DNA of 64,000 bases, from contig OX597825.1 in NCBI GenBank assembly GCA_951406725.2, positions 27,218,001 through 27,282,000 on the forward strand. Reading direction: 5' to 3'. This document shows, one piece after another, positions 1 to 64,000 of this stretch. The translations under genes and the position numbers were made by a program. The notes under the pieces are model-generated. The model was not told the origin of the DNA, did no database searches, and saw only the letters and a program-made list of their open reading frames with translations. How positions within the stretch are numbered: position 1 is the first letter of the stretch; each line of letters begins with the position of its first letter. This DNA comes from Octopus vulgaris. Lineage: Eukaryota.

Positions 1-589
1 TCAGGTGGTCGCTCTGGCGTGTTGAACGCGTAAAATAATCGTTGCGTTTAATTACAAAATGTAATGCAGCATTGTCCTAGCTATTTAAGATATAAGTTGC
101 GATTCTCTGTTAATATATTCACTCCAAGATACCCCCATTCTCTACATATCAGTTACTGCATATATTCAACTTTGTGAAATATCGCCTGAATTCTTTACTT
201 CGAAAATAAATTTTCCACAATTTGTGCAAAGAAGAGAATGATTCCCGGCGAGTAGGTGCGATTGACTTTCCACAGGAATAACATAATAGCTTCCGTCGTT
301 CTAAAAGCTTTTAAGACCAATTCTCCCATTTCCTATACATAGTGGAGTAATGTACACATGAAATACACACTTATCACGGGCTCAGTGAAACATTTTCTCC
401 AACCCTTTAGCGTGTCATATACTGGGTCTATATGCTCATGACAGAATATCGCCACTCTTTATATTTCACCTTTTAAATACATATTGCATACTATTGGGTT
501 ACTATATATCAAGTCTATATTAACGTGCAAAGAGTACGGAGGGAATCTATTTCAATCTTACAACCATTACCGCATATGTCGTTATGTTT

Positions 590-1190
590 CATCTCACTTC
601 TGTACAATATTGTAAATATTGTGGATATAGTTGACAATATCGACCTTTTTACTTGGATCTAATATACTGTGATGACTTACATAGAAATAGTAGTTGTTTT
701 AAGTGTTTCATACGGCGCTACAATACACCACAACGGGGACGCTTTTGAGGTGATCAATTGAAAGCACAGATTATTTCTTCGTTCCCTGCTCAAGTAGTAG
801 AGCGATAGTCATACTGTTAATTCGGCGCTGAAAGTCTAAGATTGTAACATGTCGGAAGAATTGTCAAAGGCATAACTATTTAACTGTTATTTTTCATGAA
901 TTTCACAGCTGTAAGTTGGTCACATTGTTCAGATACTTCAGCATGTAGCGTTGATTCTATACTTGATGTGTCAGTTATTTTGCCCCATAGGACTCATTTG
1001 AGCATTACGTAACAAACGGTTTCCCTCTGAGAACGTAATTTTAATACTGCCGGTAAATTATATGTAGTATATGCGATTTATTCATATATATTTTGGATAA
1101 TCTACAATTTCAAGGGAGATATTATGCAAGTATCTGTAAATGAGTAGATGGAGATATTTTTTGTCGGTCCTTAAGAGAATTAGATGTAAT
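590..1190 (-). pseudogene. Possible highly decayed, intronless protein tyrosine phosphatase domain relic
   Basis: Manual minus-strand translation gives YI*FS*GPTKNI (~1190-1153; cf. YIASQGP), ILDFQRRIN, PVVVYCSAV (~737-711; cf. PIVVHCSAG), then KVDIVNY and NIVQ. Order and spacing are PTP-like, but there are many stops and frameshifts. Confidence 0.35.
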
Positions 1191-2049
1191 AAATGGTGTA
1201 ATTTCATGAGATTTTTCCAAGTAAATTCTAGAAGATAATATATTTTTATTAATGCTCGTTATAGTTCTCAATTGCTCTGCATATTCATAATGCATTAGAT
1301 ATCACTAGTTTACATTTGAATGTGTGAGACAATGAAATTATTTCACAACGCGGATCAGTAAATTCATATGATCAACTTGCGACGATTATATATATTTCCA
1401 CATATTATTTCATGTTCTGAAATAATGGAGCTATATCCGACATGTAATGGCATTTTGTATTGTATTCAGGCGTCATATTTTACAAGTCTATAGAACTGAT
1501 TTGATTTAGTTTATTTCATGCTGCGTACAATCATGTTTACCTTTAATTTTGTTCCATTTTCCCCGAGAGCGATGTAGTTTATTTTGAATTTCTATGAGAA
1601 TTTTATATTTCATGACAGTAGTTGCCCACTTAAATCATATCGACGGGGTTCGTTGTCTCTTATTTAATTTTTATTCAGAGGAAATGACATTTCTTCGAGA
1701 CTCAGGAGATATTTAATACATATTCTTTACATTATCCACAAAATATTACTACACTTGTGAGCCGTTTGGTTGCATCGAATTTACATTTTTTTCACTCAAT
1801 TGATTTTCATTTATACTTATCAAAATTCTGGCTTGAGAGAGTGAAGTTTCTTGAGAAAATATAGCGAGTTAAAAATTGTTTAAAAAAAACGCTAAAAAAA
1901 TGATGAATAGACAAGACAAAGCGAAAAACTATGAGAAAAATATTTCTGCTGTAGTGATTGACTAAATATTTGTCAATGCAATGCTGTCTATTTCACCTAT
2001 CCAATATTGAAACTATTAAAAGAATATCTTTCTCCCTTTGTCTCCGACT

Positions 2050-2078
2050 ATGTCTGTATGTACATATATATAAATAAA

Positions 2079-2136
<58 letters not shown>

Positions 2137-2214
2137 CACGTATATATATAGATGTATATATATATATGTATGAATATGTGTGTATATATGTGTGTATATA
2201 TATATGTCCATATG

Positions 2215-2245
<31 letters not shown>

Positions 2246-2378
2246 GTATATATATATATGTGCGTGCGTGTATATATATATGTGTGTGTGTGTGTGTATA
2301 ACACACACAGACAGGTTTACCTACACCACAATAAACCCTGGGACAAATCAAAAACGGCCCCCACACAAAAACACTAAC

Positions 2379-2423
<45 letters not shown>

Positions 2424-2832
2424 AAGACACACACACTCACACCATTCTGACCTCCATACAGACGCACATATACACACATGCACGCACAGAGCACCATGGC
2501 AAATACCGATCACGCACATACATACACACAACACCAAGACAATCACACATACGGTTGATCACACACACATAACATCCCAACCAACACAAAATACACAAGA
2601 ATACACACGCACCCACAGATGCATACATACACACATACGAACAAACACATACACACACTAGCGCACACACAACACACTAACAAACATTAACCACACACAT
2701 ACACACACAAACGGGCACACATATACACACACCATCCTACCAAATTTTAAAAACACACACAGACACATCTATTTACACCACAATAAACCCTGGAACCAAT
2801 CAAAAATGGCCCACACACACAAATACAAACAC

Positions 2833-2885
<53 letters not shown>

Positions 2886-2920
2886 AAGACACACACACAC
2901 TCATACCATTCTGACCTCTA
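2050..2920. repeat. TA/TG/CA microsatellite block containing a diverged ~160 bp direct duplication
   Basis: The unit 'tacaccacaataaaccctgg..aatcaaaaa.ggccc..(TA)n..acaaagacacacaca..accattctgacctc' occurs at ~2321-2454 and ~2774-2918. Confidence 0.85.
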
Positions 2921-3506
2921 AAGACCAATCCCCCAAATCGTTGATACTTTTCAATTCCACATTACTCTTCCTTCCCCCACCCAAACACACCTACACTGTC
3001 CCTTGAAATTAAAAATAATCTTTTACGATGATATGGTGAATCAGGTCAGTTAAAACTACCCTACTACTAAAATGTAACCTTTTTGAACTTATAATTTTCT
3101 GTGTATATATATATACAGATACAATATCAATATTCCACTGAACATTTTAATAATTCTTTCTGGAAACTGTCTTTAACATTTTCTTAAGAATGTATATATA
3201 TATTGTAATCTTTTGTGCCCAATATTTTAATGAACTTGTTAAACTTTTTTATGTTTTCCCAAGATTTTCCCTTGTACACTATTCTTAAAATATTCTTATT
3301 ATCAAAGAATGTATATATACATTGTAATATTTTGTGACAACCAGTACCTCATACAACCAAGCTTTTACATGTTACTTTTGGCATTCTTTCTCTAAAAAAG
3401 TGAAACCGGTCTAGTAAATAAACATATTTTAAAATTGCATTTTCAAACCTTCTTTCATATAAAATTTCACTCGTGCGGTACCGTCAAACTCCACTTTGTT
3501 ATATAA

Positions 3507-3507
<1 letters not shown>

Positions 3508-3581
<74 letters not shown>

Positions 3582-3619
3582 GAGAGTGAAAGACATAGAT
3601 TAATAGACAGATAGCTAGC

Positions 3620-3690
<71 letters not shown>

Positions 3691-3740
3691 CTAGATAGAC
3701 AGACAGATAGCTAGAAAGACATATAGCTAGATGGACTGAT
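3508..3740. repeat. (CA)n(TA)n followed by (GATA)n microsatellite
   Basis: Seen directly in the sequence. Confidence 0.95.
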
Positions 3741-5344
3741 AAATCGATAATACACACGTGCATATATGCATACGTACATGCACGTATATATATATATATA
3801 TATATATATACGTTCCTACATGTATACATATATATGTATAAATAATTAGAGAAATATGTACGTAGCTGCACAGATATATAGAATGTTAGATGTTTCTGAC
3901 TGAATGACTCTATGTCTACATGTGTGCTGTGTAATTGTACATCTGTGTGCATATATTTCTACATGATTCTCTCATACCTTATTTCCTTTTCACGAACTTA
4001 GGTTCACAGAACGTTACAGTTTAACATGAAACAGTTATTATGTGTCTGTTTCAGAACCATCGCCTGATTAGTTATATACATTTGTTGATATTTTCGTACA
4101 GAAGCCAAGTTAGAATGGCGGTTTCAACAACGCACTCAGGCACTAAGATATACACACCCATACACGCACAGATATATATATATATATACACCTCCATACA
4201 CACACTTACGCACACACGTACGCACTCTCGCATATACGTGTATGTGCATGTGTGTTTGTGTGTCTACACTCATGTTATATGTATATATATTTTTAATGTA
4301 CTACTTCTGTGTTTCGATATGGATCTACACATAGCATTGTTTGTTTACTAGCATTGTTTATCTCAAGTTTATTCAGTGCTTTAAAGGTTTGCGTCTTTGT
4401 ATTCATTTGAAAACGAGAACTTTTACATTTGCCTTTATATTCTTGTATACTATTATTCCTGCCATACTGTGGGCGTATTTCATATTGTATTTCATTCAAT
4501 AAATCCTTTTGACGATATTTCTATCTTGATATAGCCAGCATGTGTATGCTTCGTGTAATACTTCTAATGTACCTTACAAAGCTTTGTTGGATTTGTATTA
4601 TTACTTCGTTCTTTTATTGTGTTTTACCATTTCTATAACTATTTTATCCATGCAGCATTGTTTTCTTCTATTCATAGCTTTTTTGTAATGTTCTATTTGT
4701 AGATGAGAACCTGAAGCCACATTACGGGAGATATATCACAATTGGCGGTTATTAAGATGTACAAATTTAGTGAGAATACATATAAGTCCTTCAATCATAG
4801 TCTTTGTACGCCTATGTGTATGGAAATTTATTAACTTTCTGACTAAATATTTTGAATACGGATCTGTTTCGATGTCATTATGTGGAAAATATCAACTTTA
4901 CTTCCATGAGTGCCTGTATTGACTAATCGCATTGTCAGATACTTAGCTTTGGATATATTTTCCAATTCCTCGCTAATCATTTCAGACGTATAGTGCTTGT
5001 CCATAATAAGGCGCATGGTACCCGCATCCTTGATGGGACTTGTTGCAATATATCAAGAATGGCAATTATTCTAAGATTAAGAAGAGCTTTTCACAAAACA
5101 TTCAGCAAAATTTCTTTTTTCTCGTTAATTGTTAAAATGCGTATGTGGACTTTGATTTTAAAAGAAAATGTTTCGAATAAAGTAATGATTTCTTTCTCTT
5201 TTTTTGTGTATGTGTGCATATTTTCGTCTGCAGAAGAAGAACGTACGGACGAAACGCTTGACACTTTAAATATCTATAGCAAATCAGCCCGTTGGACTAC
5301 TCCACATTATACTTTATACGAAATACATGCATCGAAAATATCTG

Positions 5345-5367
5345 TGCTGCTGCTGCTGCTGCTGCTG

Positions 5368-5441
<74 letters not shown>

Positions 5442-5510
5442 GCTGCTGCTGATTCTGCTGCTTCCCCTGCTGCTGCAGCTACTGCTACTACTACCACTTC
5501 AACTACTACT
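5345..5510. repeat. (CTG)n/(CTA)n trinucleotide repeat
   Basis: Seen directly; it explains the poly-L, poly-T and poly-V ORFs. Confidence 0.95.
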
Positions 5511-5615
5511 CGGCTTGTATTTCGCGTAGCAATTATTTTCACTTCATTTATTTAAAAACCTTTATAATTTACTCTACTATAGTCTCTATCTTGGTGAGAT
5601 TGGCTAGTTTATCAA

Positions 5616-6874
5616 TATTGGCTCATCCCATAAATAATGCGGTCTTTTTATACTTCTATTTTTCAAAATTACGATAAACAAATTTCGTTCTTAATCTAAA
5701 ATATACTCTCCTTCATTTTCTACAACGCTCTTCTATCTCTCCGGTAGTCTTGCAAGGCCCCTCATCCAGGATTCCGTGCCAAAAAATACTCCTCCATTAC
5801 TGTTCTAACCTCGTCTACAGAATTCATATTTTTTTCCGTCCAGATGATTTTGAAGAAATTCGATGGAGTAATGTCCGGTAAATATGGTGGATGGAGCATC
5901 GTTTCATATTCAAACTGCTCCAATTATTGGAATGTCATCCTCACTCTATCTCTCTGATATTTTCCTAATGGAAGAACACCTTTGATCTTGAAAGCAAAGA
6001 TGGACGTTTTTCGTGCAGAGCTGACTTCAGCCGTTCAACCTGCCCGCAGCAGATTTCATTTGTTATCGTTTCATTTGGGTTTAAAAGTTCAAAGTGGACT
6101 AAACCTTTTATATACTACCAAACAGTTAACAACTCCATACGGGGGTGAAGACATTCTTTAGCCTGGGGTGCCAGTATTTCTCCTTTCTCTATTCACTGTC
6201 TTCGGCACTCGACATTTTTATAGAGAACCCATTTCTCGTCACCAGTCACTATACGGTCCAAAAAAGGTTCATTTGTGAGACGTGCCAGCAAAGAAGAGAA
6301 TGCATTCACTCTCCGCGAGCGATTGGACTCGGAAAATTTATGAGGAACCCATTTACCCAATTTGCTGTCTTTTCCGATGGCATGCAGGTGCCGATGAATC
6401 GTTGAATGACAAAGCTTCTCTGCTAATTCCTCGATAGGGACGATGGGATTTTGTTCCACCAGGTTTTTGTAGGACGTCCTCTTCGAGCTCTACAGATCTT
6501 CCAGGACTAGACTCGTCTTCTATGCTGTAGTTTCCGTCTCGGAATTTCTGGAATCACCGTTGACATTGGCTCGCGCTTATTGCCCGATCCCCTTATACTG
6601 CATTAATATTCCTCGCACTTTCTGTTGCGTTGTTGCCTTTATTGAGCTCATAGAGCAAAATATGCCAAATATGATCCTTTGTCACGTCCATTATATCTTT
6701 TAAAAAATAACTGTTACAATCGAACTGCACTCTTTAGAACATGAACTAAGAATAAGTACAAGGTATATTTCCTACATGCTTTTATAGCAAGTTGATTCAA
6801 ATAGTTTATCTCGTCTCCTTCCGACTTTTAGTTTATGCAATTGAAAAATATCTACATTATGGGAAGACACAATA
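5616..6874 (-). mobile_element. Full-length but dead mariner (DD34D-type) DNA transposon
   Basis: Disrupted transposase from 6691 to 5691: MDVTKDHIWHILLYE, GKWVPHKF, FLDRIVTGDEKWVLY, HPPYLPDITPS, VVENEGEYILD*. Degenerate TIRs are ttggctcatcccataa and ttatgggaagacacaa, each flanked by TA. Confidence 0.92.
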
Positions 6875-7202
6875 CATTAATATTAATACTACGGAATGTG
6901 TATATATTACGCATTGCAAGTGCGACGTTTGGCCAGTCATGTGTGAGAAATGTCCACGTTCGATTTAAGCCTATATAAATATTATAAAGGGAATATGATC
7001 GTTGTTAAGGAAATAAAGTAATTGCCTGCAAAGACACCGACATATGTACGTCTATATTTCTGCACAAACATTGGTATGTAATATCTACATGATAATTATA
7101 TTTCAAATAAGATAACTTATTTGATGCCCTTTTTAAGTCCCGAAGACATTTGTAACAATGTAATAAAAAGATGTAAACAGCATTTAATATCTAAACTGAA
7201 AA

Positions 7203-7988
7203 AGACAGCGACCTGAGAGAACAGTTAGGAGACATAATAAAATACTCTGCGGCATTTCGTAGGTCTTAACGTTCTGAGTTCAAATGTCGCTGAGGTCGAC
7301 TTTACTTTTCCTTCATTTGGGGGTCAGTAAATTATTTTATTCTTTTGTCTGCTGCAGTCATCTTCACTCAGACCAGGCTGGAGCACCGCATTTAGTCGAA
7401 TAACCGACCACGGGTATTATTCTTTGTAAACTTAGTACTTATTCTATCGGACAGTTTTGCTGAACCGCTAAGTTACAGGGACGTAAAAACACTAACATCG
7501 GAATTGCAACAATTCCCATCAAGGATGCGTGTACCATGCGCCTTATTAAGTACAAGTACAATACGTCTGCAATGATTAGCAAGGAATTGGAAAATATATC
7601 CAAATCTAAGTATCCCACAATGGGATTAGTCTATACAGGCACTCACGGAAGTAAAGTTGAGATTTTCAAAATAATGATGTTAGTGTTTTTACGTCCATGT
7701 ATGGCGATGGCGGGTGGGGGGACAAACACACACACACACAAACGTTTACACAATATATATGACGGGCTTCTTTCAGTTCCTATCTACCTAATCCACTCAA
7801 AATACTTTGGTCAGCTCGAGGTTAAAGTAGAAGACACTTGCCCAAGGTGCCACGTAGTGGGAGTGAACCCGGAACCATGTTGTTGATAAGAAAAATACTT
7901 ACTACGCAGCCACTCTGGGGTCGAAGTAATTGACTTAGCCACTACTTCGCCATTCCTCGATTTGTGCGAAAATTCGAGACCAGTATTT
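7203..7988 (+). mobile_element. Old SINE family A copy (7203-7333 and 7916-7988) split by a SINE B insertion
   Basis: The 5' half has 'gttctgagttcaaat..gaggtcgacttt'. The 3' half, 'ctggggtcgaagtaattgactt', resumes after the SINE B copy. Confidence 0.7.
7336..7915 (-). mobile_element. SINE family B copy carrying a ~200 bp internal insertion
   Basis: Reverse-complement match to the copies at 15127 and 36698, interrupted at 7500-7700. Confidence 0.85.
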
Positions 7989-8342
7989 AAAATGAAAGGA
8001 TTGCGAATCTCAAATATTCACAACAGAAGGAATGTGAACCTGCTCCAACATATTACTAAATATTGTAAGAATGACTTCTTGTAATAGAGATATAAAGTTG
8101 TAAAACTGAGCTGTTTTCTCATTTCTGAGGACGTTTGGTTTGAAAGTGCTATAACAAAAGATGAGAGTCATTTGTCCGTAGTACTTCTTCCATACATGTT
8201 TATACTATTGGAATCTGTTGAGTCTTCTCTATTACAGAGGTAGCCACATTACGTTTTATACAACCACACTGTCACGCAAACATATGCAACTCCGTACGTG
8301 CGCACTCGCTAAGACACACGATGTATATATCTATATACATTA

Positions 8343-8720
8343 TTTACTTGCCCGTCGATGCGACGGAGACCATCTAGTCATCCTGGGATGGGGGGTATTC
8401 TTGTTTTGTGAGTCCGCAGATGGCTAGTGAGGCCACTCTGCGCCCGAAAGAGTCTTTCACAGTGTGGACAGGGAATGGTAGCCCCTGCTACAGGGTTGTT
8501 AGCTCTGTTCTTCCTTATCTACGGTCTTCTGCAGCAGCGACCCTGTTAGTCTCGCGTGTGTTGGCACCTTTGTGGACAGCTGATCGCCACCCTTCTTTGT
8601 CCAGAGCAGACTGCTCCCAAGTGTCATGGTTGATGTTGAAGGCTTTCAGTGTGTCCTTAAAGCGCTTCTTCTGGCCACCTTGTGAGCGCTTTCCCTTTTG
8701 CAGCTCGCCAAACAGCAATC
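8343..8720 (-). mobile_element. RTE-clade LINE, 3' fragment
   Basis: LLFGELQKGKRSQGGQKKRFKDTLK..TWEQSALDKEGWRSAV and C-terminal CPHCERLFRAQSGLTSHLRTH, followed by a short 3' UTR with a hairpin. Confidence 0.9.
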
Positions 8721-10193
8721 CTATATATACATATATGTAATGTATATATCTGTGCATGTGTGTGTGTGTGTGCATTATATACGAGTATATATGTGTATAT
8801 ATATTTGTGAGTGTGTGTATGTGTGTGTGTACAAGTGTATATAAAACTATGAATACATGAGTACCTTGGTGGTTCATTTATTTATTTATTTATTTGCCTG
8901 TCGGAATTAAGGAATTCTTTACTCTTCAGACTTCTACTTTGCAGCATCCATCTTCTCTACGATATACAAGTAACTTCGCTTCTCTCAGTGAATCCAACTC
9001 TTAGAGTCTCTTTTTCTAGATATCTTGGGTATTAACTTATTGACAATAATTAATTTTATTTTGTTTTTTTTAAACTCTACTTCAAAAATCTTCCTACTTA
9101 GATAATAGATATAATATTATTTATCGAGATTGCTTTATACAAAACTAATATCAGTAGCAAAAATAGTTTTTCTTCTTCTTTCAAAGCAGACATCAATCAA
9201 TAATTTATACGTATACGGCGAAAAATATTGAAACACCATTATTTAAATTTAGGTTCTTCCTCTGTATTTCTGCATTTATTTTCTATTTTAACCTTCTTTG
9301 CACGACTCGTGTTATACCACATTTTTAACTACCAATTAGTGGCTCAAATTACTGCCTCAGGAATTCAATGCCGAGTGAAACAAACACCATATTTTAAAAT
9401 TCATTTTTAAATGAAATATTATTTACTCATCTATAATAGCCTGGAGTATATATTTTATCTCACAGCTGTCATTGTGGCGAATAACATCTCTCTCTAAGAC
9501 ACAAATGCGTTCATTATTACTCTTTCTGTCTCTCTGTTCCCCTATCTATTTCTCTCTCTCTCTCTCTCTCGCTTTTATTTGAACAATGTGAAACCTTTGT
9601 AAGTTTTCGCCAGATGAAAAGGTGTCGCCTTTGGACTTCCTTAATGGATATTAACGATGTGAAACAGCATCATAGAGATGGGCTTGAATGGACTCTATTC
9701 TTGGTTACTATACACTTTATTTTCTATATTTCTTTTCTTGCATTTTTATATATTTATATTATTTTAGCTCCATTGTTTTAAATTCTTAGTCACCTTTATT
9801 ATGCATTATTTTATCCGATATATTTTTCTACATTCGACTTCATTCCTATTACACTTTTAGGTTTCATCACCTTTTATTCGTGGCCACTTTTAATATACGT
9901 GGTAGCATTGTCACGAGTTCAAATCATTGAACAAAATTATAATGTGTTCTTTAGAAAGTGGCTAGGCCTACCTCGGATATTGAGCAGTTCAGCTCTTTGT
10001 CGTAAAAGAGGCTCGTTGCAGTAACCACTGGCGTCAATAGTCGAGATATATAAACTGGGGAAGGTAAGAACGGTGATGAAGCTGAAAGATTCGAAGGGCA
10101 TGGAAATCAGGTGTAATCCACCTGAGGTGAAAACATCCAGGAAGTGGAAAGCAGAAGCAGGTGCTGATAATATCCTGTCTTCTCTTACATACC

Positions 10194-10420
10194 TATTTCT
10201 TTATTACCCATAAGGGGCTAAATACAGAGGGGACAAACAAGGACAGACATAGGTATTAAGTCGATTACATCGACCCCAGTGCGTAACTGGTACTTAATTT
10301 ATCGACCCCGAAAGGATGAAAGGCAAAGTCGACCTCGGCGGAATTTGAACTCACAACGTAACGCAGACGAAATACCGCTAAGCATTTCGCCCGGCGTGCT
10401 AACGTTTCTGCCAGCTCTCC
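10194..10420 (-). mobile_element. SINE family A, young copy with 17-bp TSD
   Basis: tRNA-like head and core 'gcctttcatcctttcggggtcgataaa'. TSD gtcttctcttacatacc at 10177-10193 and 10421-10437. Confidence 0.93.
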
Positions 10421-10855
10421 GTCTTCTCTTACATACCGAGATATGGTGGGTGCAGTGCAAATTCATCGGAAGGGACTTGGTTTTGGCGCAGAATAGTTCC
10501 GACCGTTTGCAAGTATGATGCTGAGCGATCGCAGATCTGTTGTTAACAACAGCGTCAAAACGGAGGAAGCAGAGAGAAGAGAGCTTCATTTGACCCAATG
10601 TATTCAACAAGGACAAATGACAGGATGGGAGGAGCATGTTGTGGAGAGGAAAATAAGTTGGGATGAAATATGGAAGTGGACCACATCTTCGGCTAAGATT
10701 TTTGATTCGTTTATCCTATGATGTTTTGCAATGACCTACAAATCTAGTAACGTGGAACGTCTCAGAGAATGATATAGGCAAATTCGGAAAGGTCGGTACA
10801 CTGAAACATATTCTTTCCAACTGTTCACTATCATTGAACAGGTATACATGGAGAA

Positions 10856-11073
10856 GGCGGCGAGCTGGCAGAAACGTTAGCACGCCGTAGCCGTATTTCG
10901 TCTGCCGTTAAGTTCTGAGTTCAGATTCCACCGAGGTTGACTTTGCCTTTCATCCTTTCGGGGTCGATTAAATAAGCACCGGTTACGCACTTGGGCCGTG
11001 TAATCGACTTAATCCATGTATCTGTCCTTGTTTGTCTCCTCTGTATTTAACCCCTTGTGGGTAGTAAAGAAAT
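10856..11073 (+). mobile_element. SINE family A, young copy with 15-bp TSD
   Basis: Head ggcggcgagctggcagaaacgttagc. TSD aggtatacatggaga at 10840-10854 and 11074-11088. Confidence 0.93.
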
Positions 11074-11529
11074 AGGTATACATGGAGACACAACCTGGTC
11101 CTTAAGGTTATCTTCAATGCTATAAGAATGGAGAATTAACATATGCTATAAGTGGCCGCTGAGGACATTATAAATACAACAACCAAACATGTAAACAAGC
11201 ATCATGCGAAGGAAGGCACTATGGCTAAGAGGAGACTACCGTTAAGGGGAGGTAATGGCTAGGGCATTGACTTTACATTAGATAAATGTCATATTAAGTA
11301 TATCTTCTGAAATAACAGCCATAGTACCCAAGCGGTGATCTTAATAGACAAACGGTAATTGTTTAAACATCTCTAAATACAGTTATCCTAGTGGCCCTAT
11401 GAGAAGGCATAAGTACAAATCCCCAAAATAATTAAATGATTACAATTAAATCACTGTCACATTCTAATTAGTATTACAGTTACAGATAGAGGGTATTGCT
11501 ACAGTTTGCTCAATCATACTTAATATATT

Positions 11530-11532
<3 letters not shown>

Positions 11533-11574
<42 letters not shown>
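11533..11574. repeat. (ATT)n microsatellite
   Basis: Seen directly in the sequence. Confidence 0.95.
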
Positions 11575-11820
11575 TTGCTAATATTACTAACCTTGTCAAT
11601 ATATCTACCCTTGCTTCGGTGCCTACATATGGGACCTACCACAAATTACATTTCTATTCATACGCAAATATACTTAAAAGCAATAACAGTAAGTAGGAAA
11701 GCAGCTACTACAGTACATAGTACAAGCAGATACAATCTAAAGACGTGCGAAGTTAGTATAAAGTTTCTAAATTATGTTATGCGGTGGGGTGGAGTGGGGG
11801 TTCTGAAATGAGTAAATTTA

Positions 11821-12450
11821 ATGGGGACATCAATATATGGAAGCACGCCTATATCCTGACATAAAATTTACAGATGGGCTGAGGACAATGATATGCAGTT
11901 CAATGCGGGTAAATTCCAAGTCCTATGCTAGCAGCGCCCAAAACTGATTGTGAAACTTACAGGGTACCTAGCCCACGGGGGTTTACAATCCCAGAACCTA
12001 AATCAGTGCGGGATCTGAATATCAACATGAATGATTGTAACCTCTTTCGAAGTGGACATTACCAAGATGGCGAGAAATTGCAGACGGCTGTCTGGATGGA
12101 TCCTGAGAACCTTCAGGACCAGAGAGAAGGAAGCCATGATGGTCCTCTAGAGGATATTTTTCCTCAGCCACCAGGACTACTGCTCCCAGCTATGGTCACC
12201 TCACAGTGTAAAATTAACAGCGGACCGTGAAGTGGTTCATTGCAACAGCTGAGTTATTGTGAAAGTCAAAACTGGATCTTTTTCTGTCGAGAGTCCCAGA
12301 TGAACCTGCCCCACGACAGGAGGCGCAAATGAGGGTAGTGACATCAAACTCCCTTACTCACCAAATGCCACATAACAGAGGAGGTTCTCACTAATAAAAC
12401 GGTGGTGCCCCAGCATCCCCACATCTTTGAGCTGAAACTGATAAAAGAAA
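11821..12450 (+). mobile_element. CR1/L2-group LINE, internally deleted 3' fragment
   Basis: IYRWAEDNDMQFNAGKFQVL, SVRDL, GWILRTFRTRE, DYCSQLWSP, LDLFLSRVPDEP..SNSL. 3' tail is ggtggtgccccagcat..ctgaaac..taaaag. Confidence 0.85.
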
Positions 12451-12580
12451 TATATATGCATTATATATATATGCATTTAGATAATTTATACTTTATATAC
12501 GTATATATATTTCATGTAACGAAATTAATAAGTGACTTTTTGTCTCTCCCTATGTAAGGGAAAGACAGAGTGAAAGTAGA

Positions 12581-12627
<47 letters not shown>

Positions 12628-13640
12628 TCTGCACACAGAGTTCAATATTTATACAGACAAGCATCGGTGTGCAATCGTCGTATATATGAACGTGGGTGTG
12701 TTTCTATGGTATGTGTGTTTGCACGATTGTATATATGAATGCATGTCCGTATGAGTGTATGAGAGTATGTGTTTCTGTATATGTGTGTAAAGGGTGTATT
12801 TGTGACGCTGTGGGGTTGAGTATATGAAAGTTTGCGTAAGTTGTAGACATGTTTGTGCTTATGTTTAAGCAGTTAATTATAGTCGCACAAATTTCGAGGA
12901 AGAAAATAAAGTGTGGTTAAAATTTACTAGGAGACAATGCAAATGAGATAATCAGATCGGTATTTGCACATAAGCCATTCCAGCACTGATTAGAATGTAA
13001 TTAGATTTACTTTCAACACAACTCACCAATCAAACACTTAAACCTATACTTTAATATCAGTAGACATATATTTCAAAACCGGGGAATAGAAATTGTTATA
13101 CAGATGATTGATTCTCGTGTTAACGATGATTGCGTTAAAGTTCTTTCCTAATTTCGTTTGATACTCTAACTTAAATTAGTGTGTGTTTAACTTAGATTTC
13201 CTTAACTATGCATTTTCTTCTTCAGCAGATATTGCTCATATTACATATTGGAATATTAACGTTAACCAGAGATGAAAGATGGTGGTTTTCTTTTTCCTAC
13301 ATTACATTCAACTCTAATGAATTAATTTAGTTTCTCTACTTCTGTTATAACTTTTCTTTTCTTCTCAGTGCAAACATTCGACTGAAGCGTCTCTTAACCA
13401 ATTCAGTCACCCCATTACGTTACAAATACTTATTTTATTCACATTAGAAGAAGAACACGTAATACTAAAACAAAAAAATCTATCTGTTAATATGTTAAAA
13501 TATAGACCAACAGGGACCTTATCTAAATGATTGTAGATAAGGACAAATCGTTTGTCCCGGGGAGACGAATGAAGTTGCAGGCACGATATGTTCGTTTCAT
13601 CTCGTGTAAAAGGGATGTTTTTTTTTGGGGGGGGGTTTAA

Positions 13641-13875
13641 GGCGGCGAGCTGGCAGAAACGTTAGCGCGCCGGGCGAAATGCTTAGCGGTATTTCGTCTT
13701 CCGCTACGTTCTGAGTTCAAATTCCGCCGAGGTCGACTTTGCCTTTCATCCTTTCGGGGTCGATAAAATAAGTACCAGTTACGCACTGGGGTCGATGTAA
13801 TCGACTTAATCCGTTTGTCTGTCCTTGTTTGTCCTCTCTGTGTTTAGCCCCTTGTGGGTAGTAAAGAAATAGGTA
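13641..13875 (+). mobile_element. SINE family A, near-intact copy
   Basis: Closely matches the copies at 10194 and 10856 along its full length. Confidence 0.93.
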
Positions 13876-15126
13876 TATTTTTGAATTTCAATTGAGACAA
13901 ATGAGTGATTTAAGGGGCAATGGATTGTAAATATAATTAAGTTTAGATTTGTTTGACTTTGATGACTTAGGGGTAATAGAAGATGGGAAGAGGGAGTGCT
14001 TGAGGCTGGCTACTGGAAGTAGTTTTTGGTAGTGTTGACGTTGGATCTGTGGTAGTGTGAGAGAGAAAAAGGAGTGGTTGAGGTCGGTCACTGTGAATAG
14101 TAGCAGTAGTGGTGTTGGTGTTGAGTCAGTTCTGTTAGAGTGGCTTAGAGGTTCTTGTTGCTGTGGTTGTCCTTGTAGTTGTTGTTGGAACTATGTTAGT
14201 TGTTATTGTAGATGTGCTTGGTTTTCTACTGATGATATTGTGGTTGTTGTAGACTACTTTTGATTTTTTTGTCAGTTCGGATTTATATTCGTTATTCTAA
14301 ATTATGTCGAAATGGAAGAAGGTAGTTACGTAAATTTTCTTAAGTTTGTGCAACAACACGAATATAGGTAACAACAGTGAATGAAATAAAATATTTAGTT
14401 TGCGGAGTTACTTATGAGCATAGACGAGTATATTCGTGTACGTAACAAATTTGCAAATGTAGTTAAAATATTGTTTTAATTTCTGTGTATATGTTTATGG
14501 AAATATTATGTTCACGGTACAAAATATCGATAAGTCTAAAGAATTCAAGTGTCCAAAACAAGACATATATTTTCAGTTTAATATCACTCCCAGATGAAGT
14601 TAAACAACTGGAATGAGTTTTGTGTAGCTCAAAATATAGCTAAGGAGCAAACCTCAAATATCATTTTGAATTTGTTCCAAGCACTCATACTAGTTTTAAG
14701 CTTCAGTTCAAACATTTTTTTCCAAAAATATCGATGAAAGAAGAAACAAGCATTTTACAAAGCCGTTTCTGTGTAGTAGTTATTAGATTGTGATTTGTCT
14801 AACACAAAATCGCATCTTCTGTCATATTTTCATCTAGATGTTATTAAGTTACAGTCAAATGGATTGTTAAAAGTCATAGAACACAGCGAAGAACAAAACG
14901 TAATGGAATTTCATAAATGGCTCGCAGACAAAATACAGCTGCTTGAAAAATTCTTTGTTTGGAGATGAATTTCCGAACTGGGTAAAACTGAGAGAAAAAG
15001 CAAAGAAAAACACATTTTAATGATCGAATTATATTTATATCGTTTTTATGCTATTGTAAAATTATAAGGTTTTTTATAGCCTGTTTCGATTATATTTTCG
15101 ACAAGAAATGGGTAAATAGTTTTTGT

Positions 15127-15537
15127 GGAGTAGCTGTGTGGTAAGTAGCTTGCTTACCAACCACATGGTTCCGGGTTCAGTCCCACTGCGTGGCATCTTG
15201 GGCAAGTGTCTTCTGCTATAGCCCCAGGCCGACCAATGCCTTGTGAGTGGATTTGGTTGACGGAAACTGAAAGAAGCCTGTCGTATATATGTATATATAT
15301 ATATGTGTGTGTGTACGTGTTTGTGTGCCTGTGTTTGTCCCCCCAACATTGCTTGATAACCGATGCTGGTGTGTTTATGTCTCCGTAACTTAGCGGTTTG
15401 GCAAAAGAGACCGATAGAATAAGTACTGGGCTTACAAAGAATAAGTCCCGGAGTCGATTTGCTCGTCTAAAGGCAGTGCTCCAGCATGGCCACAGTCAAA
15501 TGACTGAAACAAGTATAAGAGTATAAGAGTATAAGAG
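15127..15537 (+). mobile_element. SINE family B (tRNA head, CORE-like segment, internal TA/TG tract, (TATAAGAG)n tail)
   Basis: A/B-box-like head 'tagctgtgtggtaag..gggttcagtccc', then 'cttgggcaagt'. Multiple copies occur in the window. Confidence 0.93.
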
Positions 15538-16794
15538 AGTGGAATGAAAGAAGAAAGAATGTCATGAATACATTCATACTTACTACAGAAACTACGAGAG
15601 TAATTAACAAGCACGTCTTGTAGAAATGTGGTTTTAGATTTTATTTGCTTGGGGCCTTCAGTTAATAGCATTTTCATTACATTATGCAAAGAAGCATGTT
15701 TGGCGACATCCATATAGGAAGTTAGTTACTATGTCAGTCGAATGAGAAGATCTTAATATATTACGGGTATAATTACTGAGCTACCATACAAATTCAAAGT
15801 GGCATTGGCGCTATTATTCTGTGGTACATACTAAAATTATATTTTGAATTTATGTCTAGCATTTCCTGATTTCCACTATGATAACTATTATTTTATCCCC
15901 AAAATACGCAGTTAACATCTTGACATATTTCATTTACTGATATAGAAGTTATAATTTCCTCTTGATTATCTTAACTTTCAGAATACCAAATGGTTGAGGA
16001 ATTTTCTCAATGACAACAGCTGTTATGAAATTGAAATTCACAGTAGATGAATAAATACAGATACGTTAAGACAATACCTAAAATATCCTAAAACGTAGTG
16101 CGCAAGAACATGTTTCAATTCAATTTCATCTCATATAATTATGATCAAATAGATTTGTATTGCATTTCAGAAATCGCAAAGCATCACTGAACCAAAATAT
16201 TTTATCAAACTTCTATGTGCTATTTATATTCTGTGAACTCGTTATATTATTGAAAAATATCAAAATATTCTGTACACATTTGGCATCAGCATATTTAGTA
16301 CAGGAAACTTTGATCTGCGACAATAGTAACTCTAAACGACTAACGTAGTAGGAATATCTATATAAAATTTTAAAAAGCGTTTTCAGATACAAACAACATT
16401 ATGTTCATAAATGAATAAAATCGCTTCACCTCTTACGAATACATTAACGAAATATCTGCTACATAGCGTTAGTTTCGGCTTTGGGGTAAAGGAATCGACA
16501 TTAATTAAACAAAATATGCATTCAGAGCTAATTCATAAAAAGTGTCCCGTTGGCAGAATGAAAAAAAATAGCAATAATTCAAGACCAAAATATAATAATA
16601 CAACGATGTGCGACAATTTATTTTCCCGATACAGTGTGCTTTCTGACTGATATATAATTTACCATAAAGAATAATTGAATATACGTATAAACATATAGAT
16701 CTACATACTGGGGTTTGTATGTCTGTGTGTACACGTATATATATATACATATATATATATATCTGTCGTCTAAATTATGCAAAAATAACAATAA

Positions 16795-18020
16795 CACTGT
16801 CGATCATTTTAACTGATATATTTACCAAAAATAAATAAAAGTATCTTGAAATATTAAAGATTAACTTTATTCAATAAAATCGCCATTAGCTTCCACCACG
16901 ACCTCCACTCCACTTCGGAATCTCCTGCAACTCTTCTAGACGGTCTCCTTGTTTAATTTGGTGAATGCTATAATAATCCTTTCCTTCAGTTCATCTTTGG
17001 TGTAACAAGGAGTTTTGTTGTTCTCTCGCTCAATAATAATGAAGGGATGTGCAGTGTGATGCGTTAGGTGGCCAGATGTTAGGGGTGATATGGTCACAGA
17101 AATTGACTGATAGCTTTGACTGAGTGTTCCTGTTTGAGTGACATGGTGCAGAGTCTTGTTGCTAGACATAGGGTCTTTCAGCAGTCGCCCTCTTCACCCA
17201 GAGCAGCACTACCTCGTTCAGGCACTTCATGTAGACCTCCGTCTTGAGTGTGAGACCGTGTGAGAAGACAAATGCAAATATAACGTCACCATCACTAGTT
17301 ATGACTGCAAACACCATTTTGTTGGCTGGATGATTGCTTTTTATCACATGCGGTATATATATTTTGGGGATATGGCAAGCTAACGGTTGTTCTGTGTCTT
17401 CACCATCTAACCCTGGCAGAAATTCTTCTCGTCTCAGAAAAACCAAAGCATGTTCGATTGGAGGGGTTGCTTGAGTTTGTTCAAAAGCTTTGTAGCACGG
17501 TCTTGTCTCTTGTTCATCATAGCTTGGGATAAAAATTTGCCCTTCCTCACGTTGTATGAGGAATATCGAATGTTTTCATGCATTACCTGTCTGATAAGAA
17601 ACTCAGATACTGCCATGTCCTCGGCAATGGACGTGATTAACTTTGAGGGATCGTTACCAATCATGGCCTTAATCTCCCCAACAAATTCAGGAGTGTTTCT
17701 CTTAGAAAGATCGAAATGTGTTTTCTGATCCGCCGTACCTTCATAACAAAAATTAGATTTATCCAGCTCTTTCCGAAATCTCTTCACTGTCCTCAGATTG
17801 ACACTCAAACACTATGAAATATTTGTATTGGAGATTCCTGTGCGAATGCTTGGTAGTACAGAATGTTGTTCCCAAATTCCTGGCACAGGAAAGTGCATAA
17901 TGGTGTTCTTGTTTTTACTCACAGACGGTGCCCAACTGACCGTACTATAATGTGTAGTAGACAAACTCAAAATGAAACAAGGCGCTTACGTGAAATTAAA
18001 AATATAAAATGGAGACAATA
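16795..18020 (-). mobile_element. Decayed Tc1/mariner-superfamily transposon, maT (DD37D)-like
   Basis: Fragments from ~17898 to 16867: NLRTVKR, WFF(S)DEKNFCQ, MVFAVITSDG, PYV*QQDSAPCH, WPPN, CRRFRSGVEVVVEANGDFIE*. The ends are approximate. Confidence 0.85.
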
Positions 18021-18039
18021 TTGTTTGTCTGATTGAAGT

Positions 18040-18190
18040 TCTTTTCGACTTTTCGACTTATTCTAAGCTTGGTACTTATATATTCGATATCCTTGCCGGA
18101 CTATTAAATAACAGATAGATAAACACACCAGCAGCGATTGTCAAACAATGACGGAGAGAACAAACAATGACGCAAAGAAACACCTGCACA
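18040..18190 (-). mobile_element. Old partial SINE B
   Basis: 'gacttattct..ggtactt..aaacacaccagcagcgattgtcaa' matches the reverse complement of the SINE B 3' half. Confidence 0.55.
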
Positions 18191-18219
18191 TAGATATACA
18201 CCAGCCACTGGTGAAATGA

Positions 18220-19350
18220 GCTTAAACTCAGTCAAGCACCCGATTGATACTCATCTTCCCAGCAGTGTTCCCAAAGAAATGCAAGGGGTTTCCGGCAAAG
18301 TTACAGCAGAACCTCTTCCAAATCGTCCTTATAATTGGGAAGTCCCAAGAAAGTTAAAGGAAAGCATACTATGCCTCATCCATAAATGTGGTCGTAGAGC
18401 CGATGCTATAAATTATAGACCTGACCATCTAACCTCACATGTTAGAGAGGATTTATGGAACGCATTGTTAGGAAGAAGCTCGAGAAGAAGACGCCTTACA
18501 CAGCTTCTGCATCTTTAGGAATGGGTTTTGAAACAACTAATGAATCGCTCAGGCGTATATGTGATACACCTCGACTTAGCAGAAGCTTTTGATTAGGTTG
18601 AACATGGGATGATGTGTCATAAACTAGGAGAGTATGTATAGTCGTTAAAATGAGACAGTGATTACATGACTTCTTCAAAGAAAGAAGTTAGGCAGTGACA
18701 GCCAATGGGAACCTCTCGAAGGAGAGTAGAATAGCGAATGGAGTGCCTTAGAGAATTCTCTTAGGGCAGCTGCAGTTTGCCGTCAACTAAGAAAACATGC
18801 AATTTAATGCAGGAACACACCAAGTCCTACGCTATGAACCAGCGTCACTAACATGGTGCTAAAATCAGGTTTTCAACGAAAAGGAGTGGCAATCACAGAG
18901 TCAAATGCAATGCCTGATGAGGGTATTGATATGAGAAACAACGCCTCGTTTCATGAACTCATCACCAAGATGGAGCAATGCGCAAGTAAATGGTAGTTTG
19001 CTTTCTGAGAATTCTCAGAAGAAGAGATCAGGAAACTATTCTCGTTCTATGGAGGACATTTGTCCTCAGCTGAATGGAATACCCCTAATGAACTGCGGTC
19101 TGCTCATACTTTCCAATTAATAGCAGAAGTGAAGGCATTTCAGCGATGCTATAACAGGAACATTGCACTAATGGATCGGTTGAGCTTCTGATGGACATTG
19201 AAAGTGCTACGAGTCTACTCCCTGGATTGAAGACGGAAGAGATATACCTTGATATACATATGGAACATGCTAGAGGATTTGATACCAAACTTTGAAATCG
19301 AGTGTTATGCTATCCCCCGAAATAGAGGTCATTGTACGGTAACTAAAGTG
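18220..19350 (+). mobile_element. Decayed CR1/L2-group LINE RT fragment
   Basis: CLIHKCGRRADAINYRPDHLTSH (cf. NYRPISLTS), NGVP, NMQFNAG, YSL..RR.RY..IYIW. It is related to 11821-12450. Confidence 0.75.
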
Positions 19351-22300
19351 GATAATATTCTATACTCTCTGCATAATGTTGTGCTATATTATCCTTATAC
19401 ATGAGATAAATTTTAATACTTTATCATCACGCTGTATGTATAGAACAAAGAGTTAACAAAGTTGTTGTCGAAAATAAAAACGTGACTTAGATTATAAATG
19501 AATATCAACGTTTATTTAATATAATGAACCATATAAAAATTAATGAAATTTATGTACATCAAATGATATCCAAAGATACACGTCTGAGCTTCAGGAATCC
19601 ACTAAAAATATTAGAGAACATTTTCTGGAATCTATTAGAAACGAGATACCCTCCATTATACCTTTCCAGGAGAATGGGTTAGGAAAACTGTTTGCCGTTC
19701 CTTGTAGCTTATTTGTGATGAAAATATAAAGCAAAAACAATTGATAGGTAGTCTTATTAAACAATAGGATCAAAGTGAACTCTCTCGCAGCCAAATATTT
19801 CATAATTGGATGTGAAAAGCGTTAAAACGTGTTCAGTCATCTAGAACACCAAAATGAGCTTCATTTCGTCTTCCACCATTGGTAATATTATTGCAATCAG
19901 TAATCACACTATACACCTGACCTATAGTTTCTCAAGTGTCCTACTGATAAACTGGGATTTAAAGATTTTGAGACAGGAGGCATACATTGAAAAAAACTGC
20001 TATAGGTAATTGTAATTTTCTTCTGCGTGGTGACTCTGTGGCCGCAACGTGAATGTCAAGCAGTCGAACACCAATGTAACGTACATTTTCTCTATCAAAG
20101 TAGTAAATACCCTTAATTCATATATTCATATATTTAGTGAGAGAAAAACTTGATTTTAAATACGTAATGTCGTGCTGTCCATGGCAATTACAATCACCCA
20201 GTTTTGAATGTGTGTCATCCCCAAGACTACTGATGATAAATGCTTTTGCAGAATCTGCGACGAATTGACATTAAAGATTTTCTCTAAAACTACATACATA
20301 TTTAATTGAAAGAAAAAGTAATCAGTAAAACCATCATTGAAATAAATACTGTCATATAAAATAAATATCACCAATCATGATAAAACACTGAATGTATATT
20401 AGTTTAGAATAACTAGATGGTTATACGGTCGTACTCGTTGCAACTTGGAAGCTGTACTAGACAAACGATTGATATATAATTCAATAGTTTCGGAGATCAA
20501 ATTAACTCTTACTGCACAATACATTTCTTCAGCCACAGTAAATTACTTACTTTTCTTAATTTGAAACCGTTTTCTTTTAGTAAAAATATTTTTTGGAAAT
20601 ATATCATTCCTAACATACTCGAGCGAATAATCTTTTTTCATATTATTCATATTAAACATATCCTAGGAAATTGTAAATTCAGTTTCAGCGCTTCTACCTT
20701 CAAATGTACGAATTTATATATTTTTTTTCTTCTAAAGTTACATATAGAAAGAAGAGAAGCTATGTGAGCGATTTGCAAGACGCACAGAAATATTTAGATA
20801 TGAAATATTCAATCGTTTGCAGTAAATGGGCAGAGTGAGCATATGCATTAGCTGTGCGTTGTAGAATAATCTTTAATAGCAATCTCTATTGAGAGTTATT
20901 TTGAATACGTTTATCTAATTTAAGCTTGATAAGCGTTTGGTTGTTTTTCACAGGCCATGTATTTCTTCAAAAATTAAGCAAAAATTGTAACAGATTCACT
21001 AAATTAACCAGATCTTAATATAACCTTCCCTTGAATAGTAATTATTTTCGAATCTCGACTATTTCTCTTTTGTCAATTATATAACAGGAAATTATAGTAT
21101 TGTACACGAGAATTCTCATTTTATATCGCTAGCCCATCCATTACCATCTCCATTATTATGAATTTGACCGAACCAATCTATTATTATTTATTTAAATATG
21201 GAGAGATCTGTGAAAAATATTTGATATGTAGATGTGTATGTACATGTTTTGTATTCACTATGTAGGAAAATCTATTGCGTTACATTAGGCTCCTGGTGAT
21301 GTGGGAAGCTTTGAAAAATAATGCTGTAACTTATACACACACACGTTATAATTCGCAGACATGCATAGATGAAGTAACATATATATACATACCTAATATT
21401 CATACATTCCATGCAACAGTTTGATTTCTCTTAAGAGAATCTGACATATTTTCCGATGAACGTACTGACCTACATGAACAAAGTAACAAATAGTTACAAA
21501 TATATTTACGTATTTAGTTACACGCATTGATATACTCTAAGTTCGTATTACTCTCCCACCTAAACTGATAAATATGACATCGTCTTCAGGGACTTGATTA
21601 TTCGACGGGCAATAGAAAATAGTAGACGCGAAACGATTGTATTCAGTGACACGTAAACAACTTTTAATTTTAAGTTAAATCACACAGATATATTCACTAT
21701 GACCATTTCATTTAGGGATTTTCTTACGCGTTTTATTAGTAACACTATGTAGAATGGATTGCAGATCAACAGTGAATTAGTTTTATAAGATGATTTGTTG
21801 ATCGTAGAATATAGTGATATGTTTACAGTTTTGATTGACGAACGTAAATTTGATATCATGCGGATGTTTCATAGTCACTTTATTTTAAATACAAAAGATT
21901 ACAAACCATTTGTTCAGTGTTTGCTATTGCAATTGAGGGCTCAGACCTACTTTAGCCCTACCAGTTCCAATTACGTATTACGAAGATTTACTTGTTATGT
22001 GTTGTAGAAAATAATATCACGCATATGCTCCCTAGTTAGCCGATAGGACACCCCGCGCCGAGACAAGGATGATAAAATCTGCTTTTTTAGCTACCGTCCT
22101 ATGTGTTTACGTATACACATGTGCAAACACTGTTGATCTGCAATCCATTCTATTCCAAATCACCGGCATTTTCATCAATATCACTAATCTACGAAAATCT
22201 CGGTCCGAATGATGTTACATATAAAACTGACATCCTTTTCGTAAAAAAATGACAACATTATTACAGGACTAAATCAGACAGCCAAGTCCAAAAATAGTAT

Positions 22301-23567
22301 TTTAAAATGAGTTTAATTTCGATTGCAGTTCTTATTTGACACGCATATGTGCAGGTAAAGAAGTGCATTTCCTTAAAATTGACAAAAGTGACAGAAATTA
22401 ATAATTGCTAAGTTATCATGTCACTACTGGCCTCATTACTTGCATACCTTTTATTCAATCAGTTCTAATCCAAATGTTCACATTGAAATAGACACCTACA
22501 TTCACAATCTAATAATAGCTTATACAACTGATTCAATGTAATATAAAACCATAAGTCAAGAGACATTGTGGTTACACACCTTCAGAAGCAAACGTTTCCC
22601 TCTATCTAACTTGATAATTAACCGCGTAAATTCCAGCCATCTTCTTCATCGATATATTTTTTCATGTTACTTGACCAAATTCTTCTTGACATGATTAGCC
22701 TTTTCATTTGTGCGGAATATATTTTATATTTTTGTCTTTGAATATTTGACAGTACTTTCCTCTCAATGTCTGTGAGTGAAATAGGTTCGAATGGCCTTGC
22801 AGCTGAGATGAGGATGGAAATGCATTTGTATATTTCTAGTTTATACGATTATCTTTTATGTTTTGCATTTAATTCTAACATAATATTTCTTATTTATATT
22901 AAATTACCATAGAATAGAACATAGTTTAGACCCACTAATTTGACTATTACCATAAAAATGCACAGAATCCCAGTATTGCCACCCCTAGCAACTGATTTGT
23001 GTTACCACTGAGAATGATCTACAATATTCTAAAAATACATGATATTAGATGTTACATTGCTGTCTCGTTGGTTTCACATACTCCTGGGAATCAAAAATGC
23101 GCTTGGTAAATTTTCCTTCCTCGAAAAGGCAAAGAAAAAATGTTCATAACATCAGTAGTAGAAGTCAAGATATCAATCGTAAATTTCACGATTTTACAGC
23201 CGTAATCTTAGCACCTCATTGCTAACCTATTATCAGGAGGATGTGCTTAAATCTAGCAAATAAACTCAAACTTTGTACGTTCAGTGGATTCTATACATGC
23301 CATGAGCTATCAAAACATCATTGCACAGTTACTTGGTGAAAGTGAAATAGCAGCCAAATCTCATTTAAGTCTGAATAGAAATACCGATCGGAATGGGGAA
23401 AATAACATTCATTACATTTTTCTCTTTACCCAATACAAAAGGTGGTGGAGAAGCCCTATTTTTAGTGTCAGTAATGCTAATTTAATTTCGTAGAAAAAGA
23501 TCCTGTTTGTGAAAGTATTATCTGCCGACAGTGGAAATTGTACCAAATTATAAGAAATGGCAGTGTG

Positions 23568-23617
23568 ATTACGCAACATTCCCGAAATCACCATTACGCA
23601 ACATTCCCGAAATCACC
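23568..23617. repeat. Perfect 25-bp tandem duplication
   Basis: attacgcaacattcccgaaatcacc occurs twice. Confidence 0.95.
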
Positions 23618-25671
23618 ATAAAAAAACATATTTTATCGGATTAAAGAGGAAAATTAAAACTATTTAATGATTTAATCTAATCATACATACTTTTCAAACG
23701 TTAGTATAGTCATTGCTGGTATGAAGGCAGTTTATTCAAAACTGCAACAAAAACACAGTGTCTATAAGTAGGATACTATTTTACCTTGCTACTAATATTA
23801 GTTATATTTCGTTTCTCTTTTGTTTCAGTTATGAGATTTCATAACTGACAATTAAGTTTTAACAAATGTGAAATTAAAGAAGAAACTATTAAAAAAACAA
23901 AAACAAAACAAAACCGTAAATATTTTATTCTCAAACAAACATTTCATTTGAAATTAGCATATTTCGTTTTCAAAATCATCATTTCATTCCATTAAAACCT
24001 GAATTTATTCCCTTTGCAGAACCGGTCAGTTAATTCGTCAAAACAGAAGACTGTGGAATTATTCATAGCTATAATATTGATTCAACATAAAATTGCATTT
24101 ATATTTCCAGAGGAAATTAGATAGCAAATGAACATTTACATATATTACCTGAAAAAAAAAGCAACTTATTAATTATATGCTATTTATTCAAAGTCCAAAT
24201 AACTTCATATAGTAATATAAAGGTATTTCTATGTTTAAGTTTCAAACGCCTATACATTACAAGGAGGTAGAAATATATTATTATGCCGATGATATTACCG
24301 AAACAGAAAAATCGAATTTACTTTATGCTGTTGCCTCTTTAGCAGAATAGCTGTTGTATTGCAGTGTAAGCCATTTACTAGATTAAATTTATAACCATTT
24401 GATATATTAATGAGTTTCTAGATTGGTACATTAACATATATTTATGACCGAGTGTGTAGCCTAATCAAATAAGTCGATAAGATTTTTTAACGAATGATTC
24501 TTTTCTCGTTCGTTGAAATTAAATAGGTACAGGCAGCGAGATTTGAACTCAAAGTGAACAGTGGTGTAAATATTTACCAAAAATTTACCCCCTATCTTCA
24601 TTGCTAGAATATAAGTTTGATTTCTAAATCATTCATTTTTTAAACATTACATATTTTGAATGTGGCATGGACGATAGGTTTCACCCCATTGTATATCGAA
24701 TATAAATGCATCAGCTTCAGAAAGCAAAACAGCAAAGGAGAATACTATAATGTGTAAAGAGGAAAAGTTCTGGATGTACATGAATGTTTTTTATGCTTAA
24801 TTTAAACGGTAGCAGATGTATATACCATTTGATTCGAGGTTAATTACGTAATTACTTACAAAGGAATGATACCAGGATGACGCCGGCTCTCATTGACACA
24901 GTTAATGAATATTCATACTATTCTCTAGTCCCATCCTTTGGCGAGGAGTGTACAGTCATTGTCTATTTCAAAAGATCTTGTATTACAGAAGAGGTCCTGG
25001 TTAATTCAATACAGCTATGTTACATTGAACGAATGCGCTTGGTCTTACTCTTTAAATTCATCCGTTTGTGACAAAATATATGCATACACACACATATAGT
25101 ATAACTAGTCAATAACACGTAAAAAAATCAATCTAACTTCCGAAAGATAGAAAGGCGAAGAGAAAGTAAAAAAAAAAGAAGCTGAGAATGTAAATAATAA
25201 CGAAGTATTAGATTGCATGAAGATCACTGAGATACGGTACAAAGTGAGTTCAGGCAAATAAAATCCAATGCGAAATGTGAGATGTGTGCGCATAAATTCT
25301 ATGAGTATGTATCAGTGTCTAAATACATCAGAATAAGAGTTATGGGTGCGATATGGTCAGCATACAAATGCATGTACTAGTAACGGAAAATAGTGCTGTA
25401 GAAATATATCAAAAACACAATATATATATTTAGCGAATAGTTGTATATCACGAATTTTTAGATTGAATGAATAGTTAACACATATTTTTCATCTGTTATT
25501 CATATATATATATATATATATACATACATATATATATATATACATATATATACAGCTCGGAAACAAAGATATGAATGTAGTTGATCTCACGTTCTAGGTA
25601 CCAGATTAGCCGTAGTACGTATAAATACACACACATGCACACTCTCACACAAACACACATACATATATAAT

Positions 25672-25719
<48 letters not shown>

Positions 25720-25809
25720 CATATACATACACATACACACACGCACATATAATGCACTGTTCTGTGGTGTAATTGAAATACAGTTAAATTTTAATCCGAT
25801 GAAGGAGTA

Positions 25810-25873
25810 CTGAGGATTAACATCAAGATACACAGTTTGCAGTGCATACCGGCTTGAAGCGGAAACACGTGTA
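25810..25873 (+). ncRNA. Degenerate minimal hammerhead-ribozyme-like motif
   Basis: CTGAGGA, long stem II (tcaag/cttga), then GAAAC-acgt-GTA. Stem I pairing is poor. Confidence 0.35.
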
Positions 25874-25943
25874 CGTAGTGACAAAGATAGATGTGGTTAA
25901 CTGTATATTGAAACCTGGATATGTAAAGCTCTGTCCTGATATT

Positions 25944-25944
<1 letters not shown>

Positions 25945-26020
<76 letters not shown>
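25945..26020. repeat. (TA)n microsatellite
   Basis: Seen directly in the sequence. Confidence 0.95.
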
Positions 26021-26023
<3 letters not shown>

Positions 26024-26557
26024 TATTTTTTGGTTTGTATCTATATATATATAGATGTTTTCGATCTAGTTTGGATTCTTTGCAATCAAATTTGAATTTT
26101 TCAATTGGTGCTCAAGCCTTGAAAAAAAAAGAGTTAAACTACATCAGCCGTAAGGGAATACATGTCTATCTTATCTAACTCGTCCAGTAGAGCCCACCAA
26201 TTGGTATCTAAAAAGGTCGATGAAATAACTCATTAACACTGCGATAGCTTCTACCAAAAGATGCTCCGTGACGTCGACCGGTCTGAACAAGGGGAAATAA
26301 TAAACGAATGAGCCTTTTTCTATTATCTCCCCTTGAGACCTCGGACGTATTAATCTCAAGCTCGCAATGAATTTCTTTTTGCTGATATCTTGGTGATCGC
26401 ACTAAACTGTACATTAATTAATGTGTTTCGTCAGTAATTATCCATAACTTTCCATTTCTGGCGTTCCTCATCTGTTGCTATACGACTATATAGTTCACAA
26501 AAACTAGCTATTCTCAACCTTTTGCTCTTCGCTGAGGTATATATATATCAACGAGGC

Positions 26558-26943
26558 GGAGGCGCAATGGCCAAATATACAGGGCAGCGGACTCGCGGTC
26601 GTAGGATCGCGGTTTCGATTCCCAGACCGGGCGTTGTGAGTGTTTATTGAGCGAAAACACCAAAAGCTCCACGAGGCTCCAGCAGGGGATGGTGGTGATC
26701 CCTGCTGTACTCTTTCACCACAACTTTCTCTCACTCTTACTTCCTGTTTCTGTTGTACCTTGTATTTCGAAGGGCCGGCCTTGTCACTCTCTGTGTCACG
26801 CTGAATATCCCCGAGAAATACGTTAAGGGTACACGTGTCTGTGGAGTGCTCAGCCACTTACACGTTAATTTCACGAGTAGGCTGTTCCGTTGATCGGATC
26901 AACCGGAACCCTCGTCGTCGTAACCGACGGAGTGCTTCCATCC
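26558..26943 (+). mobile_element. SINE family C (tRNA-Arg-like head) with 10-bp TSD
   Basis: Head ggaggcgcaatggcc..ggactcgcggtc..gtttcgattccc. TSD atatcaacga at 26545-26554 and 26944-26953. Confidence 0.92.
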
Positions 26944-28732
26944 ATATCAACGAATAAATCGCTAAATAACTTTAACCTAAGCACATAAATCTCAGAAACA
27001 TGCATGGAATGTTGGTGGTCCGTCTCTCCCACTGATACTCACGTAATTTAGCAGCTTCATTATATGGATACGTGTACCAACTGGGATAGAAATAATCAGG
27101 AATAATCTTATAGCAGAAGTCGGACGAATAATAAGACAGGATAAAAGGTGTAATTTAAATGGTGGGTACTAGTGAAAATTTGAAAGGTTTCCTGAGATAA
27201 CAAATGCAATGAGGTAGTACAAGAAAAAATAGACTGCATTTGCAAAGAATTTAACAAAAAAATGTAATAAATGCGATTGCTGGGTTCATGAGACAAAATC
27301 GAAACAGAGTAAAAGAGACATTCAATATTCGGTTGGCCACTCTTAATAATAGGTTGAAGTGTTTGGAATATAGATTTAACGGCAATTGAAATGCTTCTGA
27401 ATTGGTGTTTGTTTATCCTTCAGGCAAATGGCATTTGTTGGCGTATGTTTAGAGCTCCGAAAATTAGCCGAGGGCACTTTCAGCTAAGCGGAAGAGGGCG
27501 TAGGACAAAATAACCTAGGAATTACTTGGGAATCGTTAATTTCCCTAAATTTACGGGGTAGGTGAAAATAATTTGAAGTGAATTAGTGAATTAATGATTT
27601 CATAAAATATTAAATTAGTAAAATTGTTGTGTAGATAGCGAAATGGAAAAAATATAGGAAAGGCAATAAAAATAGGTTACTAGCAAAGACTACTAAAATT
27701 GAAGTTTTGGGGGTTGTAGAGATTGTTGACAAGGAAAATAAGAATAAATATGGAGGAAATTAGATAATTGTCATCCACTTAATGAATACAAAATGAGACT
27801 AATACAGCGATGTATAGAAGTTATGAAAATAACACACGAGTAGTACAATGGTAAGTGCGTAATAGCAGCGTTTTAAGTAGACAAATTACTTAAATTTTAA
27901 ACGTAATAGTCGACACAGTACAACAAACAGTTTTTAAAATCTCAGTTGCATAATATTTTTTCTAATTCTTACGGTTTTTAACCTACTAAATTGAAATCTG
28001 AAAACGGTTATGTTCTACATGCTCTAAGTTTCATGCAAATTCAAATTTTGCATTCTAGCTACTTGCGGTCAAATTAATTAATTAAACGCTTATGTTATCA
28101 ACAAAGATATTAAAATTATTTTCATTCTGTTTCAGATTTGATCATGGCTACAAAGAGACTTCAAATATATATATATATTTGTCGACTGGTGAGCGTAATT
28201 AGGATATTAAATAAATGGCAAATTAATAAGAAATGATGTAATCAACTTCATTGGCTCACTGCAGTTTCTGCTATGAGGTGCAATCTAATCATGACTGAGG
28301 ACTTATAACATCGTCGGATTCACAGATTCCGTTTAAGCAGTTGACAATGGAGTGCATGGCATTGACAAGTTTCAATAGAGGCAAAACGCGTCTGTGATCT
28401 TGTGAGTCGCTATGTCAACGATGTCCGTCACTGGAATATTTCTTTTTAAATCAAAATCCCACCTTAATCAAGTTCAACTGCCATTTGTTTGTAACTACGC
28501 TCATACGCGTCTCCTATATATCAATGTATGTTTTAATTGTATTGCAGAATATGTGAAAAATTAACGTAGTTGCGAAGAAAATTACGTTTATCATACAAAA
28601 CACGATAAAATTATGTAGCATGACTGTATGCTTGCCATCCACTACATGTTTCTGCTCTTCGTATATTTCCTCTTTATGTCGTCTATTAGAAAAATAATAA
28701 ATATTATCTATGAATTCCTCCACTGTACATAG

Positions 28733-28926
28733 AAAACTATCAGTACATAAACATAAAATTCACCAACATTTTACCGAATGAGGTTGTTATGCTAAAATAC
28801 AAATACAGACACACTCATACGCTTTGTGTATATGAATGAGTGCCAGTATGCGTGTGTGACTGTATATACGGGGAGTAAATATGTATTGTGTAGAGGAGTA
28901 AAAGGAAAGGAGAACCAAACAGACTG
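28733..28926 (+). repeat. ~194-bp local duplication, copy 1
   Basis: Ungapped, roughly 90% identical by eye to 30172-30365. Confidence 0.92.
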
Positions 28927-30002
28927 TTCATTACTTTATTATGGATTGACTTTATTGTCGAAGGCATATCTCCATTAATTGTTAGCACCTGAGGAAATGC
29001 CTTAGCATGCTACTTTTCATTGTATTTACCTTAAAGTATATTCATTAACTTTTCCTATTTTTAGATTTGAATTCAAAATTACATGTAATTGTACAGAACA
29101 AAACTCTTTTACTAAGGGGTGAATGGCTGATTATTATTTCACGTATCTATATATGGATGCGATATTTATCATAGATGTAATTGTCCAAGCAGAATGGTTG
29201 CTTAATCTAGATTTTAAACGAAATATGAAAGGTTGTTCACCTGTTGGTTGTCTGAGAAAATATGATAAGCACTTTGTTTGAATGGATTTAACTGAACGTA
29301 GAATGAAGTGCTTGTATAAAAACATTCTATTTTAGAATATTTAAACTCTCAGTGTCTAGGAGCGATCTGGATTCCGTTTAAATTATTCAGGCGCATTAAA
29401 TGAAATTATTTTGCTCAAACTGAAAGTCAAGTATGAAACGGAAATATATCCTTCTTAGTGGATATAAGTGTTAACATCGACACACAAGAAAGTATTAGTC
29501 ATCTTATTTTATTTTCCTTTGGATAGATATAAATCCATTGTAAAAACGTAACACGGACAAAATTCTTGATAAATATAACCATACAAAAATGTAGTCGAGA
29601 CTCAATAACTGGAGTATAATTCGAGATGATGATGTGAGGGACCTGCTTCTCGTAGTATTTCTATATCCTGGATAATATATTTCTACAATACAACATTTGA
29701 AATGTGTGGTTTAGGTTGTATTTAATTATGTGTTTTTTTATTTAATATTTTCTTAAATATTTGTTTACGCGAAATGCGTATTCAAATCACAAATACGATA
29801 TGTAATAAATGGGTTTTATCAGAAACAGACAATATACGTCAAATGGTACGATTAGAAATGGCTCACCTTTAAAACCGTCTAATAAATATATTCCGATATG
29901 TGAACTGTGTGCAGTTGTTGATAAAAAGAATTACTTTTATTGTCTTCATCCATATAGACAAATATATGTGTATGTGAGAGGAGTGAGAATTGAGTACGTA
30001 TG

Positions 30003-30056
30003 CATATATATATATATATATATATACACGCACACACATACATATATACATATATA

Positions 30057-30108
<52 letters not shown>

Positions 30109-30118
30109 CATAAATATA

Positions 30119-30153
<35 letters not shown>
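30003..30153. repeat. (TA)n-rich microsatellite
   Basis: Seen directly in the sequence. Confidence 0.95.
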
Positions 30154-30156
<3 letters not shown>

Positions 30157-30171
30157 TTGTTAAAGAAATGG

Positions 30172-30365
30172 AAAACTATCGGGACATAAATATAAAATTT
30201 ACCAACATTTTACCGAATGAGGTTATTATGCTAATATACAAACACAGACACACTCATACGCTTTGTATATATGAATGAGTGCAAGTATGCGTGTGTGACT
30301 GTATATACGGGGAGTAAATATATATTGTGTAGAGGAGTAAAAAGAAAGAAGAGCCAAACAGACTG
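30172..30365 (+). repeat. ~194-bp local duplication, copy 2
   Basis: Matches 28733-28926. Confidence 0.92.
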
Positions 30366-31124
30366 CAATCTGGCTGCAAGTTTGTTGAACCTTAATTCTG
30401 CTATCTTGATTACAATCATATATCAACCTCTCTGGAATTATTGGCAGGCTTCTACGTCCTTTTTTTCAATAAAGTTAAACCAGCAGCATAAAGTTTATCT
30501 GTCACAGAAAAACCATTATTTATCTTATCATATATTATCACCTGAAGTATAAGCGTTTTCTGGTTTTATATCTTTCCATGCCCAAACTTATCATTAAACA
30601 ATAAAAGGGATTTCTCTGTTTGGCACTAAGCCATAACTGTTATTGGGTATAGGAAATTTAAACGGCTCAATTACCCTGTGACGTGTGCATGAATTGTATC
30701 GTCCAAATGACCTAAAGCCATAGAAAACTGGGTAGAATTTGAGCTCAGAATAGAAACCTAATACATATAGCAATTGGGTTTTTTAACGTAGGCACAAGGC
30801 CGGAATTCTGGCTGAGTTATAACAATTGAGTATTGAATTTGTAATTATTTTATCATGACAGGATACATGGCGTTTACAGTCGTAGAGCGCTAATAGCGAT
30901 TACTGGACCCCACAGCTGACGCTCTGATAAACCTCCCATGCACCACCCATACTGAAATATTACTAACTCTGGCAAACAGAAAGAAGCTATCATTTAGTGA
31001 ATGTATAATCAATTTCTCAGAATGAGAATAATGATTCATGTAAATATTCTCTTCCACTGATTTATGGAAAACAAAGTAATATCGAGAATTATTAAAACAA
31101 TCTAAGATGTCGAGCAAATTAACT

Positions 31125-31300
31125 ACCGGTATTTCGTCCTCTTTACGTTCAGAGTTCAAATTCCGTAGAGGTCGATTTTTGCTTTTCATCCTTTCGGTGT
31201 CGATAAAAAGGGGAACCAGTTGACCAGCAATAGGGGCCCATGTAATAGATTCGAACCCTCCCCGAATAGTTGGTTTTGTGCCAAAATATTAAACCTTACA
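31125..31300 (+). mobile_element. Old partial SINE A with alternative tail
   Basis: 'ggtatttcgtc..gagttcaaattccg..gaggtcga..ttttcatcctttcgg.gtcgataaa'. Confidence 0.75.
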
Positions 31301-31323
31301 ATGCAACGAACTATACACACAGG

Positions 31324-31368
<45 letters not shown>

Positions 31369-31784
31369 AGGTACATTTGTCACACATACGTACATACAGG
31401 TACATTTGTCATTTCAACAGATGCAGTTCATTTAGTTCAAGTGGGCAATCTCTATATGACATTTAAATCTTGTACATTGTTGAAAGTCATCTCACTTGCG
31501 GTTTTCGTCTCAGGTAAACATCAATTATTGACGTTTAGGGTTTGAAAAGAAGCAGACATATGTCAACAGCAGACGAAATTTGGCCAGCAGTGGCAGTGAT
31601 ATTGATAAATTCAGATTCTAAATTCTTTGTTCTTCACCAGAGCTGGCATCGCATGCTAAGTGAGAAGTGGTCACATCTATGGAGGAGATAGAGAAGAGAT
31701 TAAACCATTCTACGCTGGCGATATCACTTTAGTGATGCAAATGCTTATAATTTTTTGTTCTTTCTCTCCAAACAAAGATCACTT

Positions 31785-31863
<79 letters not shown>

Positions 31864-31991
31864 ATTTCTTTCTCCATAGTAAACATTCCTACTGGCTTGA
31901 GTAAATTGAATTATGCTAATGCAATCAAGTAAACCGAATCTTCGAAATCTCTTGCCCGTAATCAGACAATACTCTGTCATGTCATCTAAAG

Positions 31992-32307
31992 CAGTGGTCC
32001 TCAACCATGTTTTTTTTACCAATGGAACCCCTTTATTCCTATTGTACTTCACTGGACTCCCATAGTCATTCGATGTTAAAAAAAAAACATAATATTTTTA
32101 TTGATGAAATTTATTATGACGTGTATTAAAAATTGTTAAAATAGTTCGCGTATGGTGGATGTATAACATATTTATTGCGCATAACCTTTACAGGTCTGCA
32201 GCACAGTTTTTTCATGGCCCGTGAAAAATTACCATGGACACCCAATTTACCATATTGCATCGATGGACCTCCCAAAATCTTATACGGATCTCGTTTGAGA
32301 AACCTCG
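31992..32307. mobile_element. Non-autonomous hAT (Charlie-like) MITE
   Basis: TIRs cagtggtcctcaacc and degenerate gtttgagaaacctcg. Perfect 8-bp TSD atctaaag at 31984-31991 and 32308-32315. Confidence 0.85.
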
Positions 32308-33259
32308 ATCTAAAGGATTATAAAAAATGAATTGTTCCTTATGTTAACATGTTTGACAATTGCCTCTAGTTTTATACGTTTTTGTTTAGGTTTCATTCAA
32401 CAAATTCATATCAAATTTAAAGCACGTGGCATTCTTTACGTCATTCTTAATATAATTATGTACACGCATACGCTTGCGTGTTTGTTGGAGTGTATGGTGA
32501 TACGATGTTTGAATAATTAATCGTGTTTACAACGACATGTAAACTTAGACAAAGTCGATTATGCATCCATGCATTTATGCTACAATACTCAGTAAATAAA
32601 TCTAAATCCATATATATTGGATCATTGTTTGCGCATATATTGTACGTGTGCATTCAGTATTTCCTACTACATACGTGTTGGAAAACAACGAACAGGTCTA
32701 ATGTCAGCTTATATTTCTTAATATTTTATTAGCATTTGCTCCCAGCATCGATATATTTCTGTCATTCGAGTCATGAAACGTGACTCTTTTCTTAGTAATT
32801 ATTTTCATCCTACGTAATCTAATTTTTAATTTTGTATTCATACTAATACACAACATTGTTCATCAACGAGATATTTTACAGCATATCAACGCCATAAACA
32901 CTCACATATGTTGGAACATTTTACTTGCACGCAGCTATATAATACACGTATGAACATATCCTACAACAATATGTATGGTTTATACAGTGTAATAGACATT
33001 TCTAATACAAGCAACAACTCCTTGTGATCTCTACAATTAGAACCCGTGATGATTTAAAACTTCGAAAGTGTTAAGAGGTCAAGAGTCATACTGATTTGCA
33101 GTGTTGTTTCCATCTGCATGCGTTCACTGGTTGAACTTCGAAGGTGTTGATTTTGCATTCAATCAGTTTTAGGTCGATCAAATAATCATCATGCTATTGT
33201 TTACTGGACTTCCATAACTTGTTATTTTCAGACATTCATTCCGAGTTTAGTCTCTATCC

Positions 33260-33282
33260 CCCTCTCGCTCTCTCTCTTTCTT

Positions 33283-33314
<32 letters not shown>

Positions 33315-33346
33315 GCATATACAAAATGTGTGCTTTAATGTGTATG

Positions 33347-33411
<65 letters not shown>

Positions 33412-33482
33412 GGTATGTATGTAATTTTATGTATATGTATGTATATGTATATATGTGTATATATATATATGTGCATATTTAA

Positions 33483-33519
<37 letters not shown>

Positions 33520-33553
33520 TATCTACATGTATATGTACATATTTATATGCATA

Positions 33554-33600
<47 letters not shown>

Positions 33601-33633
33601 ATGTATGTATATAAAGATGTATATAAATATATA
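33260..33633. repeat. (CT)n and compound (TA)/(TATG) microsatellite
   Basis: Seen directly in the sequence. Confidence 0.95.
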
Positions 33634-33777
33634 TGAGCACTATGTATAAGAGCAGAGAGAGAGCGTAAGTAATAGGCAAGGAGTTGAAAATAACACTCAG
33701 TCTCGTTGGGCAAAGTTTATACATGCTGCGGAGAACTGAAACATTACGTTGTCATTCGAATTTCATATTTGCATCAC

Positions 33778-34090
33778 GGTACAGGTGTGATTACGTGGTA
33801 AGACGTTTGCTGCCCAAGCACATGATTCTTGGTTCAGTTGCACACAGTTGAAACTTGGGCATGTATCTTCTACAGTGACCTCAGAGCTCCAAGCCATGGC
33901 GCTTGGGTTTGGTAGAGGTGAAGTGACAGAAGCCCGTGTGTGTATGTATGTAAATTATTCCTGTTTTGTGTCTCTCTAGGTTCCATACCACCACAGCTTA
34001 ACTGTTGGTATGTTTACATCCCTGTAACATCGGTTCGGCAAGAGACCATTGGAATATGTACCACGTTTAAACAGAATAGTACTAGGATGG
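33778..34090 (+). mobile_element. Old SINE B copy
   Basis: Diverged head 'gtggtaag..ggttcagtt..cttgggca', plus 'agaagcccgt' and 'cggttcggcaagagacc'. Confidence 0.75.
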
Positions 34091-34241
34091 ACGCCTAGAT
34101 GTTAACTATACTGATTTTATTGCCAATCCTTTGGAAATCGAATAAATATCATTGTTAAAATTTACAGAAAACAAAAGACGAAGAGAGTTGTGTGGACAGC
34201 AAGCAGTTACAATAGTTTGACGCTTGGGAAAGGGAGAAAGG

Positions 34242-34277
34242 TTTTTACGTTTCGAGCTTATGCTCTTCAACAGAAAA
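34242..34277 (-). ncRNA. Minimal hammerhead-ribozyme-like motif with one core mismatch; probable Penelope-like pLTR relic
   Basis: Minus strand reads tttt-CTGTTGA-a-gagc-ataa-gctc-GAAAC-GTA-aaaa. Confidence 0.55.
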
Positions 34278-34690
34278 GAATAAAAGAAAATAAACAGAGA
34301 AACAATTAAAAAAAAAACGTGTGGATTCAGCGACCAAGCATGGCGACTGGTTGGCGAATAAAATGTTTTGACAGGAGAAGTAGAAAGAAGTGGGGATAAG
34401 AAAGTATTCGTGATCCGAAAACGAAGGTACACCTGCATGTGTATGTACATGAGAATGTGCAAATGTGTGTAGATAGGGGTTAGTGATTTTGACGTGTGGA
34501 TGTGTGTATGCATCTGTATTGTGTTGGTGTGTGGATGATGGTGCGTGGCTGTGCCGATGATGGTGTGTGGTGTGTGCTGGGAAGTGGTCAGTGCTAGTGT
34601 GGGGGTATGTGGGCTTGGGTTTGATGTGGGGGTGAGGCAGGGAAGAGAATGTGGAGGTGTAGTGGATGTGGGGGTATGGGTAGGTGGTAT

Positions 34691-35070
34691 GGAAGCGCAA
34701 TGGCCCAGTTGTTACGGCAGCGGACTGGCAGTCGTACGATTGCGGTTTCGATTCGCTGTCCGGCCGCTGTGAGTATTTATTGAGCGAAAACAACTAAAGT
34801 TCCATCAGGCTCCAACAGGGAATTGTGGCGAACTCTGCGGTACTCTTTCACCACAAATTTCTCTCACTCTTTCTTCCTGTTGATGTTGTACCTGTATTTC
34901 AAATGTCCAACCTCGTCACACTGTGTGTCACGCAGAATCTCGCCGAGAACTACGTTAAGGGTACACGTGCTTGTGGAGTGCTCAACCACTTCCATATTAA
35001 TTTCACTTGCAGGCTGTTCCGTTGATTGGATCAACTGGAACCCTCGTCGTCGGAATGGACGGAGCGCAAC
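34691..35070 (+). mobile_element. SINE family C, older copy
   Basis: Colinear with the copies at 26558 and 55984. Confidence 0.9.
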
Positions 35071-35395
35071 TATATATATGTAAGATTAATCAGCCGAAAT
35101 TGCGAGGTTGATCTGGTTCTTGACTGAAGATTAGAGGCTTCGAATGACCCGTCCGTTTTTTGTATCGTCTATTTGAATGTTTTGCGTTCTTGTCCCATTT
35201 TGTATTTTTAAATATATTTTTTATACATATATTATTGGGGCGTACGTACACCTTGTTCTCTTATATGTATGTAAGCATTCCCCTATATATATATATATAT
35301 ATACAGAAAATTGGCTAAAAGCTGAATCAGGGAACGCACTAAAGGAGAGTAAATCGTCATTCAGACTATATTGGATGTGATGTGTTTGCGTGTAT

Positions 35396-35431
<36 letters not shown>

Positions 35432-36236
35432 CCGAGAAAGTGAGTAAGAGAGAGAAAGAGAGAGGGAGAGTAACTGAGATATTTGTGTTTTGTATCTGTG
35501 TTATCAGTTGATGCCCGAAGACACATTTTCTTCTTGAGAAGACGTGTATATTTTTCGATAAAATATTAGGTTTGTATACGAACTTATTAAAAAGATATGT
35601 TTTAGTTTATATAAATTTTTTGTTCCGTACACTTATGTAGTAAGTTAGTTTTCTTTATTTCGTTTCAAAGGATTTGGTTTGCGTGCAAAATTCTACATTC
35701 AAGAGAAATAATACTACAACTTTCTATACAGCAAAATTCTTAGAAGTTTCGCGTATAAATATATGATACCGCTATTGTTTTCTTTTTATCTTTCTTACGA
35801 AAACAAAAGATAAAGGAAAGGAAAGTGCTTTAAAAGATTTTCTATAAGAGAATTATTCTACATTTGAAAGAATTCTTAGTTCAAGTGAGCTGACAAAAGC
35901 GGTATTTATGTTATTACGTGACTAAATAGTAAATACATATACATATATATGCGTATACATACATACAGATATATATAAATATAATATATATATATATATA
36001 TATACACACACATATATATATATATATTTACTCTCATACATCAATATAAATTCATGTCTGTACATTAAAAGATATATACAAAAAATATATATTTATGTAT
36101 ACACGACATATACGACATATATATGTTTGTGTATATATATACCTACATAATACACATATATATACTTGTAAATAGACATTATATTTGTATATACCACATG
36201 TATATACACATCAATAGAAATTCATATATATGCATG

Positions 36237-36302
<66 letters not shown>

Positions 36303-36697
36303 AATAGATATATATATATATAAATAGATAGAAAGATAGATATCACATTTTTCGATCCTACAGAATGGAGAATATCTGTACATCAAACAAGATTTAAACG
36401 ACGTCATTTGCAAAGGAGGTCTCGCACCTATGTCCTTCCAATGGAAGTAGTTGTGAAAGTAATATTAACTTAAAGAGAAACAATCGCGAGACAATCTAGT
36501 AATTATCAAGCAAAGATTTTGTTGAACTCATGTGGAACGCAAAACCAATACGCAGTTACGAAATATGTTCCAGTATCCTTATACCACTCTTGGAACCTAT
36601 TTTAATTTATTCCCTTATTTTTTCAGTTCTTGTCCACCATAATAACATATACACACCCAAAAGTGAAAAGTAAAGAAAAGATAAAAAAAAAAACATA

Positions 36698-37100
36698 GGC
36701 GCAGGAGTGGTTGTGTGGTAAGTAGCTTGCTTATCAACCACATGGTTCCGGGTTCAGTCCCACTGCGTGGCACCTTGGGCAAGTGTCTTCTACTATAGCC
36801 TCGGGCCAACCAAAGCCTTGTGAGTGGATTTGGTAGACGGAAACTGAAAGAAGCCTGTCGTATATATGTATATATATATATATGCTTGTATGTGTTTGTG
36901 TGTCTGTGTTTGTCCCCCTAGCATTGTTTGACAACCGATGCTGTTGTGTTTATGTCCCTGTTACTTAGCGGTTCGGCAAAAGACACCGATAGAATAAGTA
37001 CTGGGCTTACAAAGAATAAGCCCCGGGGTCGAGCTGCTTGATTAAAAGGCGGTGCTCCAGCATGGCCGCAGTCAAATGACTGAAACAAGTAAAAGAGTAA
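36698..37100 (+). mobile_element. SINE family B, full length
   Basis: ggcgcaggagtgg..gactgaaacaagtaaaagag. Confidence 0.93.
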
Positions 37101-39371
37101 GTAAGCATTTTCAGCAATAGATCTCATTCGATTTGACGTGCCTAATTTAGTAAGTTTTAGGACATTTTGTGGTTTGTCCTCAAAAGAAATAATTGGGTAC
37201 GTGAGTGATCTCCCTGAATTATTGGTATGGCAGATTGTCACAGCAAGGTCAAATATATATCTTTCGAATTCGTTGCATCAAATCTGTCATGCCAAGCATT
37301 CAAGAGTTCTTTGTAGATGTGGACATTTGTTTCCACCGTTATCGACTACGTACACAGTGCCATAGTGATAGTTGTTGCTTTGATGACATTTTGCCAAAGT
37401 TGTATATATTGGAGAAAAAGGATCCAGAAGAATAACTTCCGCGTTCATTGGGCCTCACCCCCGAAACATTTTTATGTGAATACTCAAAAGATAATATTTA
37501 CATAATCAAACCGGCGAAAGTGGAGCAGCGAATCGATGACTACCGATGTTTCATTGTCACTCCAACAGATGTGTTTGCATTTTACCAGACTGTATTATTG
37601 AACAACTTTTCCTTGGTCCTTGAACTGACATTGTCTATTGTCAGTATAATCATGGCATACTTAAAGAAGAAATGGCTTGGGGTTTCTTTGGATATCTGTA
37701 ACCAATTCTGGTTTGTCCACCGCATTTGTTTGGTTAAAAAAGGGAGCTGTGGTGAGTGTAAGTGACTTTGAAAAATTCATCTTACGTAAGGTATAAACAT
37801 GTTTTGAATTGTTTCCTATTTGCCTTTCAGTGATTTTCTCTCTATTCAATTAGGTATTGCGTAGCTGATGTAGTTCTATATCGTTTAGGACATGAATTTG
37901 AAGAAACAGTATGTCCTTGGGTCAGATGCTCTCCAATGCATTTACGGCTGCTATGTTCAGAATTTTAACAGAATACAAAACAGTTTTAACGTGAGTATGA
38001 TTGTGTACACTCTACATCAAAATGTGCCTACTTGTAACTATAAAATACATTCTTTAGTAATCTTGCATTACACGCGTTAGGAAATTTACTGTTTTTTGCC
38101 GGCTCTGAACAAAAAGTTTGGTATCCGTGTCTGACGGAGATCAAAAATAATTATACACCTGCGTCCTGTAATATGATAATTTAATGCATACTTCAGTGTG
38201 TTATCATAATTATTTTGTTTTGTCATATGAAATTTCTTCTATGAATATTTCCACATTTCTCTCTATCTTTCTCTCTATCTCTTCTTCTTTTCTTTTCTGT
38301 ATATATACACGAATGCACGTGCATATGTATGTGTGAGTATGTGTGTATGTAGTATGCATGCATAGCACCTATATTTGAGAAGTATGTATACTTGCCTCTG
38401 TTGGAATTTGTATAGAAGGGTAGGTCGATGATTTTACCTATTCTATTTTTTATGGTGAAACGCAGTATTAAATGGGATCTTAATGAAAACAAACAGATGC
38501 AAAAGACGTGAATACATTTGCCATAGAAACGTATAGAAGAAAGGAACCTATTATCCCTTGCTTTGTTCTTTTGTTTACGTTTTGAAATTTCCAACTATGG
38601 AAATTTTCCCTAATACAAGGCGTTTTCGAACTGCCAAAATACTTTCTATAACAATATTCCGCCAAAAGATATATTAGTTGTATTTACTGAAGATGAAAGA
38701 ATTACAAAATATTTTGATATTTTTTCACTGTTGATATAATAGTTATGAAATCATTATTGTTTGCTTCATGTTATAATATCTTTAATGATTATTTGTGAAT
38801 GTTGCTGACTAAATACGAAATGTTAGCAGTAATCAATTACTTCTTACTAGAAAAAGAAATGCCTTTCTCTGTATTGTAAAATATTATAAAGTTTAAACAT
38901 TTTATTTTAAATTCTATTGTCTGTTCGTGACGTATTTGTAACTGTAGATTATTCATCCATTCAAAATAGGGCAAGGTTTATTTCCTTTTATTCCTATTCG
39001 TCGTGCAATTTCTGCTGGCTTACATAACGAATTGCAAAATATTTTTTGTTATCTTAGGGAAAGCGTTATCCACACATAATGTAAATCTTTCCCTTTAAAT
39101 ATCAGACATTTTAAAGATTATACCCTACAGGTATTCATATCCTTAATGATAACCATGGCTTCTTGAATGTTTACCTAGGATGTACAAATCTTGTAATTGA
39201 ACGTATTTAGATGAAAAATTCTAATACGCTATTTGCGCTGACGTACCTAGGCTGTACTCGTTAACGTCATTTTGTAGCCTGCATTGCTCACAGTAGCGAT
39301 TAATCCGTGTTGTAGAACCTCCGTCGAAGTGTACTCAATGTATGCGATGTTTTACTGAATTGAACATACAG

Positions 39372-39483
39372 CTGCACTTTTACGTGCTATTAAAACGACT
39401 ACCCATAATTTTTTTGATTTGATAAACTGCACTTTTACGTGCTATTAAAACGACTACCCATAATTTTTTGGTTTGATAAACTG
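39372..39483. repeat. 55-bp tandem duplication
   Basis: ctgcacttttacgtgctattaaaacgactacccataatttttt..tttgataaa occurs twice. Confidence 0.95.
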
Positions 39484-40544
39484 ATCGAGTCGTTCAAGGT
39501 CAATCGTTTTGGTCGCATGTTTCAAATACATACTTCAAATAAATGCTTAATCTAAAATGTAAATTTTAGTGGCGTCATATACGGCATCTCACTAACAATT
39601 TCCGTTTTGCATTCTTCACTGCACTTATTAAAATTACCAAAAACTAATTTCAAAAGTTATGGGCTACATATGGCTTTCCGAGAAAAGTAAATTTTCCTAA
39701 AACAAGCAGATATAGCTTATGAATCTGAACAACTTTCCTGAATTATCAGCTAAAATATTTAGTATCTCACCGTAGCAGTAACAAAAACAATATGTAACAT
39801 GATATATATGATAAGAGGCAAATATAGGAACACAAAAGGCATTTAAAGTAGCTAAAAATAGTCATACAGGAAAAAGAATAGACATACCCATGGAAGTGTT
39901 CTATGACATCTTTGATCTTCCAATGTCACAAGAAATCGAAACTAGGCATTACAGCACAAGAAAGAGGAAAGAAAGAGAAGAGTAGGAGAAGAGCCTAAAC
40001 GGAAAATTTCAAAAAGGGAGATGTGATGAGAGAATAATAACTAAATAAATAAGATTAACGTCCAACGGAAGTGAATCTTAAAGGAAGAGGTATTGTGGCG
40101 AGAGTCATTGACACCCCCGAGGGGGGGTTGGAAGAATGGAATAGCCAAACTCTTATAAAGATTAGAGGTCGGAAGTAGTGCGTGAGAGAGGGTTTTGGTG
40201 GTCTCGCGAAGTACATCGTGTGAACACATCGATTATCCTCCGCTGCATTAATTATATATCCAACGTGTGCCTAGAATATAAAGATATGTGGGTTTTAATT
40301 TATATTAAAGGAAGTGCGATAGTCCTTATACTTAATATTGTATACATATAAAATATATACAGCATCATATTTGAAATTAAACGCGAGTGTTATTGTTATG
40401 ATTATTCATACGCTTGTTATGGAAGGGAGGGCCAAAAACGAGATGATGTTATGTATGATCTTTGAGATCAAAGCTACTTTAAGTTGAGAAATGTTGTATT
40501 TCATATTAAAAGCGAAAGTATATATGGGATTACACCTACAAACT

Positions 40545-40820
40545 TCTCCGAAGCACAAGTCCGGGCAAGGTTCTTTATGGTAGACCAGCAGTCATCCATG
40601 CATACCAGCCTCTCCTCACTAAGCTATCGACATTATCCGAGGGACAGTTAAAGACCATACTCCTCCAACTGACATCACGACTCAGTTCTACAGCTGAGTG
40701 AAGTGGAGCAACGTGAAATAAAGTGTCTTTCCCAGGAACACAGCACACAGCCCGGTCAGTGAATCAAACTCACTACGACATGCTTGTGATGCCGACGCTC
40801 TATGAGCTATGAGCCTCCAT
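40545..40820 (-). mobile_element. tRNA-headed SINE, family D, diverged
   Basis: Minus strand reads ggaggctcatagctc..gagtttgattc..gggaaagacactttatttcacgttgctccacttcactcagctg, a CORE/V-like core. Only one copy is present in this window. Confidence 0.7.
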
Positions 40821-42089
40821 ATACATGTGTGTGTGAGTGTGGGTGTGCGTGTGTGGGTGTGCGCGTGTGTGTGTCTGTTTGTGTGTATATGTGTGTTTGT
40901 GGTTTATGGGTTTTAAAAAGCTTCTTCTGAACGCTAATTGTCCAAGAGAAATAATGTCATTTGTAATGGAAATAATAGTAAATATGAAGTTCATAATAAA
41001 AATGCTCTTCAAAAATCATAAAAGGCGTGTGTGAATAGAAATATATAGATCTTATTTGCAATTAAGGCATATAATGATGTACTTCGATGTTCAGCCAAGT
41101 TTTTGCGGTCAAGATGCTTGGTAACCTAAAATGAATATTCTCTTAAAATATTCTCTTTCGTCGTGGCACGTAGCTTCCATAACTACAGAATTAGAGAGCT
41201 ACTACATGCACATCTACCCATAAAAGTTAACGGAATTCTGCTCTTGTTCCTCCGTACACCAAAGCGTTTCCTCATCCATATCTTCATGGTTGTTTTCCAC
41301 ATGCATCATTCAACATTTCATAACACTTTATCGTTCAGAAATCTTAAATTATAACCTAACACATTACACATTAATTTAGCAAGAAATTGAAACAACACCT
41401 TTCTTCAGAAGTGTTAAGTACATATATGTTATCCGCCAATTCACTATAGCCTTGTAAATCTACATTACAAGCCTGTGAATTCTGAATTCATACGAAACAC
41501 CTCACTTATAGATGTAGGAATATTATGCCGCAGTTTTACGATTCCTTTTTGATAATACTACCGCCCATACCATTAAATTAATTCTTCCTAGAAGACTAAA
41601 AATTCATTATCTAGTAGACATTGGAATAATTATTTGAACGATGAGATTTTGAATATATCGATTGTTAAATTAAATGTCCTAATGAATTTCTGAAAGTTCT
41701 ATTAGACATAAAATTTATCGTCAAATACAGTATACGAATATATAAATAAGTAATGATCGCAGTCATTTAGATTGAAACCTATGACATCTTTCATCCACAA
41801 TACGTTCAATATTCTTTTCATATTCAGACAGTGAAAAATCTCATCTCTTTATACTATTAAGTTGCTAAAGGAAAGTCTGTGGGGAATTGATAAATGACAT
41901 CGCTATGAATATCATTACTGAAAACAGAGGTTTAGCATATGAAACAATATTAATGAGGAGTTATTACATGAGCTACACGTATGTGGCTTTTCTAACGCTC
42001 GGAAATTCATATCCTATCACCAATAGGATAGAATTGTTGAATATATGCATATAAACATATACATACATGCATACCTACATACATACATA

Positions 42090-42129
<40 letters not shown>

Positions 42130-42138
42130 ATATAATAT

Positions 42139-42178
<40 letters not shown>

Positions 42179-42355
42179 GGTATATATGCGCATACATGCT
42201 TACACATACATACACAGAAGCACATATATAAACATTGTATATAGATATAAAATATTATGTGTGTGTGAGTGAGTGTGTGTCTGTGTGTTAAATAAAATGA
42301 CACAACAAATCCAATGCTGTGTGGAATTTTCAGGATATTTCTTTAGACAATGTTA

Positions 42356-42403
42356 GTCTTACAGCTGTTTCTGGGATATTGTGGATATTTCTTCATCAGA
42401 GAC
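42356..42403 (-). ncRNA. Type I minimal hammerhead ribozyme motif with intact catalytic core (Penelope-like)
   Basis: Minus strand reads gtct-CTGATGA-agaaatatccacaatatccca-GAAAC-agct-GTA-agac. Stem I is gtct/agac and the stem III loop is palindromic. Confidence 0.7.
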
Positions 42404-43689
42404 GATGTGAGATGATTAAATAGAGGGAAATAGTAGAGATCAATATAAGGAGTTATTTTGGAAAAGGATGGAAATAAGAAGTGTAAAGGGAAATAAGAGA
42501 ATAAAAGTAAACATAAAAATATATGCAGGATGTTACAGTTGCAGTTTCTTTATCCAAGGGAAGTGGTTTGTAGAAATGCTTCTTATCCATGGTATGTAAA
42601 TAGGAGTTCATATTTTGTCATTCCAAATGGAAAGTATGGAGATGCAGATTCCATGTGATGTTCATTCAAAAGGGTCTTGTGGAGTGTGTCCGTCATATTT
42701 TCAACCCTCTTCTGTAGATCGTACTGCAATTTGCAGGAGTTGCTTTCGTTAAGATATATTGGTTTCATCACACACAATCTCTGGATGTGTGAGTTTTGTT
42801 ATTATTCTGGTTGTGTCCTGCTGTTCGGTGACACAGACTCTTTAGCCATTCTTCATCAGGAGTTTTCGGATTTATATTGAATGTTCTTTTAATTTCGTCT
42901 CTTACGTAGACCAGGCAAGGACAAATGGGTGGGAATCAGTTATGACTCACAAATAGGCTTCTATCCTCTGTAGCTTTGTGGGGCATGGACCCGCTAGGTG
43001 TCGTACTTTTCTTCTAAATCAAGAAAAAATAGACGCTCTAAAATCCTACAAACCAAGCTGTTCGAATATGCAATGACGGTGTCAACTAAGCATATATAAG
43101 CTCACTCTCATGTACATACATACATACATATATGCACGCACACACACACATGCTGTAATATATTCATACATATATAGAGTTAGTCTTTTGTGGACTACAT
43201 TAGAGATGAGATTAAAAGGATATACAATAAATGAAATGACGAAGGAACAAAGAATATCACAGCATACAATTCCACAATCGCCTGATGAAGAAATGCTATA
43301 GAATCTGTTTCACCGAAGTTCAGGGAATTATTAGACCAATAACAAACCCACACATCCAGGGATTACTTGTTTTGAAACAAGTACATTTTAACGAAAACAA
43401 CTCGTTGCGGTCCGCAGTACGAGCCGTATAAAGTGATTAGAAATATGACTGGCACACTGTATACAGTCCTTATTTTAGTTCCTATCTAAACAGGGGTCTC
43501 ATTAGAATAATATTATAGATGATCACAATTCCGAAACCTCTTATTGAAGAATGGGTATGCAATATGTTCAATAAAAAAATCCACACAAATAGGGATAACG
43601 TGTTTTGTAAAGAAAAAGTTTCTTAGAAATGCCTTCTAAAACGGACATAACCTAAAATTTTTGTGGGAGCTGTAAATCGATTATAAGGA

Positions 43690-43746
43690 TCCCTAGTGCA
43701 AAACTGGTATTTATTATTTTCCCTAGTGCAAAACTGGTACTTATTA
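43690..43746. repeat. 30-bp tandem duplication
   Basis: tccctagtgcaaaactggta(t/c)ttatta occurs twice. Confidence 0.9.
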
Positions 43747-44620
43747 GCAGCTAGGAAAGGATGTACAATAGAGTCGACCTCCATAGATGTTGAACTCGAA
43801 CTATAATACGAGTGACGCAACACGGCTAAGCAATTTGTTCGCCATACTAACAATTATACTAACTCACCGCTTAACAGTATAATGTGTGTAACGAGTAGCA
43901 CATATAGATGAGTTGCTACAGACAACAAAAATGTTATTATAATCAAAATAAGCATAACGGAGGTTAAAAAGAAAGATAAACACCTTTCGAGAGGTAATCT
44001 TAGACGACATACTGTGCAAATAATGCACCACAGCTGTTTGCACAGCATCTGCCGGCGAGGCACCGATGCACGATGGGTCGAAACGATGGTGGGGATTAAT
44101 AAAGAATGCCGAGAATTTAATTTTCGTTATCTTTTTATCATATATATATATATATATGATATATTTCCTTTATCGACATAATATTCCTATAAATCTAGAA
44201 ATGCTAGGGAAATTTGCCTCTTATATTTTCGATCAAGCGACATCGAAAATTATAAAAGCCAATCAGCATATCCACATTTATATAGACAATGAGTCATAAG
44301 ATTCTAATCCAGAAACGTACGTCCATAATTAACCGAAGACTTTGTGATTTCATTATTTGTCTTCTTTTTTTGCTATATGTGAGTTACAAATATTGTTTTC
44401 TGTGGAGACTTATTTTTGTAGTAACAGGAAATAGTAGTCTTTTGGCTGCTATTTCTAAAATTTTCGGTGTGTGGTTTAAGCAACTTGTTGCAAAAAAAAC
44501 CCTTATTATTGTAATTATATAAATTTTTACCGAATATGGTCCTTTTCCATACCGAAATACTAGGTGGAATTTGTTGATTTTATAAAATTAATTATATTTC
44601 ACCCTATATCTGTAATGACC

Positions 44621-44621
<1 letters not shown>

Positions 44622-44675
<54 letters not shown>

Positions 44676-44678
44676 ATG

Positions 44679-44753
<75 letters not shown>

Positions 44754-44758
44754 ATATG

Positions 44759-44806
<48 letters not shown>

Positions 44807-44823
44807 ATTATAAATATATACAT

Positions 44824-44883
<60 letters not shown>

Positions 44884-44900
44884 CTGTGTATATGTATGCA
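44622..44900. repeat. Compound (TA)n microsatellite
   Basis: Seen directly in the sequence. Confidence 0.95.
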
Positions 44901-45242
44901 TACATAAATATAGAATAGTGGTGCAATAATGCATCAATATCTACTGGATATAGCAGTCGATATATACATTCTGTCAAAGGTGTTTGCGGGCGGCGAACAT
45001 AAAACTTTCATCTGACCTGTAGGAAAAACATTACATATATGTACAAGCTGTGGATAAACTACAACCTAAGTTTCGAAGTCTCCAAAATACGATGGTTAAC
45101 GCAAATTTGAATTGTTCTGCTGCCAGTATACAAGCCTGACAGCCGAAGCCGTTAACAGAACCGAGAACATACAAGCAAGAAACAAATATTCATATATATA
45201 TATATATACATAAGGAATAATTGCAGAAGGATTTGCCAATTC

Positions 45243-45770
45243 GGTCAGTTTAGATTATGGTAAAGCACTTACACCATAATCACAGGGATAGGATTTGGGT
45301 CTCATGGCTGGACGCCGGCAGATTTTGCTGCAAATTATGGATAGATTATCCTGTTTATGCTATATTATTCGCATTATTCTGCATTTGATAATAAAATAAT
45401 TTTCTTATCTGTATTTTTCAATACATCTCAACGCTTCTAAAGCAACCTTTTTCTCTTGACTTTCAAAGTAAGTTGAATTTAACGTACTATAGCGTCTTAT
45501 AAAGCTACATTTTTATATCCTCAATTTACAGTAGAACTTGTCTTTTGGGCAGTTTAGCTTAATGGTGAAGCACTTGACATGTAATCAGAAGGGTGTGAGT
45601 TCGATACTCATGGCTGGATGCCGAAACGTCTTTCTGCAAAGTATAGATAGTTTATCCTGTTCATGCTATATTATTAGCATTATTGTACTTTTGAGAATAA
45701 AATTAGTTCCTTATTTGTATCTTTCAATACATCTTAACGCTTCGAAAGCAAGTTGGATTTAAAGTATTAT
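45243..45770 (+). repeat. Two tandem diverged units, each starting with a tRNA-like sequence
   Basis: Units start at 45243 and 45547. They share 'cagtttag..tggt.aagcactt..taatca..ctcatggctgga..ttatcctgtt.atgctatattatt..ttcaatacatct.aacgcttc.aaagcaa'. Confidence 0.85.
45548..45619 (+). pseudogene. tRNA-Thr-like pseudogene or SINE head (anticodon position TGT)
   Basis: D arm gctt-aatggtg-aagc, anticodon arm tga-caTGTaa-tca, T arm gtgag-ttcgata-ctcat, acceptor cagtt/ggctg. Mismatches are present, including A at the position of U33. Confidence 0.55.
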
Positions 45771-47508
45771 ATATATATATATATATATATATGAATATTC
45801 GTAAGTACTCTTGTATGTTTGTGTGTGTCACTGTTCTATTAGCTCAACCGATTTGAGCAGTATGTACTTGAGGAAACTGAAATATCGTTATCAACGTTCC
45901 TAGTTTATGATGTCCTTCACTGAATATGTTTGAAAACCCATTCTATGTTTCATGCAGAAATGTCTCGAAACCTCATGACTTACTTATTATACCATGTTAC
46001 GTCTCCTTATTGCTCACGCTGCTCTTTTAACCGTTTGTTACTTTTCATTATTCAGAATTATACATACTGTCGTTTATAAGACCAAATGTTGTGGCGTGAA
46101 TGATCTTCAGCGGCAACCGCTATATTTTTCTAGTTACTTCCTGTAATCTCCTTTGTTAGGTCAGCAGAAGCTAGGTTTTTATCTACTAGAAAATTCGTCG
46201 CTGCTGCGTAGCTGCACTTGTGTTAGTTTGTGACGACTTGATATTCTTAAGCAGACACAAAATAATCAGAATATTCCTTTCAATATTTTAACGTTTCTGG
46301 CAAATTCTAAGAGATATTTGATTATATTTATGTTTGTTTGTGCTCATTTGTACTTAATTTCACTTGTCTTTATACTTAATATTGTAGTCGTCGTCGAAGC
46401 TTTTGTAAGTGAATGAAATTGTTGGAAGCAATTTAAAAATTGGCAAATTCTTTGCGGAAGTATCTGGAGGGCAACAGAGTAACGAATGGAATAATATTTA
46501 TCTTTCATGAAGCAAACGTTTTACATATGATTGTGCCAAGTTATATCATCTGGTTGCTAAAAAAAAAAATAAAACATGAAAATGAAATTTAATAAATAAA
46601 TAAAATGAACTCACATATACACCTAAAAAAAGGGGGGTATTTTCGGAAGATTAAGTGCCACAAATGATTAAATTTTCAATATATTCTCACCAGGTGTTTA
46701 CAGCAGATCGTTATCAGTTTTGCACGGTTTCTGCTGAGAAATGGAATCATTTGAAATAAGTATAAAAAGGCGACAACAGATGAGAGCGGAAGAATTGAAG
46801 GAAAATGTGTATGGAAGAGATTAACATGAAGAGAAATGTAAAAGGAAAGAAACATTTATGAAAATATTTATATAACTTTTTCTCAAATAAGATGTATTTT
46901 CTTCTCCTTTGGGACACTATTATTGATAAATTGAAGTTATGTTTGATACTTTGCTTCTTTTTATTGTGAATAAAAATTTCTTAATAGATTTACTTTTACT
47001 ATTCAGAATAACTAATATACTTAGGAAAGAGAAATAGAAGGCTTTGATCTAGTATATTAACATGGAATGGCAGCTTCGTTTATGAAATAAAATAATTTCA
47101 GCTAGCAGTTAGCTCCATACAATACTTCCCTCCCTAACATGACCTTACCCAATTCTTAATAGAATAGTAATTTAGTATTTCTAAAAGTCGGCCATGATGT
47201 GTATCGCAGATGACTCACATTTTTATCTATACATTTCTTGCTCATTCACTATCACACTCTTCGACATTTTCATCTTGCTGCAGGGCTCTAAATATTGTAA
47301 CCTATGTTCTTATTTCTTTTAGTAATCTTGCTATCGTTTCGAATTCAATGAAGCTGTACCGATATTCCAGGAAATATTAGAGAATGAATATGGTTTTAAC
47401 TACTATAGCGTTACAGTGGCGACCATTCTGGGATCATATTCTTTTTTATTGAACTAAGTCACCTTATATTTCAGTGTATGTGTTTACAAGTTTTAAGTTG
47501 TTGTACAC

Positions 47509-47555
<47 letters not shown>

Positions 47556-48872
47556 AATACATATATGTGTGTGTGTATAAGTATTATCGATCCGTAAGGT
47601 CGAAGTCTGTCAATATGTGTGGAAGAGTGTGAGGATGCGTTTATTTTCGGCTAATGCAAGGAAGGCAATAGCGAAGTCTGTATGATAGTAATTATAATAT
47701 TTATACTCTCTCCCATATATATCTCCATCTCATTCGGACCGCTACTATTTATAGTTGTTCGGTCAATCTATTCTCACAGGGGGTGTTGTGACACCCGCCA
47801 CAACAGGAACCAATTCAATGCTAAGTATACTGTAATTTACTTTCAATAAATATATATGTTGGAGACATCGGGTGGATCATATTCATAAGTTCATTTCTTC
47901 AGGCGATGCGGCATTAATGTTGGAAGCAGCCGATGTATAGTTGAGTGTTGTTTATTAATTTTGACCAATGAAATTTTTGTTTGGAGTATGTGGCTAATTC
48001 TGTGTATTTGGTGGGTAGCAGTAGAAGGTGACGCGAAAAGAGAAAGGGACAATAATGTTAATGGCGTAGATGTGTGTAGCGATGTTAGACTTATTTTGAT
48101 ATTTGAGTATGCATATGTCAGGATGAGTAGAATAATTCATTGGTTTGACCTTAGTCACGGCATGCGCCCGTTCATTGAATGTCGTAGGCTCAACAAGTGC
48201 AACTATTTATTTGTTAGAGTTAACTGTATGAGTTGACAAACGGTATTCTCTTAAAATGCCATTTTAATTTGTTTCGGTGTTACAATAGTATAACTTTTAG
48301 AATATGAAAATAAGGATTATTTTGTTTAGTTTACACAATCGAATGAAAGTATTATTGCTAATACATCTCTCACGATTAATGAAATTAATAGAGCAGATGG
48401 CCAGTGACAGCTGCCGAACTTTCCCCCCTCCTCAGGGTAAAATGGTCTGTATTGCAACGACTGACTTACCTTTTCATTGCCAGAGATAACTCCAACCACC
48501 ATCACATGGTAACAATCGTGCAAGTTCATATGTGACCCCAAGTTTGGATGTTTGATACTACATCGTATTTAGACATCCCGTAAGTAAGGAAAGATTCATC
48601 TACAAATTTTCATGCACTCATTCATAGATCTCGGTCAGATATACGACTCCAAAAATTGTTGGTTCTTGTTCTTTCATTTTCTAACATTAATAACACTAAT
48701 ACTGTCTTTTCAGTATTTGAAAACTGGAAATGTTTCGTGACAGAATCACAAAGACAGGCATCGCTTTCTATATTGTGGCCTGCAGATTCTCGAGCTTTCG
48801 CCACTCAATCTTTATCTCCACAATGCCAGTCACTGCCAGTCTCTCACGGCTCATTTTTATTTTTGCCTTTCT

Positions 48873-49134
48873 GCAGACATAATTTTGGTGCTCATGTTTA
48901 GATGCGGTCATTTAAGTGTTTACGTTCGATTCTCTTTGGCATATAGCTTCCATTTCATTCTTTTAAGAACCTTTATATTAGTACTAGACTTGGTTCGGTT
49001 ACATCATCTGAACAACTAGCTGTGTGACTCAATAGACTGCAGATAAGTATTGAGACCAACAGATTTTTGAGTGGAAAGAGTAATTGGTTTGCTGACACTT
49101 TTTGCGTCGCTATAGAGTGCTGAAAGATAAAAAT
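48873..49134 (+). repeat. ~255-bp dispersed duplication, copy 1
   Basis: Roughly 90% identical by eye to 57293-57551. Confidence 0.92.
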
Positions 49135-50070
49135 TTCACTGGCGTTAGTCTGTCGGTTTAAAAATGGTCTGTGATATTTGCACAATTGAGATCAAAACAA
49201 AAAAATTGAAACGGGATCAGCAACATCCCCATTTTTCATTTAAGTTTAGTTATGAATTTATTCATGTAGACTGAACTGACGACCATTGACACTAAGCACA
49301 GTTTCGAATTGTGACTGTGTTATGTACTTACTACTGGTGATGCGCTTCCATAAGGGCATATATTTTACACGGCCCTGTCTCTCTTTGCTATAGCGCTTAT
49401 CTTAGACCATATCGAAACTAATGTTTATAGGGAGGCAAGAAAACATTGGATACAATTGGCATTTGACATTAATTCAAAAATGCAGAAATAAAAGAATATA
49501 TTTTACCTTGCCTTTAAGCTATAATCTACATAATTTAAAATGCAATTAGCATGCATCGTATTAAATGTAATACTTAATATCCCTGTGATGAAATGTATTC
49601 AAGCCAGTTTATATATAGATTAAACAGTTAGGGAATGTTAATTCTATTAATATAAGAAAAACAAAATTAAAACTACCTTTAATGAACATCATGCCATCAG
49701 ACTATATTATTATCGCAATATTTATAATTAATTTATATTATCTTTAATGCTGCTCAATGTGCATTCGTGTTTGCGCTTCCAGGTATAATTACGAGAGTAA
49801 AATACTGAATCTCTCAGGATTTACAAATCTCAGAGAGAGAGAGAGAGAGAGAGAAGAAAGAGAATACACACACATATTTGTACACATACACACACAAACA
49901 CATGTAACTTAATATCACGTTTTATGAGTGCACATGGTTCATAAGTTCACTTACCACAAACGTGTTTTCTGATTGCGTCCCATTGTGGGGGATCCACGAC
50001 AAGTGGCAAGCTATACATATACTTTTGCTGAAAAAAGGTTCACATGTGCATGCTTGTAAGAGTTTATATA

Positions 50071-50480
50071 TCTTTACTCTTTACTCTTTTACTTGTTTCA
50101 GTCAGTTGACTGTGGCCATGCTGGAGCACCTCCTTTAGTCGAGCAAATCGACGACAGGACTTATTCTTTGGAGGCCTAGTACTAATTCTCTCGGTCGCTT
50201 TTGCCGAACCGCTAAGTTACGGGGACGTAAACACACCACCATCGGTTGTGAAACGATGTTGGGGGAACAAACACAGACATGCAAACATACACACACATAC
50301 ATATATACACATATATACGACGGGCTTCTTTCAGTTTCCGTCTACCAAATCAACGTACAAAGCTTTGGTCGGCCCGAGGCTATAGTAGAACACCGTTGCC
50401 CAAGGTGCCACGCAGTGGGACTGAACCCGGTGCCATGTGGTTGGTAAGCAAGCTACTTACCACACAGCCACTCCTACGCC
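50071..50480 (-). mobile_element. SINE family B, full length
   Basis: Reverse complement of the 36698 copy. Confidence 0.93.
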
Positions 50481-50581
50481 TATATATATATATATATATA
50501 AACATTTACACGCATGCACATGAGAACCTTTTTTCAGTTTCCCCTCATATATATATATATATATATATAAACATATTTTAG

Positions 50582-50621
<40 letters not shown>

Positions 50622-50958
50622 ATTTACCGCTTCTGGAGAATGAACAGGGATTTATATAGCGTCTTTGTCAAAAGCAGGACCCTATATGAATACGTATAAA
50701 TACAACCCAAAATGAAAAGTATCGAGTAAACTTCGCGGCCAAAAATATCCCGATTCCGCGAATGAATTATATATGTTGTAGAAGACGAGGATCTCTGTTA
50801 GATGACTGAGCTAACGTGTTCAGTCATTCGAAAGTAGAGAGACCGGATACTATGAAGATGAAACATGTTCAGAACATGCATGGGTACACTGCATAACAAT
50901 CATAAGTAAAAACATTGAAGAAAACGGTAGAGGAATAGAGGCCGAAGCCAGAGTGGTT

Positions 50959-51035
50959 CCTCCTGATGATGTCCTTAGCCACTGGATACTATAAGGCAGC
51001 TGTGGAGGTAGCGAAGCACGAAACGTGCTTAGAAT
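50959..51035 (+). ncRNA. Degenerate hammerhead-like motif upstream of a Penelope-like RT relic
   Basis: cctc-CTGATGA..gcac-GAAAC-gtgc-TTA-gaat. Confidence 0.4.
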
Positions 51036-51189
51036 TCTTCAGATATCTTAAAATGAATCACGTTCCGCAATGCGCAAAGCAATTTCCAAAGTAAGTTGAA
51101 TGAACACTTGATATATCTCTGCAAATCAGATCAGTTATATCTTTTCTCTGATAAAACAAGATATGTATTTAGTGTAGGTGTTAGCGCGT

Positions 51190-51770
51190 AGAAAAGAATT
51201 CTCTCTAATAATGTAACAAATATTTATAAGAAATCTAGAAATAAGGCTTATAGATTTATTAATCTAGAAAGAAAAGAGTTTGCTGAAAAACTAAGATAGG
51301 GTATAGTGTTAGAATGCGTGGCATCGGGGCTTTCTTTAATACACCTAAGGACCATAAGTTAAATTTGTATAGTAAACATAAATATAGATACACTAAATCA
51401 GTAAAGGCGAAAATAATTGCAGTTAGTATAAATTATTAAAAGAAATCATTTTCAGAATAGAAGCAGTTTCCTCTTCAAAATTATAGCGTAACACTTTAGA
51501 AGTGCAGAAATATTTTAAACGAAAATAAAAATAAAAACAGAAATCTATGGCTTCAAGAAGCTTGCTATTGCTGACACTTTTTCACTATTTCCGCAACTTT
51601 GATAATCAAGGGCGTAGATTCTGCAAAACCAAACATTGATATCAATGAGGCTCACCTTGAATATGCCCTCAAGAAATTAAACCTTGTTTCTCGATAGCGT
51701 CATATGGGCTAAGAAAAGCGATGACAAATTATTCGACTTGACTGTAGGAGTATATGATGAAGCCTTGGTA
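51190..51770 (+). mobile_element. Penelope-like element reverse transcriptase relic
   Basis: LKDHKLNLYSKHKYRYTKSVK (cf. LKDHKxNF..RLINPxKS) and IWAKKSDDKLFDLTVGVYDEA (cf. WxKK..FDVTMGSxDGAE). Confidence 0.7.
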
Positions 51771-52477
51771 TTCTCTTTCTCTCATTCTCTCTCTCTTTCT
51801 TTCTTCCTCTCTTTCTCATTTTCTATCTCTCTATCTCTCTCTCACTCTACACACACACACACACATCTACATTGTTGTACTTTGGCAAATAAACACACCC
51901 ACTATATCTTTGTTCTTCAATCGTTTATTACAGTTCTCATCTTAACTCATGTCCATTGTTCGGAAATTTTTAATCACACATTTGTGACCTCTTCCAAGGC
52001 ACTTACTCCCGCGAAAACCAAAATTAAAATTTAGGATTTGCAGAGGGTCTCTCTCCCTCTATTTCCTTTATTCTCTCTCTCGTTGCTCACAACAAGTGAC
52101 CATCGTCCATCTTGCTTTTCCTCATCTTTTTCCTTCAGGGCTGTCGTAGAGACAGCACATATCCTATCTGTCTCTCTCCTCTATCTTTTCTCTTGTCAAA
52201 GAAATTATTTCTCCAGCGTTCGCTATTTTAACTCGTCGGACTAACAACCATCCATGCTTGTTTTCGTTCGGTTTCGTTGTATGCCTTCACTGACCCGTTT
52301 TTGTTCCCAATTTTAACCCTCTGCAATTCCCAAATGTTTGTTTGGTTTTTGTGGGAGCTACTGCCTTCGAAAACATATATTGGGGTTTAATTCTCGAAAT
52401 GAGAGTAGATGACATGTTGACAACTGATGAAGGGCCGTTCTTTATGTTATTTGTCCTGTTTCTCATTTTTCTTACTC

Positions 52478-52481
<4 letters not shown>

Positions 52482-52552
<71 letters not shown>
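52482..52552. repeat. (TA)n microsatellite
   Basis: Seen directly in the sequence. Confidence 0.95.
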
Positions 52553-52553
<1 letters not shown>

Positions 52554-55500
52554 CAATAATTTAGGATTTAGCAACAAGTTGCTTCACAACATACCAAAGA
52601 TTTAGAAATGGCAGTCAAATATCTAAGCGAGGTGTATAACGCAAGGTACACTTCAGGCAGATGATATATAGATTAAAGAAAAGTCAGTATTTCTTAACGT
52701 GTTGTACGAGCAAAATAACAAAGTACTAGTACGTAACAGGTACACAAAAACTGCCAACCCAGGAGGTATGAAACGGATAATATATCCCGGATTTAGATAA
52801 CTGGAATAAATGCTACATGGCATTTTGAGTGATGCTCGAGTGATTCTGCTGATTGAAAACTCTCAATAATTACTAAAATTCACGCAAACCTATTTACTCT
52901 AGGATGAAGGCAGTCGATTAATTCTAATCCAATAATTACTATTCATTTCATATACTTCGGAATAGAAAATGGTTATGTCTACCAGGATAGCATTTTGACT
53001 TGGTTGTAATGGAGGCTGATCTGAATTCAGTAATCGTCTTGTGCCGCTGGTGTAACGACTACTCCACCATGAAAAGCTACTATAATAATATATTCAATAG
53101 AATATATAGTTCAGCTTTCATAAAATTACTCAAAGGATGCACTTACTTCAGTTTCTTTTACTAAATCTCAATTTCGTTCTGTGCAAGAGAGGGAAAAAGA
53201 CAAATGCATTTTGTTATCTTGGCAAAGTTTGCTAACACAAAACAAGAATCTTTGAACTATATACTGCTTAGTAGTATAACGTTGCTGAATATCAGGTAAT
53301 AGAAATAATAGAGTATAATACTAATAGCAATCAATGCAGTATCATTACTGTTTGTGTCTTGGTTTTGATCGTGTTAAGTAGAGTAGATTGCATTTAAATA
53401 TGTGCGCGAAGTTATTACAACAAATGATTGCCTCCCTCACGAGAGATTTGAGAAAATAAGTATTGTTTATCAGAGTGTAAATGTTAAAATAGGTGCTTTA
53501 TAGCAAGTGGTTTCTGCTTCATGTTTCTATAATAAAATCGCGTTGAGATCGACATTAAGATAACAGATGCATTCGTGTGGAACGATATGCATTCGCCGAT
53601 AATCAAGTCAGTATTTTATTGCGTATGTAATGTAGAAAACCTGATGTACATACAAACTATATCGCTCTCTTCGTCTGAATAAATGCTTTGGCTGTTTCTT
53701 TCTGATTCCAGCGAAGTAGAAAAAGAAATGTTACAGCTGGATGGATCAGCCTGAGTTTGGTTTAGTTTCTCTGTTGAATATGTTTTGATATTCGTAAGCT
53801 GATAATATTTATAGGGAATACTTCACGATCACTTGGGTACGTGGTATGAAATGTAATGTTATTGTAATGCAGGCATCTTTAAAAAACAACATGCGTACTT
53901 CATATTTACGTAGATTCTCTAAACTTATATTTTGACAAAAGAAAATACTATAGATTCCTTTGTTTGTTTCATTCTGACAAAAAATATCTACCATTCAGAT
54001 ACAATAATTGTAGACCGCCATATATGACTGCTCCTAAATGCCGTCTGTTCGAGTCTTTATAGTGAGGGATATGCAATTATCTGTCGATCATCTATGTAGC
54101 TATGTACAATATTGTTCCTTAAATTATGGGCCATTGTCGTGTGGAAGGCAAAGTCTTGAATACAGCCCAGAAATAGCTTCAAATAAATGCCATAATGTAC
54201 GTTTGCCCATCTTTCTTCCGTAAATTTAGTTAAGTTGTTTTATGGCAAGAAATTGCCACCGGATTGAGTGACTGGTACTTACCCAATAAAAAATACAATG
54301 CTCCGGCCAGTGGTTGTAGCATTTCTTGCATCTTATTACATATGACTTATATTTTAGCATCAAGTCTCGTGGCTGGCTGGTATATAATCAACTTTCATAA
54401 TGCTCCACTCTATACTCACGATGTGTTCACTCGTCCCCCATATTCTGTCCAGATCTTATGCTCTAGATAACCATAACCTAGAAGTAGGCATATTTATGGG
54501 CCTTAATCGTGATAATCGAAAATATCTTACCCCGACGCTCATTAGGGAGTGGGTGCATATAAGAATACCACAAATGCCAAGGTTAATGGATTTTCTTTCC
54601 AATATATCGATCTTTCTAATTGCACTTGAAATCAATATTTTCGAAATTATAATTCAGTTGTTTGCTATATTCGATGGATCCATGCAGAGTTTGTCAAAGT
54701 AGTGGCCCATGTCTACGTCTACTTTCCTTAATTCCAGTTTTCATCTAGTATTAACGTCTAATGAGTGGTACATTGTAGAAAGATTCTATAAGTGAAGAAC
54801 CACAGCAACCCTCTGTATTGCATTGTTGATATATCGAAACATTGTATTGATATACGCAGCAAAACGTACAAGAACTAGTTATCTTGAAGCTAATTTTCTC
54901 TAGATAGAATACTTGATGACAATGCCCTTCGTAGGTAGGGATGCTATGCAATTCGATGTTTTATTTATTGGTTCATTTGGCATTCCCACAGTTTTACAGG
55001 TTTGTAGGAGTCAACCTACCACCGAAAATCTTGCCATTTAAATTTTATATAATCAACATAGTTAATCACACATATCCTCTTCAATACATTAGCCAAGGTA
55101 TTTTCACGAACATTAACAGTAATATTCACATATACTAACAGTGTTGCAATATTTATGACATATAATTGATGAATATTATATTAGTAAACAAATCTTATAT
55201 ATAAAATCAGTATATTTCACTTATTAAGTGGATTTTAGTTTGTTTCGATATCAAATTTTAACTAGTTTCGATATAAAATTAATCATCGTTTGAGTTGTAT
55301 CCTTTCTTCGGGTGGAACGCTAAATATTTCTGATCGAGCACACATGGTGTTTCTAAATTATGCTGTCGCAGCGTAAGGTGCAATGTTAGTCTCTTTTGTT
55401 ACACTTATACACCAAATTAAACCCAATTACGTCTAAATTCTCAAAGTCGAGGGAAAATCTGGTGTTCACCAAGTGATATGATATCAGTTTTCAATCATTT

Positions 55501-55899
55501 ATGTTTTCTAGCTTAATATCACACATTAAGTCACCGTAAAAATCACACTTTTCGCTTTTTCCAAGCTGTATTTTATAGTTCGCCAACGAAAATGAAATAT
55601 AAACACATGGATTCTCTACAAATCTCAAATAAGTAGGATAAATGAGGCAGAGGCAGAGGGACAATTTTTTTCCATGTGCAACTCATTTGCAAATCCACTT
55701 GAAATGTGACAAGGCTGAGTTTGTCTCTCGGAATATGGACTGTCGTAAATCCTTAATTTAGATTGCTATCCCATTCACTCTTATGAACGGCACACGTATG
55801 GTAGGTGATCAAGTGGTTATCAGGACAAATACAAAAATAGCGACACACGTACTCAGACATGCTCACGAACACACATGCACACAAACACATATATATTCA

Positions 55900-56450
55900 T
55901 ATACACGACGAGTTTGCAGAGTCTCCATCCACGAAGTTTAATTGCAAGGCATTAGTCGGTCAGGGGCTATAGTAGAGAGAAGTGGAGGCGCAATGGCCCA
56001 GTGGTTAGGGCAGCGGCCTCGCGGTCGTACGATCGCGGTTTCGATTCCCAGACCGGGCGTTGTGAGTGTTTATTGAGCGAAAACACCTAAAGCTACACGA
56101 GGCTCCGGTAGGGGGTGGTGGTGATCCCTGCTGTACTCTTTCACCACAACTTTCTCTCACTCTTTCTTCCTGTTTCTGTTGTACCTGTATTTCAAAGGGC
56201 CGGCCTTGTCACTCTCTCTGTGTCACGCTGAATATCCCCGAGAACTACGTTAAGGGTACACGTGTCTGTGGAGTGCTCAGCCACTTACACGTTAATTTCA
56301 CGAGCAGGCTGTTCCGTTGGTCGGATCAACCGGAACCCTCATCGTCGTAACCGACGGAGTGCTTCCATAGTAGAGAGAGATGCACATAGTGCCTCACCAT
56401 AGAACAAATCGGAAACGACATGCTTTCAAAGCGAGCTTCTCAACCACTCA
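55900..56450 (-). mobile_element. Old SINE B fragment, host of a SINE C insertion
   Basis: 'acgacgag..caaggcattagtcgg..ggggctatagtagag', resuming after the insert with 'gtgcc..gcttctcaaccac'. Confidence 0.6.
55984..56366 (+). mobile_element. SINE family C, young copy with 12-bp TSD
   Basis: TSD atagtagagaga at 55969-55980 and 56367-56378. Confidence 0.93.
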
Positions 56451-57292
56451 ATTATTATATGTTATGGCAAATGCCAAAGATGAAGTGATGCATGTCAAGT
56501 AAACATAATTATCCAGATATGTTCAACATAGTTTGAAACCAACTCCCTTAGTTTTCCAATATAAATCTGCCCAAAGAATTATTGCTATTTCTTAAAAGGT
56601 AGATAATGAAAAGGAAACAAACAAAAATGAGAGCAGTCAACTTAAATTAAATTATCGACTCCAACAAATCAAGAAAGTGTGTAAATTCCTTGATCACTGT
56701 AAGACGTGCCACCACTGGAGAGCGTCAAATCTATAAAGGTATTTAATTTGTTGAAACAAACAAACAAAGCAAAGGAAAACTAAATAAAATCAAAAGGAAA
56801 ATCGAAAATGCCTTCTCACAGCCAACAATGAAACCGTGATAAATAGTTGATGCTAAAACATTTAAATGATACCAATGAATTTTGAAAAATAAACGATGTT
56901 TTGAATCAAGATGAAAACAACATAAAACCATGGCGGAAAAAAGGGAAAATAAATAATATAAACATTATTTCTTTTATATTCATTAAGTTAACGCCTTTTT
57001 TTATAATTCGAATGTGTGCATGGCATGGCTAATTTGACTTGTAAAAATGATAAAGTGTTACTGCTGTGCCAAAGCATCTTTATGCTACAAATTAGCATAT
57101 TTCGTGCTAATAATAAAAGAATAAATGCAAAAACATTGAAAATGTAAAGCGAAAAATACATGTAATAAGTTAAATTAATGTTCATTTATAACGAAAGAAG
57201 ATTTAGAATTAATAGTCTCCTTTTCCATTTTAATGCAGTTGTGCAGTTGTATTATTCGTCTCATTGACATACCGGTAGAGTAACAAAAAGCA

Positions 57293-57551
57293 GCAGAAAT
57301 TTTGTGCTAATGTTTAGATGCGATCATTTAAGTGTTTACGATCGATTCTCTTTGGCATCTAGCTTCCATTTCATTCTTTTAACAACCTTTATATTAGTAC
57401 TAGACTTGGTTCGGTTACTTCATCTGAACAACTAGCTGTGTGACTCAATAAATTGCAGATAAGTATTGAGACCAACAGATTTTTAAGTGGAAAGATTAAT
57501 TGCCTTTACGGACACTTATTGCGTCGCTATAGAACGCTGAAAGATAAAAAT
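57293..57551 (+). repeat. ~255-bp dispersed duplication, copy 2
   Basis: Matches 48873-49134. Confidence 0.92.
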
Positions 57552-58058
57552 GAAGAGCCAGACCAAAGCTATTCGAAATCATAGATTTGTCAATGCACGT
57601 ATCCCCTGAATCCTTTAACTAGTCTTATTTAAAGAGGCATTGTATCTGCTACAATTAATAAAGTAATTCCTTCAAAGCATACACTGCCATAAGTTGGAAA
57701 GACAATAATATGTGGGAAATCCTATGAACTACTTCAAGAAAAAACGGTATTTAGCACATCTTAAAGACACTTCTAATTCTACTGAGATATCGTAGATCAG
57801 CACAACTGCAACAACAAAAATAAATATGGAATCGTAAGCCAATAGTATAGTGCAATGTGCTTATGTTTAAAAAACAACAACATTCCTCTAAATATACCAT
57901 GGATCCCTTTTGCTTTCTCTGTTTCCAGGTAAACAATTGGTGTGAAGCAACGTTCTACAGCTGCTGGATGCCATATTGATCATGTGTCTATTATTTCTAT
58001 CGGTGGCAGCGGAGTCGTGAAAACGAAATCCATATTGCGTACTGTAAATGACTACCGT

Positions 58059-58929
<871 letters not shown>

Positions 58930-59689
58930 GAGGGAGAGGAGAAAAAAACGTGAATCGTTCCGGGTATTTCATTGGCACTTTGTTTATGATCTCGTAAAGT
59001 TGAAGAGTAAAACTGATGTCAGCGGAATTTGAAATCGGGGAACAGCCAGGAGAAGGAAAATTGCAAAGGCATTCACCGATATTTCAACGAGTCTGATAAT
59101 TTGCCAATATCAACAATGCTTAAATCAACCGGTATTCGACATAGAAAAAAATGCTCTTCATGTAATGTATGAAATCTGAAATCTCCAATGTACAGCGCTT
59201 CCACTCTCCTGGGCGTTACACTCAATTGATCAGCTATATTTGGTTTGCGTTTGCAAATATGTTGTAGGAATAATGAAAAGGTGCCTGATACATAAGTAAG
59301 CACGTTATTCGATTGAAAAAAATCACTATAAATATGTTCAAACCTCCGAAGTGTGAGACTTACTTGTGTTCTGTTATAATTGGTACCCTTATTAGGTTAT
59401 AGAGTGCGCTGTCTTCTCTTGAAGGAAAACTTGTTCGTATATACGGAAGCACTTCTCTATTATGTTGCCTGTTTGTAAAAGAGTTCCCATGCCTTTCATA
59501 AGACATTCAGAGAAAACAACATAATTATGTGTTTCGGAATGAAACAATTCATTGGAAGAATATCACCGACTTGATTGTTAGCTAAAAGCATACCCTACAT
59601 AGGATATTAGATTTTCTGTACGTGTAAAGACATATGTGTGTGTGTGTGTGCGGGGTTATGAGTGTGCATGTATGTATGTGTGTATGTTT

Positions 59690-60070
<381 letters not shown>

Positions 60071-61278
60071 ATGTTTCTTTATTAGCCACACAGGGCTGCA
60101 CACAGATAGAACAAATTACAAGGTAGAGCTTTTCTTTTGAAGGTTTAAGAAAAAAAAAAAAAAAAAGGAAGGGGGAGTTTCGATCAAAAGGGATCGTAAA
60201 AGGAGAGAAAGAGGACAAAAAAAGGGGGGGTTTAAAAAAAGGGGGGAGGAAAAAAATTGATCAATAGGGATCGTTATCACAGAAATGTCAATGTGAAGTG
60301 TAAAGGGGAAGACAGGTGAGGTTTACCCGTGCAAAGAAAAGCCTACGGAAAAGACCACGGTAACCTCGGTCAATGATGTCACATTTTATATTTCTTTTTT
60401 TTTTTTTTGCAAATAAGCAACTCTCTGTTTTCGATTTCTGGGTTCATAGGACTATGCTCAAGGTGGCTTCGTCATTCATACGTGCCATTCTTGCTACATT
60501 CACCCATCTTTTTTTAAAACATTCGCTAGACAAAACTTGCCTCTCTACTCTCACTTTCCTTTTCAAGTGGTACTTGAAGAAGTTGATGAGAGATTGACCA
60601 GAGAGGAAAGTGTTTGTCTCCAATCCTTTCAGACGCGTCCACCAGATACATTCTTTCGCCATAGCCACAAGGATGATGAAAATAGCTCTTCCTTCCCGTT
60701 TGAAGGAAAGAGGCGTGACAATATTGACGATAGACTCAGCTGATAAACCGACTCGTCCCACACGTGACAGCAGTTGTTCGACATAAGCCCACAGGTCGGA
60801 AATTGTTGGACACTGAACGAGTGCGTGCAGAACGGTTTCGTCGCTCTGACCGCATCTCGGGCAGGTCGGCCCCGTGTTTCTCGAGCCGTGTCTGTAGAGC
60901 TTATCCCGAACGGGTAGCGCTTCTCGGTAGCACTGCCAGGCCAGGGATCTCTGGAAGTTGTCCATGGGCCCTGGCCCGAAAGTCGTCCTGAACAGGCGGG
61001 TCAGGTACTCCTCGTCGACGTCCAGGTTCGCCCCGAGCTCGTCGTCGTACCTCCCCTCCACTAAACCCCTATAGAATGCTTTGGTTGTGTTGAAGTCACT
61101 TAAGGTCGACCCAGGACGGCAGAGTTGCTTGAGAGCAACGCGACACTCGCGGTGCCATTCGCCCTTCCTCGGCCTCTTTTTGATCCACGACTGCAGTTCG
61201 GTCATGGAGACGAGCTGCGGGAAAGCGTGCCTCACAAACGGCGACCACACCTGTTCACCGTCGTCTACATAGAGCCAG
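60071..61278 (-). mobile_element. 5'-truncated Tx1/L1-clade LINE inserted in (GATA)n
   Basis: Uninterrupted ORF2 C-terminus from ~61278 to 60444 with a zf-RVT-like segment (AWQCYREALPVRDKL..CPRCGQSDETVLHALVQCP..W). It has a ~370-nt 3' UTR ending aataaagaaacat and is GC-rich relative to the flanks. Confidence 0.9.
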
Positions 61279-61580
<302 letters not shown>

Positions 61581-62499
61581 TGTTATTATACAGAATACAT
61601 AAACACAACGCGAATATATAAATATTGGTAATCTTACCGTTGTGTATATATATATATATATAAGTGTGTGTGTGTGTATGTGTGTGTGTGTGTATGTGTG
61701 TGTGTGCGTGCAAGTGCAAATGTTTGTGAGACAAAGAAAGCGAGGCACACACACAGAAACAGATACAGAGAGTGAGGAGACATTTTTGTGTCCTTGAAAA
61801 AAAAAGTAAAATAGATTAAAAGAATTTAAAATGATAGAACTGTCATTCTTCCCTTTCAAGCTTTGTATTGTACCCAGGTTTACAGTATATCAGGCGCTCC
61901 CAAGACATATTTTATTTACTTCGCTACCGCTTCTTTTCTTCGAAATGTAAGCAAAAATTCTATACCTACAGGATGGCACTATCAACATTTTTTTTTTCTT
62001 TTTCAAGATCTATTTTATTTTATTTCTTCATTTTACTTTTGCCATGCTAAGCACTGTTGATATTGACTACATCTCAGCAAATAATACCAGCAGCTACCAA
62101 AATTTGCAATTCCTATTTGCATTTGGCTCTTAATTTACTTTAGATTTACAGATGCGACTGCATTAAAGCTACTCACGTTTATTTCAGGGAATTTCTTCAG
62201 AATTAAGTTAGCTCCGCCATTTTACTGCCAGAATTTAGATGCTCTTACAGTTAATTCCGTATTTTTTTTTCTCTACTCTGCAGTAGCTGGGGACTTGGGG
62301 GATATAAATAAACGCTGAGATTTTGTGACATCTACAGAAATTTGAAGTAGATAGTGAAGTTTCTGGAGAACTTACAGGCTAAATCAATGTATGTGTAACT
62401 TAAAATCTATTTGCCCTGCAAGCGGACAGGATTTACAAAGATGAGGGTGGGTTGGGTATGTATATTAGCATCTACTGGCAGTGTTATCGTTGGAAAGGC

Positions 62500-63292
62500 T
62501 CGCGGTAGGGATGGTAATGATGGCGATTATGCTAATGAAAAGTGTATTTATATGAATGATGACCATGGCATCGATGATTGTGATGACTTTGTTCGTGTCA
62601 TTGGCGACGGTGGTGCTGTATATGCTACTCCTAGTGCCGTTGGTTGCACTGAGGTGGTGCTGCTGGGGTTGCTGCTGCTGCTGGGGCTACCGCTGCTGCT
62701 TGTAGTCTAGTGGTGGCGCTAGCAGTGGAGTCGGCGGTGGTTTTCGGGTGCTGATGGTACGCTTGATGCTGGAGTTGGTGATGTATGTGACTCTGTGGCA
62801 CTGACGGACGTGGCGACTCAGAATCATCAAATGAGGAGGAAAACAAAGAGGAAGAGAACAAGAAAAACAAGGACAGAAATAAGGAGAAGGAGGGGAGGAT
62901 AACAGGAGGCGATCAAGATTGATAGGTGAGCTAGAGGACGAGAGTAACCGTGATGATGGAAATGGCAAGGTAATCGTTAAGAGAAAGAGAAAGATGACGA
63001 TGACAAAAGCAATGATTCAACGATGGTGATGGCGGTGGAAATGATGGCTATGAGGATGGTGGTGAAGATGAGGATGATGATGATGATGATATGAAAATTG
63101 TAGGATAAGAAAAAACATCGGAGAAAATGGAGGATTACACTGATCCTAATGGCGTATTCGTTTCTTACACGAAGACATGTTCCATACTTTGCCTTGGAAA
63201 GCTCTTATATAATTGCTAGCATCAACTATGTACATAACTACATCTAGGTTTCTTCTTCTTCTTCTTCTTCTTCTTCTTCTTCTTCTTCTTCT

Positions 63293-63327
<35 letters not shown>

Positions 63328-63505
63328 TTCATCTTTTTCTTCTACTTATTATTATTTTTCTTCTTTTGTTTCTTCTTCTTTTTCTTCTTCCTTCTTCTTC
63401 TTCTTCTTCTTCTGGGTATGATGATGATGATCATCATCATCATCGTCATCATCATCATCATCATTGTCGTCGTCGTCGTCGTCGTCGTCGTCATCATCAT
63501 CATCA

Positions 63506-63583
<78 letters not shown>

Positions 63584-63595
63584 CATCGTCGTCGC
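62500..63595. repeat. Decayed GAT/GCT trinucleotide low complexity, then (CTT)n, (CAT)n and (CGT)n
   Basis: Seen directly; it explains the homopolymeric ORFs. Confidence 0.9.
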
Positions 63596-63598
63596 AAG

Positions 63599-63812
63599 GG
63601 TGGTGAACTGCAGAAATCGTCAGCACGCTGGACAAAATGCTTAGCGCTATATCGTCCGTCTATACATTCTCTGTTTCCAAACCTCTTAAGTCGAATTCGC
63701 CTTACATCCTTTCGGGATTAATGAAATAAGTACCTGTTGATTATCGGAGCAATTTAATCGACTAAAATCCAATCCCAGTATTTCTAGCCTGGTGTCTATT
63801 GTAGCAAGATTA
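63599..63812 (+). mobile_element. Old SINE A with alternative tail
   Basis: 'ggtggtgaactgcagaaatcgtcagcacgctggacaaaatgcttagc..gccttacatcctttcggg'. Confidence 0.75.
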
Positions 63813-63834
63813 ATTGACTATTAATAAATGAAAA

Positions 63835-63945
63835 GCGGCGAGCTGACAGAATCGTTAGCACGCCGGGTAAAATGCTTAGCGACATTTCGTCCGTCTTTAC
63901 GTTCTGATTTCAAATACCACCGAGGTCGACTTTACTTTTCATCCA
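63835..63945 (+). mobile_element. SINE A, 5' half
   Basis: 'gcggcgagctgacagaatcgttagcacgccggg..gaggtcgactttacttttcatcc'. Confidence 0.85.
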
Positions 63946-64000
63946 TTTTGTCCACCGAGCTAACGAGTTCTGCAGTTCACCACTTTTCCGATGATGATGA

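What the first reader, a model, noticed from the sequence alone, without database searches (positions are those of the whole stretch)
13828..13869. SINE A shares its 3' tail with the Tx1-like LINE: candidate Tx1-driven tRNA SINE
Seen: SINE tttgtcctctctgtgtttagccccttgtgggtagtaaagaaa versus LINE end (minus, 60115 to 60074) tttgttctatctgtgtgcagccctgtgtggctaataaagaaa. They are 34/42 identical and ungapped, both at the extreme 3' end, and both keep a small hairpin (gccc/gggt versus agcc/ggct). The 10194 copy also retains aataaa. Known: L1-clade partners usually recognise poly(A) rather than a shared tail, and I recall few tail-sharing Tx1 SINEs. Inference: SINE A is mobilised by this Tx1 family or a sister family, which fits its 15-17 bp TSDs and target bias.
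Basis: partly seen in the sequence, partly recalled or inferred. Interest (0 to 1): 0.8.

Follow-up and report, generated by a model that had tools for sequence, protein, structure and literature searches.

The report
Octopus SINE carries L1/Tx1 LINE tail
A short repeat in a probable octopus genome ends in the same 44-letter tail, without poly(A), as a nearby L1/Tx1-type jumping gene, so it is likely copied by a close relative of that gene which would recognise the tail itself, a pairing I found in print only for plants and a green alga.

Summary
The tails match at 34/42 ungapped; the next-best site in the window gives 26/42, and 0 of 1000 shuffles reach 34. SINE and LINE end in register without poly(A). 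The LINE is a 5'-truncated L1/Tx1-type fragment in a (TATC)n tract; Tx1 proper was not tested. Two of three SINE copies have 17- and 14/15-bp duplications starting at GGTAT, apparently present before insertion. Three older relatives keep head and body but not this tail, suggesting tail capture. The LINE's target differs from GGTAT and its tail differs at 8 fixed positions, so the driver is more likely a sister family. The hairpin is compatible with the sequences but unsupported by energy or covariation. That the tail is the family's normal end rests on one copy and one contig length. Ten paper searches found no animal L1/Tx1 tail-sharing SINE; Repbase, Dfam and SINEBase were unavailable. This scan noted the same pairing before, on other DNA.

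The parts
13640..13871 (+). SINE A copy 1 (232 nt), the copy named in the finding; followed by GGTAT and a T5 run at 13878; no clear target duplication
13828..13871 (+). 3' tail shared with the LINE end (35/44); may begin at 13823 across a 3-nt gap
13651..13661 (+). A-box-like motif of a Pol III internal promoter (inferred)
   Evidence: no Rfam or ARAGORN tRNA call
13713..13725 (+). imperfect B-box-like motif, judged by eye; the regular expression did not score it
13688..13692 (+). GGTAT inside the SINE head, the same 5-mer that begins both target duplications (present in 2 of 3 young copies)
10194..10420 (-). SINE A copy 2; 5' boundary uncertain by about 4 nt through microhomology; retains AATAAA
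10421..10437 (-). 5' copy of the 17-bp target duplication of copy 2
10177..10193 (-). 3' copy of the 17-bp target duplication of copy 2
10855..11074 (+). SINE A copy 3, with an 11-nt deletion in the head
10840..10854 (+). 5' copy of the 15-bp (14 without the shared A) target duplication of copy 3
11074..11088 (+). 3' copy of the target duplication of copy 3
60072..61278 (-). 5'-truncated L1/Tx1-type LINE inserted in a (TATC)n tract; 5' junction uncertain by a few bases
60444..61262 (-). ORF2 C-terminal end with zf-RVT; 66% identical to residues 644-912 of P0003; stop at 60446-60444
60072..60443 (-). LINE 3' UTR (372 nt), pyrimidine-rich with a T tract, no poly(A)
60072..60115 (-). LINE 3' tail matching the SINE tail
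31124..31249 (+). older relative of SINE A: head and body, without this tail
63610..63738 (+). older relative of SINE A without this tail (a further head-only piece at 63831-63948)
43673..43835 (-). older relative of SINE A without this tail

Best explanation
SINE A is a short repeat whose last 44 bases match the poly(A)-less 3' end of an L1/Tx1-type LINE, and it is likely copied in trans by a sister family of that LINE, predicted to recognise the tail and to insert at GGTAT sites. Shown: the shared terminal tail, the lack of poly(A), 17- and 14/15-bp duplications that both start at GGTAT, and older relatives with the same head and body but without this tail. Inferred steps: (1) Pol III transcribes the SINE from its A/B-box-like head and, with no T4 run inside the element, runs into the flank. 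(2) The tail was captured from an L1/Tx1-lineage RNA by template switch at about 13812-13827. (3) ORF2 of a sister family binds the tail, probably as a small interrupted stem-loop, nicks the target and primes reverse transcription there. (4) The GGTAT bias comes from that endonuclease, from pairing of read-through GGUAU RNA with the nicked end, or both; two sites cannot separate these.
For: Tail identity and shuffles. Both ends in register. L1/Tx1 protein evidence. Duplications. Each duplication reads in one frame of a decayed ORF on both sides of the insertion, which supports the boundaries and suggests GGTAT was in the target beforehand. GGTAT occurs at 99 of 128,000 strand positions, so a second site matching the first by chance has p about 8e-4, before allowing for slack and for choosing the motif after the fact. 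Older relatives: 67-72% over head and body, 34-43% over the tail. The LINE family is abundant and includes near-identical copies (10,998 of 39,727 laid contigs at 99% or more in run X1). One low-depth contig of 1114 nt aligns over 996 nt down to 60181 and has 118 nt left, against 107-109 nt to the tail end. Pairs 10-16/34-40 can form in 4 of 4 tails, with two one-sided changes. Precedent for stringent tail recognition: PMC4176376, PMC3472496.
Against: Only one LINE end was read, and the 118 leftover letters of the contig were not shown. The partner family itself was not found: five collection scans for the LINE protein or SINE body and one for the tail pattern returned nothing. The fold has no energetic or covariation support: z -0.5 to -1.6, 0 two-sided changes in the ungapped alignment, and the lower stem is absent from the minimum-energy fold of copy 1. 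Copy 1 has no duplication. The two duplicated sites lie 650 bp apart in one host element. tRNA origin of the head was not confirmed. Tx1 membership was not tested by phylogeny.
Confidence: 0.62

Rival explanations
1. This very TATC-associated LINE family is the partner; its endonuclease is loose enough to cut at GGTAT, or the SINE RNA's own 3' end selects GGTAT sites by pairing.
For: It is the only other carrier of the tail in the window. It is abundant with young copies. Its duplication can be read as about 17 bp plus repeat slippage (ambiguous).
Against: The target differs (TATC against GGTAT). The tails differ at 8 positions fixed in 3 of 3 SINE copies, while the LINE has many copies at 99% or more. 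None of the 3 young SINE copies is in a TATC tract.
Confidence: 0.14
2. The tail is a relic of origin only: SINE A took it from an L1/Tx1 element (or from a non-autonomous derivative), but is mobilised in a relaxed way that does not need this sequence or fold.
For: No covariation or stability signal. The top stem is out of register. The tail is no better conserved among SINE copies (38/42) than the whole element (90-94%). SINEU is thought to be moved by Tx1-Mar with no shared tail found for SINEU-1 (PMC4494074).
Against: There is no poly(A) to serve as the relaxed signal. Both elements end at the same base. The shared part is limited to the last 44-50 nt, the size seen in stringent pairs (about 45-50 nt in maize; PMC3472496, PMC3747384).
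Confidence: 0.14
3. The tail is not the LINE family's own end: a 5'-truncated SINE-type piece was inserted at, or transduced onto, the end of this one LINE copy.
For: Only one LINE end was read; the read alignment gave no cover over the tail.
Against: The LINE tail is 71-81% identical to SINE copies that are 90% identical to each other. It is followed by TATC repeats, not GGTAT, and has no separate duplication. The contig length fits a family end here.
Confidence: 0.06
4. Chance or convergent similarity of T-rich, AATAAA-like ends.
For: The tail is short and T/A-rich; 8 of the matches are the terminal TAAAGAAA, which occurs 12 times in the window.
Against: 0/1000 shuffles reach 34/42; the next-best real site is 26/42; the one strong match in 64 kb falls exactly at a LINE terminus.
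Confidence: 0.03

Closest known systems
Maize/sorghum ZmSINE2 and ZmSINE3 with LINE1-1_ZM; Chlamydomonas SINEX-3_CR with L1-1_CR (Ohshima 2012, PMC3472496, part 1 of 3 read; Ohshima 2013, PMC3747384, passages and Table 1 read)
   Same: A SINE shares a short 3' end (about 45-50 nt in maize, about 80 nt in the alga) with an L1-clade LINE; a hairpin is proposed.
   Different: Those are plant or algal; they end in (T)n or (A)n; the maize hairpin has compensatory changes and -10.8 to -17.7 kcal/mol. Here the host is an animal, there is no terminal repeat, the fold is weaker (-4.7 to -6.9) and unsupported, and insertion sites are biased to GGTAT.
Crocodilian SINEU with Tx1-Mar (Kojima 2015, PMC4494074, parts 1-4 of 5 read)
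   Same: A SINE is thought to be moved by a Tx1 LINE, with shared target preference; the SINEU-3 duplication is 16 bp.
   Different: SINEU has U1/U2 heads and poly(A), and no LINE sharing the SINEU-1 3' end was found. Here the link is the shared tail, the head is tRNA-like, and the neighbouring LINE has a different target.
Microsatellite-targeting Tx1 families: Kibi (TC)n, Koshi (TTC)n, crocodilian (TTCC)n/(TTTC)n families (as described in PMC4494074)
   Same: An L1/Tx1-type LINE sits inside a short tandem repeat.
   Different: The repeat is (TATC)n; there is only one insertion in this window; placement in Tx1 was not tested.
Stringent pairs of the L2/CR1/RTE clades, e.g. UnaSINE/UnaL2, ZfL2-1 and ZfL2-2 (PMC4176376, passages)
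   Same: The proposed mechanism: ORF2 binds a 3' stem-loop shared with the SINE.
   Different: Different LINE clade; binding is shown there and untested here.
Octopus tRNA-derived SINEs OK, OR1, OR2 (Ohshima and Okada 1994; not seen; OR2 cited as a CORE-SINE in PMC4758252 and PMC5804259; the names OK and OR1 are recalled)
   Same: Probably the same animal group; SINE A may be one of these or a relative.
   Different: I saw no partner LINE given for them in the passages and table read.

Membership tests
SINE | short, interspersed, multi-copy, non-coding | tested here: met
   About 230 nt; 3 copies 90-94% identical on both strands, plus older relatives
SINE | target-site duplications | tested here: met
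   2 of 3 copies: 17 and 14/15 bp; none for copy 1
tRNA-derived SINE (SINE2) | tRNA-related head with A and B boxes | tested here: inconclusive
   A-box-like motif found, B-box-like by eye only; Rfam at E up to 10 and ARAGORN found no tRNA
tRNA-derived SINE (SINE2) | Pol III transcription | not testable with these tools
   No T4 run inside the 3 copies is compatible, not a test
Stringent SINE/LINE pair | shared 3'-terminal sequence | tested here: met
   30-34/42, in register at both ends; 0/1000 shuffles
Stringent SINE/LINE pair | the shared tail is the consensus end of the LINE family | tested here: inconclusive
   One copy read; one contig with 118 nt left against 107-109 expected, letters not shown
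Stringent SINE/LINE pair | conserved stem-loop with compensatory changes | tested here: inconclusive
   35 of 36 cells pair, 0 two-sided changes, 4 sequences only; z not significant
Stringent SINE/LINE pair | LINE ORF2 binds the tail and mobilises the SINE | not testable with these tools
   needs a binding or retrotransposition assay
L1 group (L1/Tx1) | ORF2 with APE endonuclease, RT and C-terminal zinc motif, closest to L1 | tested here: met
   zf-RVT in the window piece; RT + zf-RVT in P0003 and APE + RT + zf-RVT in its relative P0006; PDB best hit L1 ORF2p E about 1e-50 against R2 1e-24 (the hit list holds only L1 and R2 proteins)
Tx1 clade | RT phylogeny with Tx1L, Kibi, Koshi, Keno | not testable with these tools
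   None of the relatives listed carried a Tx1 or L1 name; no labelled reference sequence was available
Tx1 clade | target-sequence preference | tested here: inconclusive
   One insertion, inside (TATC)n
MetaSINE | 66-bp Meta domain right after the tRNA head | tested here: not met
   By-eye comparison with the BivaMeta-SINE1 and BivaMD-SINE1 consensus printed showed no resemblance; no alignment was run
CORE-, Deu- or Nin-SINE | conserved central domain | tested here: inconclusive
   By eye against bivalve consensus sequences: at most a short motif near BivaCORE-SINE2. Motif searches of four papers' supplements found no relevant match
SINEU | U1/U2-derived head and poly(A) tail | tested here: not met
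   No Rfam match in 13600-13900; no poly(A)

The most novel reading that the evidence does not exclude
An octopod Tx1 lineage recognises its RNA by a folded, poly(A)-less 44-nt tail, the first stringent L1-group SINE/LINE pair in an animal. Sister families keep that tail while switching targets (TATC repeats for one, GGTAT for another). SINE A captured the tail and with it a preference for GGTAT, a motif in its own head, so the SINE would supply landing sites for itself and for its driver.
Probability: 0.33. Interest if true: 0.75.

Novelty: new variant of a known kind. Interest (0 to 1): 0.57.

Why it matters
Whether relaxed, poly(A)-based RNA recognition in L1 arose from a stringent ancestor is an open question, argued so far from three plant and algal pairs (PMC3472496). 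In that paper's tree Tx1 groups with a vertebrate L1 lineage. An animal L1/Tx1 element with a tail-sharing SINE and no poly(A) would give a much nearer comparison, and makes the question testable by swapping a 44-nt tail and the EN-RT linker. It would also name a driver for what may be one of the SINE families that fill about 11.6% of the O. vulgaris assembly, most of it unclassified (PMC13282606). Sister families with one tail and different targets would separate RNA recognition from DNA targeting.

Tried and rejected
Scans for the LINE protein in viral, genome and metagenome contigs, for the SINE body in genome and viral contigs and for a degenerate tail pattern in metagenome contigs all returned 0 loci. 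Laying four runs on the LINE end gave no cover over the tail, so the family's terminal letters remain unread. A covariance model of the four tails found no fifth copy in the window: next hit 13.9 bits, E 0.9. An earlier model had a mis-set structure and was not used. The repeat finder was swamped by microsatellites. The 26/42 site at 51728-51687 and the 16-nt match at 31871-31856 have no SINE or LINE upstream by eye and are treated as chance. A decayed duplication around copy 1 was considered and not counted: it needs several substitutions and two homopolymer changes. MetaSINE membership, my first guess, was rejected by eye. The RTE-like fragment as partner was rejected: score 19 against a shuffle mean of 18. 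SINE family B scored 32, equal to its shuffle maximum, through a TG-rich stretch upstream of the tail, and is not counted as a tail match. Naming the LINE clade from database labels failed. The host element of copies 2 and 3 gave no Pfam or homologue hit. SINEBase supplements could not be read.

Full report
1. Observation. With the three SINE A copies masked, every other position of the window on both strands scores 26 or less. The best window match of 1000 dinucleotide-shuffled tails averaged 24.3 (sd 0.9, max 28), and none reached 34. The other two give 32/42 and 30/42, the majority of the three gives 32/42, and the SINE tails match one another at 38/42. The match continues two bases, so SINE and LINE end in register at 44 columns (35, 33 and 31 of 44). 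A pairwise aligner adds 5 bases upstream across a 3-nt gap; MAFFT did not. A covariance model of the four tails finds no fifth carrier in the window.

2. The SINE. There are three young copies of about 230 nt, 90-94% identical: 13640-13871 (+), 10420-10194 (-) and 10855-11074 (+). The head has an A-box-like motif and, by eye, an imperfect B box 62 nt later. Neither ARAGORN nor Rfam calls it a tRNA, so a tRNA origin is inferred. There is no poly(A) or tandem repeat at the end, and no run of four T inside any copy. Copy 2 has a 17-bp duplication and copy 3 a 15-bp one (14 if the shared A belongs to the SINE); both start at GGTAT. Copy 1 is also followed by GGTAT but has no duplication. Copies 2 and 3 interrupt what looks like one decayed ORF. 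In each case the duplicated bases read in the same frame at the end of the left flank and the start of the right flank. This supports the boundaries and suggests GGTAT was in the target before insertion; the host ORF itself has no database hit. GGTAT occupies 99 of 128,000 strand positions, so a second site matching the first has p about 8e-4. The motif was chosen after the fact, and the two sites are 650 bp apart. The same 5-mer is in the SINE's head at 13688 in 2 of 3 copies; no insertion at that head site is present in this window.

3. Tail capture. Three older relatives align to copy 1 over head and body (113/156, 117/171, 114/170) but not over the last 60 nt (22/57, 26/60, 20/58 in a forced alignment), while the young copies give 54/60 and 53/60 there. 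The simplest reading is that SINE A acquired this tail at about 13812-13827. Tail exchange is described for other SINEs (PMC4824008, PMC5786205). The direction of the swap is inferred only from the greater decay of the older copies, and their 3' parts were not tested as a family.

4. The LINE. 61262-60447 (-) encodes the end of an ORF2 with zf-RVT, 66% identical to residues 644-912 of P0003, so the copy is 5'-truncated. Relatives at 61-70% include an Argonauta hians protein, and an Octopus bimaculoides gene model matches at 83% over 17% of the query. The host is therefore probably an octopod. Longer relatives carry APE, RT and zf-RVT, and the best solved relative is human L1 ORF2p at about 1e-50 against 1e-24 for R2 (only L1 and R2 appear in that list). 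This places it in the L1/Tx1 group. Tx1 proper is likely from the microsatellite site and the short poly(A)-less end (my knowledge, and PMC4494074 for target preference), but no labelled reference was available for a tree. The element is widespread: 19 of 24 listed runs hold half or more of its words, and about 29,000-40,000 contigs were laid in each of three deep runs. After a 372-nt UTR it ends without poly(A) and runs into (TATC)n. The repeat makes the duplication length ambiguous: about 17 bp with slippage, or about 33.

5. Is the tail the family's normal end? Not read directly: one search gave no cover there. One contig of a low-depth run (1114 nt) aligns over its first 996 nt down to 60181 and has 118 nt left, against 107-109 nt to the tail end. 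That fits but shows no letters. The LINE tail is further from the SINE copies than they are from each other, lacks the GGTAT flank and has no separate duplication, which argues against a SINE piece pasted onto this copy. This copy has 6 nt there, which agrees, but I could not check that note's copies.

6. Structure. All four 42-mers fold with the outer three pairs and a 4-bp top stem; three of four also form a middle stem. On the ungapped alignment 35 of 36 cells pair, with two one-sided changes and no two-sided change. The top stem is shifted by one base in the LINE. If realigned by structure, one pair would change on both sides, but that needs two compensating gaps and was judged by eye. Energies of -4.7 to -6.9 kcal/mol are within the shuffle range (z -0.5 to -1.6). 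The hairpin is plausible and unproven.

7. Mechanism. Most likely (0.62), a read-through Pol III transcript is bound at the tail by ORF2 of a sister L1/Tx1 family, which nicks at GGTAT sites, primes there and leaves 14-17-bp duplications. This family as direct partner (0.14) is weakened by the different target and by 8 of 44 positions where all three SINEs differ from it. A relic tail with relaxed mobilisation (0.14) is not excluded, since nothing here shows selection on the tail. A pasted piece (0.06) and chance (0.03) are unlikely. Whether the GGTAT bias comes from the endonuclease or from RNA-DNA pairing is open; Kojima cites cotranscribed target sequence as strengthening targeting in other elements (PMC4494074, part 4).

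8. What is known. Ohshima counted 58 tail-sharing SINEs, three with L1-clade tails, all plant or algal (PMC3472496, part 1 of 3 read). Table 1 of PMC3747384, read whole, has no mollusc row and no animal row that names an L1 or Tx1 partner. SINEU is the one Tx1-driven SINE I found; it is linked by target, has poly(A), and no LINE sharing the SINEU-1 end was found (PMC4494074, parts 1-4 of 5). Kojima's Repbase-wide SINE/LINE comparison has no occurrence of 'Tx1' or 'octopus' in text or supplement (PMC5786205). Octopus repeat papers list L1-Tx1 LINEs and abundant SINEs but, in the passages seen, no partner (PMC13282606, passages and supplement search; PMC8967140, passages). Also seen: PMC4824008 (parts 2-3 of 6; supplement 2, parts 1 and 4 and passages; file 1 not searchable), PMC4758252 and PMC5804259 (passages, supplement term searches; file 1 of PMC4758252 not searchable), PMC3531059 (passages; supplements unavailable and likely to hold the octopus SINE consensus sequences), PMC4176376 and PMC10294476 (passages). 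Ten searches found no description of this pair. The library lacks most subscription papers, including Ohshima and Okada 1994, and Repbase, Dfam and SINEBase could not be searched, so prior annotation is possible.

9. Earlier notes of this scan (AI notes, unchecked). Several report the same tail sharing on other pieces of this genome and in another genome, a TATC-targeting family, a Tx1 family that inserts at one site in the SINE head, and an ORF1-only element with the tail. They led me to look for the target motif in the head. They do not give the site's letters, and one places it in an A box, so equating it with the GGTAT at 13688 is my own untested guess. They are not counted as evidence.

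10. Verdict. A real shared tail between a SINE and an L1/Tx1-type LINE in an animal; a new variant of the known stringent SINE/LINE pair as far as I could search. The partner family, the clade and the role of the fold remain unshown. Interest 0.57.

Noticed in passing
window 10025-11130 (+): Decayed ORF that hosts SINE A copies 2 and 3 in opposite orientations; by recall it resembles the cysteine/histidine end of a restriction-like-endonuclease LINE (HERO/NeSL type). No Pfam or homologue hit.
   Followed up: partly
window 13878-13882: A T5 run 6 nt after the end of SINE copy 1; a Pol III transcript of this copy would stop just after GGUAU, the arrangement a source copy would need for target pairing.
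   Followed up: no
window 31871-31856 (-): 16-nt exact match to the SINE end and flank, followed by (AT)n, with no SINE or LINE upstream by eye; chance or an extremely truncated insertion.
   Followed up: partly
window 15127-15511, 36698-37100, 50090-50480, 58084-58929, 7337-7915: A second SINE-like family of about 400 nt (family B) that shares short motifs with the SINE A body by eye; one copy is split by a long (AT)-type repeat.
   Followed up: partly
window 26558-26941, 34690-35067, 55983-56368: A third SINE-like family of about 385 nt with a tRNA-like head; two copies appear to have short flanking duplications by eye.
   Followed up: no
window 45240-45751: A direct duplicate of about 205 nt (72%) whose second unit holds the only Rfam tRNA match of the window (45550-45616, 31.2 bits).
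   Followed up: no
window 48873-49134 and 57290-57551; 4875-5049 and 7677-7503; 28729-28926 and 30168-30365: Further two-copy repeats at 90-93% identity, unclassified.
   Followed up: no
window 8515-8700 (-) and 17162-17811 (-): An RTE-like ORF end and mariner-like transposase pieces, both named from recall; no Pfam hit for the first.
   Followed up: partly
P0005: A predicted Octopus bimaculoides Rho-GEF protein begins with about 45 residues of this LINE's zinc-finger region, probably a gene-model artefact or exonisation.
   Followed up: no
window 63592-63948: Two older SINE A relatives lie head to tail, the second cut off by an inverted piece (63994-63944 matches 63589-63639).
   Followed up: no
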